From NCBI GenBank assembly GCA_023898565.1, contig CP060228.1, forward strand, positions 25,448-89,447: DNA of 64,000 nucleotides, given 5' to 3'. Position 1 is the stretch's first letter. The number at the start of each line of letters is the position of its first letter. The notes beneath the pieces were generated by a model. That model did not search any database. It was given only the letters and a program-made list of their open reading frames with translations, and was not told where the DNA came from. Positions 1 through 64,000 of this stretch are shown here, in pieces. Made by a program: the position numbers and the translations under genes. The DNA comes from Candidatus Nomurabacteria bacterium (GTDB taxonomy: Bacteria; Patescibacteriota; Minisyncoccia; Phycocordibacterales; UBA918).

Positions 1-248
1 GTCTTGAGTCCCGCTGCATATCTCCCCAGAGTTGATGGAGCGTAGCGAACACTTCTTCGCCAGCAACGCCAGACAGTGCCAGTCGCACATATTTGTCTGC
101 TCGCGCGGTGGTTTCAAACTGTCGCGCAACTTGATACACCTCGCGCACAGACAGCAAAAAAGCTTGCAATCCCGCTGGTTGAGACAAATCAATCGTGTCT
201 TGTTTGTTGGCGCTTATCACAGTGACTTCAGTGGACATAGTTATTACC

Positions 249-3020
249 TTAGAGTCCAAATCCTGGCGGTGGCGGCACGGGTGGCACCGGTTTCTTATAG
301 CGCGCCTGGATTTCCGCCTCAATCTCTGCCCGTGGCCGGCCCCAGCGCTCGTAGCTTTCTGCAATCATGCGAGCCACTTTGGTTTGGTCAGCTTCATGTG
401 GTGGCATGGTCGCGATACTAAATGGCTTCGCTGGCGTACCATTTGCCAAGACGCGCATAAAGGCATTGCGATTAGGCACGTTCATCAAATCATTCGCCGA
501 GAAGACCGAACCAAACTGCGGCTCAAGCACCTGCGCATCTTCGTTGCCGACGCGAAACGCAGCCATTGAACCCACGTTTCCAAACACCGCATCTTTAATA
601 ACTGGGTCGAGCTGCGCAATAAACTGGTGCGCAACCGTAAGTCCCAACTTGTACTTACGCGCCTCTGAGAGAATTGAGGCAATGGCAGGAGTGGAGATAT
701 TTTGGAATTCGTCGATATGTAGATAGAACGGCGGAAATGACATGGTCGGGTCGTCTACACGAGAGAGTGCCGCCATCAAAATCTTACCAACAAAAATCAT
801 ACCGATAAGGTTGGCGTTGATTTCGCCCAAGCGACCTTTTGATAGGTTTACCAAAAGAATCTTGCGCTCATCCATGAGCTGGCGGAAATTAAATGAGCTG
901 GTCTGCTGACCAATAATTGGTCGAATGTAGTCGTTGGCGGTAAGCGGATCAATCTTTGAGACAATGTACGGCACAATATTTTCAAGCGATGCTTCACCGC
1001 CAGCTTTACCGGCAATCTCACGCCAGAATTGAATCACGACTGGATTAGTCGCTTTCTCAAGCTTCTTCCGACGAAACTGCGCATCAGCCATCACCCGACC
1101 AATATCCATGAGCGTATTGCCGCTCTCTGGATCTTCCATTACGAGCATAGTTGCATTACGGAAGTACTGCTCGAACATTGGCCCCATCGACTCGGGATTG
1201 GCCCCATACAACTTCTGGAAAATAGACAAAAGCTCGTTCACGATAAACGTCTTCTGTTCAGGCTTCGTCACATCGTACTCGAGCATATTAAGCCCAATTA
1301 CCCGATCCATATATGACGGATCGAAGTAAATAACATCTTTCTCACGCTCTGGCGGCACCGCTCCTAACACGTCCACAATGTCCGTACCATGCGGATCAAT
1401 CATACACACACCAGCACCAGACTGGATGTCTTGGTTGATGAGATTTTTAAGGAACACCGACTTACCAGTACCCGTCTGCCCAATCACATAGAAGTGACGC
1501 ATGCGGTCGAGCTCGGCCATGTATGCTGGCTTTTCAGCTCCCTGATGTTTATTGATACCAAGCAGTGTACCCTCGCTCGGCATTTCTGTCTGCATTGGTG
1601 CAGTCTTAGCATATGACTGTTTAAACTGCGACGCAGCCACCACGCCGTCGGCCGGAAAATGCAGCATGGTTGAAAGCTCCTCTACCGATAAAGGCACGAT
1701 AGTTTTGGCGGACAACTGACGGAATGAAAACGCTCGCTGTGCATGCCGTAGATGCACTCCTTTTTGTGGAATGAATGAAAATTGATTGCTATCTTCTCGA
1801 TCGAATTGATTAAAAGAAGCCTGTAATTCACGCATAATTTGCTCGGCTCGCGAAAATTCTGAGGCTGATACTGCCATTCGTATATTTGCCTCAACAACTG
1901 GCGTCTCCAACTTCTTCTTAAACTTCTCAAGTTCGACCGTGTCAATTTCCTTCGGCTGCTCAGGTTCATTTGGATTTTTCTTTGACGCAAAAAACATGTC
2001 ACTCACCGATGCCAGCAAATCCCCTGCTACCGTACTGCGCGCAATTGCCTCTTTTGGCTTCGTCCCTTTTTCGACTGCTCGCACTATCCCATCAAACTGT
2101 TTACGATAATCCTTACTTGGGTACCGCAAGACAAACTGCAGTGCAGCACCACCACCTTCACGTTCAATTTTTGAAAACGCATTCATTACAACCTCAAGTG
2201 GATCTGTCGCAAAGACGTCGTGCGTTTTTAGTGGATAGATTGGATGCTTCTTCAGCACCACATCTGAAATCAGCGTATGCCCACCGTCAACGTAGATATT
2301 GTAATCATGCGGCTGTTCAGTAAGCACGGCTTGCGGAAACAGGGACAGCGTTTGTTTTTCGAACAAGGTCTTAAATTCATTTGGAACTGACACGTAGAAA
2401 ATAATGTCATCGCTCTTATCAGCCACTGCAATTTCAATCACAAAGTGATTACCTTCCTTCGCTGAGCCAATCGTACGGAGCCCGGCAAATAGCTGCTGCA
2501 TCTTTCCGACCAGCTCATTGAGATGAGATGCTTGACCATCGGTACTTTTTTGCGGCGGCATGGTCACTTCGTACAGAGTCATGTGGAGCACGTGCCACGG
2601 CGGTACACCTTCCTTAAGATCAGCCAGCTGCACACCACTCTTAATCTGCTCTATCAGCTGTCGATGCACTTCATCAATAACATACGCATTGGAAACTTTT
2701 TCGAGCACCGTAAGCGCATTACGGACCCCTCGCTCTGCCGCCAACTGCATGATTTCTGTGACCGGATCATGAGCAGTGTCAACCGTACTAACTGACTGTG
2801 CCAGCTCTTCACCCTTGAGCTCGTAGGCTGGATCAAGAATAACTTTTGGCGTAAAGCTCACATATTCTCGCAACTGCTCGCGGCCGATTGTTTCAACGTC
2901 AGCATCGTCAACCTCAGGCGTACGCTCCAAAAGCACACGCTCACGCTCGGCAATCTGTTGACGCAAAAAGGCAATCTCCTCTTCTGGAGACGAAAACTGC
3001 TGCGGAATCCCTTCCTTCAT
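249..3020 (-). CDS. VirD4/TraG-TraD-family type IV secretion coupling protein-like P-loop ATPase. Start moved to the ATG at 3020, because a hairpin terminator lies inside the longer ORF.
   Basis: Walker A VIGQTGTGKSVFLKNL, Walker B-like FYLHIDEFQN, and a long C-terminal region typical of T4SS coupling proteins (TraG-D_C-like). The 3071-3104 hairpin plus U-run sits inside the annotated 5' extension. Confidence 0.55.
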   Translation of the reverse strand: MKEGIPQQFSSPEEEIAFLRQQIAERERVLLERTPEVDDADVETIGREQLREYVSFTPKVILDPAYELKGEELAQSVSTVDTAHDPVTEIMQLAAERGVRNALTVLEKVSNAYVIDEVHRQLIEQIKSGVQLADLKEGVPPWHVLHMTLYEVTMPPQKSTDGQASHLNELVGKMQQLFAGLRTIGSAKEGNHFVIEIAVADKSDDIIFYVSVPNEFKTLFEKQTLSLFPQAVLTEQPHDYNIYVDGGHTLISDVVLKKHPIYPLKTHDVFATDPLEVVMNAFSKIEREGGGAALQFVLRYPSKDYRKQFDGIVRAVEKGTKPKEAIARSTVAGDLLASVSDMFFASKKNPNEPEQPKEIDTVELEKFKKKLETPVVEANIRMAVSASEFSRAEQIMRELQASFNQFDREDSNQFSFIPQKGVHLRHAQRAFSFRQLSAKTIVPLSVEELSTMLHFPADGVVAASQFKQSYAKTAPMQTEMPSEGTLLGINKHQGAEKPAYMAELDRMRHFYVIGQTGTGKSVFLKNLINQDIQSGAGVCMIDPHGTDIVDVLGAVPPEREKDVIYFDPSYMDRVIGLNMLEYDVTKPEQKTFIVNELLSIFQKLYGANPESMGPMFEQYFRNATMLVMEDPESGNTLMDIGRVMADAQFRRKKLEKATNPVVIQFWREIAGKAGGEASLENIVPYIVSKIDPLTANDYIRPIIGQQTSSFNFRQLMDERKILLVNLSKGRLGEINANLIGMIFVGKILMAALSRVDDPTMSFPPFYLHIDEFQNISTPAIASILSEARKYKLGLTVAHQFIAQLDPVIKDAVFGNVGSMAAFRVGNEDAQVLEPQFGSVFSANDLMNVPNRNAFMRVLANGTPAKPFSIATMPPHEADQTKVARMIAESYERWGRPRAEIEAEIQARYKKPVPPVPPPPGFGL

Positions 3021-3070
3021 ATCTCTATATAGTAACGCACTTATGCAGATAAGTAGTCCACTTAATCCCC

Positions 3071-3104
3071 GCAATGAAAATAGCCGGACCCTGAAAGGGT
3101 CCGG
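3071..3104 (-). terminator. rho-independent terminator downstream of mreB
   Basis: Stem ccggaccc / gggtccgg with loop tgaaa, followed on the minus strand by TATTTTCATT. Confidence 0.5.
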
Positions 3105-3153
3105 CATAAAGACACTTTTCAAAAATTTAATGCGTTGCCTCCATGATAGTACG

Positions 3154-3189
3154 CCAGTACTTTTCTCTAGAAAATGAGAAAAGTACTGG
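3154..3189. promoter_or_regulatory. Perfect 14-bp inverted repeat (ccagtacttttctc, 8-nt loop, gagaaaagtactgg) between mreB and the TraG-like gene
   Basis: Seen directly in the sequence. No flanking T-run. Candidate operator or RNA structure. Confidence 0.4.
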
Positions 3190-3274
3190 CGGAGCTATGC
3201 ATACAGAAAATATGTTCGCTAGCTCACGATTTTCCAGCAAAGTTCACAATATGTCCTGTGGGCATTTGTTCACT

Positions 3275-4288
3275 TTATTTTTTCGCCAAGACTGCACGCT
3301 TGTAGACATCGAGATGCTCCAGCGCCACTCCTGTTCCCTTAGCAACACAAAAGAGTGCTTGGTCCGCCACTTGCGCCTTTACACCAGTACGCCGGCGAAT
3401 CAATTCTGGAAAGTTACGCAGCTGCGAAGTGCCCCCAGTCATGATAATGCCGCCATCGATAATATCAGCAGCGAGTTCCGGTGGCGTATTTTGAAACACA
3501 TCCTTAATTGCCTTAATCATTTCCCGCAGTTCCTTGCCAATCGCTTTTACAATCTCATTACTACGCACTTCAGTAGTGCGCGGCAAGCCAGACACCATGT
3601 CACGCCCTTTAATCTCCATCGTGAGCTCTTCTTCAAGCGGCAAAGCTGAACCAACCGTAATTTTAATCTCTTCAGCCGTCTTTTCACCGATAGAGAGATT
3701 GCGACTTTTTTTGACATAATCAATAATCGCCGCATCAATGCGATTCCCAGCACATTTCACTGAGTTGGCTGCTACGATACCACCAAGCGAAATCACTGCC
3801 GCATCAATCGTCCCGCCACCAATGTCGACAATCATGTGTCCTTGCGGCTCATAAATTGGCACACCAGCACCAATCGCAGCCAAAATTGGCTCCTTCACCA
3901 CAAACGCATTACGCGCACCGGCTTTCATCGCCGCTTCCACCACTGCTCGGCGCTCGGTCGAAGTTACCCCGGCCGGCACCGACACCATCACGTCAGGACG
4001 AAGCAGATTGTACTTACTCATTGACTTACGCAAGAAATAGCGAAGCATTGCCTCAGTCACGCGATAATCAGCAATCACACCGTCTTTCATCGGTCGATAG
4101 GCTTTAATACTCTCCGGCGTTCGTCCGATCATAAGCTTAGCTTCGGTGCCAACCGCCAATACTTTATTATCGTCCGACACTGCTACCACCGATGGTTCGT
4201 TGAGCACAATCCCCTGACCAGGCACAAACACCAAAATGCTCGTGGTACCAAGATCAATGCCAATCTTTGGGGTAAGGCTGCCAAACAT
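3275..4288 (-). CDS. mreB: Rod shape-determining actin homologue MreB
   Basis: N-terminus GIDLGTTSILVF, DIGGGT motif, 337 aa, full-length actin fold. Confidence 0.9.
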   Translation of the reverse strand: MFGSLTPKIGIDLGTTSILVFVPGQGIVLNEPSVVAVSDDNKVLAVGTEAKLMIGRTPESIKAYRPMKDGVIADYRVTEAMLRYFLRKSMSKYNLLRPDVMVSVPAGVTSTERRAVVEAAMKAGARNAFVVKEPILAAIGAGVPIYEPQGHMIVDIGGGTIDAAVISLGGIVAANSVKCAGNRIDAAIIDYVKKSRNLSIGEKTAEEIKITVGSALPLEEELTMEIKGRDMVSGLPRTTEVRSNEIVKAIGKELREMIKAIKDVFQNTPPELAADIIDGGIIMTGGTSQLRNFPELIRRRTGVKAQVADQALFCVAKGTGVALEHLDVYKRAVLAKK

Positions 4289-4320
4289 AGTGGGTCAATA
4301 GTACCAGTCTTATGTAAAAA

Positions 4321-4352
4321 GAAAAGGCGCGCCGCGAAGCGGCGCGCCTTTT
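4321..4352. other. GC-rich hairpin (ggcgcgccgc gaa gcggcgcgcc) flanked by an A-run and a T-run, located in the divergent mreB / yciB-like intergenic region and within the mreB leader
   Basis: Palindrome seen in the sequence. Terminator-like, but placed between divergent gene starts. Confidence 0.4.
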
Positions 4353-4406
4353 CTTTTTACCTGCTAATCTAAATCTAGCATTCGTAGTACACTAGTAGTA
4401 TTCTAC

Positions 4407-5069
4407 TTGCTCATGTTGCGTCACGCCCGATTATTCAAACTTCTCATTCTGGACATGCTCATTATTGAGTTTGGGCCTCTGCTGGTTTTTTTTGCGCTAT
4501 ACCATTTCCTCTGTAGCTTTGGCAAAGCTGCTCTCGGTCTGGCCGGCACCACCTTAGTTACCCTCTACATTTCAAAACTAGTAAATCAACGCATTCCGTG
4601 GTTTGTAGTCATTTCAGGAGGCATCACTGCCGGCAGTGCAATCTTAAGCTACTGGTTTAAAACGCCCGATATTCTTATATTTACGGACACTGTTTTTTAT
4701 TTCCTATTTGCCGGGCTACTCGCCAGCGGCGTATTTCACAAGCGACAAGTATTTGCGACCTTTTTTGGCCACGTATTTTGCATCAGTGAAGCTGGCTGGA
4801 AGATTCTCGAACGACGTTTTTTAGGGATTTTTATCGCAGCTGGTATTGCCAATGAACTCGTCCGACATCTTGGAAGCGTACACGACTGGGTTGTTTTTAA
4901 ACAGTGGCTCGTTGTTGTTTTCTTACTTTTTGGCTTCTATCAACTGCGCGTTACTAGCTCACACCGTACTGAGGAAGCAGACCGTTTTGGATTACGTAGC
5001 CAAGAGTTCCGCGAACGCATTGTGATTGAAGTAGACGACAAAACACATCCACACTCTAAGTGTGATTAA
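4407..5069 (+). CDS. Intracellular septation protein A family (YciB/IspZ-like) polytopic membrane protein
   Basis: Pattern matches E. coli YciB (FLPLVVFFAFY vs FGPLLVFFALY; ALFAGALL vs FLFAGLLA; conserved C-terminal TM pair). Confidence 0.6.
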   Translation: MLMLRHARLFKLLILDMLIIEFGPLLVFFALYHFLCSFGKAALGLAGTTLVTLYISKLVNQRIPWFVVISGGITAGSAILSYWFKTPDILIFTDTVFYFLFAGLLASGVFHKRQVFATFFGHVFCISEAGWKILERRFLGIFIAAGIANELVRHLGSVHDWVVFKQWLVVVFLLFGFYQLRVTSSHRTEEADRFGLRSQEFRERIVIEVDDKTHPHSKCD

Positions 5070-5097
5070 TATAGCATATATGCTATATTAGCTTCAT

Positions 5098-6597
5098 ATG
5101 CAACATATCGGAACCCGTATCGCAGACCTGCGCGAAACTTTAGGACTTACCCAGACAGACTTAGCCAAAAAGCTCAAAACCACCCAAAGCGCCATCGCCC
5201 GTATTGAAAGCGGCAAGCAAAATGTGAGTGCCGATATGCTGAAGCGCATCAGCGCAGCCCTAGGGAAAAACCTCATTACCCTCTCCCCTGGCACGATGAA
5301 TATTAAAATCAACGGCGGCAAAAAGCTCACCGGCACCATCGAAACCAACACTTCAAAAAACGGCGCCGTCGGGCTTTTGTGTGCTTCTTTGCTCAACAAA
5401 GGCACCACCACCCTACACCGCATGCCGCGCATTGAAGAAGTACACCGTCTGATTGAAGTGCTTGAGAGTATCGGAGTTAAAGTTGACTGGAGCGGCAGCA
5501 CCGTCACTATTACCCCACCGAAGAAAATCGACCTCAAGAAAATCGACCGTGTTGCCGCCGAGCGCACCCGCAGTATTGTAATGTTCATCGGCCCCCTCAT
5601 TCACCAACTTCAATCATTCTCGCTACCACAATCTGGCGGCTGCAAGCTTGGCAGTCGTACCGTAAAACCTCACTTTTTTGCCCTTGAACACTTTGGTGTC
5701 AATATCGACACTACTGCCACCAGCTTTGACGTGACTGTAAAACCGAAGCAACCAAAAGAAATTATTCTCTATGAATCGGGCGACACCGTGACCGAAAACG
5801 CCCTCTTTGCCGCCGCCGGGAAAACGGGCACCACTACCATTAAGTACGCCACCGCCAACTACATGGTACAGGAAGTGTGCACCTTCCTTCGCTTGCTTGG
5901 CGTGCAGATTGAAGGTCACGGCACCACCACCCTGACGGTTACTGGCGTTGCAGATATCAACCAGAATATTGAATACACCCTCTCAGAAGACCCGACCGAT
6001 AGTATGTTTTTCTTGGCGGCAGCTATTACCACCAATTCCTCCATCACTATCACTCGCTGTCCGATTGAATTTCTTGAACTCGAACTTTTGAAGCTTGAAA
6101 AAATGGGCTTTAAGTACACCAAGTCAAAGCCATACCTCAGCCACAACGGCAGCACCAAGCTGGTCGACATTACGACCAAACCATCTAAACTCGTGGCTCT
6201 GCATGAAAAGATTCACCCAGCAGTGTATCCTGGCCTAAATATCGACAACCTCCCTTTCTTTGCCGTGATTGCTACGCAGGCGGCTGGCCAGACACTGATT
6301 CATGACTGGGTGTATGAGAAACGAGCTATTTACTTCACTGAACTCGACAAACTCGGCGCCGATACCGTACTGGCTGATCCACACCGCATCTTTATTACCG
6401 GACCAACCAAACTCCGCGCTACTGAGCTCGTGTGCCCACCAGCACTTCGCCCAGCCACTATTCTCCTCATTGCCATGCTTGGCGCTGAAGGTGAATCTGT
6501 CCTCAGAAATATCTACAGCATCAATCGTGGCTACGAAAAATTAGTTGACCGCCTCGCTTCGCTCGGCGCCGATGTTTCGTATCTCGATGAATTTTAG
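5098..6597 (+). CDS. murA: UDP-N-acetylglucosamine 1-carboxyvinyltransferase (MurA) with an N-terminal XRE-type helix-turn-helix domain fused in frame
   Basis: N-terminal 60 aa LGLTQTDLAKKLKTTQSAIARIESGK (HTH_3). It is followed by the MurA/EPSP-synthase fold, with the active-site loop QSGGCKLGSRTVKPHF (Cys present) and C-terminal INRGYEKLVDRL. Confidence 0.8.
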   Translation: MQHIGTRIADLRETLGLTQTDLAKKLKTTQSAIARIESGKQNVSADMLKRISAALGKNLITLSPGTMNIKINGGKKLTGTIETNTSKNGAVGLLCASLLNKGTTTLHRMPRIEEVHRLIEVLESIGVKVDWSGSTVTITPPKKIDLKKIDRVAAERTRSIVMFIGPLIHQLQSFSLPQSGGCKLGSRTVKPHFFALEHFGVNIDTTATSFDVTVKPKQPKEIILYESGDTVTENALFAAAGKTGTTTIKYATANYMVQEVCTFLRLLGVQIEGHGTTTLTVTGVADINQNIEYTLSEDPTDSMFFLAAAITTNSSITITRCPIEFLELELLKLEKMGFKYTKSKPYLSHNGSTKLVDITTKPSKLVALHEKIHPAVYPGLNIDNLPFFAVIATQAAGQTLIHDWVYEKRAIYFTELDKLGADTVLADPHRIFITGPTKLRATELVCPPALRPATILLIAMLGAEGESVLRNIYSINRGYEKLVDRLASLGADVSYLDEF

Positions 6598-6618
6598 GAG
6601 AAATCTATAACGAGCCAC

Positions 6619-6658
6619 AACGGCGGATTTTTGGCAAGCCTGCCAAAAATCCGCCGTT
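6619..6658 (+). terminator. Long perfect hairpin (18-bp stem) after murA. A TATAAT box at 6662-6667 follows, 11 nt before the priA ATG.
   Basis: aacggcggatttttggca / tgccaaaaatccgccgtt inverted repeat. Confidence 0.5.
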
Positions 6659-6678
6659 TGCTATAATGGCCAGCACGT

Positions 6679-8571
6679 ATGTTTGTAGTTCAAGTTACTC
6701 CCTTAATTCGCGGCACCCAGCTTGAATCACTCTCTTATTTCTCAAAAATCGACTATCCAGCCGGTGCCTTTCTCCAAGTCCCCATCCGCGGCAAAAATCA
6801 AACCGCCATCGTTACGGAATCAAAGCCCGTCAGTAGCACCAAGACCGCCCTCAAGGCGGCGACGTTTTCTCTTCGCAAACTTCCCAACCAACCAGACCCA
6901 GTCGTGATTCCTGACAGCATCCGGAACACTTGCGAAGCACTCAGTACTCGATATCCGGCGTCTGCTGGCGCGTTGTTATTTTCACTTCTACCACCAGATG
7001 TACGTAATGGCAGTCGCTTGTATCCCAAAACTGACCACATCAAACACAACGAAGAGACCACCCCACAGCTCCTCACCGCCCGCACTGACGACCGCTTCTT
7101 AGCCTACCAAGGCTTTATTCGTAGCACCTTCGCACACAAAGGTTCGATTATGTTTGTCGTGCCTACCGCTGTAGATGTGGAAGTTGCTAAAGACCTACTT
7201 TCAAACGGCATCAAAGACCGACTGGTCGTTTTCTCACCCAGCCAAACCAAGCGTCAGAGAGATGCGTCATACGACAAGCTAGCTGACACCACCTGCGCCA
7301 AGCTCATTATTACCACCCCATCACATGCATACCTGGAGCGAGCCGACCTCCTAACCATCATTGTTGAACAATCTGCCAGCGGGCACTATGTCAGCCGCCA
7401 GCGGCCATACCTCGATCATCGTGATGCGCTCATCGCCTACGCCAAAGTCTCAGGACGTTCGATACTCCTTGGCGACACTGTCCCACGCACCGAAGACGAG
7501 GCACGTCGTCGTGACGAAATCTATCTAACCTACGGTGAAGAAGCGAAGCGGATTGCCTTTTCTGCCCCACTAACCATCGTGTCACAACATGATAAACCAA
7601 AGCCCGAACAAGCCTTCAAACTCTTCTCTAAGGAGCTTGAGATTAGCGTGACGCGTGCGCTTGAAGCGCGAGGCCACGTCTTTTTCTATGCCGCGCGGCG
7701 TGGCCTCGCGCCGGTAGTCGCCTGCATCGACTGTGGCCACATCTTCCGCTGCCCAGACTCAAACACTCCCTACTCACTCATGCGCACTGAGAAAAACGGC
7801 GAGGAACAACGCTGGTTTGTATCAAGCACCTCTGGTCGCCGCGTTCGCGCGGCGGACGTCTGCGAGCAATGCGGCTCCTGGCGCCTGCGCGAACGCGGCA
7901 TCGGCATCCAACACGTCTATGACGAATGGAAAGAGCTCATGCCTGACTGCGACGTCACCATCATGGACAACAACACCGCTCCCAATGCCAAGGCCGCGAG
8001 CAAGATTGCTAAAGAATTTTTTGAAAAGAAGTCTGGCGTGCTTATTGGCACACAAGTAGCCCTGCCGTTTATTACCGCCGGCGTGGACGTTAGCGCGATT
8101 ATTTCGCTTGATGCTGCGCGCACCATTCCGACCTGGCGCGCTGACGAAGCACTCTTTCGCCTACTCCTTCGGCTGCGTGAATGCACCAGCAAAGAAGTAC
8201 TGATTCAAACCCGTACCGAACCAGACCACCTCCTCATGTACGCCACCCGCGGCGCTGTCGAGCGTTTTTATGATGACGAGATTGCACTCCGGCAGATGCT
8301 TCAGTACCCGCCGTACAGTACGTTTATTTTGCTCACCTGGATTGTAAACAACACTTCACTAGAAAGCATGAGCCAGCCGATTGTCGAGCAACTCGCTGCC
8401 TTTGACGTGCAGTACTACAACAACCCAACCACCACCGCCCAAAAAATCGAACGGCACGGCCTCATTCGCATTCCTAAATCCGATACCAAAACCTACGCCG
8501 AGCTACTCCCGAAACTACGCGCTTTGCCACCATACGTAAAAGTAGAAATCAATCCAGAACGTATTGTCTAG
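6679..8571 (+). CDS. priA: Primosomal protein N' (PriA)-like, with degenerate helicase ATPase motifs
   Basis: PriA-type Cys cluster CIDCGHIFRCP...CEQCGS. C-terminal LIGTQ...LDAARTIPTWRADEALFRLLLRL. Walker A GSGKT is absent (region reads FAHKGSIMFVVPT) and the DEAH box is replaced by IIVEQS. Confidence 0.65.
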   Translation: MFVVQVTPLIRGTQLESLSYFSKIDYPAGAFLQVPIRGKNQTAIVTESKPVSSTKTALKAATFSLRKLPNQPDPVVIPDSIRNTCEALSTRYPASAGALLFSLLPPDVRNGSRLYPKTDHIKHNEETTPQLLTARTDDRFLAYQGFIRSTFAHKGSIMFVVPTAVDVEVAKDLLSNGIKDRLVVFSPSQTKRQRDASYDKLADTTCAKLIITTPSHAYLERADLLTIIVEQSASGHYVSRQRPYLDHRDALIAYAKVSGRSILLGDTVPRTEDEARRRDEIYLTYGEEAKRIAFSAPLTIVSQHDKPKPEQAFKLFSKELEISVTRALEARGHVFFYAARRGLAPVVACIDCGHIFRCPDSNTPYSLMRTEKNGEEQRWFVSSTSGRRVRAADVCEQCGSWRLRERGIGIQHVYDEWKELMPDCDVTIMDNNTAPNAKAASKIAKEFFEKKSGVLIGTQVALPFITAGVDVSAIISLDAARTIPTWRADEALFRLLLRLRECTSKEVLIQTRTEPDHLLMYATRGAVERFYDDEIALRQMLQYPPYSTFILLTWIVNNTSLESMSQPIVEQLAAFDVQYYNNPTTTAQKIERHGLIRIPKSDTKTYAELLPKLRALPPYVKVEINPERIV

Positions 8572-8642
8572 CTTGCTTTTACAGCGCAGCGTGCTTAAAT
8601 ACCGCCCAGCAAGTCACTTGTACCATTCTCAAGGAGCCACTA

Positions 8643-9036
8643 ATGTCTACCAGCATTAATGCCAGCATGATAGAAGATGCGATTGCAACTTTTGTCCACC
8701 TGTTTAACAGAGGAGAGTATGAAAAAGCTTCATGGATATACGCCGAAGATGCCGTACTCATCGAAGACGGGTTGCTGAACCGCGGCAGAGCGCAAGTACT
8801 GGGGGGGGGCGGCACAGGAGCAAAACAATTTCATAAAAACGCACGAGGTACGCCTATGCCAAATCAATGAAGCTGGCAATCTTGCACTGGTTTGGTGCGA
8901 TTATGAGATCATTCACCAAACTGGTGACGGACCTTGTGTAACCTACAGTGGATGCTCGACTCTCAATTTTTCAATGACGGAAACAGGTCTCTTGATTATA
9001 GCTGATACCGGGATGATCCACGGTCAAAGCAGCTGA
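8643..9036 (+). pseudogene. NTF2-like (SnoaL/DUF4440-like) protein gene interrupted by a +1 frameshift at a G9 homopolymer (8801-8809)
   Basis: Frame 0 reads MSTSINASMIEDAIATFVHLFNRGEYEKASWIYAEDAVLIEDG...VLGGG. The +1 frame continues AQEQNNF...ALVWCDYEIIHQTGDGPCVTYSGCSTLNFSMTETGLLIIADTGMIHGQSS* to 9036. Deleting one G restores a single ~130-aa ORF. Confidence 0.55.
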
Positions 9037-9098
9037 TGAGCGCGGCGCCCAAAGGGCGCCGCTTTCCTTTTTCTTCGTATATTTGTATAGTACAAACC

Positions 9099-9638
9099 AT
9101 GAATAAGTTAGTCGCCCAAAACCACCCAGCTCTCCATAGTATTGCTGAGGAAATCACTCCCGAAGAATTTGCTGACGGCTCAGTCGCCAAGATTCTCGCT
9201 GGCATGCGCAAAGCTATCAAAACCTACGATGTAGACGGCTACGCAGCTGTTGCAATTGCAGCACCACAAGTCGGTGTCGCCAAGCGGATGTTTTTGGTAG
9301 AAGATCAAAACCAAGACCGTGATGAAGCCTTACCTACCGTCATCGCAATTAACCCGCGGATTGTAAAATACTCTAAGAAAGTCCATGAAGTGGGTGAAGG
9401 TTGTCTCTCCGTACCGAATAAATACGGCGTGGTTGAGCGCCACAAAAATGTCGTACTAGAAGCGCTCGACGAGCATGGTCAGCCATTTTCTCGCGGGGCC
9501 GGCGGCCTCTTGGCACAAATTTTCCAACACGAATGCGATCATCTCGACGGCACACTCTTTATCGACCGCGCTGTAGAGACCTGGCATAAAGACGACCGCC
9601 CAGCTGGTATAACCGAAGCCGAAGATGAACAAAATTAA
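9099..9638 (+). CDS. def: Peptide deformylase
   Basis: Motifs GVAIAAPQ, EGCLSVP, QHECDHLDG. Start chosen at MNKLVAQ. Confidence 0.9.
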   Translation: MNKLVAQNHPALHSIAEEITPEEFADGSVAKILAGMRKAIKTYDVDGYAAVAIAAPQVGVAKRMFLVEDQNQDRDEALPTVIAINPRIVKYSKKVHEVGEGCLSVPNKYGVVERHKNVVLEALDEHGQPFSRGAGGLLAQIFQHECDHLDGTLFIDRAVETWHKDDRPAGITEAEDEQN

Positions 9639-10497
9639 ATTTGCCTATTTTGGTGGTGAACCACTTGGCGTGCCAGTCCTTGAAGCGCTTAAGGCGGCCG
9701 ATTTACTCCCATCACTCATTGTTTGCAACCCCGATCGGCCGAGCGGTCGCGGTCACATGCTCACACCGCCCCCAGTCAAAGTCTGGGCGGAAGAAAATGG
9801 GATCGAAGTCTTTCAACCAACCAACTACAAGGATGACGTCGCGAAATCACGCCTAGAAGCAGAAGACTGGGATGTCTTTGTGGTGGTAGCCTATAATTTC
9901 ATTTTGCCGGAATGGTTTTTGCACCTCCCAAAGCACCAAACTCTCAATGTACACCCCTCACTTTTACCAAAGCTGCGTGGCGCCAGTCCGATTCGCACGG
10001 CAATTTTAAAAGATTTGCGTGAAGATATTGGTGTGACAGTAATGTTGCTCGACAGTGAGATGGATCATGGGCCAATTCTCGACCAGGAGCAGGTCTATAT
10101 AGAGGACGAGAATTGGCCCCTCTCAGGACCTAACCTCGACCAACTTCTGGCCACCACTGGCGGCGAACTCTTGGCCGAAATTATTCCTGCCTGGGTAGCT
10201 GGCGAACTCTCTCCACAAGAACAAGACCACGAACTCGCCACCTACTGCTCACGCTTTGAAAAAGGTCAGAATGAACTTACTATAGACCCGACGCGACTGC
10301 CTGCTGGAGATAAAGCTTGGAACATGTGGCTAAAAATCAACGCCTTTACCGGTATCGGCGACACTTTCTTCATGCACGAAGGCAAGCGCATCAAAATCAA
10401 AGCAGCCCGCTTCGAGAACAATTCCCTCCAGATTCTTCGAGTCATTCCTGAAGGCAAGAAAGAAATAGATTTTAGTGAGTATTTGAAACAAATATAA
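9625..10497 (+). CDS. fmt: Methionyl-tRNA formyltransferase
   Basis: N-terminal Rossmann region IKFAYFGGEPLGVPVLEAL, NVHPSLLPKLRGASPI. Overlaps the end of def by 14 nt in the classic def-fmt arrangement. Confidence 0.9.
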   Translation: MNKIKFAYFGGEPLGVPVLEALKAADLLPSLIVCNPDRPSGRGHMLTPPPVKVWAEENGIEVFQPTNYKDDVAKSRLEAEDWDVFVVVAYNFILPEWFLHLPKHQTLNVHPSLLPKLRGASPIRTAILKDLREDIGVTVMLLDSEMDHGPILDQEQVYIEDENWPLSGPNLDQLLATTGGELLAEIIPAWVAGELSPQEQDHELATYCSRFEKGQNELTIDPTRLPAGDKAWNMWLKINAFTGIGDTFFMHEGKRIKIKAARFENNSLQILRVIPEGKKEIDFSEYLKQI

Positions 10498-10500
10498 CAA

Positions 10501-10536
10501 AAAGCGGCGGGCCCTTCGGGCCCGCCGCTTTTTGTT
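10501..10536. terminator. Bidirectional rho-independent terminator between fmt (+) and hpf (-)
   Basis: aaagcggcgggccc ttcg ggcccgccgcttttt. Confidence 0.8.
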
Positions 10537-10546
10537 ATTACACTCC

Positions 10547-10915
10547 TTACACTTCAGCCGACATCATTTGCTCCTTCGCTTCTCGGCCACCTTGTTTTAC
10601 CAAAGTTTCCTGCTTATCTTTTGCGCGGCGCAATTCCTTATCTAGCTCATCTCGTACTTCGTCGATTGCCTTCTCAAAACTTTCTTCAGTTGCCTCAGCT
10701 CGATAAAGCGTACCCTCAAGCTGCAGATTCACCTCCACCCGGTACACCGCACCATTCTGCTGCGGAGCAACTTTCTGAAATTCAACATCACACGAAGCTG
10801 ACCCAACGCCATGCATGTATTTTTCTAGCGAAGCGCACTTTTGCTCAACAATTGTCGTGAGCTCCTGCGCTTCATGCAGATCATTAAATTTATAGTTGAT
10901 AGTTGGGAATGCCAT
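10547..10915 (-). CDS. hpf: Ribosome hibernation promoting factor / RaiA family (short form)
   Basis: MAFPTINYKFNDLHEAQELTTIVEQKCASLEKY...VYRVEVNLQLEG matches the HPF beta-alpha-beta-beta-beta-alpha fold. Start at MAFP avoids overlap with the upstream gene. Confidence 0.75.
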   Translation of the reverse strand: MAFPTINYKFNDLHEAQELTTIVEQKCASLEKYMHGVGSASCDVEFQKVAPQQNGAVYRVEVNLQLEGTLYRAEATEESFEKAIDEVRDELDKELRRAKDKQETLVKQGGREAKEQMMSAEV

Positions 10916-10937
10916 ATGCAGTATATGTCTTAGACTA

Positions 10938-11252
10938 TTAACCCTCGCATGATTCGCAGGTAGATCCACCCACGTGTACACGCGGCTTAGTTACCGCAGC
11001 TTCACTTGCTCCAGAACCAACATAATTTTCTCGCAAGTAATCAATGATGTCACTTGATTCCAACATCGACACGCTCTTTTCACTATCCACCAAAAATGGC
11101 ACCTGTGTCCCTCCAGATTTTTCCTCAAGCTCAGCCAGTGCCGTTCCGTCTTCTGTAATATCTTTCAGCTCGAGGGTAACGCCCAGATTCTCAGCCATTT
11201 GCATAACGCGCTGACAAAATGGACAAGTTGACTTCATGTACAGTGTTAACAT
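10938..11252 (-). CDS. Glutaredoxin / NrdH-like thiol-disulfide oxidoreductase
   Basis: LYMKSTCPFCQRV CPFC active site and the thioredoxin-fold order. Confidence 0.75.
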   Translation of the reverse strand: MLTLYMKSTCPFCQRVMQMAENLGVTLELKDITEDGTALAELEEKSGGTQVPFLVDSEKSVSMLESSDIIDYLRENYVGSGASEAAVTKPRVHVGGSTCESCEG

Positions 11253-11356
11253 GTTCTCATTGATTGATTAATTGGTAACCTCACACAGTATACTACGCGC
11301 TAAGCCATCCTCCCATTTCAAAGCCAAATCAGAAACATATACCGCTCGTGTCAAAT

Positions 11357-11385
11357 GAAAAACCGTTCCCAAGGGAACGGTTTTA
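11357..11385. terminator. Bidirectional hairpin terminator
   Basis: aaaaaccgttccc aa gggaacggtttt. Confidence 0.7.
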
Positions 11386-11400
11386 TTGAAAGAGCATCTC

Positions 11401-11568
11401 TCAATCGTCGCGAAGCGGCACTTTACCTTGCCGATTCAGCCAGTGTAGCACAACAGCCACCACGATGATAAGAACGAGAAGGCTGAGCAGTACATCGGGC
11501 ATGGCAGAGGAATCCGCAGCTTGCGTAACGGCATGCGCTACGACGCTGTCATGAGTCATATGATACAT
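11401..11568 (-). CDS. Small single-TM membrane protein (55 aa), not in the ORF track
   Basis: RBS aaaggagaggtg then ATG. MYHMTHDSVVAHAVTQAADSSAMPDVLLSLLVLIIVVAVVLHWLNRQGKVPLRDD. The terminator lies immediately downstream. Confidence 0.4.
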   Translation of the reverse strand: MYHMTHDSVVAHAVTQAADSSAMPDVLLSLLVLIIVVAVVLHWLNRQGKVPLRDD

Positions 11569-11624
11569 TCCACACCTCTCCTTTGTGAACGAACGGTTAA
11601 ATTATGCATTGTTTAACAAATGTG

Positions 11625-12110
11625 TCAATAGTACTCGTCAGAATCGTCGGTTGTGCGCTTTGCGGCACATTGCGCTTGATACATACGCTCGTATGCAGCG
11701 TTACTTCCCTTGCCCCAGTAGTCGTGCAAGATTCCACAATCCGGGCAACACTCCACTGAGACCGTCTGGAAATACCGAGGTCCATGGCAGTTTGGACAGC
11801 GCTGATTACCTGAATTTTCAAGGACAGAACCCGTATCAGTGTAGCCATTTTGTTTGCGAGGGAACCGCGGCATACCATCCACAGTCACAGTCAGATCTCC
11901 ATACCTAACCGACGCAATGACGACCCCATGTGCAGCAGGACAATCAAGTACTGCTTGCCCAAAAGCTTGCACGTCAGACACGTCGCGCGCGGCTAACAAT
12001 CGTCCGATTGCAATCGCTTTGCTGGAACCATGCACGTATCTTGCGTGATTACCGGCAAAATATGCACAGTATCCAAATGACCGCTGCAACCAAAAAATTT
12101 TTTGCGCCAT
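11625..12110 (-). CDS. Hypothetical cysteine-rich (zinc-ribbon-like) protein
   Basis: Strong RBS aaaggagg before MAQKIFW. Cys cluster CPNCHGP...CCPDCG. No family recognised. Confidence 0.5.
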   Translation of the reverse strand: MAQKIFWLQRSFGYCAYFAGNHARYVHGSSKAIAIGRLLAARDVSDVQAFGQAVLDCPAAHGVVIASVRYGDLTVTVDGMPRFPRKQNGYTDTGSVLENSGNQRCPNCHGPRYFQTVSVECCPDCGILHDYWGKGSNAAYERMYQAQCAAKRTTDDSDEYY

Positions 12111-12255
12111 CTGATAACCTCCTTTCCAAGTTTCTGTCTTCAGCTTGTCCCCTCTAACGCAAAATGTCAATGCACTTTGCTAGACGCGATGGCGATGCAC
12201 TTACACAAACTCAAATTAACATTTAACGGTGAGCCAATTACCCGAGCCGCTGCAC

Positions 12256-12287
12256 TCAAAAAAAAAGAACGGTTGGAACCGTTCTTT
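12256..12287 (-). terminator. rho-independent terminator of the 12292-12621 gene
   Basis: aaagaacggtt gg aaccgttcttt preceded by an A-run (a U-run on the minus strand). Confidence 0.7.
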
Positions 12288-12291
12288 GAAT

Positions 12292-12621
12292 TTAACGCAG
12301 CCTGCCAGCCACCTTTTTAACAGCAGCGGTACGGGCCAAGCGACGGCGTGACTGGTGATACAGATTGTACAAACGTATCTGCCCCGCCCCTTCCTGCACA
12401 TACACACGAAACCGCGTACGATACTCAGATTTCTTCAACCGCGTGACAATCGTATGATCAGACACCTGATACGCCCCAACCACTTCGCACCCCGTGTCGG
12501 TCACAAAGGCACGCTGCTCAAGCGTATAGCTCGACATCCCGAGATCATTCAGAAATTGTGCGATCAGCTCATTTGCCCCATCATCACACGGCTCAATAAA
12601 ATACCGATACTCACTAGCCAT
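12292..12621 (-). CDS. Hypothetical protein
   Basis: RBS ggagag before MASEYRYF. Basic C-terminal tail. Confidence 0.45.
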   Translation of the reverse strand: MASEYRYFIEPCDDGANELIAQFLNDLGMSSYTLEQRAFVTDTGCEVVGAYQVSDHTIVTRLKKSEYRTRFRVYVQEGAGQIRLYNLYHQSRRRLARTAAVKKVAGRLR

Positions 12622-12735
12622 TTGTCTCTCCAGCAAGAACAATGCAAATTATACTATGTAATAATACGAAAAATTAGTCAAACAAAACCTGTCTCGTTAA
12701 TACTTGTTATACTGGGGACATTACATAATTTTCCT

Positions 12736-13899
12736 ATGAAATTTTCATCTACTGAAATTGAAGCAATTCGAAGCACTCCCACCGCAGAAGTAATTGCGCG
12801 TCAGGGTGATTATGAAACCATCCTGACGCGCCTTAAAGAGCACAACCATCTCACTGAACTCGTAACAAAGGCAAAAGAAGAATTTGGTGAACGTATTTCT
12901 GAACCATGGCTCACAGAAGCAGACTGGGAAATGCTGGCCGTACTGGGTGCTTTTGACCGCACTACACTCCTGCACTCAATCGGTGTCTACGAGATTGCTG
13001 CGCGAAAAGTGCGTGAAAATCTCATCGGACCTGACGGTACAGTGCGAAACATAGAACAACTAATTGCTGCTGAGGGTGTTTCTATGCCTGTGTTTTTGCA
13101 TGCTTGTCTCTTTCACGATATTGGCAAAATTGAGGTGCCATACGAAGTGCTCATGAACCAGCTTACTGAATCAGAGTGGGAGACTTGCTTAGAACGTGCA
13201 CTCGATTCAACTGACCGAAACTCGATACTTCGCAAACTCAACCTCAACCCTGAGGAGGCTCACACGACAGAGACCGTCACCACCACACTCAAAGAGCAGT
13301 GGCTCCGACCAATTTCAGTCGTACCGGCGCGTATCGCTATAACTGAAGCTGAGTTGGCAGCCCTTATTGAACGCGGCTACACCGGCGAAGAAACACTAGC
13401 TGAAATTATCGCTAGTCATGAAACATACTCCGCTCATATCCTGAGCGCTCAGGGCTATCACATTGAAGCTGAGCTAGCCGGACACCATCACAACCTACAT
13501 CGTGAGAAGCTGCGGTACCCACAAAGTACTGAGGCTTTGCGCATTAGTGCGGTTACTTTGGGCGAAAATGCTATCGGTCTCTTGCATGCCGCTGATGTGG
13601 AGGAGGCTCTCACCAGCGCGCATCGCTCCTACAAACAATCACTCTCGCTATTGCACTCACTCGACATTTTAGTTGATCACGCCAGACACCATCAGCTCGA
13701 CACCCACCTAGCCTATTCATGGATTCGTAGCGAACTCCACGGCACCAGCGACACCACCACCGAAACTGTTGGGCTTATCGACAGCTTTTCTGGTAGCAGC
13801 GAAGATGATCCAGAAGCGCTCCAGGAGCTAACGTATCTCAATGACATAAACGCGTTCTTGGCGGAGGTGGAACATGAGCTCCTCGCCAATCGTACATAA
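12736..13899 (+). CDS. HD-domain metal-dependent phosphohydrolase family protein
   Basis: HACLFHDIGK HD motif. Start at MKFSSTEIE, because the longer ORF prefix overlaps the divergent gene. Confidence 0.6.
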   Translation: MKFSSTEIEAIRSTPTAEVIARQGDYETILTRLKEHNHLTELVTKAKEEFGERISEPWLTEADWEMLAVLGAFDRTTLLHSIGVYEIAARKVRENLIGPDGTVRNIEQLIAAEGVSMPVFLHACLFHDIGKIEVPYEVLMNQLTESEWETCLERALDSTDRNSILRKLNLNPEEAHTTETVTTTLKEQWLRPISVVPARIAITEAELAALIERGYTGEETLAEIIASHETYSAHILSAQGYHIEAELAGHHHNLHREKLRYPQSTEALRISAVTLGENAIGLLHAADVEEALTSAHRSYKQSLSLLHSLDILVDHARHHQLDTHLAYSWIRSELHGTSDTTTETVGLIDSFSGSSEDDPEALQELTYLNDINAFLAEVEHELLANRT

Positions 13900-13977
13900 C
13901 CACACGGCGGCTACCACTCTGCTGCAAAGCAGCCTATTTACAGAACAAACAATAGGAATATACTGATAGACAAGAGT

Positions 13978-14271
13978 GTGTCGCATGACATTCCCTCTCT
14001 ATCGTGTCTGCTTACCAGCAAATTGCAGCGATGCACTGGTCGACATTTATCAGCCCTTAACCAAACGTGGCTTATGTGGCAACAATGGATGAACTTCGTT
14101 CTCGGCCTCGTCATACTTACAGTATCCCTCTTCACTGACATGAGCAACCAGGCAACCTGGACACTCGCAGCACTAGGAGCAGCGGTGGCGGTGTTTAGTA
14201 TTTGGGGTGCGCAGGAAACAGCCGATGAGCGAGAAGAAGGTCGCATGATGCGGCATCACCGTCATGCATAA
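13978..14271 (+). CDS. Small membrane protein, hypothetical
   Basis: Two predicted TM helices. A terminator lies at 14305-14343. Confidence 0.4.
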   Translation: MSHDIPSLSCLLTSKLQRCTGRHLSALNQTWLMWQQWMNFVLGLVILTVSLFTDMSNQATWTLAALGAAVAVFSIWGAQETADEREEGRMMRHHRHA

Positions 14272-14304
14272 TGATTCTGGGTATGGATAATGTAGAGCAT
14301 TAAG

Positions 14305-14343
14305 CCGCCGCCAGCATAGCTGGCGGCGGCTTCATTCGTTTTT
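14305..14343 (+). terminator. rho-independent terminator
   Basis: gccgccgccagc atagc tggcggcggc then ttcattcgttttt. Confidence 0.75.
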
Positions 14344-14349
14344 CCCTAC

Positions 14350-14383
14350 CAAAAATAAAGACGCCTTTCTCTGAAAGGCGTCT
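14350..14383 (-). terminator. rho-independent terminator of the BI-1 family gene
   Basis: agacgcctttc tc tgaaaggcgtct followed by a U-run on the minus strand. Confidence 0.7.
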
Positions 14384-14398
14384 TAGCTTAGTCGGACA

Positions 14399-15139
14399 TT
14401 ACTTTCTCTGTCCAAACAGGCGCAATAGATGAATGAGCATGTTGATGAAGTCGAGGTACAGCGTCAGCGCACCGTAGACCGCCAATCCCGGCGACCAACC
14501 CTCTTCGTCATACATCGCACGAAGCTTCTGCATGTCAAAAGCGGTCAAGCCAATGAAGAGCAGGACCGCTGCTCCGCTCACCAGCATGTCCATCATCGGA
14601 GATGAAAAGAACATGTTGACGACCAACACAATCAATAACCCGATAAGGGCCTGCATGAAAAATCCTTGCAGCGACAGAAGACTGCGTTTCGTAACATGCC
14701 CCCAATACGCAGAACAGCCGAATGTGCCAGCAGTGATGAAGAAGACCTTTGCCACGCTCGCTTCGGTGTACATGTACAAGACCGGTGCCAAGGTGAAGCC
14801 ATTGAGTGCAGCATATACCGCAAACAAGAACACCGCCATGCCGAAACCAATTCTTTTGGAAGCACCGAATGTTGCCAAAACAACAACCAGCACCAACTCG
14901 AGAATCGCCGCAGTCCACCACAGCCCTGAAGCGCCGAACTTCTGCACGGTTTCACCATCATCATTGACGACCTCCGTGAGATGTGTGAGCGAGGCAAATA
15001 GCACTTCGTTGCCCTGAACATAGTTTGCGACCAGAGCGGTCACAAGCAATCCAGCGGCCATGATCCAGAACGTGTAAAGAAAGAACAGCCGAAGACCATC
15101 TTCATGGCTTCTTGCTTGCACACCAGAAATGTCGTTCAT
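14399..15139 (-). CDS. Bax inhibitor-1/YccA (TMBIM) family membrane protein
   Basis: Seven-TM pattern with C-terminal LTAFDMQKLRAMYDEEG...YLDFINMLIHLLRLFG typical of BI-1/YccA. Start at MNDISGV. Confidence 0.7.
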   Translation of the reverse strand: MNDISGVQARSHEDGLRLFFLYTFWIMAAGLLVTALVANYVQGNEVLFASLTHLTEVVNDDGETVQKFGASGLWWTAAILELVLVVVLATFGASKRIGFGMAVFLFAVYAALNGFTLAPVLYMYTEASVAKVFFITAGTFGCSAYWGHVTKRSLLSLQGFFMQALIGLLIVLVVNMFFSSPMMDMLVSGAAVLLFIGLTAFDMQKLRAMYDEEGWSPGLAVYGALTLYLDFINMLIHLLRLFGQRK

Positions 15140-15473
15140 CTGTAACTCCTTTTGTAACGATGAGTAATACCCCGATGTTGGGCTATCTGTTTTTATGATA
15201 CAATTATTTTTCGGTAAGTCAATATTATCTATCACACTCGTCACCACGCCTCTCTGCACAGTATCGATTGTTGCCACATAGATTTTCTACATCGTCATCC
15301 TCGCAGTAAACGCCCGCTCGGCTTTCGCAAAGGGAACCTCCGTATCTGCGACATTTCTAATTGGCAGATTAATATACGTGTTTTTCATATACAAAGCATA
15401 CCGGACACACCAACCAAAGCTATGCTCTAAAAAAAGAAAACCGCTTCCGTAGAATTGGTTTTCTAGAAAGCGG

Positions 15474-16088
15474 TTAGTACCACTCATTGAGCGGAATCTT
15501 TTCATTAATCCTTCGCCACACCAAAGGCGCAGCGACCGACCAAGAGCCGATGAACATGTACCCTGGCAAAGCCCAATTGACCACCGTATGATCAGAAATG
15601 GCAAAACCGGTTACTCCATACCCGAGACCGAAGACGAGCCACGCCCCGGGCTTGTCTGACATTGGCTTCTTAAATGCCTGCTCTAGAGTAGGCCAAAGCG
15701 CAAGAACATCCACCCCAATCATCCAGTACAAAGACCACTGAGCCAGCTCGGGCTGATCCTTAAGAGCAAACCAGAGCACGTAACCAACAATCGCAAACAC
15801 CAGGCAAGCTTTTTCTCGGCGCGTGAGCGTGTAGACGCGATTAGTTTCTCGAAGCAAAACAATCACAAAAATGATGACCGGCGCTACTGCACTGACCAAT
15901 GCTGCGTAGTAGACCTCTTTTGCCTCTGAAGCTTCAGCGGTCAGGAAAAGGGCCACCCCTACCACCGCCCACACAAAGAAACTCACCGGATTGGGATACA
16001 CCTCCCGTTTCCAAGCCAGCACTGCGTAGCGAATACCCCAGACCGCCAAGACGAGAGCGGAAACCACCGTCCAATTAATAGCGTTCAC
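15474..16088 (-). CDS. Polytopic membrane protein, hypothetical (GTG start after RBS aggag)
   Basis: Six predicted TM segments. Promoter and repeat A lie upstream. Confidence 0.5.
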   Translation of the reverse strand: MNAINWTVVSALVLAVWGIRYAVLAWKREVYPNPVSFFVWAVVGVALFLTAEASEAKEVYYAALVSAVAPVIIFVIVLLRETNRVYTLTRREKACLVFAIVGYVLWFALKDQPELAQWSLYWMIGVDVLALWPTLEQAFKKPMSDKPGAWLVFGLGYGVTGFAISDHTVVNWALPGYMFIGSWSVAAPLVWRRINEKIPLNEWY

Positions 16089-16125
16089 TTAGTTCTCCTT
16101 CAGGTTCAATAACAAACTAAATAAA

Positions 16126-16153
16126 ATAATACAATTATATTTAGTAATGTCAA
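16126..16153 (-). promoter_or_regulatory. sigma70-like promoter (TTGACA, 16-nt spacer, TATTAT) for the 15474-16088 gene
   Basis: Minus-sense sequence ttgacattactaaatataattgtattat. Confidence 0.45.
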
Positions 16154-16265
16154 TTACTTTGAAGCATTACAAAGCTTGGCTACCTCAATCGAGTATCATT
16201 AAAATAATACAAAAGTCCGTACGAAATGCTCGCACGGACCCCTGTAAATGCTTCTTTTTCTGATT

Positions 16266-16360
16266 TGCTCCGCGTACTGGACGAGTTTCGAACATTAGAC
16301 TGGTTGGGTATTGAAAAAGATTTGCGGTTCGTTGAGTTTGCAAAATGAAAAAGCCGCCCC
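16266..16360 (-). repeat. Repeat copy A of a ~90-nt intergenic element related to the tRNA-Asn 3' end
   Basis: Shares tttgctccgcg...tttcgaac...caaaatgaaaa with copy B. There is an 11-nt identity with the tRNA-Asn 3' end plus its flank. Confidence 0.6.
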
Positions 16361-16407
16361 TTCGTTCGAGACGAAAGATTGGCTTCCCCGTCCCGCCAAA
16401 GTGGCGA

Positions 16408-16731
16408 CTAGCCGATAGCTATACCGACTGCAAGACCTGTAGCGAAGTTTGAGCCGTCATCCTCTGCAGCTTCCTGGATTGATTCGAGTTCCTCGTGATC
16501 CAGCCAGACGCCACTGCACTTTGGACAGCGATCGATAATGATGACTCCATCAAGGATGGGTTCCTTTTTCATCGCCATACCATCGACAGGGCAGTTCCTC
16601 ACTTCTTCGCCCTGCATTCGCAACTCGATTTCACAATCCGAGCAGATTGGATTTCCAGACTCATCCTTGCGACGAGTTCTATTCTCGCCACAGTTTTGAC
16701 AGGTTTCCTTCGATTTGAATAGACCGAACAT
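16408..16731 (-). CDS. Zinc-ribbon protein (zf-TFIIB-like) with a hydrophobic C-terminal tail
   Basis: CQNCG...CSDC and CPVDGMAMKKEPILDGVIIIDRCPKCSGVWLDHEEL match the zf-TFIIB (PF13453-like) pattern. Confidence 0.55.
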   Translation of the reverse strand: MFGLFKSKETCQNCGENRTRRKDESGNPICSDCEIELRMQGEEVRNCPVDGMAMKKEPILDGVIIIDRCPKCSGVWLDHEELESIQEAAEDDGSNFATGLAVGIAIG

Positions 16732-16762
16732 TTGCGCCTCCTAAGACGTTGAATTCAAATCG

Positions 16763-16791
16763 AATGATAGCACGTATAACTTGCTATGTCA
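16763..16791 (-). promoter_or_regulatory. sigma70-like promoter (TTGACA, 17-nt spacer, TATCAT) for the 16408-16731 gene
   Basis: Minus-sense sequence ttgacatagcaagttatacgtgctatcat, immediately downstream of repeat B. Confidence 0.45.
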
Positions 16792-16795
16792 AGTA

Positions 16796-16887
16796 ATGCT
16801 CCGCCTGTTGGATGAGTTTCGAACATTGGACTGGATAAGTATAGAAAAGGATTTGCTGTATTGTGATCTGACAAAATGAAAACCGCC
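16796..16887 (-). repeat. Repeat copy B
   Basis: tgctccgcctgttggatgagtttcgaacattggactgg...caaaatgaaaaccgccc, closely similar to copy A. Confidence 0.6.
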
Positions 16888-16911
16888 CTCCAACGGTTCT
16901 CGTTGTGGGCG
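16868..16911 (-). terminator. rho-independent terminator of the 16914-17417 gene
   Basis: ccgccc..caacg..cgttg..gggcgg nested stem followed by TTTTCATTTTG on the minus strand. Confidence 0.6.
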
Positions 16912-16913
16912 GT

Positions 16914-17417
16914 TCAGAGCAGTGGCGTTTTTGAATATTCACCACCATCTCCGATACGTCCTCGTGAAATTTCTTGAAGCTTGAGTTGATCACCTTCGGA
17001 ATTGACTCCGAAGAATGAAACATCTCCTGGGCCAAGTAGAAGCCGCACGGGTCCACGAACCTTGATTCGTGATACACCTGCCACATCGTGAGCGAGCCAA
17101 CCAATGTGCCATTCCTGGTCAACATGGGTGGGTTGCAGAACGACGTAATCCTTCCATCCTCCAAGAAGAGGGATATGAAAGAATGGCATCTTAAGCCAAA
17201 AGCGTGCTCCAGCAGATTTGTTCCCTTCGCAGAACACTTGCATATCATCCTTCAGGTGTGCAACCTGACCAGATTTCAACTTAGTGTTGTTCCAGCGATG
17301 GGTTTGCTGAGGAGTTTCTCTGAAAGTTCCTGAGATGATGTACATAATGGGAAGCATTAGCACATCAGCAATACGTTCCAACCATCCAAGAGGTTGGACG
17401 TGGATTTTGTTCAACAC
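16914..17417 (-). CDS. Hypothetical protein (GTG start after RBS aggagg)
   Basis: 167-aa ORF with host-like GC content. No family recognised. Confidence 0.45.
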   Translation of the reverse strand: MLNKIHVQPLGWLERIADVLMLPIMYIISGTFRETPQQTHRWNNTKLKSGQVAHLKDDMQVFCEGNKSAGARFWLKMPFFHIPLLGGWKDYVVLQPTHVDQEWHIGWLAHDVAGVSRIKVRGPVRLLLGPGDVSFFGVNSEGDQLKLQEISRGRIGDGGEYSKTPLL

Positions 17418-17451
17418 GACATACCTCCTGAAGGTTGTTTAGACTGGTTGT

Positions 17452-17480
17452 ATAATAAAACAGTATTTATACTGTGTCAA
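17452..17480 (-). promoter_or_regulatory. sigma70-like promoter (TTGACA, 17-nt spacer, TATTAT) for the 16914-17417 gene
   Basis: Minus-sense sequence ttgacacagtataaatactgttttattat. Confidence 0.45.
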
Positions 17481-17484
17481 GTGA

Positions 17485-17555
17485 TGCTCGCCTGGCGGGA
17501 TGCTTTCCGAAGCTATGATTGGCACAATTGCTTTGTTTCTGTTGAAAGTGACATT
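17485..17555 (-). repeat. Repeat copy C (more diverged), at the left boundary of the AT-rich island
   Basis: tgctcgcctggcgggatgctttccgaagc...ttgctttgtttctgttgaaagtgaca aligns with copies A and B. Confidence 0.45.
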
Positions 17556-17758
17556 AGAGAGATCAATAGATTAGTCGCATTGGTCTAGACCGTTTCCCTT
17601 CTCAACAATTTCAACTAAACGCAGTAATTTAGACGCTTTTTCATACGCCACATCTCGCTCTAAAGTTTCACCGTAATGCTTTTGATAGAGCTCAATAAAT
17701 TGATCTAAGTGCTCGTTAGATATTTTTGCCAAAACTATTTGATACAAAAACTCATGCT

Positions 17759-17947
17759 TTACGCATGAATTTTTTCTGCTTTATTTGATATAGTCTCCTG
17801 ATCTTCCTGCGCTCTTTTTAAAGCGCTGTTGTAGACTCGTTTGCGTTCTCGTGACTTCGTTTCAATAAAAAACTTGTACACAGGGTCAGCTGACGTCTCT
17901 GGACGCTTATAGAATAACCCTTTTATAGTTGCGACTAGGTGTGTCAT
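17759..17947 (-). CDS. Small protein (62 aa) translationally coupled downstream of the zeta-toxin-like kinase
   Basis: 4-nt ATGA overlap with the upstream gene. Basic and charged composition. Confidence 0.4.
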   Translation of the reverse strand: MTHLVATIKGLFYKRPETSADPVYKFFIETKSRERKRVYNSALKRAQEDQETISNKAEKIHA

Positions 17948-18648
17948 ATCAAACTCTCAATCTCATCTTTACTGTACTTTTTTGGCAGGTATGTGTCAAG
18001 ATTATCGATGTTGAATGTAATTTTATACTGTTTGGTCTTAAGGTTTCTTTCAATAAGATCAACCCGAACACGATTACCGTACTCCCGCTTAATCGTAGCC
18101 ACATTGTCTCGCGCGGCAATAAATTGCTCAATGAAGTCTTCTCTTTGAATATTTCTACCGTCCACCTTTTCCCTGTCTTGAGTAAACTTCCAAGCAATCT
18201 CTGGAGGCTGAAGTACATACTCAATGAATATAGGTCTATCTTTACTGAGCGATAGATCAATATTGTTTCTGGCTTGATCAATTTTTGAAAAAGTACCATC
18301 TAACAAAAAACTATACGATTTACTCTTTACATAGTCATGTAATTTATTAACCCCAAGCGCAACAGCACCTTGGAACAAATGAGCTTTCCCCGGTTCATAC
18401 TGAGGGAGCCAAAGGCGAATTGCATCTGGATCAATCTGAACAATCTTATCTTCTGCTCCCATAATCTCATTGATCAGCCGAGTCGAGAACTCAGTCTTTC
18501 CTGCACCCGGAGATCCAGCCATGAAAATTGATACTGGTCTTCCAACAGGAGTAACCTTACCCACAAAATGATCAACAAGCTCCTTTTGATGCTTCTTGAC
18601 GTGTTCTATTGCTTCAGCAGAAAGATTGTTCTCCTCTGGGCTAGTCAT
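17944..18648 (-). CDS. Zeta-toxin family P-loop kinase (PezT/zeta-like, AAA_33)
   Basis: Walker A FMAGSPGAGKTEFS in the zeta-toxin G(S/Q)PG(A/S)GKT form, LLDGTF, size about 230 aa. Confidence 0.65.
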   Translation of the reverse strand: MTSPEENNLSAEAIEHVKKHQKELVDHFVGKVTPVGRPVSIFMAGSPGAGKTEFSTRLINEIMGAEDKIVQIDPDAIRLWLPQYEPGKAHLFQGAVALGVNKLHDYVKSKSYSFLLDGTFSKIDQARNNIDLSLSKDRPIFIEYVLQPPEIAWKFTQDREKVDGRNIQREDFIEQFIAARDNVATIKREYGNRVRVDLIERNLKTKQYKITFNIDNLDTYLPKKYSKDEIESLI

Positions 18649-21600
18649 GAGTTCTCAATAGTAGCAATCTCCTCGGGGGTCAGGTCATAGAGCTTGTAAA
18701 CTAACTCGTCAGCTTCATTCAAATACTTTTCTGCCGGAATGTTTTGCGTAGTTGCTTTAACTATCTCTTCATAACACACTTTTAGCTTATCAATGCTCAC
18801 GGGATCATGATCTAAACTTGGTAATGGCATATCTCTCAAGTGTCTTGGGTAAAAATGCAATCCATTTGACAACAGTTCACTGAAAAACCAGCTAAGTAAT
18901 TTTGAGTTCAGAATTACAGTTACCGCTTTCATATCATACTTTTGTGACAACTTGATCCGTTCCTGACTTAATTTTCCTTTGACTTGGGAGTAGGTTAAGT
19001 GTTCTAACAAGTGATATGGCACAGCATTAATAAGAGCGTCGTTATTGTAATAACCAACATCGTCATACACCGCTTGGATACCAGTCCTTCCAACAACGTT
19101 TTTCACAACGATCTTGTGACTTTCAAACAACTCCGGGAAACAGGGGGCTTTATGTTTGCTTGGTTGATAGTCTAGATACAGCTTTTTCTTTACCACATAC
19201 CTCTCGAAGTTCTTCCCCTCCAAGTACTGCTTATATCCGTCTGCATAAACATCGTGTATAAAGTCACCCTTACCAATTTTGAGTTTTGTGTTATGTATCT
19301 CTGCCCCCTTTGATACATAAAATGCATTTTCAAACTTGATCGTTGATTTAATGATCTTTTGGATTATCTGGACCTTGCCGTCATCTAAATCAAGTTTGAA
19401 ATTGTAATCTGGATGTATTTTAAAAACCTCCTTGCTAACAGTACTGAATGGTAACGAGTATAGATTGGGTAATTTTTTCGTCTTGTGGACATACGCTTCA
19501 AACTCACCTCCTCCTTCAGCATCATCGTCAGCATTAGATATAATACTTATCTGTGTGTCCACTGTAGCAGAGTCAAACACTTGATGGGCTGAGAAGTCTA
19601 GTAATCTTAATATTCTCTTTCCAAGCAAAAGTGCCCTTAATTGCTTACCGTACGATTGCGCAAGCCACTTGTTACTTGTTATATACGATATGATGCCATT
19701 TACTGCCAAAAGGCCAAAAGCTCGCTCATAGAAAAGAACGTATAGGTCATAATGACCTTTCGCTGTAGTGTATATATTTTGATATTTATCTTTCTGTTCT
19801 GGCTTTATTTTCCAAATACTAACGTATGGTGGGTTCCCTATAACTACATCAAACTTAGCTTCCACATCATGCATAAGCAACTGGTCATAGAAGCTGGCAG
19901 GATGCTCATTACTGAACGGATCATAAGTATGAAGCTGGTCGTTAAGCTGTGAGCCAAACATAGTCCCTTGTTTACGAAGAGTTGAGTATTTTGTCTCAAG
20001 CTTTTCACGTTGCTTAGGAGTTGCCTTAAAATACTCTTTCTTGATCTCTAACAAGGTCTCATATTTACCACCATCATCCAAAGCCGCTTCTTCACTCAGA
20101 GGTAAAAGTGTATTGGCACAGACGAATTTAAACTCTAGGTTTGGCAAGGTGTCCACACCACCATTTGGTTTCTTTTCAACATACTCTTGATCAACCACAA
20201 GAGCAAGAAAACTTCGAAGTCGAGCGATCTCAATAGCAAGTGGCTCGATGTCTACTCCGTAAATGTTACGCTCCATAATACCAAGCTTGGTCCGATACGG
20301 ATCAAAACGAGCATCGAGTCGTTCGTATATCTGGACCAGAAGATGCAGCATACCAATTGGAAAAGCCCCAGACCCACAAGCAGGATCAAGCACTTTCATA
20401 CCATCCAGCGCCTTTACAATCTTCTCTCGCAGCACAGGCTCTACCACGTCCCGCTTACTGTTTGTTCCTGACTTTGCCCAATCACTATCAGGAGTATCAA
20501 GCAATCTATCTATAGAGTTTTTAGCCTTATCTCCAGCCTCTAGTGCAGTACACAAGTATGCCCTGACACTCTCTCGACACATATAAGCCACAATCTCTCT
20601 TGGTGTATAGAAGGCACCTTTCGCTTTTCGAGCCTGCTCTCCTGTTTCTTCATTAATCTCAGCTAACAAGTTTTCAAAGATACGTCCGAGCATTTCAGGA
20701 TCAATCGCAATTTGCTCATAGTCAGGAGTTGACTCATCTGTTGTGAAATTAAACTCGCTGAAATGTTCATAGAGATTAACAAAAAAACCCTTTGGGAAAG
20801 GAATGTCACTTCCCCTCCAATCATCTGGGCGATCTTCAAAGAGTCCTCCGTTTAAGTACGGTGTCTTAAGGTCAGGATGCGGACGCTCACGATCATTCTG
20901 TGGAGTATTTAAAACACCAAAGAAGAGCAGCTCGAGTTTTTCCTTATAGTACGAACTGGCATCCGTGTGTGTAGTATCAAAATAATTGACGTCTCTCGAG
21001 ATAAAACCTTTTTTGTCTAGAAACCAACAAAAGAGCAAACGACCGTGTAGACGATTAGCAAAATGGCGAGCTTCGTCAGAACTTTTACCACCCTCCTCTA
21101 GATGAGAGACCAGATGTTTAAAACTGTTGGCAATACCCTTATAAAAAGCTTCGTTAATGCTTTTTAGCTTGAAACTATCCCAAATAGTTAGATGGAGGGC
21201 TTCACGACCCAAATTGGCTACTCCTTCCCATTTGGAGAAGATGTCTTTTTGCGTATTTGAGAGCTGATCTTTCAGTTCAACAATACGAAGAGACTTATTG
21301 TTAGACAATACTATCAGCAACGCATCATTTTCTGGAGTTAAGAAAAAGTCCACTCCTATCTTCGAAGCAGGGTCCTGTCTTGTAAATAAGGCGTCTTCAT
21401 AGTTTGGCGTAAAATGCACCGCGCCAGACACGTAGAGCTTTGACTTCTTCTTAAGTGCATACAACTTTGCTTCGAGAGGACCTTCTTTTGTGTCATTAAG
21501 GGCAAAGCATGCACGATTACTCTTGAACTTAGGATGAGCCTGAAACCAATGATCATAACGCTCGGCATTGGGCAATTTAAGTGCTGTAAGTAGTACATAA

Positions 21601-21749
21601 TCACTACTTGAGGGGTCATCTGTCTTAACTCCATTCACGTCAGCCAACATCAATACCTCACGAGCGACTCCCAATCCAGCCTCTATGGTTCTTTCGCTAC
21701 TTAATTTACTTAGCGCAGCATCAATTTTTTCAAAAGTATTATTTTGCAT
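18645..21749 (-). CDS. gamma-class N6-adenine DNA methyltransferase of Type IIG / MmeI- or PglX-like architecture (1034 aa)
   Basis: Motif X GAFYTPREIV, motif I VLDPACGSGAFPIGML, YGVDIEPLAIEIARL, motif IV VIGNPPYVSIWK. Includes an N-terminal ~350-aa region with a possible D...ExK nuclease-like segment (VDFFL...IVELK) and a C-terminal ~400-aa TRD-like region. Confidence 0.8.
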   Translation of the reverse strand: MQNNTFEKIDAALSKLSSERTIEAGLGVAREVLMLADVNGVKTDDPSSSDYVLLTALKLPNAERYDHWFQAHPKFKSNRACFALNDTKEGPLEAKLYALKKKSKLYVSGAVHFTPNYEDALFTRQDPASKIGVDFFLTPENDALLIVLSNNKSLRIVELKDQLSNTQKDIFSKWEGVANLGREALHLTIWDSFKLKSINEAFYKGIANSFKHLVSHLEEGGKSSDEARHFANRLHGRLLFCWFLDKKGFISRDVNYFDTTHTDASSYYKEKLELLFFGVLNTPQNDRERPHPDLKTPYLNGGLFEDRPDDWRGSDIPFPKGFFVNLYEHFSEFNFTTDESTPDYEQIAIDPEMLGRIFENLLAEINEETGEQARKAKGAFYTPREIVAYMCRESVRAYLCTALEAGDKAKNSIDRLLDTPDSDWAKSGTNSKRDVVEPVLREKIVKALDGMKVLDPACGSGAFPIGMLHLLVQIYERLDARFDPYRTKLGIMERNIYGVDIEPLAIEIARLRSFLALVVDQEYVEKKPNGGVDTLPNLEFKFVCANTLLPLSEEAALDDGGKYETLLEIKKEYFKATPKQREKLETKYSTLRKQGTMFGSQLNDQLHTYDPFSNEHPASFYDQLLMHDVEAKFDVVIGNPPYVSIWKIKPEQKDKYQNIYTTAKGHYDLYVLFYERAFGLLAVNGIISYITSNKWLAQSYGKQLRALLLGKRILRLLDFSAHQVFDSATVDTQISIISNADDDAEGGGEFEAYVHKTKKLPNLYSLPFSTVSKEVFKIHPDYNFKLDLDDGKVQIIQKIIKSTIKFENAFYVSKGAEIHNTKLKIGKGDFIHDVYADGYKQYLEGKNFERYVVKKKLYLDYQPSKHKAPCFPELFESHKIVVKNVVGRTGIQAVYDDVGYYNNDALINAVPYHLLEHLTYSQVKGKLSQERIKLSQKYDMKAVTVILNSKLLSWFFSELLSNGLHFYPRHLRDMPLPSLDHDPVSIDKLKVCYEEIVKATTQNIPAEKYLNEADELVYKLYDLTPEEIATIENS

Positions 21750-24700
21750 AAAATAATAATGCTTCAGAAGACTCTACCGTTAGGTCTTCAGGTGTATGAG
21801 CAGCAGATGACTGTTCTTCATACGCCTCCTTCAAAGCGTTAATTGTTTGAGGCAGCAGCTGACCACTTTCCTTAATGTCTCGATTTGCAGCTGTAAACAA
21901 CTTATTCCATTTTGTCTTAGATTGGATCGTCATAATGTTCTGAACAACTGACTGGAACTGCAAACCAGGCAAAACACGAGCCAGCTCATCAAGCACCTTA
22001 ACTTGGGATGGTTTGAGCTTACCTGGGGTTGATACTGAAACAGCTTCATTTGAAGCCTGTGCTTCTACCAGCCGACGTACAGCTCCCCTGTCTGCAGTAA
22101 TAGTATCTATCTGACGGCTGTTTTCTTCACTAGTTGTACGCAGATATGTAAGGGCCTCTAGCGTCTCAACCGGATCTGACACGTCACCATCTGATGCCAC
22201 AAAAATGTTTGCACGCAGCTCGTCAGTACCATTTTGCGTGTATACTTCGGTAAGAGAAAGTACTGTCGGGCAATCATGATCATTTCGTGCATGGCTAGGA
22301 AAATAACCCCATTTACCTCGAGGTATACGTTCCATTTGTCGGAAGGCTTCTTCTGTTGCGTTTTTACTAAACGCCCTCAAGTCATTTACATACTCATCTT
22401 CAGACAAAAAGTCATCATCATCCTCCAAAGTTTCAGCATACTCAGTGGCTTTTTCAGAGTATAAGTTCTCGACGTACTCAATTGGGTTTTCTTTCTCCCC
22501 CAAGACGGACTGGTCAGTTCCTATGGAACGACGAATACGTTCGACTTTTCCTTCAAGACGTTTTACTAGTTTCAAATAAGCTTCTAGCTGTGCGGCAGGA
22601 TTTAGATTGTAGATCCAAACCTTTTCATGCGGAGAACCCAAACGATTAATACGGCCGTTACGCTGGATCATGCGGACCGGGTTCCAGTGGAGATCAAAGT
22701 TTATGATAATACCAGAGTCCTGCAAGTTTTGACCCTCAGAAAGTACATCTGTAGCAAATAGGTATTGCAACTCATCCTCCGGGGAGACTTCCGCTTTCTT
22801 TGCTCTAGGCGCAAACCTCTTAGTAAGATCTTCAATTTCTTTTATGTTAGCTCCTGAGATAAATGCCGCCTTCTTAGCAAAGTCCTCACCTAGAATAGTT
22901 GGCAATTTGTCCTGAAGATACGCAATCGTGTCTGCATAAAAACTAAAAACAAGCACCTTACCACCATTTAATTTTTCTTCCCGTAAACCATTTATCAAAG
23001 AAACAAATGCCTGGAGTTTATCGTCTTGTTCCTCAAGTAGTTTACAAACAGAGATGAGGGCTTCGATTATCTTTCGATCGCGATTAAGGTCTGTGCGGAT
23101 TGCTGGGATATTGAATACATTATCGTCTGCTTCAACATGATCAGTATCCAGCTCTACTGCTGCATCGGCCTCAACATCATCACCCTGATCCTTCACAATG
23201 TCATAAATTTGCTTGAAGGTAAGAATGTACCCCTTGGTGAGCCACTCTTCGAAGAGATCAATCTTACCGATGTATGCCTCTAGCGAACGACGTAATGCAT
23301 ACGGAGAAGACTCTAACCTCTTTAGGAGACTCACCCGCAGCATATTGTGGATACTAAGTGCACTCATTAACTTAAAACTCTCTCGCTCATTGAGGTCGTA
23401 TGACTTCACCACCTCAATGTCTTTAGCATAAAACTGATGCTTGTATGTCTCTGATCGATACGGAGTGAAGCCAAGAGTAAGAAGAGAGCGGAAGAGTGAC
23501 ACAAATGTGTCAGGAACTCCTTCTCCCTCTACTATTAGTGATTGGTCTCCTTTCACAATATCTAATGGATGCTGTGTTCTTTGGGTCACTTCCAGAAAAC
23601 GGTCGTGGTCAAGATTGGTCACCGACACTCCCTCGAAATGTTCTACACACTTTTGCAGAGTCTCATATACCACCCGATCTCGCTCACCACCATACTCGTA
23701 AGGAGAGGGTACAACCTCACTCTTAGGGAATGTTCGAAGCACACCATCGTTTCCTAACAGACCACCGAACTCTTTTTCAATACCCGCTCTAGTTGAACGC
23801 ACCAAAAACTGCCTCAACCCCTGTCTCATCACTCGATGTATCCGGTCCCAATCAGGCTCTTGGCTGTCTTTTTCTGACTTTTTTATCTCAGTTGAAAGTC
23901 GACTAACAGCATCGTAGAAGTCGATCACTTCATTTTTCTTGGTCGTTTTAAATACAACAGGAAATGAAGTCAGTTTCCCTTTTGCTGCAAGCTGGACCTG
24001 GTTAACAAAGTCTTCAAGCTGGTTATTAATTGGCGTAGCCGTCAACAGAAGCACCTTGCTGTCTGGATTGGCAGCCAGCCACTCTAGTATCTGCTGATGC
24101 CGTTTACTGGCGTTATTTCGAAGGTTGTGCGCTTCATCAATCACAAAGAGGTCTACAGGCGCATACTTATCAATCACACGAGCTTTCTCGATCGCATCGG
24201 GATTTTGCATCGATATCAACTCGTAACCGTTCACTAACCCATGATGATCAGCCAACTCTTCCCTCCACTGCGACTCCAGTCTCTTGGGAACGATTACATT
24301 GATACGCCGAAAACCTTGCTCGACATAATGCTTAATCACTGCCCCACCGGTGATAGTTTTACCAAGACCTACTGAGTCTGAAAGCATGGCCAAACCATGC
24401 TTTTCTAGCTTATTTATTAGTAATTGAGCATTTCGCTGTTGAAACGCATAGAGCACTTTTTCTACGTCGGCCGAGAGTTCAACATTATCAGCAATTTCTT
24501 CCGAATATAAAGTCAGTAGGGTTTTAATGTACATCTCGTATGGGCTGGGTGTGAGATCCCCAACCGGAGAAGTGCGGACCAGCTCAATAAATGCACCAGT
24601 CCAATCTTCTGTTTTTTCATCTGACCACATCTCATCAAACCATGATAAATGACCTGTTTCCTGCTCAGGACTATTAGGCTTATATGTGACTACACGGTAA

Positions 24701-25188
24701 TCAGTCTCAAGTGCGTTCAGTTCTGCGTTGTCTGTGAGGCCATTTCTCGTGAAGTTTGATGAGCCAATTATCCCCACCGCTTCTGGCGACTCATATGTAC
24801 CAAAGATATAGCATTTAGCATGCAAAAAACTCTTTCGATAGACACGAACTTGAACCTTCCCTTCATCAATCAAACTCTTCAGATGAAACACCACCTCTCG
24901 TAACTCTGGAGTTGGATCAATGCGTTGTAGATCCTGGAAAAAGTCCTCATCAGGATAATCAAGCTCAGGTTCCTCAATATCCTTTTTATTATCGCGCTTG
25001 AGTAACGGTTCTCTCCCTATGAGAATACGCACCTGTTTATAGTCTTTCAGAGCATCTATCACTAGTTTCATCCCCTCAATATCCCAATAACCAGTCGCAA
25101 TGGAAAGATGATCGTGCTGCTTACTTGCTTCAAGAAAAGCATCTAGCATTACGCGACGATTGTTATCAATGATATTTGGGAGTGACAT
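21739..25188 (-). CDS. Fusion protein: N-terminal single-HKD phospholipase-D-family nuclease domain plus SNF2/SF2 helicase (1149 aa)
   Basis: HKD motif SFLHAKCYIFG...IIGSSNFTRNG. SNF2 ATPase motifs DSVGLGKTITGG, LFVIDEAHNLRN, LLLTATPINNQLEDF. C-terminal helicase domain LFATDVLSEGQNLQD, HWNPVRMIQRNGRINRLGS. Confidence 0.8.
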   Translation of the reverse strand: MSLPNIIDNNRRVMLDAFLEASKQHDHLSIATGYWDIEGMKLVIDALKDYKQVRILIGREPLLKRDNKKDIEEPELDYPDEDFFQDLQRIDPTPELREVVFHLKSLIDEGKVQVRVYRKSFLHAKCYIFGTYESPEAVGIIGSSNFTRNGLTDNAELNALETDYRVVTYKPNSPEQETGHLSWFDEMWSDEKTEDWTGAFIELVRTSPVGDLTPSPYEMYIKTLLTLYSEEIADNVELSADVEKVLYAFQQRNAQLLINKLEKHGLAMLSDSVGLGKTITGGAVIKHYVEQGFRRINVIVPKRLESQWREELADHHGLVNGYELISMQNPDAIEKARVIDKYAPVDLFVIDEAHNLRNNASKRHQQILEWLAANPDSKVLLLTATPINNQLEDFVNQVQLAAKGKLTSFPVVFKTTKKNEVIDFYDAVSRLSTEIKKSEKDSQEPDWDRIHRVMRQGLRQFLVRSTRAGIEKEFGGLLGNDGVLRTFPKSEVVPSPYEYGGERDRVVYETLQKCVEHFEGVSVTNLDHDRFLEVTQRTQHPLDIVKGDQSLIVEGEGVPDTFVSLFRSLLTLGFTPYRSETYKHQFYAKDIEVVKSYDLNERESFKLMSALSIHNMLRVSLLKRLESSPYALRRSLEAYIGKIDLFEEWLTKGYILTFKQIYDIVKDQGDDVEADAAVELDTDHVEADDNVFNIPAIRTDLNRDRKIIEALISVCKLLEEQDDKLQAFVSLINGLREEKLNGGKVLVFSFYADTIAYLQDKLPTILGEDFAKKAAFISGANIKEIEDLTKRFAPRAKKAEVSPEDELQYLFATDVLSEGQNLQDSGIIINFDLHWNPVRMIQRNGRINRLGSPHEKVWIYNLNPAAQLEAYLKLVKRLEGKVERIRRSIGTDQSVLGEKENPIEYVENLYSEKATEYAETLEDDDDFLSEDEYVNDLRAFSKNATEEAFRQMERIPRGKWGYFPSHARNDHDCPTVLSLTEVYTQNGTDELRANIFVASDGDVSDPVETLEALTYLRTTSEENSRQIDTITADRGAVRRLVEAQASNEAVSVSTPGKLKPSQVKVLDELARVLPGLQFQSVVQNIMTIQSKTKWNKLFTAANRDIKESGQLLPQTINALKEAYEEQSSAAHTPEDLTVESSEALLFYAK

Positions 25189-25219
25189 AGCTAAAAGAGT
25201 ACCATTTTAAGGGGTGTTT

Positions 25220-25633
25220 TCAAATTAAAATGTCACGGGTTATCTCGACCAACTGGTTTGGATTGGACCTGAGATCAACTTCTATAAACTGCTGGTCTAA
25301 CTCCACGCTATCAAAACGGGCACGTTCTTCAGGAAAGATTTCATTATCAAACCAAATGAGGTCATAGTCCCAATCTATCCCTTCGGTTTTGTTTACATCC
25401 CAGACTGTGCCTTTAATGTCGTCAATAAGCCGGTGTATGTCAGGCGAAGTAACTCGCTTTACTATCTCCTGCGCTCTTGTCGGATCACCTTCTCTACAGT
25501 GAGTTGTAAGCCAATAAAGCTCATGTGTTTGTAAGGCCAAAATAAAGTCTTCAAGACCAGCTGCTGGTTTACCGTAATTTTCTGTTAAGTCCTCATGTAT
25601 AAGAGTACCGTCGATATCTAAGTAAACCTTCAT
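25220..25633 (-). CDS. Small HAD-superfamily-like hydrolase (137 aa)
   Basis: N-terminal LDIDGTL (DxDGT motif I). Abuts the FtsK-like gene. Confidence 0.4.
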   Translation of the reverse strand: MKVYLDIDGTLIHEDLTENYGKPAAGLEDFILALQTHELYWLTTHCREGDPTRAQEIVKRVTSPDIHRLIDDIKGTVWDVNKTEGIDWDYDLIWFDNEIFPEERARFDSVELDQQFIEVDLRSNPNQLVEITRDILI

Positions 25634-25634
25634 G

Positions 25635-27068
25635 TTATTCAGGGTCCACTAATACATTCCGTGGCTTCGATCCATCCTGTGGACCTATCACCCCACTATC
25701 CTCTAGAAGATCCAGCAATCGAGCCGCTCGGGAGTACCCAATACGTAAACTACGTTGTATATACGACGTAGAAGCTTTACCTGCCTTAATCACTGCCGCT
25801 TTAGCATCTTCATACAGATCATCTTCTTCTCCATCTCCACCCACCATGGCGTTGAATATCGCATCATTTCCGTTGTAATGATCGAAGTCTAAGGTGTCCA
25901 GTTCCCCTTCATCATACTTCTTCCAAACTTTGACCCGGTCGATGATCTCATCCTCTGAAATATAGAGTCCCTGAATGCGTTGTGGTCTGAAGTCTTCGGG
26001 AGATTGTAAGAGCATATCCCCCTCGCCTCGCAACTTCTCTGCTCCACCGACATCTAGAATGGTTCGTGAGTCCACCTGACAAGCCACCATCATAGCGATA
26101 CGAGCTGGGATATTGGCCTTAATAGATCCTGTAATAACACTGGTGGATGGTCGCTGGGTGGTCAAAATAAGGTGAATACCGACTGCTCTACTCATTTGTG
26201 CTAAGCGGACCACACAAGCTTCAAACTCGGCAGGATATGTCTGCATAATGTCATTGAGCTCGTCTACAATGATCAGAATAAATGGGAGGGCTTCAGGCAG
26301 CTCAGCACGATCCGCTTCCTTAGCTCCTGCTTTTTCCCAGCTTTCTTTAGCAGGCTGGTACACATCCTTGTGGTAGACAGAAATGTTCATTACTCCTTCT
26401 GCTTCCAGAATGTCATATCGCCGCTCCATCTCCTTTACCGCCCAGGAAAGCGCCTGGACAGCCTTCTTGGCCTGTGTAACAGGCTTAGTGAGCGAGTGTG
26501 GCAATCCATCATATAAAGTAAGCTCAACCAGCTTAGGATCAATGAACATAAAACGGACCTGCTCGGGTGTGTTCTTCTCAATCAGTGCGTTAATGAGTGA
26601 GTGAAGCAAGACAGACTTACCCGAACCAGTGGTCCCGGCAGCCAGGATGTGTGGCATCCGGGCAATGTTCATTAAGTGTCGATTACCAAACTCATCAATA
26701 CCGAGTGGCACCACTAGAGGGCCACTTTCTCTGAACTCTTCCCACTTGAGTGCATCGCTAAAGGGTATGGCTGGTAAGTCTTCCTTCTTAGGTACCGTTA
26801 TACCAACCAGCTTCTTGTTAGGGACCGGAGCCTGGATCTCTACGCCGTCATTACTTAGTTCATACCTGAGGTCCTCCACAAAGCTAGCGAAGGCTTTCAT
26901 CCGCATCGGCTTCTTTGGTTGAAGGTAGAAATGGTAACTACTAAACCCATCAACCGCCTCCACCACCTCAACTGGCACCTTAAACTCCTTAAACATGCTC
27001 ACAATGGTCTCTGCCATCTTCTTAACCACTTCCCTACTCTGAGCAAGGGGGGTATGCTTTTTTAACAT
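25635..27068 (-). CDS. FtsK/SpoIIIE-family DNA translocase lacking an N-terminal membrane anchor (TraB/Tra-like)
   Basis: Walker A LAAGTTGSGKSVLLHSL, Walker B ILIIVDELNDIM, C-terminal gamma winged-helix domain YEDAKAAVIKAGKASTSYIQRSLRIGYSRAARLLDLLEDSGVIGPQDGSKPRNVL. Confidence 0.8.
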   Translation of the reverse strand: MLKKHTPLAQSREVVKKMAETIVSMFKEFKVPVEVVEAVDGFSSYHFYLQPKKPMRMKAFASFVEDLRYELSNDGVEIQAPVPNKKLVGITVPKKEDLPAIPFSDALKWEEFRESGPLVVPLGIDEFGNRHLMNIARMPHILAAGTTGSGKSVLLHSLINALIEKNTPEQVRFMFIDPKLVELTLYDGLPHSLTKPVTQAKKAVQALSWAVKEMERRYDILEAEGVMNISVYHKDVYQPAKESWEKAGAKEADRAELPEALPFILIIVDELNDIMQTYPAEFEACVVRLAQMSRAVGIHLILTTQRPSTSVITGSIKANIPARIAMMVACQVDSRTILDVGGAEKLRGEGDMLLQSPEDFRPQRIQGLYISEDEIIDRVKVWKKYDEGELDTLDFDHYNGNDAIFNAMVGGDGEEDDLYEDAKAAVIKAGKASTSYIQRSLRIGYSRAARLLDLLEDSGVIGPQDGSKPRNVLVDPE

Positions 27069-27267
27069 ACCTTAACTTTACACCCAAAAGGTCCCTCACG
27101 CACAAAACTTATCCCCTACCAGTCAAACACCTAAAATAGGTTGATAAATAAGCCCAGAATGCTTAAATTAGCACATTTACATTTTTGCCCCTTGTCGTGG
27201 TACTAGACTTTATGCAAGCTGCTTGTACAGACACAACTTACTCACATTTATGTTGTAATTTAAAACA

Positions 27268-27807
27268 CTATTGATAGTGCATATCACCGTCTTCATCGTA
27301 CTCAAAAACACCATTTTCACAAAAAGGACAGGTGTCTCCACTCTCACAAAAGTCCTTATTGCCGCAATGTATGCACGACTCATCTGCTTTATATACAAAT
27401 TTCGGGACCAGATCATCCTTCTTGAACTCATCAGTAAGCAACACCTTGCGATGTTTGAAAAAGTAGTGATGTTGCTCCTCTGGACCAAGTATCCCCCTTT
27501 TTTCTAGATACGGTACAGCGTCATACCAAATGCCGACATCTTCAAGATCCTGCTCGCACACATACTCATAAGCCTTTAAGGCTTGGACCTGCTCCCACAG
27601 CTCGTCAAAGTCTGTTCTGAAGCGATACGTCTTTACATCTGTCTTGCAGTGCTTACAGATCTTTTCGGTAGAGAAAACGCCATCAAAAGGAGCTCTCCTC
27701 TCAAGAGATGCTAACTCCCCCTTCTCATTAAGCGCAATCGGGATGCCTGTCCCGGACCTTAGACAGTGCCCACAATTGTTGCAATAGCTGAATGATATGT
27801 ATCCCAT
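27268..27807 (-). CDS. Cysteine-rich hypothetical protein (multiple CxxC pairs)
   Basis: CNNCGHC...CKHC...CIHCGNKDFC...CPFC. Confidence 0.45.
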   Translation of the reverse strand: MGYISFSYCNNCGHCLRSGTGIPIALNEKGELASLERRAPFDGVFSTEKICKHCKTDVKTYRFRTDFDELWEQVQALKAYEYVCEQDLEDVGIWYDAVPYLEKRGILGPEEQHHYFFKHRKVLLTDEFKKDDLVPKFVYKADESCIHCGNKDFCESGDTCPFCENGVFEYDEDGDMHYQ

Positions 27808-27811
27808 ATCT

Positions 27812-28216
27812 TTACTTTTCTAGACGTAGTTTGAACTCTTCTTTTACCCGACCAGCTATCTCTGACTCCCACCCTTCAGCATTAGATAAAAAATACGCAA
27901 CAATTGACCTTGCGGAGTCAGACCCGTAGCTGTCAGCCATAGTCTCTATCTCCATCATCGCCGTCACATACGGGTAGGCACTTCGAGACACACTATCACC
28001 CCAATCCTCCATAATAATGTCCGCCAGTTGACTCAACGTTAGTTCTGAAAGATCTTGATTGTCGTACCAGTGCTCTGCTTTCCCATCAAAGAAATGTTGG
28101 CACGAGTCACACATCCACTGTTTCTGGACCTCATTGGATATATCCATGAGATCACACATGTCTTCTACACTCGTTGCCTCATTTCCACCACATTTGGGAC
28201 AGATCACTTTTGTCAT
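27812..28216 (-). CDS. Zinc-ribbon hypothetical protein
   Basis: MTKVICPKCGG...CDSC. Confidence 0.45.
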   Translation of the reverse strand: MTKVICPKCGGNEATSVEDMCDLMDISNEVQKQWMCDSCQHFFDGKAEHWYDNQDLSELTLSQLADIIMEDWGDSVSRSAYPYVTAMMEIETMADSYGSDSARSIVAYFLSNAEGWESEIAGRVKEEFKLRLEK

Positions 28217-28226
28217 ATCAAACCTC

Positions 28227-28619
28227 TTAAGTCCCAGAGACAGCGTCAAAGAAACTAATAACTAAACCAATCAACGCCCAAACCCCAATAAATATGAACA
28301 GGTATTTAAAAACTTTACTCTGAGTTCTAGGCTCATCAGATCCATTACCATCAACACTATTGCCTCCGTTTTTTGATTGTCTCTTTGGACCAATGTCTGG
28401 ATTATTACGCTTGATAGCTTCGACAATATCAATCGCAAAAAAGAAGCGTTGTAATAGGAGGGTTCCTATAACATATCCGAGCACCCCTAAAGGAAATATC
28501 TTACCGATAATAAAAATAGTGATCAACGCTACTACAGATGCCTGGAAGTTTCTATGCCGTTTTACCTCTTTGCCTATCTGCTCCTGGGTCTTAACCGGCT
28601 TTTCTTGCTGGTCTTTCAT
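28227..28619 (-). CDS. Small membrane protein, hypothetical
   Basis: Two TM segments with a Gly/Asn-rich loop. Confidence 0.4.
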   Translation of the reverse strand: MKDQQEKPVKTQEQIGKEVKRHRNFQASVVALITIFIIGKIFPLGVLGYVIGTLLLQRFFFAIDIVEAIKRNNPDIGPKRQSKNGGNSVDGNGSDEPRTQSKVFKYLFIFIGVWALIGLVISFFDAVSGT

Positions 28620-28836
28620 ATTAAAAAGTGACTAGTTTACTCTGGCAGCAGGCACAACAAAGCCCGCTACTAAGGAAAGCTCCTTACGGAAACTTCTACC
28701 AGCGTTTCCACTGGTAACGATAGACACGCCCTTAATAACGGGTTCTCTTGTGTCTATCGTTTTTCGACCATGCCGCTATCTCACGACTGCGGGTTAGGTC
28801 ATTGAAATATTTAGTTGTTCGAGTATTGTATCAGAA

Positions 28837-29583
28837 GTGACAAAAAACATCGAAACAGACAAAGTAAAAATAATAAAGGAGGCTGCAGAACTTCATCTGA
28901 ACCCCATTTTACGTGACAAAACATATCTTCTTCTAAAGACACTAAGCAGGGTCAGCAACCCAAGACTTTCACACCACAAAAAAGAGGTATCTGTTACAGA
29001 ACTCACTCATACGGAACTTTCAGAAGAGGACTTAGACAAAATTTTGCAGTTTATTGAAGACTGTTTAACACGAATAAGAACATTGGCCGACATTGGTTGG
29101 TCTGGAAAAAGTGTAATGGAAAGGCCATCATTTGGACCTAAATTTAAAGGACCGTATATCCAAGGCTCAAAAGTCGTACTCAATACTTTTTTCGATTATC
29201 ACCCCTTTATCTCTGCACTGTCTAACAGCACTGAAGAGGACGGCGCAAACAAACTAGCATCGACGCCCACAAACACACTTGTAGCAAGTAGAAGTCTTAA
29301 AGGTATTTACTTCAAGAATGAACCGGGGCTTATTGTGAAATACAAAATGCGCAGACTTAATCTGATCCTTCACTTATTCAAATACGGAGAAACAAAAACA
29401 TCTGATCTTACAAATGATTTGACGCCCGATGGAAGCGATAATGATTATGATGTTGAAGACGCTGTGAGACACATCAACAATAGGTTCATAGAAGAACTCA
29501 AATTGGAAGATAAATTGATTATCGGTGAGTGGGGTTCAGGGTACCGCATCAACGAAAAGTACAATACTGAAATTGCCGACTAA
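28837..29583 (+). CDS. Hypothetical protein (possible DNA-binding or replication/regulatory protein of the element)
   Basis: 248-aa AT-rich ORF. Tandem 11-bp repeats lie just downstream. Confidence 0.4.
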   Translation: MTKNIETDKVKIIKEAAELHLNPILRDKTYLLLKTLSRVSNPRLSHHKKEVSVTELTHTELSEEDLDKILQFIEDCLTRIRTLADIGWSGKSVMERPSFGPKFKGPYIQGSKVVLNTFFDYHPFISALSNSTEEDGANKLASTPTNTLVASRSLKGIYFKNEPGLIVKYKMRRLNLILHLFKYGETKTSDLTNDLTPDGSDNDYDVEDAVRHINNRFIEELKLEDKLIIGEWGSGYRINEKYNTEIAD

Positions 29584-29689
29584 CTACTTTAAAACAGGGT
29601 CAAAACAGGGTCAGTCATCTTAAAAGAAGTGGAAAAGACTACAAAAAAGCCAGGTCATAACAGGACCAGGCTTTTGTTATTTTTGTGAC

Positions 29690-29857
29690 ATGGCTATTAA
29701 ACATGGCACCAAAGAGTCGTTTAGAGACATCGCAGCTAAAGAGTGTGGGCTAGAACTTAGTCCTTCTGAAGCAGCTGTTCTACTAAACGATCTCGTCAAG
29801 TATTATCGCCTACTTCATCAGCTTGACCAGAAGATCAAACAAGCTAGTGAAGGCTAA
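29690..29857 (+). CDS. Possible small protein (55 aa), not in the ORF track
   Basis: ATG at 29690 and TAA at 29855 in frame. MAIKHGTKESFRDIAAKECGLELSPSEAAVLLNDLVKYYRLLHQLDQKIKQASEG. Confidence 0.25.
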   Translation: MAIKHGTKESFRDIAAKECGLELSPSEAAVLLNDLVKYYRLLHQLDQKIKQASEG

Positions 29858-30115
29858 TGCACATTGACCAGAGGTGGTAAGTGGCTCCTCTCTAAAAAAG
29901 TAACTTGGAGGTGGTGTGCAGATGCCAATCCCCCGCTCTGACTTTAGGGTTGTCAACGGGGGACCTCATCTGCACGTCACTAATCTTCCTGCTTCTATCA
30001 AAGTTAGAGGGTAAATAGAAGATAAGGTTGGTCAATAGAACATAAACCTCCCCTTTTACATAGTATGAGGGGAACAAAACCCTAATTTAAAAATGTAACG
30101 TTTTATACAAAAACT

Positions 30116-30349
30116 ATGGTACGATCTCGATTAATAAGGGTTCACGAGGATATACACCAGAAACTAAAGGGCATGGCCATTGAAAAGAAGATAACCTGCG
30201 CTGCCCTCGTCGAACAAATGCTTTTATCATACTTCCGCTGGAACAATATTGACTTCAAGTTTAAACCTAAGAAAAAACTTAGTGCTCAACAGGAAATTAA
30301 TAAACAGACAAAGAAAGACCTAAAAATAATTGATAAACTAAATAAGTAA
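30116..30349 (+). CDS. Ribbon-helix-helix (CopG/Arc-like) DNA-binding protein, possible recombination directionality or regulatory factor
   Basis: SRLIRVHEDIHQKLKGMAIEKKITCAALVEQML beta-alpha-alpha pattern. Ends 2 nt before the recombinase start. Confidence 0.45.
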   Translation: MVRSRLIRVHEDIHQKLKGMAIEKKITCAALVEQMLLSYFRWNNIDFKFKPKKKLSAQQEINKQTKKDLKIIDKLNK

Positions 30350-30351
30350 CT

Positions 30352-31935
30352 ATGGAAAAAGCAGTAATCTACGCACGAGTATCATCAAAAGAACAAGAAG
30401 AAACTGGCTACTCCTTACCAGCCCAGCTGGACCTACTTCGTAAATACGCTGAGAAAAATGGTTTTAAGGTCTGCAAAGAGTTTTCTATTGCTGAGTCTGC
30501 GACGAGTCAAAGCGGTCGTAAGACCTTCCAAGCAATGCTTGCGTACACCAACCAGAAGAAAATACACACGATCATTTGTGAAAAGATCGACCGACTCACT
30601 AGGACCCCTAAAGATGCAGGTGTAATTGACGACTGGGTGCGCTCAACTGAAACCCGGACCGTCCACTTTGCCAAAGAAGGCTTCATTCTCAGTAAGCAAA
30701 CCAAAGCGCACGAGAACCTCGTTTGGAACATGAAAGTAGCTATCGCTAAGTTCTACACCGACAATCTATCTGAGGAGGTTCGTAAAGGTCAGGCTGCCAA
30801 GATTGCTGCCGGCCACCTCCCCACCAAACCACCGCTTGGATACCGAACCGTCGGGGAGCAAGGTAAGAAGGTGCACGTTATTGACGACAACACAGCCCCG
30901 CTGGTTAAGAAAATGTTTGAGATGTATGCCACCGGGAACTTCTCTGTCGTCGAACTAACAAAACGAATTAATCTGATAGGTCTCCGTAATCGAAACGGGA
31001 ACAAGCTGAGCAAGACACGAGTTCATGACTTTCTCTCAGACCCATTCTATTACGGAGACATGCGTTGGAACGACAAGATATTCAAAGGAGCTCATGAACC
31101 ACTGATCACTCTGGAGCTCTTCAACAAGGTTCAGGAGAAGCTAGGTCGAGGTACTGCTAGCCCATACTACCGAACTCATCCACTGCTATACAAAGCGAAG
31201 GTCACTTGTGCCACTTGCGGCTTCTTGGTGAGTTGGGAAAGACAGAAAGGACACGTCTATGGCTCTTGTAAGCATTGTAAGAGCCCTCTAGGAGCATCAT
31301 CCAAGTACTTACGAGAAGAAGAGTTAGACAAGAAGATCATCGAGAAAGTGCTAAAAGTAGCACCTAAGAACCAAAAGGTGCTCGACATCCTCAACCAAGC
31401 GTTAAAAGAGGACGCTGAGGAGGAAATACATGCTTACGAAACCAGTAAACGCCAGCTGGAAGAAAACCTACGCCGTGGCGACCTAAGAGTCGACACAGCT
31501 TACACGGACCGCTTAGATGGACGTATCGGCACAGAACGATATGACGGTATTAAAGCTGAATGGGATGCAGAAAGAAAAGCGATCTTGAACGAACTGACTC
31601 GTCTTAGCAACGATAAGTCAAAGTATTACGACGCTGGTTTCTCAATCCATGTCTTGGCTACAAAAACCCGAGAGATCTACGAGAGTCAACACGTTACAGA
31701 CGATGATCGTCGCCTGCTGTTAAGTTACGCCTTCAACAAAGTCACACTAGAAAGAGGCAACATCGAAGTTGAGTACACTCCAGCGTTCGAATATCTGCAA
31801 AAATGGGTACCTGCAGTAAACCAGAGTTTCGAACTTGCAAATAGTGGCTCTAATGAAAGACAAAAGGTGCCTTTCGGCACCTCTCATCCTACTTTGCTCC
31901 GCGGGCAGGATTCGAACCTGCGACCAATCGGTTAA
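30352..31935 (+). CDS. Large serine recombinase (resolvase/invertase N-terminal catalytic domain plus recombinase and zinc-ribbon domains). The 3' end overlaps tRNA-Asn.
   Basis: AVIYARVSSKEQ catalytic Ser motif. Central recombinase domain. CATCG...CKHC zinc ribbon. Coiled-coil tail. Confidence 0.85.
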   Translation: MEKAVIYARVSSKEQEETGYSLPAQLDLLRKYAEKNGFKVCKEFSIAESATSQSGRKTFQAMLAYTNQKKIHTIICEKIDRLTRTPKDAGVIDDWVRSTETRTVHFAKEGFILSKQTKAHENLVWNMKVAIAKFYTDNLSEEVRKGQAAKIAAGHLPTKPPLGYRTVGEQGKKVHVIDDNTAPLVKKMFEMYATGNFSVVELTKRINLIGLRNRNGNKLSKTRVHDFLSDPFYYGDMRWNDKIFKGAHEPLITLELFNKVQEKLGRGTASPYYRTHPLLYKAKVTCATCGFLVSWERQKGHVYGSCKHCKSPLGASSKYLREEELDKKIIEKVLKVAPKNQKVLDILNQALKEDAEEEIHAYETSKRQLEENLRRGDLRVDTAYTDRLDGRIGTERYDGIKAEWDAERKAILNELTRLSNDKSKYYDAGFSIHVLATKTREIYESQHVTDDDRRLLLSYAFNKVTLERGNIEVEYTPAFEYLQKWVPAVNQSFELANSGSNERQKVPFGTSHPTLLRGQDSNLRPIG

Positions 31936-31968
31936 CAGCCGACTGCTCTACCGCTGAGCTACCGCGGA
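31897..31968 (-). tRNA. tRNA-Asn (anticodon GTT)
   Basis: Minus-sense TCCGCGG TA GCTC AGCGGTA GAGC A GTCGG CTGTTAA CCGAT TGGTC GCAGG TTCGAAT CCTGC CCGCGGA G cloverleaf. CCA is not encoded. Confidence 0.85.
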
Positions 31969-32070
31969 ATATATGTGTAGCTCTACCTGAATCAATCAGG
32001 TATGGGTATTTTACAGATTTTTTAAGAAGATACAACCTCTTTATGAATACAGTGCTACACTATAGAACGT

Positions 32071-32235
32071 ATGGAAAAACGAATGATTTGGCTCATGGCC
32101 GGAATTGGCGGATGGATTGGTGGATATATACCGACACTCTGGGGCGCCGGTGGCTTTAGCATATCGACCATTATTTTTAATGGCCTTGGTGCCCTCTTGG
32201 GGATTTGGGTTGGATTTAAAATGACACACTACTAG
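32071..32235 (+). CDS. Small membrane protein (54 aa) of the GlsB/YeaQ/YmgE transglycosylase-associated type. Not in the ORF track.
   Basis: MEKRMIWLMAGIGGWIGGYIPTLWGAGGFSISTIIFNGLGALLGIWVGFKMTHY, with Gly-zipper TM helices. Confidence 0.5.
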   Translation: MEKRMIWLMAGIGGWIGGYIPTLWGAGGFSISTIIFNGLGALLGIWVGFKMTHY

Positions 32236-32285
32236 GAGCCCGCTTCCCTACTTGCCGAAGCAGTGAATATGGCTACTATGTAGCT

Positions 32286-33143
32286 ATGCCAGAACTACCA
32301 GAAGTAGAGACTGTCCGCCTGCAGCTCTTGCGAAAAGTGCTTGGAAAAACCATTGCCTCAGTGGAGGTATTTCATGCGAAGACAGTGGCGCATGATGAGC
32401 ACGTCGAAGACGCGCTCATTGGGAAGACTATCGCTCACATCGACCGCATCGGTAAGCTGATGATATTTTCGTTTGTTGACGAAGACAATCTCTTTCTCCT
32501 TGCACACCTGAAGATGACCGGGCAATTCTTTTTTGTCGCGGAAGGTGGCGAAGCGGTCGGCGGCGGTCATTCCATGACCGCCGACCGCGACCTAGGTCGC
32601 CACACGCGAGTCGCATTTCACTTTACCGACCATTCCACGCTCTTTTTCAACGACATGCGTCTTTTCGGTTACACTAAACTCGCCACCAAAGCCGAAGTAG
32701 AAAAAGCACGCAGCGGCTTTGGACCCGAACCAATCGACCCAGACTTTGATATAGAATGGTTTACCAAAAAACTGCGCATGAGAAAGACGCCAGTAAAGGC
32801 AGCCTTGCTCGACCAATCATTCGTCGCTGGCCTTGGTAATATTTACGTAGACGAAGCACTCTGGCGCGCCAAAATACGACCCACCAGACGGGCGGACAAA
32901 GTCACTAAAGCTGAAGCAGCTCTCCTCGCCACCGCCGCCGGCGAGGTGATGCGCGAGTCTATAAGAGTCGGCGGCACCACCTTCCAACACTTCGTCGACA
33001 CCGGCGGCGATAACGGCAACTTCACCGACTACCTTAAAGTATTCGGCAAGCAAGGCGCCTCCTGCTCACGTTGTGGCAGCATAATAAAAAAGATTCGTTG
33101 CGCTGGACGTGGCACCCACTACTGTCCTAGCTGTCAAAAATAG
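32286..33143 (+). CDS. mutM: Formamidopyrimidine-DNA glycosylase
   Basis: N-terminal MPELPEVETVR, H2TH region, C-terminal zinc finger CSRCGS...CPSC. Confidence 0.9.
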   Translation: MPELPEVETVRLQLLRKVLGKTIASVEVFHAKTVAHDEHVEDALIGKTIAHIDRIGKLMIFSFVDEDNLFLLAHLKMTGQFFFVAEGGEAVGGGHSMTADRDLGRHTRVAFHFTDHSTLFFNDMRLFGYTKLATKAEVEKARSGFGPEPIDPDFDIEWFTKKLRMRKTPVKAALLDQSFVAGLGNIYVDEALWRAKIRPTRRADKVTKAEAALLATAAGEVMRESIRVGGTTFQHFVDTGGDNGNFTDYLKVFGKQGASCSRCGSIIKKIRCAGRGTHYCPSCQK

Positions 33144-33162
33144 TTGTTATAATGTCTCACGT

Positions 33163-33825
33163 ATGGAAGTCGCTATCGAATCATCTTGGAAACAAATGCT
33201 TGCTGACGAGTTTGAGCAACCATATTTTAAAGATCTGGCAAAGACAGTACGACACTCATACCTTTCACAAACAATCTTCCCTGCTCCCAAGAACATCTTT
33301 AATGCATTTACGCTTTGTCCATTTAATCAGGTTAAAGTGGTTATTCTGGGACAAGATCCCTACCATGGCATTGGACAAGCACACGGGCTTTCTTTTTCGG
33401 TACCTGAAGGTATCAAAACTCCACCGTCACTTCAAAATATATACAAAGAAATTAAAGCAGACCTTGGTATAGAAATACCTGAAAGCGGAAACCTAGAGCG
33501 CTGGGCCACGGAAGGTGTACTGCTACTCAACGCGACCTTAACTGTCGAAGCTGGAAAGGCTGGCTCACACCAAGGCCTGGGGTGGGAACAGTTTACTGAT
33601 GCGGTTATTAAGAAAATCTCTCACGAAAAAGAACATATTGTCTTTCTGCTTTGGGGAAACTTTGCCCGCTCCAAAGCAGCGCTCATTGATACAGAAAAAC
33701 ACCTCGTACTTGAAGCACCCCACCCATCTCCCTTCTCCGCACACAGCGGCTTCTTTGGCTGCAAGCATTTTAGCAAAGCAAACAACTATCTCACCGAACA
33801 CGAAGAAGCTCCGATTAACTGGTAA
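33163..33825 (+). CDS. ung: Uracil-DNA glycosylase (family 1)
   Basis: VVILGQDPYHG, GVLLLNATLTV, HPSPFS motifs. Confidence 0.9.
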   Translation: MEVAIESSWKQMLADEFEQPYFKDLAKTVRHSYLSQTIFPAPKNIFNAFTLCPFNQVKVVILGQDPYHGIGQAHGLSFSVPEGIKTPPSLQNIYKEIKADLGIEIPESGNLERWATEGVLLLNATLTVEAGKAGSHQGLGWEQFTDAVIKKISHEKEHIVFLLWGNFARSKAALIDTEKHLVLEAPHPSPFSAHSGFFGCKHFSKANNYLTEHEEAPINW

Positions 33826-33828
33826 AAG

Positions 33829-33854
33829 AAAAGCGACGCTACCGCGTCGCTTTA
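33829..33854. terminator. Bidirectional hairpin terminator after ung
   Basis: aaagcgacgc taccgcgtcgcttt. Confidence 0.7.
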
Positions 33855-33864
33855 AAACATCTGC

Positions 33865-34224
33865 TCAGACATACCCGAGAAGCACATCGGCTGCGTCAAG
33901 CTGCTGGATGTCTTCATATTTCACTCGTCGGCCGTCGGCCAAGAGCCATTCTCCACCAGGCTCATCAGGAGCCGACTGCACAAGTATTGGCCACGACTCT
34001 TCGTCAAAGAGAATAACCATGGGTGCTCTCTTCGGGCCTTGTTCTTTCAGGTACTTGTAGTGCTCAATCCAGACTTGCTCGCCGCTTGACCAGCAACGAA
34101 ACCGAGCCCACCAAGACCTCCAACCAGTTTTTCTCTGTGCGCCTGACATAACTTCTCCTTGAAAGAACATTTCTGGCGCCAGTGTCTCATAAATTGAAAC
34201 GTTGTCAAAGTGGCACAGATTCAA
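33865..34224 (-). CDS. Hypothetical protein
   Basis: ORF only. Trp/Arg-rich N-terminus. Confidence 0.35.
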   Translation of the reverse strand: MNLCHFDNVSIYETLAPEMFFQGEVMSGAQRKTGWRSWWARFRCWSSGEQVWIEHYKYLKEQGPKRAPMVILFDEESWPILVQSAPDEPGGEWLLADGRRVKYEDIQQLDAADVLLGYV

Positions 34225-34274
34225 AGAAAAAAGCGATGTCCGAAGACATCGCTTTGTGTGTGAACCAGAGCTTA

Positions 34275-34559
34275 TTAGCCCTGGTAATATTCCTTGCTCG
34301 CGATCTCGACGATCTTCGAGCCGGGAACCCGACGTTCTTTGCCACTCGGCAGCATGACCACGAAGGTCGTACCGTCGATACGGACGCCGTGTGCCAGAGG
34401 CACACGCACACCTTTTTCGAGCACCAGCTCGAGACCTTCATCGTAACGCCGCTTGCGCAGCGCCACGAGCAGACCGATGTGATGTGCGAAAGCCTTGATA
34501 GCCTTCACCAGTCCAGCGCCGAACGTCGGAAGAACAAATTGCTTTGCAGTTGCTTGCAT
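34275..34559 (-). CDS. Hypothetical small protein
   Basis: ORF only. Confidence 0.35.
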   Translation of the reverse strand: MQATAKQFVLPTFGAGLVKAIKAFAHHIGLLVALRKRRYDEGLELVLEKGVRVPLAHGVRIDGTTFVVMLPSGKERRVPGSKIVEIASKEYYQG

Positions 34560-34617
34560 GATAATCTCCTTCCTTCCGTGGTTGACTAATTACAGTTTGC
34601 CAGACCCACTTATTTTG

Positions 34618-35985
34618 TCAAGTAGACTTGCGGAACTTTTCAAATGGACGGAACCAAACCTTGCCTTTTTCCAGATCAGCTCCTTTGCGCGAACCCCACA
34701 CGCTGATGCGCCCGGGCGTAAACAACGCTTGGAAACGAATGAATTGCCAGAAGGTCACCAAAACCACAAAGACCGGCAGTAGCAGCAGTCGCGATGGGTA
34801 TCGCAGTAAGTGCCACAACTGACGAACCGTGAACGTGAGCAACACTCCTGCCACCGAGTACGCTAGAAGCATCCACAGCGGCATTGCCAGACCCGCTTCT
34901 CCCCAGATAGCCAGATATCCCATCCTGACTACCAAAAATACCGAGATAAGGGTTAGCAATAGGTCTGTGTAGTACTGATACATCACAAACCCGAGCCGCC
35001 AAAACCAGCTTTTGCCGGTATACCTGAAGGTCAACCACTGACTGGAGGTTGCCCAGCGCCGGAATATGCGGTTTATCTGCCGGAGTTTTTTCGGAAGCGT
35101 TGTTTCCACGGTCGCCCGCGGATTCATCACTGTCCGATACCCCAACTCTTCCACTCGCAGGGTCATTCGCCGATCGTCACCCGCATGCGCTTGCACGCGA
35201 GCGATTGAAACAAATGGCCACTTGAATGAATATGTCGGCACCTTCCAGTACTCTTCGACCAGCTCGTCCATCCAGTCAGCGATGATACAGGAGCGGACCA
35301 TATACAGGCGCCCCGGCAAACACCCGACCTGACCAAACAGACTACCAGCCGCCATTGATCCACCGATGCGAGCATCCTCAAGCCAGTCAAGAATGCGCAG
35401 CAGCCAATGATTGGGGTTGCGAATACGTTGCGCAGTCGTCACCCCACCCACTCTTTCATCGACAAACGGCCGAAGCAGTTCGCCAATGATATTGTGGTCT
35501 GGCGTGGTCGGCACCGTATCAGAGTCATGGAAGGCAGAAAATTCATACAGCACTCCATGCTTCTTGGCCCACTCCACTGCATTGCGCAGATTTTTTCGCT
35601 TACTGCGCGCATTGGTCATGAAGACGTGTGCACCATATTGCTCGGCGATTTCAGCCAAGGCGCCTCCTTCTTTCGGATACACGTCGGCCGCGTCGACAAT
35701 ACATATGATGGCGTACTTGTCTGCCCATTTTTCAAGCGACGCCCGCAAGGCTGCGAGCGCCTCGTGTAAGACTTCAGGATCCTCCAGGTATATTGGTTCG
35801 AAGAGTGTCACGCCAGTAGCTCGAGTGAGCGGATGCTGCATGAACAGCTTTCCGCGTCGAATCTGGTGATGAAAGTACACACCAAGTAGCTGCCGCGGCA
35901 ACATAATCATCGTTGCAATGAAAAATAAGACTACGAACAGCGTTACTTCGTGACGAATATAGAGGTCGATGTATGTTTGACCCAC
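34618..35985 (-). CDS. Membrane-embedded family-2 glycosyltransferase of the processive synthase type (cellulose/chitin/PNAG-synthase-like)
   Basis: Ordered motifs IVDAAD, HDSDTV (DxD), LEDARIGG (TED-like), FRRW (QxxRW-like). N- and C-terminal TM helices. Confidence 0.6.
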   Translation of the reverse strand: MGQTYIDLYIRHEVTLFVVLFFIATMIMLPRQLLGVYFHHQIRRGKLFMQHPLTRATGVTLFEPIYLEDPEVLHEALAALRASLEKWADKYAIICIVDAADVYPKEGGALAEIAEQYGAHVFMTNARSKRKNLRNAVEWAKKHGVLYEFSAFHDSDTVPTTPDHNIIGELLRPFVDERVGGVTTAQRIRNPNHWLLRILDWLEDARIGGSMAAGSLFGQVGCLPGRLYMVRSCIIADWMDELVEEYWKVPTYSFKWPFVSIARVQAHAGDDRRMTLRVEELGYRTVMNPRATVETTLPKKLRQINRIFRRWATSSQWLTFRYTGKSWFWRLGFVMYQYYTDLLLTLISVFLVVRMGYLAIWGEAGLAMPLWMLLAYSVAGVLLTFTVRQLWHLLRYPSRLLLLPVFVVLVTFWQFIRFQALFTPGRISVWGSRKGADLEKGKVWFRPFEKFRKST

Positions 35986-35988
35986 CTT

Positions 35989-37452
35989 TCACCTCCTGTA
36001 GCCCTTGGTCCAGTCACCACCAAATGTGACGCCAACACGAATGCCGGCTCGCGTTTCACTGCGTCCGTCGAAGCGACTCGGCACCGGCACTGTATAGATT
36101 CGGTGCTCGAGATACACTTCAGCAAACTTTCTACCCCACTGCACTCCTGGTTGTAGCTCAGCATACAGACCGTAGCTCGCCGTGAGCGAAATTTGGTTAT
36201 TCCACCACTTTTCGTCATTTGGTGATTCCACGAAACCAATCTGTACACCTGGCCCATGCTTGAATGATCCAGCCGTCGGAAAAAGAATACGCTGGTTTAC
36301 GTACCCACGAAGCACAAAATCATCTTCGCCAAACGGCTGACCCGACACGGGGTTGATGGCTTGATTTGGCACCTCCCCCGCAAAGGACTTACTCAATGTC
36401 ACGAAGACACTCCACGGCGCGTCAAAACTTGTGAGAACGACACCTTCCTTGAGAATATTGTCGACACGATCACGTTGCGGCCAGTACAGCCTCATCGTGC
36501 CCGCGAACGACGCACGATCTTCTGGAGCAATATCCCAGTCAATCGCCACATCATTTGAAACAGTGCCTGGTTTCCGTTTTCCGAAGAAAAAGGTCACCGT
36601 GTCTACCTGGTCAAACTCTGGCGCCTCGAGATCGAGGAACATTTGTTCAAACCATGGCAACTTCGGCGCGCACAATCCTGAGGTGGATGTCTCAGCAACG
36701 TTGATAGGCCGTTTTGTAAATGCGGCCGCCCGATCGTATGCCGGAGCAAATCCTGCAATGAACGGCTGCTCGTACTCCGAGACAGAATCATTACTACCAG
36801 ATTCGGGACGATACTTTGGCGCCGTTCCACAGCGGTTGTAGCTGGAGATTGAGTACTGATCGACAAATTTATCGAGCGCCGACATGTAACGTCCTGCTTC
36901 TCCCAATACCTGCCCTTTACCATCAGCACGATTGAAGTTCACCTCAAAGAGCACACCGCTGTGAGCGTGATCAAAGAGACTGTGAATGTGACGCAATGCT
37001 GCAATTGCCTCTTCGGGCGTGTTGCCTTTTGCGTACATTCCCCACGGATGCCAAGAGGCATCTACCTCATGCAGTGGTCGAAGTACAATCTGCTTGTCCG
37101 CGCGACTGATAGCCGCCGCCAGATTGTTAAGATCAGGATCAAACCTCCCTTGCGCAATCCGACGAAGCAATCCCTCGCCCTGTTTATCGTCGATGATAAG
37201 CACCAAGATGAGATCATATCCTGCATCGAGATACTTTGCTTTTACCCACGACAGCGGTGCTCTCCGATTAACATCTGAGAGCAAGTTGTAGTAGACCGTG
37301 GCACACTTGATACCCAGTTCTTCCATGCGCTTGATATGCTCAGTGGAAGTCCATGCACTATCTTTTGCCAAACACGGCCGCGGCACACTCGCCTCCGCAA
37401 AAAGCGGAAACAAAAGCAGCGCAGCAAAGAGTGCTACCAGTAGCTTTTTCAT
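35989..37452 (-). CDS. Secreted protein with a signal peptide, an N-terminal glycoside-hydrolase-like domain and a C-terminal beta-rich (barrel-like) domain
   Basis: MKKLLVALFAALLLFPLFAEA signal peptide. HPWGMY...FEVNFN segment. Alternating hydrophobic beta pattern at the C-terminus. Confidence 0.45.
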   Translation of the reverse strand: MKKLLVALFAALLLFPLFAEASVPRPCLAKDSAWTSTEHIKRMEELGIKCATVYYNLLSDVNRRAPLSWVKAKYLDAGYDLILVLIIDDKQGEGLLRRIAQGRFDPDLNNLAAAISRADKQIVLRPLHEVDASWHPWGMYAKGNTPEEAIAALRHIHSLFDHAHSGVLFEVNFNRADGKGQVLGEAGRYMSALDKFVDQYSISSYNRCGTAPKYRPESGSNDSVSEYEQPFIAGFAPAYDRAAAFTKRPINVAETSTSGLCAPKLPWFEQMFLDLEAPEFDQVDTVTFFFGKRKPGTVSNDVAIDWDIAPEDRASFAGTMRLYWPQRDRVDNILKEGVVLTSFDAPWSVFVTLSKSFAGEVPNQAINPVSGQPFGEDDFVLRGYVNQRILFPTAGSFKHGPGVQIGFVESPNDEKWWNNQISLTASYGLYAELQPGVQWGRKFAEVYLEHRIYTVPVPSRFDGRSETRAGIRVGVTFGGDWTKGYRR

Positions 37453-37555
37453 GACATTCCTCCATGAAGACAGTCATATAAGTTGTAAAGAACAAACAAA
37501 CAGCTCATTACAAGCTATTTTTACTAGATTACAATACAACTAATTATCGACTTAG

Positions 37556-40500
37556 TCAATTATCTGCTGAAGCTTCGACTTCGGCGGTCTCTACTGGAGG
37601 TTCTGGCTCTACAGTGGCAGATGGGACCGTCTCTTCCATTTGTTCATACGTATCAGCCTTAGCATCAAAAGAATCTTCCTCCCCAAGCATTTCGACAGCA
37701 CCCGCGCCAACTTCTTGCGCCGTCTCCTCGGCTACCGATACCGAACTTGATGCTGATTCAAACACATCATCCAACACTCTTTCAACACTCGTAGTAGCAG
37801 TCACACTCTCTTCCTCAGCATGCTGAGTATCAGTATTAGAAGAAGCACCTATCGACGCTGAATCAGCTTCACTGTCTGAATCATTCGAAGCGTTAATTGC
37901 AGCTTCCAACGACGACACACGCACTTCAAGTTCAGCAATCTTCTGCTGATTGCCAGTCACGGTCTGCCATATTTCTTTCACTGCCTCCACCACAACGGCG
38001 AGTAAGTTGGCAGTATTGAGTGACCAATAGTCACCTCCTTTACGTACCACTTCAGGCACCACTTCATCTACCTCTTGTGCAATAAATCCGATTTCTTCTT
38101 GATCACCAAATCGTTCGTGATCTTTCCACTCATAGCGTACGCCACGAAGCTGAAGTAGTTTCTCTAAAGCTCCATCGAGGCTCTCAATATTTTGCTTTAA
38201 TCGACGATCAGACGGATTGCGAATAATATTACCGTTTGCATCAGTAGCCAGCGTAGTTGCACCACCGAGCAACACGGAAGATTGCACTGTGCCAATCACA
38301 TCGAGTGCCTGGTCAGGAGAAGTCGTTCCAATTCCCACATAACCATTGGTATCGATGGTGAGTCGCGAAGTGTTATTGGTCTGGAAACGAAGTTGATGAT
38401 TTGAAAAGGTACCAAAAAATCCTTGGTAGTCCTCTGCGCGCATATCGAAAATAACATTGTTGGTAGTATCACGGAACCGTGCACCAGCTCCTGACGGCGC
38501 CACAATGTTAAGCAGTCGGCTATCAGTGCTACTGCCGATACTGATCCGCCCATCGTAACGTAGGCCGCCAACCGTACTTGACGCAATCCACTTGTCATTA
38601 AAGAGAGGGGCGATACTTTCTGTAACACCGTCGTTGCCAACCTTGATAATGGAATCTTCTTCGATAATGAAGTGATCGTTACCACCATCATCGCGATACG
38701 CTTCATTTACTCCCCATAGTTGCCCATCTACTTTTACGTATGAAGCATTTGTCACGCGCACACCTGTCAGCGGTGCAAGCGGCGGGTTGCCACTATCATC
38801 CACACCAATAATCTGCGAGAGGCCATTAATAAAGACGGGCGCCACCTTCTCTGATGTCGTACCAATAATTGCCACACCAGCATATGGAGTCTCGGTGCCG
38901 CCACTGAGATTGGCGCCGTCACGACGGGTCAAAAGACCATTAAAGGTTACAGTAGTAGTACCAGTAAGCGAGATGCGTACTCCATGACGGTCGTTGCGGT
39001 CGGTTGAAAAGTCAGTAAACATGAGTCCCCCATTGGCAGATGAGCCATCAATGTACAAGCCAGTCAGACCATTAAACACTGCACGAGAGTTGTTGATCTT
39101 TGTTTCACCCATTGATGAAAGATAGATACCGCGTAGCGCATTACCGACAGAAAGCAAGTCTTCAATGTATGAGTCATTGAGTGCAGTAGCACGAAAACCA
39201 TGCCCATCAGCACTGTAGATAGAAAGTCCGCGAATCGTAAATCCGCGTGGATTACCGCTACCGGCACCCACCGCTGATTCAAAACCATTACCGGTCACTT
39301 GAGAAATATCGACATCAGTCAGTTTCCAATCACGCACCAAGCCTTCAAAGTAAACACCATCCACGTCCGTACTGGCCGACCCACCATCGAGACTCAGATA
39401 CTCTAAGCGCCCACCGTTGTTATTGTTGACTTCGCCGGAAATTGCTTTATCGCGCACATGAATCATGGCCACTCCTGAGAAGCTGCCGAAATCTGCACGA
39501 ATTGAGCTGCGCGGGGTACTTGAGTATGACCAACGCGGCGAATATGCACCGCGGAGCGTCACTGGCCGATCAAGTATGATTGGACTTGAAATACGATATT
39601 GCCCCATCGGAAAAAACACGGTGCCACCGTCGCCACAGGCGGCGATTGCGGCAGCAATCGCCGCGTCATTGATAGTGGAATTATCTCCGACAGCGCCATA
39701 TGCCTCCACGTTACACACCTCACCACCAAGATCAACAATGCGTGCAGTCGTGGTACCTGCCAAAATAGTACCAGCTACGGTCAAAGTAGCTGACGGAGTG
39801 GTTGTGCCAATCCCAACGCTACCAGTTGACCGAAATACATCAGTGCCATTGCCTTGCCAAGTGCTTGCAGTAGAGCTAGAGAGGGCTTGCCCATTCCAAT
39901 ATAAATCGCCGTTTACGTTGTACAATCGATTAGCCACGCTTGTTGGTGCAGTCGCTCCTAAATAAAGCGCACCTGCCACAGCCAGTACGTCAGACGGGCT
40001 AGAGGTGCCAACTCCGAGCCAGCCAGTTGTATACGTTGTTCCCCCTAAAATTGCATCAGTGAGCTGTGGACTTGAAAAATCTCCGTCAGACAAAACCGAA
40101 TCAAATCGATTACCAACAGTATCGTAGATTTTATCTACTGATTTAATAACATAATCTCGATCAGCACCTCCGGCAGAGCCTTTCACAGATAACGGAACAG
40201 CTGCTTGGTGCGGCAAAGAGTTAATATACATCAACACCTGTGTGATTCTCTCATTGAGACGCGCTTCTGTAACACCAGCGTACGACACTACCAGCTGCTG
40301 GCTCTCGAGAGTTTCATTCACCACGGGATACGACGATGTTGCTGCGGGTAATTCATCTGAAACTGGGCTAGTGACTACCGGCGGACGCACTACTACATCA
40401 AGCACTTCTGCATCACTAGTTACCACCTCAACTCGAACAGTAGTCTGGCAAAAACCAAGTGGACGCACTACCCACCCGAAAGCCGTACAAAAAAGACTGT

Positions 40501-40588
40501 CAGTTGATTCATCAGCATCAGCAAAAACTGGCGACACCAGTCCCACAAACACAACAACCAACGCAAGAAGCGAGTTAACAACCTTCAT
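37556..40588 (-). CDS. Large secreted right-handed beta-helix (pectate-lyase/tailspike-like) protein with a C-terminal intramolecular chaperone (peptidase S74 / endosialidase-chaperone) domain and an acidic tail
   Basis: Signal peptide. GDGGTVFFPMGQYRISSPIIL pectate_lyase_3-like. SDRRLKQNIESLDGALEKLLQLRGVRYEWKD...IGFIAQEVDEVVPEVV chaperone-of-endosialidase signature. Confidence 0.7.
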   Translation of the reverse strand: MKVVNSLLALVVVFVGLVSPVFADADESTDSLFCTAFGWVVRPLGFCQTTVRVEVVTSDAEVLDVVVRPPVVTSPVSDELPAATSSYPVVNETLESQQLVVSYAGVTEARLNERITQVLMYINSLPHQAAVPLSVKGSAGGADRDYVIKSVDKIYDTVGNRFDSVLSDGDFSSPQLTDAILGGTTYTTGWLGVGTSSPSDVLAVAGALYLGATAPTSVANRLYNVNGDLYWNGQALSSSTASTWQGNGTDVFRSTGSVGIGTTTPSATLTVAGTILAGTTTARIVDLGGEVCNVEAYGAVGDNSTINDAAIAAAIAACGDGGTVFFPMGQYRISSPIILDRPVTLRGAYSPRWSYSSTPRSSIRADFGSFSGVAMIHVRDKAISGEVNNNNGGRLEYLSLDGGSASTDVDGVYFEGLVRDWKLTDVDISQVTGNGFESAVGAGSGNPRGFTIRGLSIYSADGHGFRATALNDSYIEDLLSVGNALRGIYLSSMGETKINNSRAVFNGLTGLYIDGSSANGGLMFTDFSTDRNDRHGVRISLTGTTTVTFNGLLTRRDGANLSGGTETPYAGVAIIGTTSEKVAPVFINGLSQIIGVDDSGNPPLAPLTGVRVTNASYVKVDGQLWGVNEAYRDDGGNDHFIIEEDSIIKVGNDGVTESIAPLFNDKWIASSTVGGLRYDGRISIGSSTDSRLLNIVAPSGAGARFRDTTNNVIFDMRAEDYQGFFGTFSNHQLRFQTNNTSRLTIDTNGYVGIGTTSPDQALDVIGTVQSSVLLGGATTLATDANGNIIRNPSDRRLKQNIESLDGALEKLLQLRGVRYEWKDHERFGDQEEIGFIAQEVDEVVPEVVRKGGDYWSLNTANLLAVVVEAVKEIWQTVTGNQQKIAELEVRVSSLEAAINASNDSDSEADSASIGASSNTDTQHAEEESVTATTSVERVLDDVFESASSSVSVAEETAQEVGAGAVEMLGEEDSFDAKADTYEQMEETVPSATVEPEPPVETAEVEASADN

Positions 40589-40641
40589 CTCTCCTATTGT
40601 ACCAAGTACAGTAAATCGTGCCGAAGAAAGTGGGTACAGCG

Positions 40642-42162
40642 CTAGGCCACACCAGGGAAAAAATCACGAACAATTCGGCTTTTTGCCACACCCATACCAC
40701 GCAAAAGCTTTGTGTAAGCATCTACCATACCTGGAGGACCAGAGAGATACCACGTGCGTTCAAGATAATCAGGCGTACGACGCTTTACCATTTCCTCCGT
40801 TAGATACCCAGATTCGTATGGCTGAGAGACCTCTTCTTTCGCCACCACAGGGATAAGCTCGAGCTGTACCGTACGCATCACACGTCCAAACACCTGTGAA
40901 TACGCCAGTTCATTCATCATATTTACGCAATAGTACAGCGCCACATCACGGGGTTGATCAGCGTCTGCCAAGTATTGTAAATGACTACGAAATGGGGTCA
41001 CGCCAATACCACCAGCGACAAACGCTAATTTTTCCGTTGAATCTTTCGGTAATAAAAAATCTCCTGCTAATTGACTGGCAATGATTTTTTCACCAACGTC
41101 CAGCTTGAGCAGCTCACGTTTATACGAACTGCCGTTTTCCGTTATTTTGAAAGCCATGCGCACTTTGCTTTCTGTCGGAGCAGCTGCAATTGTAAAGTAA
41201 CGGCGAATACCCTTACTGTCTGATTTTTCATGGGGAAACATCCACTCTAGATACTGACCGGCTTTAAACGTAAAACCAGCTGGTTTCTTGAATACAAATT
41301 CATATGTGTTGGCGGCGATACGTTCTTTTGATTCAAACTCAAGATAGAGCTTACGACGCAACCTGGCTGGCAGCATAAAAATGTTGCCGATAATGAGCGC
41401 CAACTCTGGCGAAAAACTAACCAATGAGCTGTTTGAAAGAAAACCAACAAGACCTCCGTAGAGCGTCTGTGGCCCCTTTGTCGCCGGCATCGTAAACGGC
41501 TCAGTAAGCATGTAAAAGGCCAGGAAAAGCGTCGGCCATGACAAGAAAAAAGTACGTAGTGCATCTGGAATCAGCAAACCATAGCTGTACCCCTCAGCCA
41601 CATAAATGACTACACTCACTAACACAAACGCTATTACCGGCACCCACTTACGCACCTTCATCACCACCAAAACACCAGTAATTATGAGCGGAACAAACAG
41701 CGCCGGATTAGCTACCCACCAACTAAACGTGTACACGCCTGTCACACTAAGTGCTGCAGCGCCAACGGCCGCTGGATTCATAAAGTGTTGCCGCCGGTAT
41801 ACAAAAATGAACTTTGACAGAATCGCAATCGTCACTGCTGCCACCAGCGGCCAATTTGAAAGAACATCTTCCTCAGGGATGGTAAGGAAGAAAAGTATAA
41901 AGGCTGTAATCACCGCAGATTCATGATTGACGGGAATGTTGGTGACAAGAGCAATAATCCAGTTAAGTGACAGTGCCACCAGCAATGCCAGCAATAATGC
42001 AAACAGTTGACCGAGTCCACTGTACGCTAAAAAGCCACTGAACCCAGCTACAATGGAACAAAACGCCAACGCAACCAATGAACCGAGCACCAAGCGGTAC
42101 ATACCAATTCCATCAACGAAGTGCTGTAGTGAGCGATATGGCTTTGTAATAATGTGCATCAT
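40642..42162 (-). CDS. Polytopic membrane domain fused to a ferredoxin-NADP-reductase-like FAD/NAD(P)-binding oxidoreductase domain
   Basis: About 270 aa of TM helices, then FTFKAGQYLEW...RRYFTIAAAP (FAD binding), GGIGVTPFRS, YLSGPPGMVDA (NAD binding). Confidence 0.6.
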   Translation of the reverse strand: MMHIITKPYRSLQHFVDGIGMYRLVLGSLVALAFCSIVAGFSGFLAYSGLGQLFALLLALLVALSLNWIIALVTNIPVNHESAVITAFILFFLTIPEEDVLSNWPLVAAVTIAILSKFIFVYRRQHFMNPAAVGAAALSVTGVYTFSWWVANPALFVPLIITGVLVVMKVRKWVPVIAFVLVSVVIYVAEGYSYGLLIPDALRTFFLSWPTLFLAFYMLTEPFTMPATKGPQTLYGGLVGFLSNSSLVSFSPELALIIGNIFMLPARLRRKLYLEFESKERIAANTYEFVFKKPAGFTFKAGQYLEWMFPHEKSDSKGIRRYFTIAAAPTESKVRMAFKITENGSSYKRELLKLDVGEKIIASQLAGDFLLPKDSTEKLAFVAGGIGVTPFRSHLQYLADADQPRDVALYYCVNMMNELAYSQVFGRVMRTVQLELIPVVAKEEVSQPYESGYLTEEMVKRRTPDYLERTWYLSGPPGMVDAYTKLLRGMGVAKSRIVRDFFPGVA

Positions 42163-42236
42163 GCAGTGTAGTACTTAACGGTGATAATAGTTTCAGTATA
42201 CTACTACACCGTTTTACTGATTTAATTTCATTTACA

Positions 42237-42884
42237 ATGCCGTACATAATTGCCGTATTAGCCCTAGCAGTTGTTGGTGTAGGTTTTGCTCTTTCACACA
42301 ATCAGACTGACATAGCTGTCACTCAAAACACGGAAGCGACGGTAGCTGCTACCGAAGAAACTATTCCAAACCTCGTCTCAATTGATGATGAGTTAACTGA
42401 AGCACCAGAAACACCGATTGAAACCGAGGTTGTTATCGAAACAGAAAATACTGCCACCGTAGTAGCCAAGACTGAAATAACTTCTACACAAACGACACCC
42501 CAAACCAACACCATAGAACCAAACACTGCGACCACACCGAGTACGCCGGCCCCTGCAGCACCCACCCCAAGTACACCAGCTATTACGTATACATATGCAA
42601 ACGGTACCTACAATGCTACCCGCAGTTATCGCACACCAGATGGAAACTACAGCATGGATGTGAGCCTGACAGTCAGCAACGATACAGTTACCGCTGTAGA
42701 CATTTCCTTTAGTGGCAAAGCAGCTCGCGATAGCTACACCAAGCGCTTTTTAAAGAGTTATGAAGGTGGCGTTGTTGGGAAAGACCTTGAAAACGTTGAC
42801 CTCGCTCGAGTTGGTGGCGCTTCACTAACAACAAACGCCTTTAACGTAGCAATCGACAGTATCAGGGCACAAGCTATCCTCTAG
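42237..42884 (+). CDS. Extracytoplasmic FMN-binding-domain protein (N-terminal anchor/signal, Thr/Pro-rich linker)
   Basis: C-terminal VDLARVGGASLTTNAFNVAI resembles the FMN_bind D..SGAT(I/L)(S/T) flavinylation motif. Confidence 0.5.
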   Translation: MPYIIAVLALAVVGVGFALSHNQTDIAVTQNTEATVAATEETIPNLVSIDDELTEAPETPIETEVVIETENTATVVAKTEITSTQTTPQTNTIEPNTATTPSTPAPAAPTPSTPAITYTYANGTYNATRSYRTPDGNYSMDVSLTVSNDTVTAVDISFSGKAARDSYTKRFLKSYEGGVVGKDLENVDLARVGGASLTTNAFNVAIDSIRAQAIL

Positions 42885-42959
42885 GTACAGATTTGGTTTT
42901 TCTTACGAATGTATTACTATACTAGTGTTGTTAGTTTAATTTTTAAACCATTACCACGT

Positions 42960-43394
42960 ATGTCGTACATTATTGGTATTATCGTCATAGCTGTTGTCGC
43001 GATTGGATTCACCCTTACGAGGAACGGTGATATACCACCGAGTCAAACAGAGGTTGCTACCTCCGAAACGGTCACCAGAGAAACGTCTGGCGATGCTGTT
43101 GCCACGATTACAGACGGCACACACAGCACATCAGTTACCTATTTCACACCAGCACGCAACGAGTATTTGCTGGACGTAACACTCATCACCGAAAACGGGA
43201 TAATCACTGACGCGAACGTGGCATATAGCCAAGGAGCAGAAAAGGACCCGAATGCACAACGCTTTGAAGCGGCATACAAAGAGGTTGTTATTGGCCAATC
43301 AATTTCTGACCTTGAAGTATCACGCGTTGGCGGAGCCTCACTCACTAGCGCAGCCTTCAACGAAGCGCTTGCCAAGATTCGATCTGAAGCATAA
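42960..43394 (+). CDS. Extracytoplasmic FMN-binding-domain protein (paralogue)
   Basis: LEVSRVGGASLTSAAFNEAL. N-terminal MSYIIGIIVIAVVAIGF anchor parallels the upstream gene. Confidence 0.5.
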   Translation: MSYIIGIIVIAVVAIGFTLTRNGDIPPSQTEVATSETVTRETSGDAVATITDGTHSTSVTYFTPARNEYLLDVTLITENGIITDANVAYSQGAEKDPNAQRFEAAYKEVVIGQSISDLEVSRVGGASLTSAAFNEALAKIRSEA

Positions 43395-43403
43395 AGTTAG
43401 CAC

Positions 43404-44273
43404 ATGACTCATGAATTCGAGGCGCTCGGCACCAAGTGGTGGATTACCATCTTTGGCGACGCTTCGAAGGAAACGCTCGAGGCGGCCTTTGGCCGCCTCG
43501 AGCGTTTTACACGTGAATACGAAATGCGCTACTCACGATTTCGTACTGACTCACTCATCAGCAAACTTAATACCCAACGGAAATTTGAAGCGCCAGATGA
43601 GGCATTCCGCACCCTTCTTGAGTTCGGCAAAGGCCTTTACCTACGCACAAACACCAACTTCAATCTTTTGACCGGAAACATTCTTGAAGCCCGCGGCTAT
43701 AACGCTGACTACACATTCACACCATCCAACCCTGAACGAGAAACAGCCGGAAACCCTATAACCGACTTACAAATTACATTAGAAAAAATCACTCTCGCTC
43801 ATGGGAAGGTTGACATTGGCGGATACGGCAAAGGATACTTGATTGATGAACTGGCAAGAATTCTTCAAGAAGAATTCTTGCTGCCCTACTTTTTAATCAA
43901 TGGCGGCGGTGACATGTTCGTGAGTAGTAACTGTAATAAGCCAGTTGAAATCTATCTCGAACACCCGACTGCTCCAAAAAAGTATATCCACACCACCCTA
44001 CTACACAACCAAGGCTTCGCAGCATCTAGTCCCTTTAAACGTATCTGGAAATCAGCCGACCAAACCTTCACACACATCATCACCAATCACACCGCACCAA
44101 AAGTTGCCTCGTTTGTGAAAGCTTCTTCAGCACGAGATGCCGACGCCTTTGCCACCACAGCTCTTCTCTTGCATGAAACTGAATTAGTAAAGCTTGCCCA
44201 CGAGGAACACTTCAGTATTGCACGCTTCAATCCAGAAACAAGTCAGCTCTGGCAAACAACAAACTTTACGTAA
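43404..44273 (+). CDS. apbE: ApbE-family FAD:protein FMN transferase
   Basis: DIGGYGKGYLIDE ApbE signature. Size 289 aa. Confidence 0.7.
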   Translation: MTHEFEALGTKWWITIFGDASKETLEAAFGRLERFTREYEMRYSRFRTDSLISKLNTQRKFEAPDEAFRTLLEFGKGLYLRTNTNFNLLTGNILEARGYNADYTFTPSNPERETAGNPITDLQITLEKITLAHGKVDIGGYGKGYLIDELARILQEEFLLPYFLINGGGDMFVSSNCNKPVEIYLEHPTAPKKYIHTTLLHNQGFAASSPFKRIWKSADQTFTHIITNHTAPKVASFVKASSARDADAFATTALLLHETELVKLAHEEHFSIARFNPETSQLWQTTNFT

Positions 44274-44310
44274 AAAAAACTCAGGCTTTCGCCTGAGTTT
44301 TATTGAATGT

Positions 44311-44955
44311 TTATTTCATATCGGGAAGATGAATGGCTGCCCAAACATGATCACCGTCGGGTATCACCTCAGTACTGTGAAGCTGCAGCGACAAATTTTG
44401 CCCAGTACGCGTAACACCGAGCACAAATCGCCGGCCGTGTACAAGCACCGGCTTCATGAAAAAGATTACTTCTCGACCCAGCGGAAGCTTATCTCCATAG
44501 TGCAACACAACCGTGAACACGATGTCGAGAGAACACTCTGAAAGCTGATGCGACTGCAGACCGTTTCGAACCAGCGGAATCGTCGCAACCCCACCACACA
44601 GGTCTACCGTTTCCATTAAATACAACTGGGAGAAACATGCGGTACCATTCACCTCCCCCAGTTCAATGAGTTTAAATACTAAAGGGTCGAGAGGGGTGAC
44701 ACACCCTTCTGCAACCGCTCTCCTGAAAGCTGCCAAGTACTGCGCTGCAGCACTATAGACACCCGTAACTTCAACATCGAATCCGGTCATGTGATCATAT
44801 CTGCCAACCACAGACTCTGCATGTCCGCTCATCGCTCTCGGATCTGCGATGGCGTAGCTGAGACCACGCAGCTGTGCAGGGGTTAGCACCAGTGTTCGAA
44901 GCATTGATTCAAACCCTCGAACAAATTGTGCGACAACATCATCATTTTTCAACAT
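44311..44955 (-). CDS. Hypothetical protein
   Basis: ORF only. Start chosen at MLKNDD. Confidence 0.35.
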   Translation of the reverse strand: MLKNDDVVAQFVRGFESMLRTLVLTPAQLRGLSYAIADPRAMSGHAESVVGRYDHMTGFDVEVTGVYSAAAQYLAAFRRAVAEGCVTPLDPLVFKLIELGEVNGTACFSQLYLMETVDLCGGVATIPLVRNGLQSHQLSECSLDIVFTVVLHYGDKLPLGREVIFFMKPVLVHGRRFVLGVTRTGQNLSLQLHSTEVIPDGDHVWAAIHLPDMK

Positions 44956-45100
44956 GACAATCTCCTTGTGACAAAAGTAGAAAGAACAATTTTTCGGCGA
45001 TTCAATCGCACCAATCGCTACTATGTCATAGATTAGCAATATTGCAAAAGCGGCGCGGACCGAAGGTCCGCGCCGCTGTTTCTTTTGTAAAAATAGTTAC

Positions 45101-45739
45101 CTATTCACCACTTTCCTCTTTCGCCATAATCATCGCTTTTACGCGCATGGTTGATACCACCGCGTCGCGATTGCGTTCATCGAGCTGCATCGTGATGAAC
45201 TTAATCGTGTCATTGAGATTTGGAATACGCACGTTCTCGAGCGCTGACACGCGACGGCGCGTCTTTTCGATTTCCTGCGCTAGGTTTTCCGCTGTCTTCT
45301 CAAGCTCAGCGAGCTTCAGGATATCGACAATCACCGCATCAAATTTCACCATGGCATTGTCGAGATCACCAGTGGTTTCGAGCATGCCGTAGGCAAATGC
45401 AGAGCCGTGCTTCTCGATGGTAAACTCAGGAATCTTCACTGACATCACGCTGTTTACCCTCACGCCAAGATCAATCTTGGCGTTTGGCACCATGAAGGCA
45501 GTGTTGAGCGCAGCTGCAGAAGTCATACCACTCGCCCGAGCGTATGAATCAAACGCTGAGCCAAGACGCGCCTCAACCGACTCACGCTTCGCCTTTGCCT
45601 CATAGATAATCGCCATGAATTTCTTCACGAGACCATCGCGCTTATCTTTGAGTAGCTTATGTCCCTTCTTCGCAGTCTTGAGTTCCTTCTTGAGTGAAAG
45701 GAGCGCAATGCGAGTGGGGTTAACTTTTAATATAGCCAT
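45101..45739 (-). CDS. atpD: V/A-type ATPase subunit D
   Basis: Coiled-coil 212 aa at the last position of the operon. Confidence 0.8.
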   Translation of the reverse strand: MAILKVNPTRIALLSLKKELKTAKKGHKLLKDKRDGLVKKFMAIIYEAKAKRESVEARLGSAFDSYARASGMTSAAALNTAFMVPNAKIDLGVRVNSVMSVKIPEFTIEKHGSAFAYGMLETTGDLDNAMVKFDAVIVDILKLAELEKTAENLAQEIEKTRRRVSALENVRIPNLNDTIKFITMQLDERNRDAVVSTMRVKAMIMAKEESGE

Positions 45740-45752
45740 AATTCAGAAGAAA

Positions 45753-47135
45753 TTATGCAGCTACCGTTGGCATCCATTTATCGATTTCAGCTGGCTTAAC
45801 ACGCTTCAGTGATGTGCGCGGCAGCATAGCAAGCAACTTCCAACCAATATCAAGTGATTCTTCTACCGAACGGTTTTCAAATTCTCCCTGACCAACGAAC
45901 TCTCGTTCGAACGCATCAGCGAAGCGAAGGTGTGCCTTGTCGGTATCGTCGAGTGATGCTTCACCAAGCACCACCGCGAGCTCACGCACTTCACGACCTG
46001 TCGCATATGATGCGAAGAGCTGATCCTTGAGATTCTTGTGATCCTCACGAGTCTTCCCTTCACCTACACCAGCTGACCAGAGTCGAGACAGTGAACCTTG
46101 TACGTCCACCGGTGGAAATACACCCTTGCGGTAAAGTTCACGAGAAATCACGAACTGACCTTCAGTAATGTACCCCGTAAGGTCTGGCACTGGGTGAGTC
46201 TTGTCGTCGTCTGGCATCGTGAGAATTGGAATCTGGGTAATCGTACCCTTCTTGCCTTTTACGCGACCAGCGCGTTCATAAATAGTTGAGAGGTCAGTGT
46301 AGAGATATCCTGGATACCCACGACGTCCCGGCACTTCCTTACGCGCTGAAGACACTTCGCGAAGCGCTTCACAGTAGTTGGTAAGGTCAGTGAGAATTAC
46401 AAGTACGTGCATTCCCTTTTCAAACGCCAAGTACTCAGCGGTAGTGAGGGCCATGCGCGGAGTTGATACACGCTCTACCACTGGGTCAGCCGCTGTGTTG
46501 ATGAAGAGTACAGAACGCTCAAGCGCACCTGCCTCTTCGAATTCACGACGGAAGTATTCTGCTTCTTCAAATGACACACCGAGTGTCGCAAAAACAATCG
46601 CGAAGTCACTACCGTCCTTTACCGATGCTTGACGCGCAATCTGTGCTGCGAGGCGTGAGTGTGGAAGACCAGCACCCGAGAAAATCGGCAGCTTCTGTCC
46701 GCGCACGAGTGTGTTCATTACGTCGATTGAACCAATACCAGTCTGAATGAAGTCGTTTGGGAATTCACGTGAGAATGGATTGATTGGCTCGCCGGCAATG
46801 TCGCGACGTTGTTCTGGCACGAGTTCCGGACCACCATCAGCTACCTGACCAGCACCATTGAACACACGACCAAGCATGTCTTCTGACACACCAAGCTTGA
46901 GCGTTTCGCCACGGAAACGCGCACGCGTACCGTCGGCAGTCATACCACTCGTCGCATCAAACATCTGCACCACTGCCTTGTCCTTAGACACATCAAGCAC
47001 CTTACCAAAGCGCGGCTTTGACTCTCCTGGTACGTTTACCTCAACAAGTTCTTCGTACTTAGCACCTTCAACTCCTTCTACCACCATTAGTGGTCCAGCA
47101 ATTGAAGCAATGTCTGTATATTCTTTTTGACTCAT
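45753..47135 (-). CDS. atpB: V/A-type ATPase subunit B
   Basis: 460-aa non-catalytic nucleotide-binding subunit. [18 protein letters not shown]. Confidence 0.85.
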
Positions 47136-47145
47136 GATACGAAAC

Positions 47146-48945
47146 TTAGTTAGCTGCCAAGGCGCTCACTTCAGCGCGAACGGTATCCTGGAACTTCTGA
47201 TAATCCTCCTTCTTCCACGTAAGCTGATCCTTAAGGGTAGCTACCTGTGCGTATGACGGAATGGCTGTGAAAGCTGCAAATTCAAACTCTGGCTGATTCA
47301 CCACTTCCTGACCAGCGTCGAAGAATGTAATAATTGACTTAAGCATACCGTACTGACGTTCGAGTGGTGTGTAGGCATCATCCTTTGAGAAGGCATCCTG
47401 GAAGAGGAAGTCTTCACGAATCATGCGAGCCACTTCGAGGATAAGTCGGTCTCCGTTTGAAAGTGATTCCATACCTACGAGACGAACAATTTCGAGCAAC
47501 TTTGATTCCTTTTCAAGAAGGGTCATGGCTGTCTTTCGCACATCCACAAAGTCTTCTGCCACTTCTTCCTTCCAGAACTTTTCGAAGTTTGGTGCGTAGA
47601 GTGAGTATGATACGAGCCAGTTGATTGATGGGAAGTGCTTCTTGTACGCCAAGTCTGAGTCGAGTGACCAGAACGTCTTGGTTACACGAAGTGTTGCCTG
47701 TGATACCGGCTCTGAAAGGTCTCCACCTGGAGGCGACACCGCACCAATCACCGTAAGTGACCCAGTACGTCCTTCGCTACCAAGCGTCTTTACGATACCG
47801 GCTCGTTCGTAGAACTCAGCAGTACGTGATGAAAGATACGCAGGATATCCTTCTTCACCTGGCATTTCTTCAAGACGACCAGAAATTTCACGCATCGCTT
47901 CTGCCCAACGTGAGGTTGAGTCTGCCATGAGCGCTACGTTGTAGCCCATGTCACGGTAGTACTCAGCAATGGTGATACCGGTATAGACCGACGCTTCACG
48001 CGCGGCTACTGGCATGTTTGACGTGTTCGCAATGAGAATGGTTCGCTTCATGAGCGGCTCGCCAGTATTTGGGTCGATGAGGTGCGGGAATTCTGAAAGC
48101 ACTTCAGTCATCTCGTTACCACGCTCACCACAACCGATGTACACGATGATTTCCGCGTCACAGTACTTTGCAATACCCTGCTGCGTTACCGTCTTACCAG
48201 CACCAAATGGGCCAGGAATACACCCAGCTCCTCCCTTGGCAATTGGGAAGAAGGTGTCGATGGAACGTCCACCGGTACGAAGTGGCTGCGTTGGGAAGAT
48301 CTTTGATGCCTTTGGGCGAGCCTGACGAATTGGCCAGTGCTGAAGCATTGCAATGCTTGCTATTGTTCCATCAGCGCGAGTGAGTGTAGCTACTTCTTCA
48401 GTCACGGTAAATTCACCGCTCTTGATAGACGCTACTACTCCACCCTCTCCTGGTGGCACCATGACTTTATGCACGATAAGTGAAGTCTCTTGCACTTCAC
48501 CAAGCACATCACCTTCTACAACCGTCGCACCCTCCTTAACTACTGGAGTGAACTTCCACTTCTTACTGGTGTCGATTGCTTCCGCTTCGATACCTCGCTT
48601 AATGAAACAGTTTCCTGCTGCCGCTTCAATCTTGTGGAGCGGTCGCTGCACACCGTCATAAATAGATTCAAGAAGTCCTGGAGCAAGCGCTACTGACATC
48701 GTGCGACCAGTACGGTACACCACGTCACCTGGGCCAACACCCGCTGTTTCTTCATACACCTGAATCGCTGCCACGTCGCCATGGAGCTCGATGATTTCGC
48801 CGAGGAGCTTTTCCTCAGACACCTTTACCACCTCGTAGAGCTTCGCCTCCTTCATACCGTTGGCGCGCACGAGTGGTCCAGTCACACGGAGAATAACACC
48901 AGCCTTGATGTCACCTTGTGTGGTTGTTTCCTGTGATTTCGTCAT
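47146..48945 (-). CDS. atpA: V/A-type ATPase catalytic subunit A
   Basis: GPFGAGKT Walker A. 599 aa with the non-homologous insert typical of A subunits. Confidence 0.9.
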
Positions 48946-48985
48946 GATGATTTTAATAAATACTAATAGTGAATGAATAAATGAT

Positions 48986-49336
48986 TTAAATGATTGCTGA
49001 TCCTACTGCCTGTTCGGCCAATCGACGGAGTCGCTCGATGGCGAAGCCGCTGCTTCCCTCTGGACCTGGTAACAACACTACTGCTGGCAATGCCCCCTCT
49101 ACTACCTTGGCGTATTCGGCTTGATCAACCATAGTGACCAAATCTTCGATAATACACACAATGGCGTACTTCTTTTCTGATACCGGGTCGAGTGTTTGCT
49201 GTCTAATCTGCCGGAGCTGCTCAAGCGCTTCATCTGCAGTATTGGCTGCAAATGGTTCAACTCCCAAAGCTTTGAACCCAGACACCGTGTCGGCTGGGCC
49301 AACAATGGCAATTTTGTATTCGTTAGTTGTTGACAT
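48986..49336 (-). CDS. atpF: V/A-type ATPase subunit F
   Basis: YKIAIVGPADTVSGFKALGVE. Start at MSTTNEYK. Confidence 0.7.
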   Translation of the reverse strand: MSTTNEYKIAIVGPADTVSGFKALGVEPFAANTADEALEQLRQIRQQTLDPVSEKKYAIVCIIEDLVTMVDQAEYAKVVEGALPAVVLLPGPEGSSGFAIERLRRLAEQAVGSAII

Positions 49337-50306
49337 AAGCCATGCGGAGATTAGCGCGGATATCTTCAAGTGCAAGTCCGTTGTTTCGTCCAACCACAAT
49401 TGCACGAACATTGGCCGCAGCCTGACGACACTTTAAGTAATAGAAGACGAGTGAAGCTGATGAGAACATGTCTGTACTCCCCTCCTTAGCGACTCGAAGC
49501 AGATAGTCGGCCGATGCCGCATCAATGCGTGTGAAGTTTCCTTCTTCAGCAAAGTAGGTAAGCGCATCCTTCCAGAAAGCCTCACCACCAAAGCGCGCGA
49601 AGATTGCCTCAACATCGGCCATGGTTTCGATTTGGTGCGCTCCAAACGTACCACCAGATACAAATGCTGGTTCGAGCTCAACCGACTCATTCTTGAGGCG
49701 ACGGAGTCGACTCTTGAGATTATAGAGATCAATCAAGACACCGAGGTACTGCTTCATAAAAGCATCACCCGCATCTACAATCCGTGTACTCGTCTTAAAG
49801 TAGAGCTCGTCAAAAACAGCGTCCACTTTACTTAGTTCACCGGCTTCTACGAGCGCCGCTGCCGCAGCGAAGGCTTCTTGCCATCCTGCCTGCAATGATG
49901 AGAGCGAACGTTCGGCCACATGCTTATGCAGCTGCTCAGGCTCGTAGATACCGCGGCCTGAAAGGAACGGTGTACACTCCTCATACGAGAGCCCGGTCGC
50001 CAAACCTTTAGCAAAAGCACGAAGATTATGAATGTCATACTGCACCCACAACACGCGAAGCATATCGCCGTCAGGCGCAATACTGTGAATGAGCTTTTTT
50101 GCATCAATCAAAGTCTGCTCGATTGCGAGACCAAGGTCTTCGTTTGGTACACGAAGTACGTATGGCGCAAGGTACGTTTCCTTAAGCGCTGACTGCAAGT
50201 CGGCACCAGGCTCAGCCACCAGCAAACGCTCGATGTCTGTCTTTGAAAGGAGAAACTGCGCTAAGGCATTAACTCGACTGACACTGTAAATATAAGCGGT
50301 TTGCAT
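49323..50306 (-). CDS. atpC: V/A-type ATPase subunit C (d)
   Basis: 327-aa helical protein at the expected operon position. Confidence 0.7.
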   Translation of the reverse strand: MQTAYIYSVSRVNALAQFLLSKTDIERLLVAEPGADLQSALKETYLAPYVLRVPNEDLGLAIEQTLIDAKKLIHSIAPDGDMLRVLWVQYDIHNLRAFAKGLATGLSYEECTPFLSGRGIYEPEQLHKHVAERSLSSLQAGWQEAFAAAAALVEAGELSKVDAVFDELYFKTSTRIVDAGDAFMKQYLGVLIDLYNLKSRLRRLKNESVELEPAFVSGGTFGAHQIETMADVEAIFARFGGEAFWKDALTYFAEEGNFTRIDAASADYLLRVAKEGSTDMFSSASLVFYYLKCRQAAANVRAIVVGRNNGLALEDIRANLRMAYVNN

Positions 50307-50314
50307 GATTATAA

Positions 50315-50884
50315 TTACGCCATTACTTTGCGAGTAATTTCCATCTCGACTTCAGCACGAACATCACTCATAAGACGTCCGAGTGTTACGTCGTACACGC
50401 CATCCTTAGCCATCACCACAAGTCCAGCTTGCAGTTTTGCATTTTCTACAATATCGCCAGCAAGTCCGGCCTCTTTAAGAATAGCTTCGGTTTCTGCTAC
50501 GCGAGTAGCCGGCGCCTCAACTGACACTACCTCGACATCTTTACCAACAATCGCTGCAACTTGCTTAGCAAAGAATGCTGTATATGCAGCCGCGTCAAGA
50601 GCGAGAATTTCTGCTGTAACTTCAGCAAAGACCGCATCAACTTGCGTACGCTTTGCTTCCTGCACAGCAATCTTCCCAGCTTGTTTCGCTTTAGCGAGTG
50701 TCACCAACTCAAGATGCGCCTTGCGCTTGGCAAGTTCCGCTTCTTTAGTAGTAGTAAGCGCTGTTACCGCAGCGTCGGTCTCACGCTTGATCGCTTCAAC
50801 CTTCGCTTCGCCAGCAGCTTGAATATCAGCTACTGTCGCAGCCGCTTCTTGTTTGATTTTTTCAACCAGCGTGTTTTCCGACAT
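50315..50884 (-). CDS. atpE: V/A-type ATPase subunit E
   Basis: 189-aa coiled-coil N-terminus plus globular C-terminus. Confidence 0.7.
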   Translation of the reverse strand: MSENTLVEKIKQEAAATVADIQAAGEAKVEAIKRETDAAVTALTTTKEAELAKRKAHLELVTLAKAKQAGKIAVQEAKRTQVDAVFAEVTAEILALDAAAYTAFFAKQVAAIVGKDVEVVSVEAPATRVAETEAILKEAGLAGDIVENAKLQAGLVVMAKDGVYDVTLGRLMSDVRAEVEMEITRKVMA

Positions 50885-50904
50885 AGTGGATTTGTTACGA
50901 ATAA

Positions 50905-51402
<498 letters not shown>

Positions 51403-51440
51403 TTAATTGTTGCTAATAAATAATCATTTATTCATTACGA

Positions 51441-53402
51441 TCAATCATCATTAATCGTAACGTAATCTTCTGATCGAGCGAGAGGAGAGAAATCTTTACC
51501 AGTGCCGGCAATAAATTTACCGAAGAATTCCACAAATTGGAGACGAGCACTATGTACGAAGGCACCAAGTGTATTGATGGCGAGGGTAAACATATGCCCT
51601 ACAAAGAGAATAATGGCTGAAAGGATGAATCCGATATACGGCACATCAATGAGCATGCTCGCGATAAGATTTACCGCAAACGCGAGCGCTGAAGTCGCTA
51701 GTCCAAGCGCAAGGAGACGTGAGTATGAAAGCACGTCTGAGAAATAACCAACGCCAGCGTAGAGACCAGCCGCCGCTGAGATAATTTTCCCGACAATACC
51801 ATTTCCGTTACGGCCGCTTGAGAGCACAATCAGTGCGGCACCGAGGTAGCCAAGTTTTCCAATTACATCAACCGAAACCACATCTACCCAGCCAATTGCC
51901 GTAAGCACATAGAGAATACCGACACCAAAAGTAAAGAGCCACGGCCCCTGATCAAGCACACCATTCATCAACTGACCATTGCGTGCGTCGCTGTAGATCT
52001 TAAGAATCATACCTACCATCACCTGGAACACACCAAGAGAAAGCGCTAAGTAGAACACTGGAAGCGGGTTGCCAATCGGGTCAAATTTTTGCATCGCTTG
52101 CAGAGGTGCGGGAAGCTGATCAACCGCAATTCCAAAGTATCCACCAAAGAGTGCGCCCACAAGCACTGTCGCAAAACCAATATACAAAAGCAGCTTAGCA
52201 AATGAGCGAGTAGCTGCCTTTACCTTACAGAACAGCAAAATAAATGAAGACGCGATTACTAACGCCAGACCGTACCCTACGTCAGTCAGACACAAACCAA
52301 AGTACAGGAAGAAGAATCCTGCGAGGTAGGCGGTTGGATCTAGGTCTTTGTACCCAGGCATACCATAGAGACGAGTCACTGCTTCAAATGGCTGTACAAA
52401 CTTGGAGTTAACCACATCAACTGGCGGCTCTTCACCTTCCTCAAGCGGTGCTTCTGCAATAACTGCGGCAAGCCCCTTCTCTTTGAAGGAAGCTTCAATC
52501 GTCGGACGACTTTCAGCCTTAAGCCAACCATCAAATACCACTGAGTATTTAGTCGCTACCGCCGAAGCGGTCACTGCAAAACGATCTCGCTGCCATGACA
52601 AAATTTCAGAAGCGATCTGCAGCTTCTTGTAGTGCGTAATCGCAAAGTGTTCTGCTTGGTCGTGCAAAAGTGCTAGTTCGCTCTTAACGGCCGCAAGCTG
52701 CTCAGCCACTGCGACCACTTCAATATCAGCTGTTTCTGTGCCGATTGGCAATGAGACCACTTCACCATCAACTGATTCAATCAGCTTCTTAGCTTCATTA
52801 ATACTTACTTCGTCATTAGCTACCGTAAGCGCAGCGGTCTGCACTGACACTACCGTAACAACTGCAGACAAGCCAGACTCACTAAGCGCAGTAAGGAGCT
52901 CAGCTTCAATAGTATGCGCGTCGGTTGCCTGATGTCCTTTTATTAAAAAAGTCTGTGTTCGCTTAGTACTGAGCTCACTAAGCTTGATTGGAAGCGCGCT
53001 CCATTCCACCAACAAATCATGTTTAGCCTGCAACTCTTCAGACTTTTCAGTCACTTCAGCAAATTCCACCTGTAGCTTTTCTAGGTCATCTACCACAGAA
53101 GAAACTACATCAGTATCTTTAAGCTGCTTTGCTACATCAGCCTCGGTAAGCGAGGTTAGAGATCCTTCACGAAGCGTCTTCCAAAGACCGACTTCAGGCG
53201 CATATGGCGCAAGCCACTGAATAGCGTGCTGTACACGAGGCAAGAGTGCTGCATGCGGGAATGATAAATCAGCTGCAGCGGCATTCTCCAGCTTAGTTTC
53301 ACGAAATTCCAGTGCACCAGCACGCTGCACTACATCAAGTGCGGCATCCACGTCATGTTCGTGGACCATCAAACGCACCTTTTGCATTGGAATAACTGCC
53401 AT
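51441..53402 (-). CDS. atpI: V/A-type ATPase subunit I (a)
   Basis: 653 aa, with an N-terminal soluble coiled-coil and a C-terminal 8-TM domain. Confidence 0.8.
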   Translation of the reverse strand: MAVIPMQKVRLMVHEHDVDAALDVVQRAGALEFRETKLENAAAADLSFPHAALLPRVQHAIQWLAPYAPEVGLWKTLREGSLTSLTEADVAKQLKDTDVVSSVVDDLEKLQVEFAEVTEKSEELQAKHDLLVEWSALPIKLSELSTKRTQTFLIKGHQATDAHTIEAELLTALSESGLSAVVTVVSVQTAALTVANDEVSINEAKKLIESVDGEVVSLPIGTETADIEVVAVAEQLAAVKSELALLHDQAEHFAITHYKKLQIASEILSWQRDRFAVTASAVATKYSVVFDGWLKAESRPTIEASFKEKGLAAVIAEAPLEEGEEPPVDVVNSKFVQPFEAVTRLYGMPGYKDLDPTAYLAGFFFLYFGLCLTDVGYGLALVIASSFILLFCKVKAATRSFAKLLLYIGFATVLVGALFGGYFGIAVDQLPAPLQAMQKFDPIGNPLPVFYLALSLGVFQVMVGMILKIYSDARNGQLMNGVLDQGPWLFTFGVGILYVLTAIGWVDVVSVDVIGKLGYLGAALIVLSSGRNGNGIVGKIISAAAGLYAGVGYFSDVLSYSRLLALGLATSALAFAVNLIASMLIDVPYIGFILSAIILFVGHMFTLAINTLGAFVHSARLQFVEFFGKFIAGTGKDFSPLARSEDYVTINDD

Positions 53403-53419
53403 ATCGAAATATTAAGAAA

Positions 53420-53719
53420 TTAAAAACGTTCTTTTAGAATCTTCACAGCCTCTGCTTTTTTTGATGCAAACTGCTTTTCTACTGCAGCCACTTCGGTCGT
53501 AGCCGCTGCAGCAATCTTTTCTGCCGCCGCTTCAAGACTCTTTTGATGCGCCGCCATTTCGGCTTCAGCCTTAGCGGTAAGTGCAGCTTCAGCTTCTGCT
53601 ACCGCAGTTTTGCGTGCAGCTTCAGCTTCTGCTACCGCAGCCGCTACGGTCTCTTTTGCTGTCTGGATTGCTTGCTCAGCTTCCTGCTCAGCAGTCATAA
53701 CTTCATTAAACGCAGTCAT
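53420..53719 (-). CDS. V/A-type ATPase subunit G/H-like (Ala-rich coiled coil)
   Basis: About 99 aa with AEAEAA repeats at the first operon position. Start at MTAFNEV. Confidence 0.55.
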   Translation of the reverse strand: MTAFNEVMTAEQEAEQAIQTAKETVAAAVAEAEAARKTAVAEAEAALTAKAEAEMAAHQKSLEAAAEKIAAAATTEVAAVEKQFASKKAEAVKILKERF

Positions 53720-54005
53720 AAAATAAAAAGCGATAAAACTTATATAAAGCAAACAGAGCACCTGTTTGCGAGGCTGCAAAACGTCTACCAAGGAGGTGGT
53801 CGAAACTCCGACCGGTCTTGCGACTGCATACTACTACTTTGTTTTATGCAGTCAAGCAAACGACCTTGATAACACGAGAAAAGTGACAGCTGTCAAACGT
53901 GACTCTGCTATACTAAAAGACATGCAATACGTTATCATGGCGATTCTAGGTTTTATCCTACTTGCAATCATCAACTCATACTTCGGCGGCAATCCGCTTG
54001 GCTAA

Positions 54006-54362
54006 TCATGGGAGCCAAATGCGACTGCGGTTTCGAGCAATCAGACGATAAAACCATTCACCAAAGCGCTGCATAAACCTTGGGCGCGCTAACGGCACCA
54101 GTATCCATAGTATCGATGAGTGCCGTGCCACCTCTACCCCAGCTTGAAATGTCGTAAATGTTTCGCCTTTTTCATTTACCACCACCCACGAATCATACTT
54201 TTGCATAATTGCGTACATTCCACTGTCTGCTTGTGCTGGACCAGTGTGTGAAGTGTGCACTAAGAAATACCGCACTATGAGTTCTACACCTCGACGACAG
54301 AAGCCACAATTACCATCATAGTAAATGGCGACTTTTGGTTTTTGTGGTACTTTTTGAGACAT
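54006..54362 (-). CDS. Thiol-disulfide oxidoreductase DCC family (DUF393) protein
   Basis: AIYYDGNCGFCRRGVE matches the YDGxCxxC motif. The start codon overlaps the divergent truB start. Confidence 0.65.
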   Translation of the reverse strand: MSQKVPQKPKVAIYYDGNCGFCRRGVELIVRYFLVHTSHTGPAQADSGMYAIMQKYDSWVVVNEKGETFTTFQAGVEVARHSSILWILVPLARPRFMQRFGEWFYRLIARNRSRIWLP

Positions 54363-55248
54363 GAAGATACCTAAGTATATCATTCTTGATAAAGCCGTTG
54401 GCGAAACGCCACTTTCTTGTACCGAAGCGTACCGTGCGACACGCCCTGAGCTTATTGGTGTGCCAATGGCATACGCCGGTCGCCTAGACCCGATGGCTTC
54501 GGGTAAGCTACTTGTACTCCTTGGTGACGAATGTAAAAACCAAACAAACTACCACGGACTCGATAAAGAGTATGAGTTTTCGGTGCTGTTTGGTATTGCG
54601 TCAGATACGCAGGATGTGTTGGGGCGACTCTCAACTTGTACCTTCGACAGCACTGACAATCAATCATCGGACTGTGTAGGACTCGGGCTAGCGCCCCGGA
54701 GCGCACAGGATGAGGATTCGATTGTCAGTGCACTACAAAAAGAAATTGCAACTCTGATTGGCCCCATCGAACTCCCCTACCCACACTTCTCAGCCAAAAC
54801 CGTCCAAGGCAAACCACTGCATATGTGGACCTTAGAAGGCCGACTTAATGAAATCACTATTCCAACCCAAGCTTCTGAAATCTACGAACTGGAACTGGTC
54901 GGCACCGAAACCAAAACGCGCGAAGTGGTGGCTGCGGAAGCGCGAGCAAAAATCGATACCATCCCCCCAGTGACCGACCTACGCAAAGCACTTGGCAATG
55001 ATTTTAGGCGCGTTGATGTACGAAAGGACTGGGCCGAAATTGCCTCTGGCAATTTCGGCCCAGTCCCCCTCCCTGATTCATACCTTATCGCCCATTTACG
55101 CTGCATTGCGTCTTCGGGCACCTACATGCGTTCACTCGCCGAGCTCATCGGAGAAAAACTCGGCAGCTGCAGTCTCGCCTGGCGCATTCACCGTACCAAA
55201 ATCGGCACGTTTGATACCACCACTAAAAACTGGACCACGCAGCACTAA
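54361..55248 (+). CDS. truB: tRNA pseudouridine(55) synthase TruB-like
   Basis: AYAGRLDPMASGKLLVLLG catalytic Asp motif. Confidence 0.75.
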   Translation: MKIPKYIILDKAVGETPLSCTEAYRATRPELIGVPMAYAGRLDPMASGKLLVLLGDECKNQTNYHGLDKEYEFSVLFGIASDTQDVLGRLSTCTFDSTDNQSSDCVGLGLAPRSAQDEDSIVSALQKEIATLIGPIELPYPHFSAKTVQGKPLHMWTLEGRLNEITIPTQASEIYELELVGTETKTREVVAAEARAKIDTIPPVTDLRKALGNDFRRVDVRKDWAEIASGNFGPVPLPDSYLIAHLRCIASSGTYMRSLAELIGEKLGSCSLAWRIHRTKIGTFDTTTKNWTTQH

Positions 55249-55280
55249 AGCGGGCGGACCCAAAGGGTCCGCCGCTTTTA
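55247..55280. terminator. Bidirectional terminator between truB and the GH15 gene
   Basis: aaagcgggcggaccc aaa gggtccgccgctttt. Confidence 0.8.
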
Positions 55281-55284
55281 GTAC

Positions 55285-57258
55285 CTACTTCTCTTTCAGC
55301 TCCCCGGCTTTTTCCAAGTACGCCTGAACCGCCAATACAAACTCCGCATGACTCCACACCAAAGGCGCAGTTGAGAGTTGCTCACGCGTATCCGGATGCA
55401 TCTGCTCAGCCAACACTCCGCCAGCTGTTGCATGTGAAGCAGTCCACTCCAAGAGCTCCAAGACTGGCTTCAAATCCTTTAATTTTTCCGCTTTCAAAAT
55501 ATGATACCGTGCCACCCACAGGGTCGTAATTACCCACGGGTTTGGTGATGCTGCCTCACGCATGCGATAGTACTGATCACCTTCGTAGCGCACATACCCC
55601 TTACTGTTTCCCGACACTGCCAAACAAGACTCTACCGCCTGCATCATACGCGTAATCTTCTCGTCCTCAACATCAAACACTCGAAACACCAATAAGCCGT
55701 ACAGACTACTTGTGTCGACTGTTTTATCAAAAACAAGCTCGCTATCCGCAGTGTGCACCACATGCTTCACAAAAATTCCTCGCTCTTCATCAAACAACAC
55801 TTTTTCAATCGCGCTACGCATACGCTGTGCTACTGCTTGATATGTGCGTGACGGCTCGTCTTTCCCGAGTAAGTTGGCAAACTTTGCCGCCGCCATCAGA
55901 CCACCATAAACTGACGCCGCAGTGTAGGTTGATGTTCCGTACTTTTCTTCCCACAAATCAAAAGATGCTTGCGGCAAACCAGTCAAGGACTCGGTGTACT
56001 GACACATGAATTCAGCCGCTGGCTCGATAAAGCGATTGTACATTGATTCTACAAACTCGATATCTCGGTATCGCTCGTAGTGTTCCCACAGCGTAAACAC
56101 GATTGTTGCCGTCTCGTCTTCCTGAATCGGTAAGCGAGGCTCACCATTTATAATCCATGGATGCCACGAACTACCAAGCACCCCATCAGATCGATACTTG
56201 TGCATCAGATAACCGCTCGGATCAAGTCGATCGGCCACAAACTCAAAGAAACGAGTCGACACATCACGATACCCTGCTTTCCCCAACGCCTCGGCGATAA
56301 ACGCAGCATCACGCGGCCATACGTAACTGTAGGTATCGCGACCATGATGCAACATATCAGTATCACTCGACGCAATAATGCCACCACGATTATCCGTATG
56401 CACACGCATGACCATGAGCGAACGTTTGTATAGAGTTTGCAGTTCTTCGGAAAGCAGCGAAAGATCGGTCCTCTCCTTCTCAAGCCAGGCGTGCCAATAC
56501 GCGTCAGTCGACGCGATGAGTCGGTCAGCACCCTCGCTTAATACCAGCTCATCCAGCACATGTGCCTCAGCAATTGATGGCGCGCACACAATCCAGTAAT
56601 ACGCATCATTTGAAGCATGCCCCGCCACTGAAAAAGCAAGACCAATCACCGAATCAACCGAGCCGTGCTCAATCGGATTTCGCTCCAACACTCCATCGAC
56701 GGCATCAAAGTAGGTACCTTCCTTGCCCTCAATGCCAAATAAGCCAATGTTGTACTCTTGGAACGGCTGACCACCACTCATAGCATTTACCAAAATAGTC
56801 GTGTCTCCCTTGTAGTGGACAATGGCATTCACCCGCGGATCAAAAAAGCCAGTGTCGCCGCGCCGCGATTCAAAGATACGAAATTGCTGCGAAATAAACA
56901 GCTTGATAGTGCGCGTTTCTTTCCGGTGGTTATGAATGGTGAAGTGACGCAGAAAAACATCGTGCTCATTATGCACCGCATCACGACTTGATATTGAAAT
57001 ACCGAGAGATTCATTTTCAGCAAAGAGCGAACCAATGCAAGTCTCGGCCTCAAAGCCAGCCGTCACTTTCCAATCGGAGTCATCAAGCCAGGAAATTCGA
57101 TCATCGACATACACGCCAATGCGGTGCACATAATTACCGCTCGCACCACTAACATGATTGGCTTCACCAACATATGGGTAGTACAAATCACGCACCTGAC
57201 CTTTCGTATCAAGTCCGACCAACACTTTTCCATTACCAATAGTGACCGCGCGAGCCAT
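55285..57258 (-). CDS. Glycoside hydrolase family 15 (glucoamylase/glucodextranase/trehalase-like)
   Basis: (alpha/alpha)6 barrel signatures. SFDLWEEKYG catalytic-region motif. 657 aa with an N-terminal beta-sandwich. Confidence 0.7.
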   Translation of the reverse strand: MARAVTIGNGKVLVGLDTKGQVRDLYYPYVGEANHVSGASGNYVHRIGVYVDDRISWLDDSDWKVTAGFEAETCIGSLFAENESLGISISSRDAVHNEHDVFLRHFTIHNHRKETRTIKLFISQQFRIFESRRGDTGFFDPRVNAIVHYKGDTTILVNAMSGGQPFQEYNIGLFGIEGKEGTYFDAVDGVLERNPIEHGSVDSVIGLAFSVAGHASNDAYYWIVCAPSIAEAHVLDELVLSEGADRLIASTDAYWHAWLEKERTDLSLLSEELQTLYKRSLMVMRVHTDNRGGIIASSDTDMLHHGRDTYSYVWPRDAAFIAEALGKAGYRDVSTRFFEFVADRLDPSGYLMHKYRSDGVLGSSWHPWIINGEPRLPIQEDETATIVFTLWEHYERYRDIEFVESMYNRFIEPAAEFMCQYTESLTGLPQASFDLWEEKYGTSTYTAASVYGGLMAAAKFANLLGKDEPSRTYQAVAQRMRSAIEKVLFDEERGIFVKHVVHTADSELVFDKTVDTSSLYGLLVFRVFDVEDEKITRMMQAVESCLAVSGNSKGYVRYEGDQYYRMREAASPNPWVITTLWVARYHILKAEKLKDLKPVLELLEWTASHATAGGVLAEQMHPDTREQLSTAPLVWSHAEFVLAVQAYLEKAGELKEK

Positions 57259-57263
57259 ACTAA

Positions 57264-57668
57264 TTACACAGCGTAGAATTTAAGATGCTTCACCACTGCA
57301 GTCTTGGCAGACTTTTTTGTCTTTGCCTTGCCGAGGTCCTTGGCACAATCAGCATCACAGAGCACTTGCTCAACCCAAATTGCAAAGTCGTTTTGCACTG
57401 GGCCAGCATGAAAACCGTAGACCTCCTTTTCCATTGCATCAAGCGCATCACGGAGTGCAATGAGACTATTTAAAACTTGACCGTCACTAACCCAGAATGA
57501 GCGCTCATTATCGGCATATACTAATTCTTTCTTAGACTGTTTTGCAGTCTTTTTGGGCACAGTCTTTTTTGCTGCCACCTTTTTCTTTGGCGCCGACTTA
57601 GTGACTGACTTCTTCACAGCCTCTTTTTTTGACGCTGCTTTAGTTGTCTTTTTTGTTGTCATGTACAT
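57264..57668 (-). CDS. Protein with a Lys/Ala-rich histone-H1-like N-terminal tail and a conserved C-terminal domain of unknown function
   Basis: KKTTKAASKKEAVKKSVTKSAPKKKVAAKKTVPKKTAK low-complexity tail. Confidence 0.45.
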   Translation of the reverse strand: MYMTTKKTTKAASKKEAVKKSVTKSAPKKKVAAKKTVPKKTAKQSKKELVYADNERSFWVSDGQVLNSLIALRDALDAMEKEVYGFHAGPVQNDFAIWVEQVLCDADCAKDLGKAKTKKSAKTAVVKHLKFYAV

Positions 57669-57686
57669 TAAGAACTTATCTCCAAA

Positions 57687-59084
57687 CTAGGAGAGATTAT
57701 TAAGAAACGGAAGTTTGCTGCGAAGTTTGCTCCACCAGTGTCCAAGGAGTGAACCAAGTGTAGGCTCACTAACCTCACGCACCGCTATTGGAGCTGACTC
57801 TTCAACAAGTAGCTCTGGCCGTAAAGTTACCTCTTCCCGTTCGACAGATACCGCTTGTTTTAGCTTCTCCTTTGCTTCACGTTTCGCCACCACATGGCTT
57901 ACCCTTAATTGTAAATCACTGAGCGCGTTCATAAAAGCAATATACGCATCATATGGGGATTTGTACGGACTGAAGTACGCATGCACGTCGCCGTCATTCG
58001 CCCACTTGGTGCACATATAATAAAAGTGATCTGACGTTTGGAGTTTGCGCCAGGTTTCAATGATTTTTTTATCCTTGGTCCTCATCACTGCATCTTCCAT
58101 GCCATAGGTGGCAGCAATTGCATCTCGTTGGATATCATTACCGTTCCACGCAGTAAGGTCGCGATCAGTGTCTGCCCAAGTCAACACATCTGGTACATCA
58201 TATTCACCGGCTGCATCATATGCTTCGACCGTCTCAGTTGCCGTTTTGAAGCTTGTATCAGGGTGCCGCATGACCATTTCTGGCATGGCACGTAAGAAAT
58301 CAAATATACCCGTATCTTCCCATTGATGTTCACCGAAGCTTTCGTAGTCCATGAACAGATTGACGGTTTGCCCGTCACCATGGTGCGCATGAATCCAGTT
58401 AGCGTACGTATCGGCTGAAAGCGGCCAGCTTTCCCAAGCCTTATTTCCAAATCGAAACGCAATATCATCGGAGAGTTTATAATTCTTAAGAAGCACCTTA
58501 ATCTTGGAACAACCCGCTGGACGGTAGAGATAATTCGGACTACGCCACCCGAGGTACTTATCCCATCCCTCAGCCATAATGCCCAAGTAGCCATTGTCTT
58601 CGCACCACTTTGCTAAATCGTTGCGGTACGACAATTCAGTGTTGCGAAACACGCGTGGTTTTACACCAAAGAGCTGCTTGATGCGCTTCTCATGCTGTTT
58701 CACTTGTCGTTCAAACTCTGGCACTGAATAGAAAAATGCCAGTGAGTGATGATAGGTGTCAGCCAAAATTTCCACTCGGCCAGTTGCCACCAGCTCTTGG
58801 AAAGACTCCAGCACGTCTGGTGCATACGCTTCAAATTGATCTAGAGCCGTACCTGAAAAAGAGAGATTAAAACGAAACTCAGGATGTCGATCTAAAAGCT
58901 CTTTAAGCACTTTATTGGTCGGTCGATACGACTTGTTTGCTACCTTTTCAACAATGAAGCGATTGTCGAGGTCGGTGCCGCTTTCGTCATTAAAATATTC
59001 GGCGTCATTACCGATGTCAAAAACACGATATTTCTTTACTCGAAATGGTTGATGAACGTGAAAATAGGGACAAACAGTAAGCAT
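57687..59084 (-). CDS. Glycoside hydrolase family 57 (alpha-glucan-active enzyme)
   Basis: N-terminal CPYFHVHQPFR GH57 hallmark. 465 aa. Confidence 0.75.
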   Translation of the reverse strand: MLTVCPYFHVHQPFRVKKYRVFDIGNDAEYFNDESGTDLDNRFIVEKVANKSYRPTNKVLKELLDRHPEFRFNLSFSGTALDQFEAYAPDVLESFQELVATGRVEILADTYHHSLAFFYSVPEFERQVKQHEKRIKQLFGVKPRVFRNTELSYRNDLAKWCEDNGYLGIMAEGWDKYLGWRSPNYLYRPAGCSKIKVLLKNYKLSDDIAFRFGNKAWESWPLSADTYANWIHAHHGDGQTVNLFMDYESFGEHQWEDTGIFDFLRAMPEMVMRHPDTSFKTATETVEAYDAAGEYDVPDVLTWADTDRDLTAWNGNDIQRDAIAATYGMEDAVMRTKDKKIIETWRKLQTSDHFYYMCTKWANDGDVHAYFSPYKSPYDAYIAFMNALSDLQLRVSHVVAKREAKEKLKQAVSVEREEVTLRPELLVEESAPIAVREVSEPTLGSLLGHWWSKLRSKLPFLNNLS

Positions 59085-59087
59085 AGA

Positions 59088-60311
59088 CTATGGTGTTACG
59101 TATTGTACCAGATGGCGATACATGTCTCGAATTTTATCTGCCGCCTTCTTCCATGAGATATCGCGCAACTGCCACTTACCTTCTTTAACCAACTGCTGAC
59201 GCATCACTGGATATCGCAAGCCAGCTAATATCTTATTCGCAAGCTCATCGATATCCCAAAAATCCACCTTAAGCGCATGCGTAAGCACCTCAGCCACGCC
59301 AGACTGCTTGGAAATAATAGCAGGCGTACCGTGCTGAATAGCTTCAAGTGGCACCAGACCAAACGGCTCTGAAACAGACGGCATCACGATAAGGTCGGCA
59401 CTTTGGTACATACGGTCACGTTCTTCATCCCAGAGCGGCCCGGCAAAGCGAACGTGTTTAGAAAGACCAAGTGCGCCGACCTGATTGATAATTTGATTGG
59501 TCATGTCACCCCAACCAGAAATCACAAAGATGACGTTCGGATCAACATCTACTACGCGTCTTGCCGCTTCCACAAACTTGTCGACGCCTTTTTGAATACT
59601 AATGCGCCCGTGATACAAAACCACTTTCTTGCCCTGTGCTTTAAGCTCTTTGAGTGTTGGCTCGAGCCGAGGGGGCTCATGTGAATCACAGCCATTATGC
59701 ACCACCTCTACCTTAGCGGCAGGTACGTGATGTTTCTTGACCACAATCTCCTTAGTGTAGCCACTCACGGTCACTACTTTATCCGCCGCTGCAAATGCTT
59801 CGTATTCAATTTGGTAAATCGATGGATCAACATTGTTGCCAGCTGCTTGATCAAACGATGTTGCATGTACGTGGAGTACGAGTGGCTTCCCGCTTGCTTT
59901 CTTGGCAGCCACGCCGGCTAAATACGAGGTCCAGTCATGAGCATGGATCACATCAAACTCCTCTTCGCGTGCAATGATTGAGGCTTGGTGTGCAAATCGA
60001 TGCGCTTCCTCAAGAATAGTGCGCGACTTGTAGATTGGCTTACCATGCTTATCATAGCCAACAATCACTTGTACCATGCTGTCGGCTTGGTGATACGGAA
60101 GCAGCGAGACATCAGCATGACGTACTTTCACCAGACGTTCCTGATCAGCAAATAAAAAACGCGCGTCACCACGCGTGTCTTGTGTCTTAGGGAGCACGAA
60201 AATAACTTCTACACCGCTTTGTAGAAGTTCTCGAGTTAGACCGTAACAGGCGACTCCGAGGCCCCCGTTCTTGGCCGGCGGAAATTCCCAACCAAAGGTA
60301 AGTACTCTCAT
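59088..60311 (-). CDS. GT-B glycosyltransferase (GT4/GT5 type), likely alpha-glucan/glycogen synthase
   Basis: N-terminal FPPAKNGGLGVA. C-terminal E-x7-E-like region PSVSEPFGLVPLEAIQHGTP. Confidence 0.65.
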   Translation of the reverse strand: MRVLTFGWEFPPAKNGGLGVACYGLTRELLQSGVEVIFVLPKTQDTRGDARFLFADQERLVKVRHADVSLLPYHQADSMVQVIVGYDKHGKPIYKSRTILEEAHRFAHQASIIAREEEFDVIHAHDWTSYLAGVAAKKASGKPLVLHVHATSFDQAAGNNVDPSIYQIEYEAFAAADKVVTVSGYTKEIVVKKHHVPAAKVEVVHNGCDSHEPPRLEPTLKELKAQGKKVVLYHGRISIQKGVDKFVEAARRVVDVDPNVIFVISGWGDMTNQIINQVGALGLSKHVRFAGPLWDEERDRMYQSADLIVMPSVSEPFGLVPLEAIQHGTPAIISKQSGVAEVLTHALKVDFWDIDELANKILAGLRYPVMRQQLVKEGKWQLRDISWKKAADKIRDMYRHLVQYVTP

Positions 60312-60475
60312 GGCTAATGCACGCTATGCCTACTGCACCACTTAGCTATAGCTGACCCCATAGTACCACGCCCGCTTTTTAATCGCCGACTTTGGGAGGT
60401 GTATAAACTGTTGACTAGCAACTGTTTGTTTAACAGATTGACCTTTTTCGACTCTTCTGCTAAAATCTCGCCACT

Positions 60476-60655
60476 ATGTCACAGGATTTGTTAGTAAAAC
60501 TCGTATCTCAAGGCGACGAAAAAGGCGTTGGGAAAGGTCACGTGTACTACACTCGCTTCAATAATAAAAACAAGAAGGACCCGAGCAAGAAGTACGAAAC
60601 AGTAAAGTTCAACCCGGTTGCCAAAAAGCACACCGTCTACAAGCAGAAGAAGTAA
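60476..60655 (+). CDS. rpmG: 50S ribosomal protein bL33 (zinc-less type), 59 aa, missing from the ORF track
   Basis: KLVSQGDEKGVGKGHVYYTRFNNKNK...KFNPVAKKHTVYKQKK aligns with E. coli L33 ([20 protein letters not shown]...KFDPVVRQHVIYKEAK). A terminator follows. Confidence 0.75.
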   Translation: MSQDLLVKLVSQGDEKGVGKGHVYYTRFNNKNKKDPSKKYETVKFNPVAKKHTVYKQKK

Positions 60656-60660
60656 ACATG

Positions 60661-60682
60661 AGCCCGCAAGGGCTTTTTGTTT
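60661..60682 (+). terminator. rho-independent terminator of rpmG
   Basis: agcccgc aa gggct then ttttgttt. Confidence 0.75.
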
Positions 60683-60752
60683 ACCTTGTTCTACATCAAC
60701 CACGTAATCCTGCGGCCAATTCCAGATTAAGCACTTGTAGTAACTGATAAAA

Positions 60753-60782
60753 AGGGCCAGCACCTTTCAGGTGCTGGCCCTT
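60753..60782. terminator. Hairpin terminator downstream of fba
   Basis: gggccagcacc tttc aggtgctggccc with T-runs on both sides. Confidence 0.65.
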
Positions 60783-60787
60783 TTCTC

Positions 60788-61789
60788 CTACAATCTACCT
60801 AAACTTGCTTCGCTATTTCGCTTACACACATCTCGTAAAACATCCATCGCTTTCTGTTCATTTTCCCGCTTTCCATCCCAGGCGCGAAGCATCGGCTCTT
60901 CGATTGCGCGAGAGAATGAAAACGTAATTGGCCATGGCTGCTCACCAAGCTTAGCGATAGCATTGAGATTATCAGTCGAACGCTCCGGCGACTGACCGCC
61001 TGAAAGAAACACAATACCAGCAACATCATGTGGCACACTCATATGAAAAGTGCGAAGTGTCGCAGTAGCTACTTCTTCGGGGCTAGTCTGCTCAGAATAT
61101 GCATCTCCCGCCAGAACCATAGATGACTTAAGAATAAGCCCAGCCATATCCACTTTATATTCCATAAGTGTCTGGAAGAGGATTTGCAGCGTGCGCGTTG
61201 TAACCATTTCTGCCTTTTCGAGCGAATGATCACCAGCATGGATCACCTCAGGTTCTACAATTGGTACAATTCCCGCCTCCTGCGCCATTTGTGCATAGCG
61301 TGCGAGCATGACGGCATTCATTTTAATTGATGCGTCAGTAGGAGTTTCATCTTCATCGATCGAAATCACCGCTCGCCATTTTGCAAAGCGCGCACCCATA
61401 TCGTAGTACTCAGCAAAACGCTGGTCGAGGTCATCCAGCCCTTGAGTAACCACCTCGCCTTTAAAGCCTTGTAAATCCTTCACCCCAAGATCTACCTTAA
61501 TACCAGGAATAATACCACGGGCGGTGAGCACATCGGCAAACGGAATACCATCACGCGTGGAGTTACGTAATGATGAGTCGTACATAATGACACCTGAGAG
61601 ATACTTCTCGATGTCTGGCGCGGTGAATAATAATTCGCGGAAAATTTGTCGGTTTTCTGGTTCGTTCGGCAAGTGCACCATATCTAGACGCTTGCCCGCT
61701 GTTCCATCGCTTTCATCAGCTGCCAAAATCCCCTTACCTGGCTCCATGAGCGCTGCTGCAATCTCATATAATTTAGTGTTCTTTTTCAT
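60788..61789 (-). CDS. fba: Fructose-bisphosphate aldolase class I
   Basis: GKGILAADESDGTAGKRL class-I FBA signature. 333 aa. Confidence 0.85.
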   Translation of the reverse strand: MKKNTKLYEIAAALMEPGKGILAADESDGTAGKRLDMVHLPNEPENRQIFRELLFTAPDIEKYLSGVIMYDSSLRNSTRDGIPFADVLTARGIIPGIKVDLGVKDLQGFKGEVVTQGLDDLDQRFAEYYDMGARFAKWRAVISIDEDETPTDASIKMNAVMLARYAQMAQEAGIVPIVEPEVIHAGDHSLEKAEMVTTRTLQILFQTLMEYKVDMAGLILKSSMVLAGDAYSEQTSPEEVATATLRTFHMSVPHDVAGIVFLSGGQSPERSTDNLNAIAKLGEQPWPITFSFSRAIEEPMLRAWDGKRENEQKAMDVLRDVCKRNSEASLGRL

Positions 61790-61807
61790 ACTATATAAAG
61801 TGTAACA

Positions 61808-61835
61808 AAGGGCGGCCCCAAAGGGGCCGCCCTTC
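61808..61835. terminator. Hairpin terminator between the ABC transporter operon and fba
   Basis: aaagggcggcccc aaa ggggccgccctt. Confidence 0.75.
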
Positions 61836-61846
61836 TGTGGGCAACT

Positions 61847-62611
61847 CTACGACCGAATCTTCCAACCGTTTTTAAAGAGAGTCACAACCAGAATAGCCAG
61901 CGCCACCACCAACCCGATAATCACGACCAAACCTGTTCCTGTATCCGCTTCGCTGTACCCTATCATGCTGCTTCTAATGCCGTCTGCGAAATAGAAGAAT
62001 GGATTAAAATGCGTAATCGTTGCAGCCAAAGGCGGCAAAAAAGTCACCGAGTAAAAGATGCCACCTAAGTACGTTAGCGGTGTAATGACAAAAGTATTTA
62101 GAATTTGCAACTGCTCAAAACTCTCCGCCCAGAGTGCAACCAAAATACCCAGCATCGCAAAAATTGCCGCAATCATGACCACATACAAAACAAAACCGAG
62201 CGGATTAACGAGCGAAACTGCTCCGTAGATTACTCCAACTGCCAAAATAAGGAACGCCACCATAATAGACCGAACTACCGCACTACCGACCAAGCCAATG
62301 AGCATTTCCAAATATGAAAAGGGTGCAATCAACATTTCCTCAATGCCACGCGTAAAGCGCATAAAGTAGAGGGACGATGACGCACTCGCAAACGACGCAT
62401 TGATGAGTGAAAGCATTAGCACACCCGGAAACACGAAGCTGATATACGGCACACCAGCAAAATCTTCAATCTTTGTTCCGATTACGGTACCAAAAATAAA
62501 AAGATACAACGCAGCTGACACCACCGGCGCAATCAGTGTCTGCGTCACCACCCGGAAGGTACGACGCACCTCCCGCTCAAACATTGTACATAGACCAATC
62601 CAGTTCACCAT
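61847..62611 (-). CDS. ABC-2 family transporter permease
   Basis: Six-TM ABC-2 topology, directly downstream of the ATPase gene. Confidence 0.7.
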   Translation of the reverse strand: MVNWIGLCTMFEREVRRTFRVVTQTLIAPVVSAALYLFIFGTVIGTKIEDFAGVPYISFVFPGVLMLSLINASFASASSSLYFMRFTRGIEEMLIAPFSYLEMLIGLVGSAVVRSIMVAFLILAVGVIYGAVSLVNPLGFVLYVVMIAAIFAMLGILVALWAESFEQLQILNTFVITPLTYLGGIFYSVTFLPPLAATITHFNPFFYFADGIRSSMIGYSEADTGTGLVVIIGLVVALAILVVTLFKNGWKIRS

Positions 62612-62613
62612 AC

Positions 62614-63360
62614 TTACACTTTTTTAGTTTCGCGAGTAATTTCTAAGTACCGCTCTTCGATACTCTTGCCGTCTTTCATAAATTCCTCCTTTGTCCCTTC
62701 AGCCACAATCTTGCCGTGATTAATAATCGCAATTTCATTGCAAAGATACTGGATCTCTTCCAAATAGTGGGAGGTGAGAATGATTGTCTTTCCAGCCTCA
62801 TTTAGTTCTTTGAGATACCGCCACAGGTCGTGCCGCTGCTCGACATCTACACCAGCAGTTGGCTCATCGAGAATGAGTAAATCTGGCGTATGCACCAAGG
62901 CGCGCCCAAGCATGGCACGACGCTTAAGTCCACCTGACAGTTTCTGGAACTTCATATTTTGGTGTTTTTCCAAGTCGAATTGCGTAATGAGTTCGTCAAT
63001 ACGAGCACTGCGCACCTCTCGCGGGATGCCATAGTATCCCCCCATATAACTCATGAGCTGGCGCGGCGTCGCGAAAATATCAACATTAAACTCCTGTGGC
63101 GAAAGACCAACCTTGGTGCGTGCCTTCTTGTAGTCTTCGACCACATCGATGCCGTCAATCAATATTTGCCCGGAAGTCGGCTGTGCAATCCCAGTGATAC
63201 AATGAATTGTTGTACTCTTACCTGCACCGTTTGGCCCAAGCAAACCAAAAAAGCTTCCTTTCTTGATCGACAGCGAAATATGCTCGACCGCGCAAGTAGC
63301 GTCTTTCCCTCTACCGTAAATCTTTACTAAATTCTTAATTTCCAACATTGGTGTATTCAT
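62614..63360 (-). CDS. ABC transporter ATP-binding protein
   Basis: Walker A GLLGPNGAGKSTT, signature LSGGLKRR, Walker B LLILDEPTAGVD. Confidence 0.85.
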   Translation of the reverse strand: MNTPMLEIKNLVKIYGRGKDATCAVEHISLSIKKGSFFGLLGPNGAGKSTTIHCITGIAQPTSGQILIDGIDVVEDYKKARTKVGLSPQEFNVDIFATPRQLMSYMGGYYGIPREVRSARIDELITQFDLEKHQNMKFQKLSGGLKRRAMLGRALVHTPDLLILDEPTAGVDVEQRHDLWRYLKELNEAGKTIILTSHYLEEIQYLCNEIAIINHGKIVAEGTKEEFMKDGKSIEERYLEITRETKKV

Positions 63361-63387
63361 AAGTTTCCTTAGTATACCAAAGACAAA

Positions 63388-63420
63388 GAAAAAAGCCGGC
63401 GCGCTAGCGCGCCGGCTTTT
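63388..63420. terminator. Bidirectional hairpin terminator
   Basis: aaaaaagccggcgcgc ta gcgcgccggctttt. Confidence 0.8.
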
Positions 63421-63434
63421 GGCCACTCAAGGAA

Positions 63435-63875
63435 TCAAGCTCCTGGCGACACCTCGATGTCCGGGTCAAAATTGTCAGTCGCCGTAAGACACGCCTGCAA
63501 CTGACTCTTATCTGCTTCACATTCGGCGGACTCATCCTGCAACTGACTCATGAGCTCCATCACAAGACAAAGCAAGATGTGCTTACCTGGTTTTTCTGCC
63601 GGTATAGCCTCACCTTTCAGCCACATCTTGATTGCACCAGGCATGCCAATACACTCTTCAAGATCTTCGATTCGATCGTCTGACACCGTGACTACCTGTG
63701 ACAGCTGATCTCTGAAAACCCACGAATCAATTGAAGATTGTTCGCAAAGCCACCGACTGACCGCATCGAGAAACTTCACCCGCAGAGCGAGCGAGTTAAT
63801 ACGATATTCAAGAAATAACAACTTCTGAACTCGAAAGCTTCCTGTTTGAAAATCAGACTCAGAGACGGTATCCAT
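63435..63875 (-). CDS. Hypothetical acidic protein
   Basis: ORF only. Confidence 0.35.
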   Translation of the reverse strand: MDTVSESDFQTGSFRVQKLLFLEYRINSLALRVKFLDAVSRWLCEQSSIDSWVFRDQLSQVVTVSDDRIEDLEECIGMPGAIKMWLKGEAIPAEKPGKHILLCLVMELMSQLQDESAECEADKSQLQACLTATDNFDPDIEVSPGA

Positions 63876-64000
63876 CTCGCTCTCCTAAAATAGTTGACTT
63901 TAAATACTCCGTATTGGATAGTACTGATATATGGCTCAAAGTCAAGAAATTGAATGGTTGCTGAGGGAGAAATATAGCGGCGAAAAAAGCGAAGCTTTTT

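Follow-up and report, generated by a model that had tools for sequence, protein, structure and literature searches.

MmeI, a member of the single-chain Type IIL/IIG family that also includes Cj0031, acts alone and does not require ATP. MmeI-like methyltransferases accompanied by separate helicase and nuclease genes are also known, as in the DnmA(YeeA)-YeeB-YeeC clusters of B. subtilis and V. crassostreae, in which restriction is outsourced to neighbouring genes and which lie on horizontally acquired DNA beside toxin-antitoxin pairs (PMC9973331). In the four-gene MANTIS system (Gao_RL/Gao_29; Type-2, DUF499-centred and BREX-related; MtsA-D), an N6-adenine methyltransferase provides the specificity and a dimer of a single-HKD PLD nuclease fused to an SF2 helicase-like ATPase is the effector, as has been validated (bioRxiv 10.64898/2026.09.23.753747; PMC12839542). 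The MANTIS methyltransferase needs the AAA+ loader MtsA together with MtsB to bind DNA. HKD-Swi2/Snf2 effectors are contained in Type-2 BREX-related (BR) systems (PMC12839542), and the Hma system, which consists of the helicase HmaA, the methylase HmaB and the ATPase HmaC, also defends its host (PMC11232893).

Here we describe a locus of a Candidatus Nomurabacteria (CPR) genome (GCA_023898565.1) that combines a PLD-SNF2 protein with an MmeI-like methyltransferase and a zeta-type kinase. With a probability of about 0.6, we propose that it comprises two independent modules: a minimal ATP-dependent restriction-modification-like defence (Module A) and a self-contained kinase cassette (Module B).

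The locus and its genes

The window is the whole 64,000-nt stretch that was analysed (CP060228.1:25448-89447), and positions are counted from its first letter. Its relevant features are as follows.

17759-17947, minus strand: gene 4, a conserved 62-aa basic protein, candidate antitoxin or regulator, obligate partner downstream of the kinase
17944-18648, minus strand: gene 3, a zeta/PezT-type P-loop kinase, 234 aa, with GSPGAGKT at 45
18645-21749, minus strand: gene 2, a 1034-aa N6-adenine methyltransferase of the gamma class, MmeI-like and with a target-recognition domain of its own, predicted to provide modification and specificity in the pair
18645-19499, minus strand: gene 2, hypervariable, TaqI_C-like C-terminal target-recognition domain, aa about 751-1034 (Pfam TaqI_C, aa 841-975)
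19500-20714, minus strand: gene 2, catalytic core, aa about 346-750
20757-21206, minus strand: gene 2, helical spacer domain as in MmeI, aa about 182-331
21225-21572, minus strand: gene 2, restriction-endonuclease-like N-terminal alpha/beta domain, aa about 60-175, with D142...E158-L-K160
21739-25188, minus strand: gene 1, a 1149-aa fusion of a PLD (HKD) nuclease and a Swi2/Snf2 ATPase, predicted to act as the pair's restriction (motor-nuclease) subunit
22489-24456, minus strand: gene 1, Swi2/Snf2 helicase-like motor, aa about 245-900
24700-25116, minus strand: gene 1, PLD/HKD nuclease domain, aa 25-163 (Pfam PLDc_2)
24754-24822, minus strand: gene 1, single HxK...GSSN motif, aa 123-145 (regular-expression match)
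25220-25633, minus strand: orf137, with a HAD-like MKVYLDIDGTL start and no Pfam match
25635-27068, minus strand: soluble FtsK-like translocase gene
30352-31935, plus strand: large serine recombinase/integrase at the island end (Pfam Resolvase and Recombinase; PHROG integrase, 3e-75)
31896-31968, minus strand: tRNA-Asn, overlapped by the recombinase gene (ARAGORN and Rfam)

As the initial annotation had described, the 1149-, 1034-, 234- and 62-aa reading frames all lie on the minus strand, and successive frames overlap by 11, 4 and 4 nt; all four start with ATG. The motifs quoted for genes 1, 2 and 3 were recovered in the translated frames, and the domain calls agreed with Pfam: PLDc_2 (1.6e-10), SNF2-rel_dom (1.5e-16) and Helicase_C (3e-13) for gene 1; Eco57I (7e-38), N6_Mtase, MmeI_Mtase, MmeI_hel and TaqI_C for gene 2; and Zeta_toxin (7e-32) for gene 3. 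The 62-aa frame had no match in Pfam. The tight overlaps are thus real, but the spacing remains tight upstream, where orf137 ends 31 nt before gene 1 and the FtsK-like gene ends 1 nt before orf137, so that the proposed four-gene operon is an arbitrarily chosen segment of a longer run of co-directional genes. Next to tRNA-Asn, the four genes occupy an island of low GC content (0.39-0.44 over about 16-31 kb versus 0.47-0.52 in the flanks) that includes a serine integrase; this bears out the AT-rich integrated element suggested earlier, and the integrative element carrying both modules is roughly 15 kb.

The PLD-SNF2 and methyltransferase pair

The helicase of gene 1 has a true Swi2/Snf2 fold, with GLGKT, DEAH, TATP and QRNGRINR, and a regular-expression search revealed only one complete HKD motif. 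The Walker A lysine is K277, and H123 is the histidine of the PLD motif. Because each chain carries a single HKD, gene 1 probably dimerizes to build one active site, by analogy with the description of BfiI, SauUSI and MtsD (bioRxiv 10.64898/2026.09.23.753747). Gene 2 displays FYTP at 380, DPACGSG at 455 and NPPY at 639, and the solved proteins nearest to it by sequence are PglX/BrxX, BseCI, TaqI and MmeI. Its C-terminal extension, estimated at about 400 aa in the initial annotation, measured about 285 aa past the methyltransferase core. Sequence comparison indicates that close relatives exchange this domain separately from the remainder of the protein: between homologues 73-77% identical over aa 1-740 it shares only about 100 weakly similar residues, and only 11 of 114 homologues remain 40% or more identical across a stretch of 200 aa or longer. 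In a Lactococcus cremoris relative, the specificity domain is flanked by a 321-nt inverted repeat and accompanied by a silent TaqI_C cassette and an Mpi invertase.

Together with the MmeI-like methyltransferase, the PLD-SNF2 protein makes up an obligate pair. A methyltransferase homologue lies directly downstream of the PLD-SNF2 gene in 38/38 scorable close relatives (loci whose PLD-SNF2 homologue is at least 35% identical) and also occurs in 31/39 of the more distant loci with a PLD domain, compared with only 1/23 SNF2-only relatives. In the reverse direction, a search with the methyltransferase N-terminus found a same-strand PLD-SNF2 gene in 11/11 viral contigs. The junction between the two genes is an overlap of 11-20 nt or a gap of at most 5 nt in all 32 related loci considered, so that this arrangement is conserved rather than due to chance; the two proteins are made in a coupled fashion from overlapping or abutting frames, and such coupling suggests that they form a physical complex. 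The pair is widespread across many phyla, on integrative elements, plasmids and viral contigs, and it forms the principal cargo of an 11.8-kb Lactiplantibacillus plantarum plasmid; a 15.4-kb L. cremoris plasmid carries it too, and both cases speak for its self-sufficiency. Plasmids bearing the pair include L. plantarum plas2 and, in L. cremoris JM1, NZ_CP016750.2.

As had been anticipated, the operon matches none of the curated system models of PADLOC and NCBIfam from end to end, although PADLOC would label gene 2 alone as Type IIG (REase_MTase_IIG, PDLC03601, E = 8e-164). Profile searches of the island and the window found none of DrmA/DrmB, BrxC/PglZ and DUF499/DUF3780, in agreement with the earlier statement that the DISARM and BREX cores are absent, and equivalog scores were far under the cutoffs (DrmD, 158 versus 610; phospholipD_antiphage, 144 versus 1100; PglX, 94 versus 500). 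The arrangement is also less novel than the initial annotation made out: the design of a PLD-SF2 protein with an N6-adenine methyltransferase has already been validated, and the exact pairing has been mentioned in passing, in a table of PMC9881135.

The effector architecture is best read as that of MANTIS/Gao_RL MtsD, a PLD nuclease with an SF2 helicase, without the AAA+ loader. Adenine-methyltransferase specificity is likewise shared, and, by analogy, methylation-based self/non-self discrimination and ATP-dependent restriction would be shared as well. In contrast to the four genes of MANTIS, however, there are two here: the DUF499 AAA+ ATPase (MtsA) and the DUF3780/DUF3870 protein (MtsB) are missing from the island and window, gene 1 is not an MtsD equivalog (NF042964, 144 bits), and gene 2 is of the MmeI/Eco57I type, bringing a REase-like N-terminus and a TaqI_C specificity domain of its own. 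Because both MtsA and MtsB are absent, the parallel with MANTIS may break down at recognition. Unlike MmeI itself, gene 2 belongs to a family that has mostly lost the canonical nuclease triad and never lacks a PLD-SNF2 partner in the close-relative and viral loci examined. The DnmA clusters share the MmeI-like methyltransferase and the mobile setting, but their helicase (YeeB) and T5orf172/GIY-YIG-type nuclease (YeeC) are separate and downstream of the methyltransferase, whereas here the PLD nuclease is fused to the Swi2/Snf2 motor and encoded upstream. Class 1 DISARM (DrmA, DrmB, DrmC, DrmD and DrmMI) also has a Swi2/Snf2 helicase (DrmD), a PLD nuclease (DrmC) and an N6-adenine methyltransferase (DrmMI), and DrmD is among the best profile matches to the locus; however, the DrmD score of gene 1 is below the cutoff, the DrmMI match is only 1e-15, the DrmA/DrmB core is missing and the PLD domain is fused rather than separate. 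Type ISP enzymes (LlaGI/LlaBIII) differ in being single polypeptides with an Mrr-type nuclease, and SauUSI in lacking a methyltransferase and targeting modified DNA.

The kinase and its small partner

Aligned to PezT, gene 3 retains the Walker A motif, ID-x-D-x-x-R and (D/E)GT, and it belongs to the Zeta_toxin family of kinases. It differs from the epsilon/zeta and PezAT systems in having no upstream epsilon/PezA-type antitoxin; its conserved partner is instead a basic protein of about 60 aa encoded downstream with a 4-nt overlap, and its score against NCBIfam PezT is 17.9 (cutoff 470). The initial annotation regarded the four genes as a single functional unit with an embedded kinase. This is contradicted by our survey, in which homologues of the kinase and the 62-aa frame were found in 0/122 PLD-SNF2 loci; the predicted recurrence of partners thus held for the methyltransferase and failed for the kinase. 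The slot after the methyltransferase is occupied elsewhere by an SMC/AAA_15 ATPase, PLD, SWIM, a transposase or unknowns, and on the L. plantarum plasmid a RelE/ParE pair follows the module. In contrast, the kinase is followed by a homologous 59-78-aa frame with the same 4-nt ATGA overlap in 5/5 other CPR contexts examined, in which the upstream neighbours are unrelated and the small-frame homologues have pairwise E-values of 1e-5 to 1e-22; these contexts include positions between nusG and rplK, beside Wzy and before hisS in a hisS/mreB neighbourhood. Absence from the 122 loci and co-recurrence in five unrelated contexts indicate an autonomous toxin-antitoxin-like cassette, and Module B most probably serves for toxin-antitoxin action or addiction. 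As the ATGA overlap implies co-expression, a local functional link between methyltransferase and kinase may exist here.

Proposed function of the two modules

In the two-module reading, the swappable C-terminal domain of gene 2 would read a short DNA motif, and adenine methylation there would mark self; as with MmeI, PglX and MtsC, a single strand would probably be methylated. At unmethylated sites, the MmeI-like protein would license the Swi2/Snf2 translocase with its N-terminal PLD nuclease; a PLD-SNF2 dimer with one HKD site may then track DNA at the expense of ATP and cut foreign DNA, by analogy with SauUSI and MANTIS MtsD. Module B would have landed directly behind Module A, with which it would be co-transcribed and for which it would be dispensable.

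An alternative that we consider unlikely is that gene 2 is by itself a whole restriction-modification enzyme of Type IIL/IIG, similar to MmeI and Cj0031, that acts autonomously and cuts through its own N-terminal PD-(D/E)xK domain, with PLD-SNF2 not as the main nuclease but as an auxiliary or backup that, for example, clears or processes DNA after the first cut or counters anti-restriction. The MmeI domain order (REase-like, helical spacer, gamma methyltransferase and TaqI_C specificity domain) and the strong Type IIG match are consistent with this idea, and auxiliary or backup nucleases are frequent beside methylation-based systems (PMC12839542). E118, D119, D134 and E158 are invariant in the family, and with the full D142/E158/K160 triad this copy might itself cut DNA. 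However, only 14% of homologues keep the canonical lysine and 45% the first aspartate, and all three triad residues occur together in 13/119. MmeI-type enzymes, moreover, need no partner, whereas here 38/38 and 11/11 loci have a PLD-SNF2 partner with coupled reading frames, a pattern characteristic of an essential subunit.

It is quite improbable that the pair does not serve defence but acts for mobile elements in epigenetic control or DNA remodelling, or is what remains of a decayed restriction system whose methyltransferase has become an orphan regulator, a role that has been suggested for B. subtilis DnmA. The B. subtilis dnmA-yeeB-yeeC cluster, in which neither restriction or phage defence nor a phage or transformation phenotype was seen (PMC9973331), offers a precedent; moreover, in its CPR host the functions of the pair are predictions, and the pair is carried by mobile DNA. 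Against this, the close analogues MANTIS, Hma and V. crassostreae DnmA-YeeB do defend (bioRxiv 10.64898/2026.09.23.753747; PMC11232893; PMC9973331). The catalytic residues of nuclease, helicase and methyltransferase are invariant across about 50-120 homologues, which argues against decay, and the rampant exchange of specificity domains together with the shufflon points to an arms race over DNA specificity.

Restriction genes lie beside three of the six kinase cassettes examined, this locus included; one follows a Type I HsdR (L129) and another is about 4 kb from a T5orf172-ResIII-Eco57I fusion and Mrr (L123/L124). Nevertheless, a single four-gene system, with the kinase as an abortive-infection arm silenced by the restriction proteins or the 62-aa protein and freed once a phage blocks restriction, on the model of EcoprrI, the restriction enzyme that guards the PrrC anticodon nuclease, is highly improbable despite the ATGA overlaps that join methyltransferase, kinase and 62-aa frame here, given the 0/122 count, the unrelated genes in the same slot elsewhere, the cassettes among housekeeping genes and the frequent hitch-hiking of toxin-antitoxin cassettes on mobile islands, as with RelE/ParE.

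Homologues of orf137 occur near the pair in L081, L082, L104 and L106, and an FtsK homologue is also near the pair in L082; in L073, an orf137 homologue lies beside a distant PLD-SNF2 relative without a methyltransferase match.

The conserved unit

The four minus-strand genes that the initial annotation had read as one uncharacterised defence system lie exactly where it placed them, with overlaps of 11, 4 and 4 nt (junction sequences ATGCAAAATAA, ATGA and ATGA for genes 1/2, 2/3 and 3/4, respectively).

21739-25188, minus strand: gene 1, PLD-SNF2 fusion, 1149 aa
18645-21749, minus strand: gene 2, MmeI-like N6-adenine methyltransferase, 1034 aa
17944-18648, minus strand: gene 3, zeta/PezT-type kinase, 234 aa
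17759-17947, minus strand: gene 4, 62-aa ORF

The domain calls for genes 1-3 agree with Pfam. Gene 1 matches PLDc_2, RE_NgoFVII, SNF2-rel_dom and Helicase_C and contains a single complete HxK...GSSN motif; gene 2 matches Eco57I, N6_Mtase, MmeI_Mtase, MmeI_hel and TaqI_C; gene 3 matches Zeta_toxin (7.4e-32). No Pfam match was obtained for gene 4, and the C-terminal extension of gene 2, previously put at about 400 aa, is about 285 aa long. Upstream of gene 1 the tight spacing continues: orf137 is separated from gene 1 by 31 nt, and an FtsK-like gene from orf137 by 1 nt. The boundary of a "four-gene" unit is therefore arbitrary.

We fetched 80 homologous loci from species-representative genomes and 38 from metagenomes, together with 4 contigs of close homologues. 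The proposed partnership of the methyltransferase with the PLD-SNF2 protein recurs among them, and does so without exception among the closer relatives of gene 1.

Occurrence of gene 2 homologues beside relatives of gene 1
PLD-SNF2, at least 35% identical: 38/38 scorable loci, directly downstream
PLD-SNF2, <30% identical, PLD region covered: 31/39 loci, 21 downstream and 10 upstream
SNF2-only relatives: 1/23 loci

Where both ends could be placed (32 loci), the gene 1 stop and gene 2 start always overlapped by 11-20 nt or were separated by a gap of at most 5 nt. When viral contigs were instead queried with the alignment of the methyltransferase N-terminus, 11 loci were recovered, all 11 with a PLD-SNF2 gene on the same strand. 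Neither the kinase nor the 62-aa ORF was found in the 122 loci by tblastn, and the slot after the methyltransferase is variable, being occupied by an SMC/AAA_15 ATPase, a PLD protein, a SWIM protein, a transposase, unknowns or no same-strand gene. The conserved unit is two genes, not four. Thus, the observation behind the initial annotation holds, and its interpretation holds in part: a two-gene module is upheld, whereas the kinase is not an embedded member and the four genes do not form a single functional unit, as genes 1 and 2 (hereafter the pair) are conserved alone and genes 3 and 4 constitute a cassette of their own. In Curvibacter and Neisseriaceae relatives, the SMC/AAA_15-type ATPase gene overlaps or abuts the methyltransferase end (L031, 17139-18818; L003, 10446-12668), and for this reason some branches of the family may be three-component systems.

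The search with the PLD-SNF2 protein returned 2939 proteins, and that with the methyltransferase N-terminal domain 385 clusters (50% identity), both at E <= 1e-10. Taxa with the pair include CPR lineages, Omnitrophota, Bacteroidota, Neisseriaceae, Nitrospirota, Chloroflexota, Planctomycetota and an Asgard archaeon. Two plasmids, one of 15.4 kb in Lactococcus cremoris and one of 11.8 kb in Lactiplantibacillus plantarum, encode homologues that align over their full length (100% coverage) at 37-39% identity; the latter plasmid has the pair as essentially its sole cargo. In L. plantarum BC015 plas2 (NZ_CP113421.1) the pair lies at 1641-8787. Because Lactococcus and Lactiplantibacillus can be cultured, have industrial relevance and are hosts in which resistance to phage is important, the model proposed below is directly testable.

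Residues 1-740 of gene 2 are well conserved, but the last ~290 are not. In homologues that are 73-77% identical in the first part, similarity at the C-terminus is weak and limited to ~100 residues, whereas some that are just 52% identical in the first part are 45-48% identical across the whole C-terminus. Conservation of the C-terminus is thus decoupled from that of residues 1-740, which argues for an exchangeable target-recognition domain. The L. cremoris JM1 plasmid (L131; NZ_CP016750.2, 5425-10230) additionally carries an Mpi-family invertase and, in opposite orientation, a silent TaqI_C specificity ORF; the specificity domain is bracketed by an inverted repeat of 321 nt (arms at 7794-8114 and 9259-9579, 71% complementary). 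Such an arrangement is consistent with phase-variable switching of specificity by a shufflon, in a host that can be cultured. Unlike in this relative, no inverted repeats were present in positions 15500-22000 of the window.

The profile of a 20-sequence alignment of methyltransferase residues 1-345 (A3) matches MmeI residues 190-264 (E = 4e-4), and the AlphaFold2 model of residues 1-345 has a pLDDT of 86. Across 119 homologues, K95, N116, E118, D119, D134, R155 and E158 show essentially no variation; D142 is retained in 45% and K160 in 14%, and the full D...ExK triad occurs in 13/119, gene 2 of the window among them. The N-terminal domain may still be a nuclease, or it may now have a structural or coupling role.

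Relation to known systems and proposed mechanism

No curated model fits genes 1 and 2. All NCBIfam equivalogs scored far below their cutoffs: DISARM_DrmD 157.8 bits (cutoff 610), phospholipD_antiphage (NF042964) 144 (1100), DpdE 119 (500) and BREX-1 PglX 94 (500). The best PADLOC match of gene 1 was the accessory-gene model 'HKD+Snf2' (1.8e-49), with DrmD next. Gene 2 matched the PADLOC Type IIG model at 8e-164; as a result, automated annotation would list a solitary Type IIG enzyme here. Because the pair is mislabelled in this way, with gene 1 left as an orphan helicase, its abundance is underestimated in defence censuses.

Membership in DISARM, BREX, MANTIS, Type ISP and DnmA-YeeB-YeeC was rejected because a defining component of each was not found. 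As the initial annotation had stated, the DrmA/DrmB core received no assignment among the island proteins or the other large ORFs of the window (PADLOC and Pfam; Pfam only for the serine recombinase), the sole 'DrmA' match reflecting generic helicase similarity of gene 1. Class 1 DISARM was thus set aside, with neither DrmA (a DUF1998-associated helicase) nor DrmB found and DrmD below its cutoff; the PADLOC DrmMI match of gene 2 (1.1e-15) covers short stretches only and does not identify a DrmMI equivalog. The reported absence of a BREX core was likewise confirmed, as neither BrxC nor PglZ was matched in the island or the other large ORFs of the window. BREX types 1-6 were excluded, with the BrxC ATPase and PglZ phosphatase missing and the PglX equivalog below cutoff. 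For MANTIS (Gao_RL, Type-2 BREX-related), Pfam and PADLOC gave no match to a DUF499 AAA+ ATPase (MtsA) or a DUF3780/3870 protein (MtsB) among the island proteins or the other large ORFs of the window, and loci of the pair's relatives have only the two-gene core plus variable extras. Type ISP enzymes unite helicase, methyltransferase and specificity domain with an Mrr-type nuclease in one polypeptide, whereas here there are two genes and a PLD nuclease. In DnmA-YeeB-YeeC, distinct genes for an SF2 helicase and a T5orf172/GIY-YIG protein come after that for the MmeI-like methyltransferase, whereas here the helicase gene is the upstream one and its product includes the PLD domain, and the locus has no T5orf172 or GIY-YIG match.

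In MANTIS, an N6A methyltransferase performs site recognition and hemimethylation, the effector is a dimeric PLD + SF2 protein related to SauUSI, and a DUF499 AAA+ loader and a small co-regulator are also required (bioRxiv 10.64898/2026.09.23.753747; PMC12839542). Gene 1 similarly has an N-terminal HKD nuclease fused to an SF2/Swi2-Snf2 ATPase, but it is not an MtsD-type equivalog, as judged from its NF042964 score and its PADLOC PLD_Helicase match (1.6e-23). By analogy, MANTIS would be the closest functional analogue of the pair. In DnmA(YeeA)-YeeB-YeeC, the MmeI-like methyltransferase lacks a nuclease motif, and the helicase and the nuclease are encoded by genes of their own that are linked to it; the cluster is protective in Vibrio crassostreae and inactive in B. 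subtilis (PMC9973331). The pair joins the MANTIS and DnmA-YeeB-YeeC themes in two-protein form. A literature search for a defence system, named or tested, made up of exactly these two genes yielded only one table entry (PMC9881135). Judged from its sequence, the PLD-SNF2/MmeI-like methyltransferase module is a widespread, unnamed, putative variant of known motor-driven methylation-based restriction.

The two genes are obligately linked and their reading frames are coupled; their catalytic motifs are intact, the specificity domain is exchangeable, and the pair is carried on mobile elements. We favour, with a probability of about 0.6, the interpretation that it is a two-protein methylation-guided motor-nuclease restriction system. 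The methyltransferase would mark a short motif on host DNA and, at unmarked sites, would recruit or license a PLD-SNF2 dimer, which would translocate with ATP and cleave via a single shared HKD site; the possibly vestigial MmeI-type N-terminal domain of gene 2 may act as the interface. If so, the pair would be the simplest known form of MANTIS-type methylation-guided motor-nuclease logic, with two proteins and no AAA+ loader. Comparison with MANTIS could reveal what the AAA+ loader contributes and whether the possibly vestigial MmeI nuclease domain has turned into a coupling domain.

The possibility that gene 2 is an autonomous Type IIL enzyme, with gene 1 as an auxiliary motor-nuclease, appears unlikely. 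Like the MmeI family (Type IIL/IIG), gene 2 combines a helical spacer, a gamma-class N6A methyltransferase and a C-terminal specificity domain in one chain; however, that family acts as a single polypeptide without an ATPase partner, and the obligate PLD-SNF2 neighbour of gene 2 points the other way. A non-defence or relic function of the unnamed pair is more doubtful still, its catalytic motifs being intact.

The kinase cassette

The gene 3 kinase has many homologues in CPR bacteria. Five were examined (L123, L126, L127, L129 and L130) and occupy distinct contexts.

Contexts of gene 3 homologues
Near an Mrr enzyme and a T5orf172-ResIII-Eco57I fusion
Beside Wzy genes
Between nusG and rplK
Between Type I hsdR and rplU
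Before hisS and mreB

In all five, the kinase is followed, with a 4-nt stop overlap, by a small ORF of 59-78 aa homologous to the 62-aa ORF (pairwise E-values 1e-5 to 1e-22). As this small ORF is conserved in every context, the 62-aa ORF is a real gene that forms an autonomous mobile module with the kinase. Alignment to PezT showed that gene 3 keeps the Walker A (GxxGxGKT), IDxDxxR and (D/E)GT motifs; with its fold, Walker A and catalytic Asp motif, it is a predicted zeta-type UNAG kinase. In epsilon/zeta (PezAT) systems the antitoxin lies upstream, whereas the conserved partner of gene 3 lies downstream; no epsilon/PezA antitoxin gene is present upstream, where the methyltransferase is found here and unrelated ORFs elsewhere. 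The idea that the methyltransferase replaced an upstream antitoxin was rejected, as the ORFs preceding the kinase in other contexts are also mutually unrelated and there is thus no conserved upstream partner. The cassette looks like a putative toxin-antitoxin pair with a non-canonical downstream partner. The small protein downstream of CPR zeta-type kinases is conserved, basic and about 60 aa long, and the kinase gene is in some cases inserted among housekeeping genes (nusG/rplK, rplU, hisS). Kinase and small protein may form a kind of toxin-antitoxin pair that is common in CPR bacteria but has not been described before; alternatively, the two may serve a housekeeping function. On the L. plantarum plasmid, RelE/ParE genes come after the PLD-SNF2/methyltransferase module, and toxin-antitoxin cassettes beside the pair are therefore not special to this locus.

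Genes 3 and 4 are a hitch-hiking cassette of their own. PrrC/EcoprrI is a precedent for a guard-style suicide arm and serves as the analogue for a zeta-type kinase in an integrated four-gene system, in which the kinase and its 62-aa partner would form a dormant suicide arm, kept under guard by the restriction pair and released when a phage blocks the methyltransferase/PLD-SNF2 complex. Co-translation of the cassette with the pair would fit such a layered immune unit of four genes, in which a CPR bacterium would use a cell-wall-precursor kinase for the suicide arm, but the pair is conserved alone and this reading is very improbable.

The island and its other features

A low-GC island around the operon was confirmed (GC 0.39-0.44, flanks 0.47-0.52), ending in a large serine integrase (30352-31935) that abuts tRNA-Asn. 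Megablast of positions 17000-29000 against plasmid and phage collections gave no match. A protein identical to gene 1 is recorded from a Candidatus Nomurabacteria MAG (951,832-bp contig), which places the host among the CPR/Patescibacteria. In a search for clean att repeats, only diverged tRNA-3'-like fragments were found (~16266-16351 and ~16797-16882), and the left boundary of the island is therefore approximate. These fragments are 86-nt direct repeats, 78% identical, with a third partial copy at 17439-17463, and in sequence they are similar to a tRNA T-arm and acceptor 3' end (...GTTCGAAAC...GCGGAGCA). Serial integrations at tRNA-Asn may have left them behind as remnants of old attachment sites, or they may be copies of a small repeated element. 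There is a sigma-70-like promoter match close to copies two and three; promoter and terminator scans performed no better than on shuffled sequence and were left unused.

Upstream of gene 1, orf137 (25220-25633, minus strand, 137 aa) starts with MKVYLDIDGTL, a HAD-phosphatase-like DxDxT motif, and has no match in Pfam, PHROG or NCBIfam. Its homologues adjoin the pair in L081 (54% identity) and L082 (weak similarity), lie downstream of the pair in L104 and L106, and occur in L073 beside a distant PLD-SNF2 relative without a methyltransferase match. orf137 may have an accessory function, either for the mobile element or for the pair. The FtsK-like translocase (25635-27068, minus strand, 477 aa) is soluble, with alpha, motor and gamma domains and no membrane part. 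A 62%-identical copy lies upstream of the pair in L082, which suggests that CPR integrative elements with an FtsK-type DNA pump form a conserved family. Finally, a LOOT RNA (Rfam RF03000; 28676-28800, minus strand; 69.9 bits, gathering score 46.4) lies at the head of the island's leftward gene cluster, in the divergent intergenic gap between ORF 28227-28619 (minus) and ORF 28837-29583 (plus), and may have a regulatory role or be specific to integrative elements of this class.

Follow-up and report, generated by a model that had tools for sequence, protein, structure and literature searches.

The window, by which we mean the whole 64,000-nucleotide stretch of DNA analysed here, contains a tightly packed string of minus-strand genes in the order FtsK-like gene, 137-aa ORF, PLD-SNF2 fusion, methyltransferase (MTase), zeta-like kinase and 62-aa ORF. 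The features referred to in the text are the following:

27068-25635, minus strand: FtsK-like translocase, head of the tight gene string
Between the FtsK-like gene and the PLD-SNF2 gene, minus strand: 137-aa ORF, part of the gene string
21739-25188, minus strand: 1149-aa PLD(HKD) nuclease-SNF2 helicase fusion (Pfam; PADLOC C3a139 'HKD+Snf2', E 1.8e-49)
18645-21749, minus strand: 1034-aa Eco57I/MmeI-type (type IIG-like) N6-adenine methyltransferase with a TaqI_C specificity domain (Pfam, PADLOC)
18645-18648, minus strand: ATGA overlap of the MTase stop and the kinase start (read from the sequence)
17944-18648, minus strand: zeta-fold P-loop kinase of 234 aa, putative toxin (ORF and Pfam)
17971-17999, minus strand: sigma-70-like promoter match, TTGACA-17-TACAGT, 10/12, inside the 3' end of the kinase gene and upstream of the small ORF (consensus scan only, low weight)
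17944-17947, minus strand: ATGA overlap of the kinase stop and the small-ORF start (read from the sequence)
17759-17947, minus strand: 62-aa basic helical protein, obligate partner of the kinase, putative antitoxin or neutraliser (conservation)
17752-17768, strand unassigned: weak terminator-like hairpin at the operon end, its 6-bp stem spanning the stop codon of the small ORF and flanked on either side by T/A-rich runs (consensus scan only)
17571-17747, minus strand: 58-aa TTG-initiated ORF, unsupported as part of the module
30352-31935, plus strand: large serine recombinase at the island end, its 3' end overlapping tRNA-Asn
31896-31968, minus strand: tRNA-Asn

An earlier note on this DNA had described a zeta-family kinase, a 1034-aa MTase and a basic 62-aa ORF joined by two ATGA overlaps, and all of these sequence-level statements were verified. 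Both junctions were read directly as TCAT on the plus strand, which is ATGA on the coding strand and gives 4-bp stop/start overlaps; the one between kinase and small ORF implies translational coupling of the two genes. The product of the small ORF contains 13 K/R versus 8 D/E and is accordingly basic. The absence of an epsilon- or PezA-type gene upstream of the kinase was likewise confirmed, the upstream gene being the MTase, for which the PLD-SNF2 protein is the presumed restriction partner. The promoter-like site at 17971-17999 could provide extra expression of the small gene. As for the hairpin, the scan reported the plus strand and the minus-strand reading is our own, for which reason it is given low weight. 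The second, TTG-initiated ORF had been placed by the note at 17561-17740; its true span is 17571-17747 (58 aa). As a third component of the module this ORF was rejected, as it has no homologue in related loci, forms a singleton cluster and is missing from the NCBI annotation; its only Pfam hit was a sub-threshold match to Annexin.

The G+C content dips to 0.39-0.46 over about 16-32 kb of the window (approximately 16.25 to 31.97 kb), below that of the flanks. Degenerate copies of the 3' part of the tRNA occupy 16253-16351 and 16797-16882, and 17439-17463 contains a shorter piece of this repeat. The low G+C, the serine recombinase at tRNA-Asn and the degenerate tRNA copies together indicate that an integrated island carries the operon as cargo. 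The kinase and the small ORF (hereafter the cassette) are the last cistron pair of a PLD-SNF2 plus type IIG-like MTase operon in this island, integrated at tRNA-Asn.

Identity and active site of the kinase

The kinase matched the Pfam Zeta_toxin family (PF06414) with an E-value of 7.4e-32 and 110.8 bits (cutoff 22.3) over profile positions 12-195 of 199, and the exact protein, from a Candidatus Nomurabacteria MAG, is present in NCBI under the name 'zeta toxin family protein'. The best structural matches of its predicted model were zeta, PezT and ng_zeta1, nearly over the full length. Sequence comparison with PDB chains gave a weak match to PezT for the single sequence (E 1.4e-3), and a profile of 30 aligned family members, 44-71% identical to the window kinase, matched PezT (8e-8), PSTK (3e-6), ng_zeta1 (2e-4) and zeta (6e-3). 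PADLOC offered a model neither for the small protein nor for the kinase, which gave only a weak PDC-M37B P-loop match. Within the zeta fold and the Pfam Zeta_toxin family the kinase is divergent; it has the zeta-type P-loop phosphotransferase fold, the Walker A Lys and Thr and the catalytic Asp.

The alignment to PezT and zeta proposed in the earlier note places K51 and T52 of the Walker A motif (GSPGAGKT, G45-T52) on the P-loop, D75 on the catalytic base (PezT D66, zeta D67) and T119 of a DGT motif (D117-T119) on zeta T118. In PezT the substitution D66T abolishes activity and toxicity (PMC3062530). Walker A, D75, R78, D117, T119, R159 and R165 were invariant in the 30 aligned members, and as the P-loop, the catalytic Asp and the other key residues are so conserved, the phosphotransfer machinery is intact.

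The substrate pocket, as judged from the aligned sequences, appears to differ from that of classical zeta. In zeta, R120 binds the UDP phosphates of UDP-GlcNAc and T128 makes a contact with the uracil (PMC3062530). The Arg120 position is S121 in the window kinase and Ser, Thr, Ala, Gln or Lys across the family, Arg being found in 0/30 aligned members, and Asn129 stands invariably at the Thr128 position. The equivalent of zeta Glu100 is alignment-dependent, with a one-residue shift between two alignments, and residue equivalences to ng_zeta1 were inferred from coordinates. As the Arg120 contact is not conserved, the classical UDP-GlcNAc target is uncertain. The suggestion in the earlier note that the kinase would phosphorylate UDP-GlcNAc is not secured: the equivalents of the catalytic Asp and of Thr118 are retained, but Ser121 occupies the Arg120 position, and the protein is at most a possible UDP-GlcNAc kinase. 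With its altered pocket the kinase is also a candidate for a zeta enzyme that acts on a new target.

A small gene that accompanies the kinase

Dozens of ORFs of comparable size occur in this AT-rich stretch, and the 62-aa ORF taken alone is not significant. Its reality rests on conservation and not on its length. In the first three homologous contigs an ORF of 63-64 aa overlapped the kinase stop by 4 bp and the flanking genes were unrelated; the small ORF was 50-55% identical in three loci with kinases 62-70% identical. A first HMM, built from 4 small proteins and tested on 85 loci of ~12 kb, found a match adjoining the kinase in 61/85 of them and nowhere else in the loci. After iteration, the HMM gave exactly one match per locus in 84/85, the remaining locus being cut at the kinase stop. 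The small gene lies downstream of the kinase in 82 loci and immediately upstream in two (L026, L035). Of the 72 pairs in which a start could be assigned, 40 have the 4-bp ATGA overlap, and most of the others are spaced by about -10 to +20 nt.

The pairing also held in sets outside the HMM training, namely 45 IMG/VR contigs, a Shewanella plasmid and reverse look-ups that started from small proteins. The 45 contigs show the same kinase-small gene pair; the 19-kb plasmid carries the partner as an annotated 54-aa 'hypothetical protein'; and in the reverse look-ups a Zeta_toxin gene was adjacent every time. Among 124 non-duplicate related loci, the partner adjoined the kinase on the same strand for all of the assessable intact kinases (116/116). 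The 62-aa ORF, whose conservation the earlier note had named as one test of its proposal, was detected beside the kinase in every assessable related locus. Such an adjacent, co-oriented gene pair, kept across unrelated contexts with a patchy and mobile distribution, is what is found generically for type II toxin–antitoxin (TA) systems.

Gene decay was one-sided. A broken kinase accompanied by an intact small gene was seen in six loci (L061, L088, L105, L130, L134, L136), and an intact kinase with a broken or missing small gene in 0 of the assessable loci among the 124. Apparent kinase pseudogenes could be assembly errors. Pairwise identities of kinases and of small proteins were correlated (Mantel r 0.72; 500 permutations gave 0.16 or less). 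Divergence is faster in the small protein, which has ~25% identity where kinases are ~44% identical.

Members of the small family have 43-79 aa and are basic, with a median pI of 10.1. Their core motif is F-x-x-F-F...(A/S)S..EKK.V...(A)..DQ, in which Q50 is invariant and F26 nearly so; Ser is common in the FS..F and (A/S)S motifs, with no invariant Ser, Thr or Tyr. The AF2 model predicts with high confidence a helix at 22-29 and a long helix at 32-61, and with low confidence an N-terminal helix and a linker. The 62-aa protein itself is annotated by NCBI as hypothetical protein USN88840.1. A profile search at E up to 0.001 returned 1,053 cluster representatives (clusters at 50% identity); the 150 best of these contained no informative fusion and were all stand-alone proteins of 40-95 aa. 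No significant Pfam match was obtained for 63 members at E up to 1, nor any PDB match in two profile searches at E up to 10, nor any Foldseek match for the model. In none of the Pfam, PDB and Foldseek searches did the small protein resemble epsilon, PezA or Arc1 or show a DNA-binding domain that could be recognised. One small-protein homologue carries a precomputed PF27179.1 match, which a rescan against the Pfam copy used here did not reproduce.

Genomic contexts and association with restriction-modification genes

At least 553 kinase loci were confirmed by tblastn with one genome per species, and the kinase subfamily comprises more than 1,300 clusters at 90% identity. The best 80 of these at least 553 loci come from many lineages of Patescibacteria and from Gamma- and Betaproteobacteria (Halomonas, Vreelandella, Gilvimarinus). 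The cassette was found in islands, prophage-like contigs (IMG/VR), one plasmid and restriction-modification (R-M) operons, and many loci sit among housekeeping genes. In the Halomonas group it is located just downstream of guaB-guaA, and one locus also contains fragments of the guaA 3' end. Comparison of 150 nearest-neighbour proteins from 79 loci revealed no neighbour family shared by more than three cases, and conserved metabolic neighbours were not seen. When 801 neighbour ORFs were clustered all against all, the only genes that recurred besides the pair were type I R-M subunits, each present in 8 loci or fewer. Some loci also have GmrSD, an OLD-family protein or AbiEii near the cassette.

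The earlier note had raised the question of whether large MTases precede zeta-like kinases in other genomes. No homologue of the window MTase was present in the other 84 loci searched, including the syntenic locus L004, and homologues of the MTase or of the PLD-SNF2 protein were absent from 80/81 other loci, L004 being the exception. This locus, from a Pacebacteria MAG, carries a syntenic relative of the island, about 68% identical in nucleotide sequence, in which the FtsK gene and the 137-aa gene are followed by a 193-aa stand-alone PLD ORF, the kinase and the small gene, without the SNF2 part and the MTase; the 193-aa ORF is homologous to the N-terminal PLD part of the fusion in the window. 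As homologues of the MTase are missing elsewhere and the nearest neighbours are heterogeneous, the MTase is not a conserved partner of the kinase.

Type I R-M genes were found within 6 kb of the cassette in 11/81 other loci, often in operon-like arrangements on the same strand with short gaps. The order is hsdM-hsdS-KINASE-small-hsdR in L065 and L030, hsdS-GmrSD-KINASE-small-hsdR in L066, hsdM-hsdS-hsdR-KINASE-small in L078 and KINASE-small-hsdM-hsdS-hsdR in the Halomonas-group loci; in L049, L090 and L091 the cassette precedes hsdM. By our own rough estimate, a random gene has a type I system within 6 kb ~1% of the time, and since 11/81 is far above this rough expectation, the association of the cassette with R-M is real, but facultative. 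Control of the kinase by the R-M-like partners, one of the two options offered by the earlier note, is not borne out as a general mechanism, given the 80/81 loci without homologues and the mixed neighbours, although the idea of a link to R-M is partly borne out by the type I genes in 11/81.

Comparison with described systems and candidate functions

We compared the cassette with described zeta-type modules. It shares with epsilon/zeta and with PezA/PezT of Streptococcus (PF06414) the P-loop, the catalytic Asp and the Thr of the (E/D)GT motif, a small helical partner in the same operon and carriage on mobile elements. It differs from them in a kinase identity of only 13-18%, in a partner that is located downstream and not upstream, and in the nature of this partner, which here has ~60 aa, is basic, lacks an HTH and is dissimilar both to epsilon and to the C-terminal domain of PezA. 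Moreover, the replacement of zeta Arg120 by Ser, Thr or Ala means that specificity for UDP-GlcNAc is not assured. Assignment to an epsilon/zeta or PezAT operon was rejected on the grounds that the upstream gene is the MTase and that the small-protein profiles gave no match to epsilon or PezA in the PDB. The ng_epsilon1/ng_zeta1 system of Neisseria gonorrhoeae differs further, as ng_zeta1 has 401 aa, an extra domain and an upstream epsilon-type antitoxin, and prefers UDP-MurNAc.

The gene order is that of AvrRxo1–Arc1 from Xanthomonas and relatives, the only characterised zeta-fold toxin whose antitoxin lies downstream, in which toxin pseudogenes keep arc1 (PMC4938570), a situation mirrored by the kinase pseudogenes found here. 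In contrast to the window kinase, AvrRxo1 is 378-421 aa long, contains extra domains and can act as a type III effector, and Arc1 has 81-121 aa and a KExFD...YExxYY motif that is absent from the small family. A search of this family against PDB chains, including the AvrRxo1-ORF1:ORF2 complex 4z8q, gave no sequence match. An AvrRxo1–Arc1 module was consequently discarded: the order fits, but both the Arc1 motif and the similarity to Arc1 are absent.

Toxin modules inside immunity operons have also been described. PrrC is a suicide module embedded in the EcoprrI type Ic R-M operon, and accessory genes in R-M operons have long been noted (PMC3632139); in Pez-Ham, PezAT is joined to Hachiman (PMC13064477). 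The window and the 11/81 related loci have a comparable arrangement, with R-M genes. PrrC, however, is a HEPN anticodon nuclease without a dedicated antitoxin that is silenced by the R-M complex, whereas the present cassette always has a dedicated small partner and its linkage to R-M is facultative.

Surveys of zeta/PezT proteins list 'orphan' toxins, and at least one of them, from 2023, had searched for partners upstream only (PMC10532202). Our literature searches (zeta toxin combined with CPR, hsdR/hsdS, anti-phage and PF06414) found no description of the kinase subfamily or of its partner. The present analysis shows that a large cross-phylum zeta-kinase subfamily, many of whose members are from Patescibacteria, is not orphan, its partner being the downstream ~60-aa family, which is unnamed, has no solved structure and matches no model in the Pfam copy used here.

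With moderate confidence, we interpret the kinase and the 62-aa protein as a zeta-type cassette in which the toxin gene comes first, serving as a toxin–antitoxin or in abortive infection, with an antitoxin of a new family. On balance, it would be an autonomous, horizontally mobile unit of two genes, with a gene order that is the reverse of that of epsilon/zeta and an unrelated antitoxin. Such a TA cassette predicts obligate pairing, order flips, co-divergence, mobility and, above all, asymmetric decay. Translational coupling would supply the small protein, which is basic, mostly helical and partly disordered, together with the kinase; it would bind the kinase and hold it inactive. If its supply stopped, through loss of the island or through shut-off of host expression by a phage, the small protein would decay, and the freed kinase would phosphorylate an essential nucleotide-type metabolite, whether a UDP-sugar as for zeta, PezT and ng_zeta1 or another one, leading to growth arrest. 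In this window the cassette would stabilise the island, back up restriction, or both.

Comparative genomics speaks for the reversed-order antitoxin that the earlier note had offered as its other option: the partner is obligate and co-inherited across phyla, two loci have the order flipped and small genes are kept beside broken kinases; toxicity, binding and neutralisation are putative. Points that weigh against the toxin–antitoxin reading are a partner unlike epsilon, PezA and Arc1 whose basic character (median pI 10.1) could mean binding of nucleic acid and not plugging of a toxin, the unusual toxin-first order, the unconserved Arg120 contact that leaves the classical zeta target uncertain, and the chance that the kinase pseudogenes are products of misassembly. 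If the pair is indeed a toxin–antitoxin system, it would represent a new antitoxin family and the second toxin-first zeta system after AvrRxo1/Arc1. For CPR bacteria, about whose defence little is known, it would also be a candidate module for addiction or abortive infection, and it would allow the repeated incorporation of a toxin module into R-M operons to be studied in a tractable case. For the field of TA and defence systems its importance would be moderate, and greater if the target or the coupling to R-M proved unusual.

An unlikely but still sizeable alternative is that the kinase is a non-toxic accessory enzyme, 'zeta toxin' by homology only, which acts on a metabolite, a nucleic-acid end or an envelope precursor with the small protein as a subunit that regulates it or presents its substrate. 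Non-toxic kinases, namely PSTK, polynucleotide kinases and Kti12, occur in the Pfam Zeta_toxin family and among the fold neighbours, the Arg that contacts UDP-GlcNAc is not conserved, the basic partner could bind RNA or DNA, and the kinase family is often found in CPR bacteria, which have tiny genomes. However, the distribution is patchy over distant phyla, in unrelated contexts that include mobile elements, prophage-like contigs and a plasmid, conserved metabolic neighbours were not found, and the nearest structural relatives, nearly over the full length, are three characterised zeta toxins. Recurrent kinase pseudogenes with an intact partner are, moreover, typical of addiction modules and not of useful enzymes.

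We consider it rather unlikely that the cassette is no plain addiction module and instead a dedicated 'guard' of R-M and other DNA-targeting immunity, in which the small basic protein would sense the state of immunity or an invading nucleic acid and release the kinase onto a target other than UDP-GlcNAc, such as a nucleotide cofactor or an end of phage or host nucleic acid. If so, it would constitute a new kinase-based abortive-infection mechanism common to CPR bacteria, Proteobacteria and prophages.

Improbable, too, is a PrrC-like effector, that is, a kinase checked mainly by co-expressed R-M proteins and freed when a phage inhibits or overwhelms them, with the small protein as adaptor or co-factor. 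The overlap of the kinase start with the MTase stop in the window would fit such control, as would the position of the cassette between hsdS and hsdR (L065, L030, L066), after hsdR (L078) or before hsdM (L049, L090, L091), the frequency of type I R-M genes within 6 kb (11/81, far above the rough ~1% expectation) and the precedent of accessory genes in R-M operons, of which PrrC is the worked example (PMC3632139). Nevertheless, an obligate linkage to R-M of the kind seen for PrrC was not found, R-M genes being within 6 kb in only 11/81 loci; about 85% of the loci are without a nearby R-M gene, many of them among housekeeping genes, and the sole invariant neighbour is the small protein. The type of R-M system also varies (type I versus PLD-SNF2/type IIG-like), which makes specific protein–protein control unlikely, and ordinary TA modules are expected in defence islands as well.

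Finally, a type VII-like reversal of roles, with a harmful small basic peptide neutralised by the kinase through phosphorylation, is very improbable: toxin-modifying enzyme antitoxins do exist, TakA/TglT being the kinase example, Ser is common in the FS..F and (A/S)S motifs and an N-terminal amphipathic helix is predicted with low confidence, but the conserved positions are F26 and Q50 with no invariant Ser, Thr or Tyr, known zeta-fold kinases act on nucleotide-type small molecules, and the six loci with a broken kinase keep a small gene that would be lethal or counter-selected there if the peptide were the toxin.

Island ends and the translocase module

The low-G+C island carrying the kinase and its 62-aa partner is bounded by a tRNA gene that a recombinase gene overlaps, and the following features were located at its ends:

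31896-31968, minus strand: tRNA-Asn, boundary of the island
30352-31935, plus strand: large serine recombinase gene, its 3' end overlapping the tRNA-Asn 3' end
16253-16351, 16797-16882 and 17439-17463: degenerate copies of the tRNA-Asn 3' part and repeat pieces

The 3' part of the tRNA-Asn (TGCTCCGCG..GGA..TTCGAAC) recurs in degenerate form about 15 kb from the tRNA gene, inside 86-nt direct repeats. These copies look like att remnants, derived from one or several integrations. The remaining island genes include the following:

25220-27068, minus strand, head of the island: 477-aa translocase of the FtsK/SpoIIIE type, carrying a gamma domain, and next to it a 137-aa protein
27268-28249 and 16408-16731, minus strand, within the island or at its edge: several small Cys-rich zinc-ribbon proteins

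The translocase and the 137-aa protein, which has no Pfam match, are both conserved in the Pacebacteria MAG that carries a syntenic relative of the island (L004:1269-3698), and may serve the element in DNA transfer instead of being the FtsK of cell division. Among the small Cys-rich proteins, one matched Zn_ribbon_IS1595 and another a TFIIB-type zinc ribbon, while a CxxC-rich ORF of 179 aa gave no Pfam match.

The restriction-modification-like gene pair

18645-25188, minus strand: two-gene restriction-modification-like system, a PLD(HKD)+SNF2 fusion and a type IIG-like MTase

The fusion (1149 aa) and the MTase (1034 aa) are encoded by genes sharing an 11-nt overlap. The top PADLOC match of the fusion was the candidate "C3a139 HKD+Snf2", with weaker matches to DrmD, DpdE and BrxH-like proteins, and over the N-terminal ~230 residues of the MTase Pfam gave no nuclease-domain match. 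Compared with DISARM, BREX and type IIG systems, the pair has the canonical form of none. In the Pacebacteria relative, the PLD domain is a separate 193-aa ORF immediately 5' of the kinase (L004:5127-5708; counterpart in the window, 24686-25226), and both the SNF2 part and the entire MTase are missing. This layout reflects either a deletion of ~6 kb or an ancestral state predating the PLD-SNF2 fusion.

Kinase relatives in other genomes

A more distant relative of the kinase, a 269-aa "zeta toxin family protein", is encoded on a 192-kb Pseudomonas aeruginosa plasmid (L086; NZ_CP096947.1, 51472-52281), adjoining strawberry-notch-like and PcfJ-domain genes and with no small partner gene beside it. 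This protein is a separate subfamily, possibly with a role other than that of the window kinase. At six further loci (L061, L088, L105, L130, L134 and L136) the small gene is intact and the kinase gene contains an in-frame stop or is split over two ORFs; these kinase genes may be genuine pseudogenes, or the interruptions may stem from faulty assembly.

In the Halomonas/Vreelandella group (L087, L090, L091 and L049), guaB-guaA lies directly 5' of the kinase and small-gene cassette. As the cassette is followed in L087 by guaA 3'-end fragments (GMP_synt_C) interleaved with a helicase/DUF2726 gene, and in L049, L090 and L091 by a type I restriction-modification operon, this arrangement suggests that the 3' end of guaA is a hotspot for islands.

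What the first reader, a model, noticed from the sequence alone, without database searches (positions are those of the whole stretch)
34618..40588. Surface-polysaccharide cluster with a tailspike-like beta-helix protein carrying an endosialidase-type auto-cleaving chaperone domain
Three co-directional genes: a processive-type membrane GT2 synthase (D, DxD, TED-like, RRW motifs), a signal-peptide protein with a glycoside-hydrolase-like N-domain and a beta-rich C-domain, and a 1010-aa secreted protein. The last contains a pectate-lyase-3 / right-handed beta-helix segment and, near its C-terminus, a clear peptidase-S74 intramolecular-chaperone signature (SDRRLKQNIESL...YEWKD...IGFIAQEVDEVVPEVV). 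This is followed by a coiled coil and a poly-acidic tail.

This chaperone domain is best known from phage tailspikes/endosialidases and is auto-cleaved after folding. Here the gene is chromosomal and sits beside EPS synthesis genes. That suggests a cell-borne polysaccharide depolymerase or adhesin, possibly of prophage ancestry.
Basis: partly seen in the sequence, partly recalled or inferred. Interest (0 to 1): 0.55.

Follow-up and report, generated by a model that had tools for sequence, protein, structure and literature searches.

The report
Domesticated tailspike in CPR polysaccharide operon
An ultra-small (CPR/Patescibacteria) bacterium carries, as a fixed chromosomal operon, a phage-type self-cleaving tailspike enzyme followed by a lichenase-like glycosidase and a hyaluronan-synthase-like polysaccharide synthase, so a viral spike seems to have been recruited into the cell's own surface-sugar machinery.

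Summary
Three co-directional minus-strand genes are present.

- **A (40588..37556, 1010 aa):** signal peptide, PF12708 right-handed beta-helix (E 4.7e-13) and Peptidase_S74 chaperone (E 1.7e-19, S793/K798 dyad).
- **C (35985..34618):** a membrane GT2 whose best solved relative is Chlorella-virus hyaluronan synthase (E 2e-21).

This is not a prophage remnant. The A-B-C order recurs in every sufficiently long related locus from Paceibacteria/Nomurabacteria-type genomes. It sits in at least four different housekeeping contexts, and none has phage genes. Close relatives are absent from viral contigs.

The beta-helix is homologous to actinophage tailspikes (36% identity). Within CPR it is conserved like V-ATPase subunits (81-89%), whereas B and C diverge to 31-53%. 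A homologous GT2+GH26 pair, next to a UDP-sugar dehydrogenase, exists in Streptomyces.

The best reading is a wall-anchored, S74-matured trimeric spike enzyme working with a synthase-dependent beta-glycan system. Its chemistry and substrate are unproven. I classify it as a new variant of known kinds, of moderate interest.

The parts
40596..40624 (-). Promoter-like site (TCGGCA-17-TACAAT with TG-extended -10), 8 nt upstream of the ATG of gene A
   Evidence: Consensus scan; sequence. This is weak evidence, because the number of promoter-like sites in the region is no higher than in shuffled sequence.
37556..40588 (-). Gene A: a 1010-aa secreted tailspike-like protein (the coordinates include the stop codon)
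   Evidence: ORF. Pfam PF12708 and PF13884. About 50 full-length CPR homologues with the same architecture.
40520..40588 (-). A aa 1-23: Sec signal peptide (…SPVFA|DADES)
   Evidence: Single N-terminal hydrophobic segment; read from the sequence. There is no lipobox and no LPXTG.
40079..40519 (-). A aa 24-170: variable N-terminal region (Cys-x12-Cys loop, Val-rich, helical neck). It is the presumed envelope-attachment end.
   Evidence: Only 29-48% identical among relatives. Orthologues P0033 and P0032 carry PG_binding_1 here (31 and 30 bits against a cut-off of 23).
39734..40078 (-). A aa 171-285: fibre segment with two 'capping-loop' motifs (GWLGVGTSSPSDVL, GSVGIGTTTPSATL)
   Evidence: Motif search. 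The consensus V-G-G/N-x-x-x-P-x-x-x-L was described for Bdellovibrio MAT fibres and MyRF (PMC10769870).
38639..39733 (-). A aa 286-650: right-handed parallel beta-helix, the presumed enzymatic domain
   Evidence: - PF12708 match.
- AlphaFold model with pLDDT 81.
- Foldseek hits to AlgE4, RbmB, phi29 gp12 and CBA120 TSP2.
- 36.5% identity to phage Eevee gp10.
- 59-89% identity among CPR relatives.
38213..38638 (-). A aa 651-792: C-terminal stalk or tip of triple-beta-helix type, with a third capping loop (GYVGIGTTSPDQAL)
   Evidence: phmmer against PDB hits Bd3182 fibre tip 8ojn (E 1.1e-7, aa 726-800) and the MyRF stalk plus ICA domain 7dc3 (1.4e-5).
37949..38212 (-). A aa 793-880: Peptidase_S74 intramolecular chaperone. 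The predicted autocleavage site is at S793, with K798 as the general base.
   Evidence: Pfam E 1.7e-19. SDRRLK motif. The dyad is kept in 36/36 homologues: 30 SDxxLK and 6 SSxRFK.
37559..37948 (-). A aa 881-1010: short heptad-like helix followed by an acidic low-complexity tail, predicted to leave with the chaperone
   Evidence: Composition. Tails of 55-180 aa with 9-39% D+E occur in homologues.
35989..37452 (-). Gene B: a 487-aa secreted two-domain protein. The start codon lies 103 nt after the stop of A.
   Evidence: ORF. A family of about 35 proteins, all from CPR.
36484..37380 (-). B aa 25-323: GH26 (beta/alpha)8 barrel of the Lic26A-like subgroup. Catalytic E129 (acid/base) and E254 (nucleophile) are present.
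   Evidence: - phmmer to 2v3g gives 2e-16, and E129/E254 align with E109/E222 of CtLic26A.
- Both Glu are invariant in 34 sequences.
- Foldseek gives 6e-19 with TM 0.84.
35992..36441 (-). B aa 338-487: orphan beta-rich C-terminal domain (about eight long antiparallel strands, ending in …FGGDW)
   Evidence: Block pLDDT is mostly 84-97 across this part of the model. No Pfam or PDB sequence match. Only 30 representatives among 1.84 billion proteins carry it, all at the C-terminus of B-like proteins.
34618..35985 (-). Gene C: a 455-aa membrane GT2 synthase of the hyaluronan/chitin-synthase type. The start codon lies 3 nt after the stop of B.
   Evidence: - Pfam GT2 families.
- NCBIfam best hits are NodC and PgaC, both below cut-off.
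- One N-terminal and about three C-terminal TM segments.
- A profile matches Cv-HAS 7sp6/8snc at E 2e-21 over catalytic and TM parts, and Xenopus HAS1 at 2.4e-15.
- Motifs DSD, CLPGR, GDDR, xxRW and WG(S/T)R.
34275..34559 (-). Small ORF D (94 aa), a possible fourth gene of the unit
   Evidence: An ORF of 82-110 aa follows the GT2 in most relatives. An HMM built from six of them finds this ORF at E 0.008 among 4449 ORFs. The evidence is weak but consistent with its position.
34230..34255 (-). Intrinsic-terminator-like hairpin (11 bp stem plus a T-run), the probable end of the transcription unit
   Evidence: No comparable terminator lies between A, B and C.

Best explanation
A-B-C, probably with small ORF D, is a chromosomal operon of a Paceibacteria/Nomurabacteria-type CPR bacterium. 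It builds and processes a cell-surface beta-linked polysaccharide.

**Gene C.** C is a one-protein synthase-translocase of the hyaluronan/chitin-synthase class. It polymerises nucleotide sugars at the membrane and extrudes the chain through its own transmembrane channel.

**Gene B.** B is Sec-secreted. It is a retaining GH26 endo-glycanase of the lichenase/beta-1,3-xylanase-like subgroup that trims or releases the chain. Its orphan C-domain probably holds it at the envelope or on the polymer.

**Gene A.** A is a domesticated phage tailspike.
- After Sec export, three chains are brought into register by the C-terminal S74 chaperone.
- The chaperone then cuts itself off at S793 (Ser793/Lys798 dyad) and leaves together with the acidic tail.
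- The mature trimer of about 770 residues is held at the wall by its variable N-terminus, which is a PG_binding_1 domain in some orthologues.
- It presents a right-handed beta-helix enzyme domain and a triple-beta-helix tip outward.
- There it binds and cleaves or modifies an invariant glycan, most simply the backbone made by C.

**Shown:** domain identities, the catalytic motifs of S74 and GH26, host rather than prophage location, strict A-B-C linkage, and kinship to actinophage tailspikes.

**Inferred:** trimerisation and autocleavage, wall anchoring, the substrate, and the chemistry of A (hydrolase, lyase or other).
For: **Identity of the parts**
- A.
- B.
- C.

**Host module**
- Five distinct loci were found from A homologues, 13 loci came from species-representative genomes, some of them the same contigs as the first set, and two were found starting from B. 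All that extend far enough show A then B then C on one strand.
- Flanks differ between loci: V-ATPase/ApbE…Ung/Fpg, GH130/PMM, RecG/type IV pilus genes, and sigma factor/antiporter. No phage genes are present.
- GC of A, B and C (0.49-0.53) matches the flanks, unlike the 0.43 island nearby.
- IMG/VR holds nothing closer than 33% identity.

**Operon signals**
- The B-C gap is 3 nt.
- No terminator appears until 34255-34230.

**S74 competence**
- The Ser and the Lys five residues downstream are kept in 36/36 homologues.
- The same motif was shown experimentally to self-cleave in the cell-encoded fibre Bd3182 (PMC10769870).

**Wall anchoring**
- PG_binding_1 sits directly after the signal peptide in P0032 and P0033.

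**Enzymatic rather than merely adhesive helix**
- It is 81-89% identical between genomes whose V-ATPase subunits are 78-93% identical.
- Charged residues are invariant on successive rungs. The core motifs RAVFN, (S/T)TDRN and RRDG are shared with actinophage tailspikes.

**An older partnership**
- Streptomyces has a homologous GT2 (32% identity) flanked by three GH26 genes homologous to B (E 5e-15 to 5e-11) and by a UDP-glucose/GDP-mannose dehydrogenase.
Against: - No biochemical data exist for any member.
- B and C evolve much faster than the helix. C is 31% identical in the close relative L001, while the helix is 89% identical. If A's specificity followed C's product, the two should co-vary. 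This holds only if the polymer backbone stays constant.
- A lacks the diagnostic motifs of GH28 and of AlgE/AlgG epimerases. Its structural neighbours span hydrolases, lyases, epimerases and adhesins, so its catalysis is not established.
- The window protein itself has no recognisable wall-binding domain, LPXTG or lipobox.
- CPR bacteria are mostly epibionts, and cell-encoded S74 fibres in Bdellovibrio are aimed at other cells.
Confidence: 0.5

Rival explanations
1. A is an attachment or penetration device directed at the host cell on which the epibiotic CPR bacterium lives. It would be a cell-borne 'tailspike' that recognises and perhaps digests a host surface glycan, as phage spikes and Bdellovibrio MAT fibres do. 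B and C would then serve a linked but different task, for example making a matching or protective polymer, or remodelling the contact zone.
For: - The closest cell-encoded precedent, Bdellovibrio S74 MAT fibres, acts on prey.
- The helix's nearest relatives outside CPR are tailspikes of phages that infect Actinobacteria.
- Actinobacteria (Streptomyces) carry the homologous GT2+GH26 cluster, so an actinobacterial polymer is a plausible target.
- The helix is invariant while the CPR's own synthase diverges.
Against: - The strict co-orientation of A, its fixed position directly upstream of B and C in every locus, and the absence of a terminator between them argue for one pathway.
- Host-range adhesins are usually hypervariable at the distal end. 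Here the distal enzyme domain is the most conserved part.
- The hosts of these Paceibacteria are unknown.
Confidence: 0.25
2. A is a non-catalytic structural fibre, for example a surface-layer or capsule-anchoring spike. It would use the beta-helix only as a lectin that tethers the polysaccharide made by C to the wall.
For: - No known catalytic motif set was found.
- Beta-helix adhesins such as PfbA are among the structural neighbours.
- N-terminal PG_binding_1 in orthologues gives a wall-to-polymer bridge geometry.
Against: - Charged residues (D, E, R, H, K) are invariant along successive rungs. The motif core is shared with phage tailspikes, which are typically enzymes.
- Conservation at 81-89% is higher than expected for a simple lectin.
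Confidence: 0.15
3. The gene is a leftover of a prophage, that is, a decaying tail-fibre gene next to unrelated host genes.
For: - The domains are typical of phage receptor-binding proteins. PHROG tail families match A, best hit phrog_11699 at 2.9e-31.
- An integrative island with a serine recombinase lies 2.7 kb away.
Against: - The reading frame is intact and the S74 dyad is conserved in 36/36 homologues.
- The same three-gene order recurs in at least four host contexts with no phage neighbours.
- Fpg and Ung separate A-B-C from the island, and the island carries defence and FtsK cargo but no virion genes.
- GC matches the host.
- There are no close viral relatives.
Confidence: 0.03

Closest known systems
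Bdellovibrio bacteriovorus MAT ('mosaic adhesive trimer') fibres of the S74 subgroup, e.g. Bd3182 (PDB 8OJN; PMC10769870)
   Same: - Chromosomally encoded, signal-peptide-bearing proteins of about 1000 aa.
- Trimeric beta-helical stalk with V-G-x-G-T-x-x-P-x-x-x-L capping loops.
- C-terminal S74 domain with the SDxxxK motif, shown there to self-cleave.
- Direct sequence hit of A aa 726-800 at E 1e-7.
   Different: - MAT fibres are long adhesins without an enzymatic right-handed beta-helix.
- They form multi-copy, diverse families (21 per genome) rather than a conserved gene.
- I know of no report that they sit in an operon with a polysaccharide synthase.
- They serve predation. Here the spike is the first gene of a GT2+GH26 operon.
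Phage tailspikes and endosialidases with a C-terminal intramolecular chaperone (K1F endoNF, T5 pb1, K5 lyase-type spikes). K5 lyase is cited from my own knowledge; endoNF and T5 via PMC10769870.
   Same: The order is attachment end, then enzymatic domain, then triple-beta-helix stalk, then S74 chaperone. The Ser/Lys autocleavage motif is shared. PHROG tail-fibre families match aa 720-900.
   Different: The gene is not in a virus. The N-terminus carries a Sec signal peptide and, in orthologues, a peptidoglycan-binding domain instead of a virion adaptor. An acidic tail follows the chaperone.
Actinophage tailspikes / 'minor tail proteins' (Curtobacterium phage Eevee gp10; Streptomyces phages GiJojo gp76, Ibantik, Satis and others)
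   Same: The beta-helix domain is homologous: 28-36.5% identity over about 350 aa, E down to 2e-45. The motifs RAVFN, (S/T)TDRN, RRDG and YAG are shared.
   Different: - The phage proteins lack the aligned S74 and stalk part of A in these matches.
- CPR-invariant residues (E415, D427, H463, R466, R486, K497, D514, R534) are not shared.
- The biochemical activity of the phage proteins is not annotated in the records I saw.
Synthase-dependent exopolysaccharide systems with dedicated glycanases or beta-helix enzymes. These include alginate (Alg8 + AlgL + beta-helix epimerases AlgG/AlgE4), cellulose (BcsA + BcsZ), Psl (PslG), Vibrio VPS lyase RbmB and the Vi-antigen depolymerase VexL (PMC6003464). 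System knowledge is partly my own.
   Same: A membrane GT2 synthase is encoded together with secreted enzymes that act on the nascent polymer. The top structural neighbours of A's helix are AlgE4 and RbmB, and PslG is among the neighbours of B.
   Different: - To my knowledge, none of these systems uses an S74-matured, tailspike-type trimer.
- A lacks the AlgE/AlgG DPH(D/E) motif.
- The glycanase here is GH26, not GH8, GH39 or a PL family.
- The organism is a monoderm-like CPR bacterium, and no outer-membrane export parts were seen.
Class I hyaluronan synthases (Chlorella virus Cv-HAS, PDB 7SP6/8SNC; Xenopus HAS1 8SMM) and chitin synthase/NodC relatives
   Same: A profile of C and its orthologues aligns over the catalytic and transmembrane parts at E 2e-21, including the DxD, GDDR(x)LT, xxRW and C-terminal WGTR motifs. 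It is a single-polypeptide synthase-translocase.
   Different: - The Q of Q(Q/R)xRW is not conserved.
- C falls below the NCBIfam NodC/PgaC cut-offs.
- The product is unknown.
- No UDP-glucose dehydrogenase lies in the window.
Clostridium thermocellum Lic26A (GH26 beta-1,3-1,4-glucanase, PDB 2BV9/2CIP)
   Different: Identity is only 22-24%. B has an extra orphan C-domain and a signal peptide. Pfam GH26 does not reach threshold on the window protein. Specificity is untested.

Membership tests
Peptidase S74 / C-terminal intramolecular chaperone domain (Pfam PF13884) | Match to the family profile above the curated threshold | tested here: met
   70.3 bits against a cut-off of 22, E 1.7e-19, covering profile positions 1-58 of 58 at aa 793-849.
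Peptidase S74 / C-terminal intramolecular chaperone domain (Pfam PF13884) | Catalytic Ser with a Lys five residues downstream (SDxxxK) | tested here: met
   S793-DRRL-K798. The motif is kept in 36/36 homologues, 30 as SDxxLK and 6 as SSxRFK. The motif definition is from PMC10769870.
Peptidase S74 / C-terminal intramolecular chaperone domain (Pfam PF13884) | Sits directly after a trimeric beta-helical stalk | tested here: met
   aa 726-800 align with the Bd3182 trimeric tip (E 1e-7), and aa 745-886 align with the MyRF stalk plus ICA domain (E 1.4e-5). The capping-loop motif lies at aa 751-762. This rests on sequence only; no trimer model was made.
Peptidase S74 / C-terminal intramolecular chaperone domain (Pfam PF13884) | Autoproteolytic release of the chaperone after trimer folding | not testable with these tools
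   This needs protein expression with an S793A control.
Right-handed parallel beta-helix carbohydrate-active proteins (Pfam PF12708 Pect-lyase_RHGA_epim) | Profile match above threshold and a beta-helix fold | tested here: met
   49.9 bits against a cut-off of 27. The AlphaFold model has pLDDT 81 with stacked short strands. Foldseek gives probability 1.0 to AlgE4, RbmB, tailspikes, GH28 and GH55.
Mannuronan C5-epimerases (AlgE/AlgG) | Active-site motif DPH(D/E) | tested here: not met
   There is no DPH[DE] anywhere in A. The resemblance is in fold only.
GH28 polygalacturonase/rhamnogalacturonase | Conserved NTD, G/QDD, G-x-HG and RIK motif set | tested here: not met
   Only a chance G.DD at aa 595 and an NTD in the acidic tail were found. 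G.HG and R[IV]K are absent. The 1rmg and NCBIfam hits cover only the N-terminal cap, aa 288-340.
Glycoside hydrolase family 26 | (beta/alpha)8 fold most similar to GH26 members | tested here: met
Glycoside hydrolase family 26 | Two catalytic glutamates (acid/base on strand 4, nucleophile on strand 7) | tested here: met
   E129 and E254 align with E109 and E222 of CtLic26A. Both are invariant in 34 family members. The roles of E109 and E222 come from my own knowledge of the Lic26A literature.
Hyaluronan/chitin-synthase-type membrane GT2 (processive synthase-translocase) | GT-A catalytic motifs DxD, G(D/E)DR and (Q)xxRW | tested here: met
   D154-S-D156, G269DDR272 and R310W311 are invariant in six orthologues. 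The Q position varies (F, V or W), which is a departure from the consensus.
Hyaluronan/chitin-synthase-type membrane GT2 (processive synthase-translocase) | C-terminal transmembrane channel region homologous to HAS, with the WGTR motif | tested here: met
   The profile aligns to Cv-HAS residues 20-465, including TM helices and WG(S/T)R, at E 2e-21. The hydropathy scan shows about three hydrophobic C-terminal stretches.
Hyaluronan/chitin-synthase-type membrane GT2 (processive synthase-translocase) | Product identity (hyaluronan, chitin or other) | not testable with these tools
   C falls below the equivalog cut-offs for NodC and PgaC. This needs heterologous expression and polymer analysis.
Prophage / phage tail module | Neighbouring virion, baseplate or lysis genes, or presence on viral contigs | tested here: not met
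   Flanks are housekeeping genes in all loci. The best IMG/VR relative is 33% identical. B and C have no PHROG match.
Bdellovibrio MAT fibre family | Conserved beta-rich domain of about 130 aa directly after the signal peptide | not tested
   No MAT N-terminal sequence was available for comparison. Only the stalk and S74 part matched.

The most novel reading that the evidence does not exclude
A phage tailspike has been permanently domesticated by a lineage of ultra-small CPR bacteria. It serves as an essential-like, wall-anchored extracellular enzyme and is conserved as strongly as ATPase subunits. It is hard-wired to a hyaluronan-synthase-like polysaccharide machine.

The spike, the synthase and the GH26 glycanase would form a previously undescribed kind of surface-glycan system. 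Its counterpart (GT2 + GH26 + uronic-acid supply) exists in Actinobacteria and is attacked there by homologous phage spikes. In the boldest version, the CPR spike recognises that actinobacterial polymer and mediates epibiont-host attachment.
Probability: 0.3. Interest if true: 0.75.

Novelty: new variant of a known kind. Interest (0 to 1): 0.55.

Why it matters
CPR/Patescibacteria have tiny genomes and depend on other cells, and almost nothing is known about their envelopes. A conserved operon that couples a self-cleaving phage-type spike to a single-protein polysaccharide synthase and a glycanase offers several concrete leads.

- It gives a cloneable handle on what coats these cells, or on how they grip their hosts.
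- It is an example of virus-to-cell recruitment of a receptor-binding enzyme outside predatory bacteria.
- It links to an uncharacterised GT2+GH26 cluster in Streptomyces and to actinophage tailspikes of unknown substrate. One biochemical experiment could therefore annotate three protein families.

Tried and rejected
- **Prophage remnant:** rejected on synteny, composition and the absence of viral relatives.
- **AlgE-type epimerase or GH28 assignment for the helix:** rejected because the motifs are absent, despite the top fold hits.
- **phmmer of C against PDB:** found nothing. Only a six-sequence profile reached HAS.
- **B's C-domain:**
  - A Pfam scan of 18 members and a profile search of PDB gave nothing.
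  - An exhaustive phmmer search showed that it exists only in this family.
- **Riboswitch or other RNA upstream of the operon:** none. Rfam finds only tRNA-Asn and a LOOT RNA, both elsewhere.
- **Literature searches** for S74 or tail-fibre proteins in CPR/Patescibacteria returned no relevant paper in the held library.
- **UDP-glucose dehydrogenase near the operon:** none in the window.
- **Small ORF D as a clear family member:** only borderline (E 0.008).

Full report
**1. What is there.** Three ORFs on the minus strand coincide exactly with the finding's limits. They are A 40588..37556 (1010 aa), B 37452..35989 (487 aa) and C 35985..34618 (455 aa).
- The gaps are 103 nt between A and B and 3 nt between B and C.
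- A promoter-like site with an extended -10 lies just upstream of A.
- The first strong terminator hairpin on that strand is at 34255-34230, after a further small ORF D (34559..34275, 94 aa).
- GC of A, B and C (0.49, 0.52, 0.53) is like that of the neighbouring housekeeping genes (0.46-0.51). It differs from a 0.43 island further left.

**2. Protein A.**
- Pfam gives Peptidase_S74 at aa 793-849 (E 1.7e-19) and PF12708 at aa 292-491 (E 4.7e-13).
- The N-terminus is a Sec signal peptide (…SPVFA|DADES), and no other hydrophobic segment exists.
- S793-D-R-R-L-K798 is the SDxxxK dyad. That motif was shown to self-cleave in the cell-encoded fibre Bd3182 (PMC10769870).
- All 36 aligned homologues keep the Ser and the Lys five residues downstream.
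- aa 726-800 match the crystallised Bd3182 tip (E 1e-7), and aa 745-886 match the MyRF stalk/ICA domain.
- Three copies of the 'capping loop' motif lie at aa 192, 259 and 752.
- An AlphaFold model of aa 270-720 (pLDDT 81) is a right-handed beta-helix.
- Its Foldseek neighbours are AlgE4 epimerase, the Vibrio VPS lyase RbmB, an alginate epimerase/lyase, phi29 gp12, CBA120 and Sf6 tailspikes, DFA-IIIase, GH28 and GH55. The fold is therefore carbohydrate-active, but the chemistry is open.
- The AlgE DPH(D/E) motif and the GH28 motif set are absent.
- After the S74 domain come a short heptad-like helix and a 130-aa acidic tail.

**3. Kinship with phages.**
- tblastn against 50,697 phage genomes finds the helix (aa 289-653) in Curtobacterium phage Eevee gp10 (36.5% identity, E 2e-45). 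It also finds it in many Streptomyces phage tailspikes or minor tail proteins at 28-32% identity.
- PHROG tail families match both the helix and the S74 part.
- An alignment shows a shared core (D472, D477, RAVFN, (S/T)TDRN, RRDG, YAG). It also shows a set of charged residues that are invariant only in the CPR family.

**4. Protein B.**
- The window protein has no Pfam hit.
- phmmer against PDB gives the GH26 lichenase CtLic26A at 2e-16. B's E129 and E254 align with E109 and E222 of that enzyme.
- Both Glu are invariant in 34 family members.
- The model (pLDDT 90) is a TIM barrel (aa 25-323), a linker, and about eight long antiparallel strands (aa 346-477).
- The C-domain has no Pfam or PDB sequence relative.
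- Among 1.84 billion representative proteins it occurs only 30 times, always at the C-terminus of B-like proteins.

**5. Protein C.**
- Pfam GT2 families match. NodC and PgaC are the best NCBIfam models, both far below cut-off.
- There are one N-terminal and about three C-terminal hydrophobic segments.
- A profile of six orthologues matches Chlorella-virus hyaluronan synthase over catalytic and membrane parts (E 2e-21) and Xenopus HAS1 (2.4e-15).
- Invariant motifs are DSD, CLPGR, GDDR, RW and the C-terminal WG(S/T)R. The Q of QxxRW is not kept.

**6. Host gene or prophage?**
- Homologues of A with the same architecture come from Nomurabacteria, Paceibacteria and Parcubacteria MAGs.
- Contexts of five A homologues, 13 loci from species-representative genomes, all Patescibacteria and some on the same contigs as those, and two loci reached from B instead of A were compared by tblastn.
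- Every locus that extends far enough has A, then B, then C on one strand.
- The flanks differ:
  - V/A-ATPase, ApbE and an RnfD-like reductase on one side, with Ung and Fpg on the other. This is the arrangement in the window and in L001, L003, L033 and L034.
  - Two GH130 genes, PMM and mannose-6-phosphate isomerase (L004).
  - RecG and type IV pilus genes (L005).
  - A sigma factor and a Na/H antiporter (L006).
- No phage gene is present anywhere.
- IMG/VR contains nothing closer than 33% identity.

**7. Unequal conservation.**
- L001 is a close relative: V-ATPase A/B/D are 85-93% identical, and Fpg and Ung are 76-77%.
- Against L001, the helix is 88.7% identical, the stalk 78% and S74 77%. 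A's N-terminal region is only 48%, B 47-48% and C 31%.
- Against the more distant L003, the helix is 81%, S74 36%, B 37% and C 53%.
- Across all loci the helix (59-85%) is the best-conserved element of the module.
- This is the reverse of what phage or adhesin receptor-binding domains usually show, and it implies an invariant substrate. It is also the main point against a simple 'depolymerase that tracks its own variable EPS'.

**8. Anchoring.** The window protein has no LPXTG, lipobox or known wall-binding domain. Orthologues P0033 and P0032 do have PG_binding_1 immediately after the signal peptide, above the Pfam threshold. The N-terminus is therefore the cell-proximal end in at least part of the family.

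**9. An older GT2+GH26 partnership.**
- Outside CPR the nearest relative of C is a Streptomyces GT2 (32% identity).
- In Streptomyces that gene is flanked by three GH26 genes, a divergently transcribed UDP-glucose/GDP-mannose dehydrogenase and a PMT_2 protein.
- Those GH26 proteins are homologous to B (E 5e-15 to 5e-11).
- The synthase-glycanase pair is thus a module shared with Actinobacteria, where a uronic-acid-containing polymer is plausible.
- The tailspike is the CPR-specific addition, and its closest outside relatives are spikes of phages that infect Actinobacteria. This coincidence is suggestive but untested.

**10. Mechanism proposed.**
- C polymerises and extrudes a beta-glycan. By analogy with HAS and with the lichenase/beta-1,3-xylanase-like B, the polymer may contain mixed beta-1,3 and beta-1,4 linkages, and it may be acidic. 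This is inference.
- B trims or releases the polymer.
- A is exported, trimerised by its S74 chaperone and cut at S793. It is held at the wall by its N-terminus and acts on an invariant glycan with its helix domain.
- Confidence is about 0.5.
- The main rival (0.25) is that A is aimed at the epibiont's host cell, by analogy with the Bdellovibrio fibres.
- A non-catalytic tether (0.15) and a prophage relic (0.03) follow.

**11. Comparison and novelty.**
- Each part belongs to a known family: S74, PF12708 beta-helix, GH26 and HAS-type GT2.
- Cell-encoded S74 fibres are known (Bdellovibrio, MyRF).
- Beta-helix enzymes inside polysaccharide loci are known (AlgG/AlgE, RbmB, VexL).
- The new element is their fixed combination in a CPR lineage. 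An enzymatic, S74-matured tailspike is the first gene of a synthase+GH26 operon, and it is conserved at housekeeping level.
- I found no paper describing this in the held library.
- I rate it a new variant of known kinds, with interest 0.55.

Noticed in passing
window 16000-31970: A low-GC (0.39-0.46) integrative island ends at tRNA-Asn(GTT) 31896-31968 (-). The 3' end of a large serine recombinase ORF (30352-31935 +) overlaps that tRNA. Its cargo is:
- zeta toxin (17944-18648);
- a 1034-aa Eco57I/MmeI-type methyltransferase (18645-21749);
- a 1149-aa PLD-nuclease + SNF2 helicase (21739-25188);
- FtsK/SpoIIIE (25635-27068).
No virion genes were seen. It looks like a mobile defence island. Relative L001 has a recombinase fragment at the same spot.
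   Followed up: partly
window 28676-28800 (-): A full-length match to Rfam LOOT RNA (RF03000, 69.9 bits against a gathering score of 46.4) lies inside the island.
   Followed up: no
window 34275-34559 (-) and 33865-34224 (-): Two small ORFs lie downstream of the GT2.
- D (94 aa) weakly matches a family of 82-110-aa ORFs that follow the GT2 in L005, L006, L009, L010, L012 and L018 (HMM E 0.008).
- E (119 aa) matches the ORF that follows the GT2 in L001 and L008 (blastp 2.8e-11).
Neither has a Pfam hit, and each is followed by a terminator-like hairpin.
   Followed up: partly
L028 1-17320 (Streptomyces sp. NBC_01262, CP108462.1): An apparently uncharacterised actinobacterial cluster holds a HAS-like GT2, three GH26 genes, UDP-glucose/GDP-mannose dehydrogenase and a PMT_2 protein. 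It is homologous to C and B of the window and is seen on at least 24 contigs.
   Followed up: partly
window 35992-36441 (-): The C-terminal 150 aa of B form a confidently modelled domain of about eight long strands. It has no known relatives and occurs only in this GH26 family: 30 representatives in 1.84 billion proteins. Its fold class and role (anchor or carbohydrate-binding) are unresolved.
   Followed up: partly
L011 8049-14816; proteins P0009, P0019, P0028: Some orthologues of A are 1300-1500 aa or longer. They carry up to about 5 kb inserted between the beta-helix and the S74 domain, or an extended N-terminus. Fibre length is therefore variable while the helix stays constant.
   Followed up: no
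window 40642-44273: Directly upstream of A lies a 506-aa fusion of an RnfD/NqrB-like membrane domain with an FAD/NAD-binding reductase. Next to it lie two small secreted proteins of unknown family (42237-42884 and 42909-43394; the first has only a sub-threshold YidC_periplas match) and the flavin transferase ApbE. A complete V/A-type ATPase operon (45101-53402) lies beyond. The arrangement is syntenic in L001, L003, L033 and L034.
   Followed up: no
L001 14556-16115 versus window 34618-35985: The GT2 of the closest relative is only 31% identical. It carries an N-terminal insert of about 60 aa with extra hydrophobic segments, although housekeeping genes are 76-93% identical. This suggests replacement or accelerated divergence of the synthase within a fixed operon frame.
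   Followed up: partly
window 5098-6597 (+): A MurA/EPSP-synthase-family enzyme is fused to an N-terminal HTH_3 DNA-binding domain.
   Followed up: no
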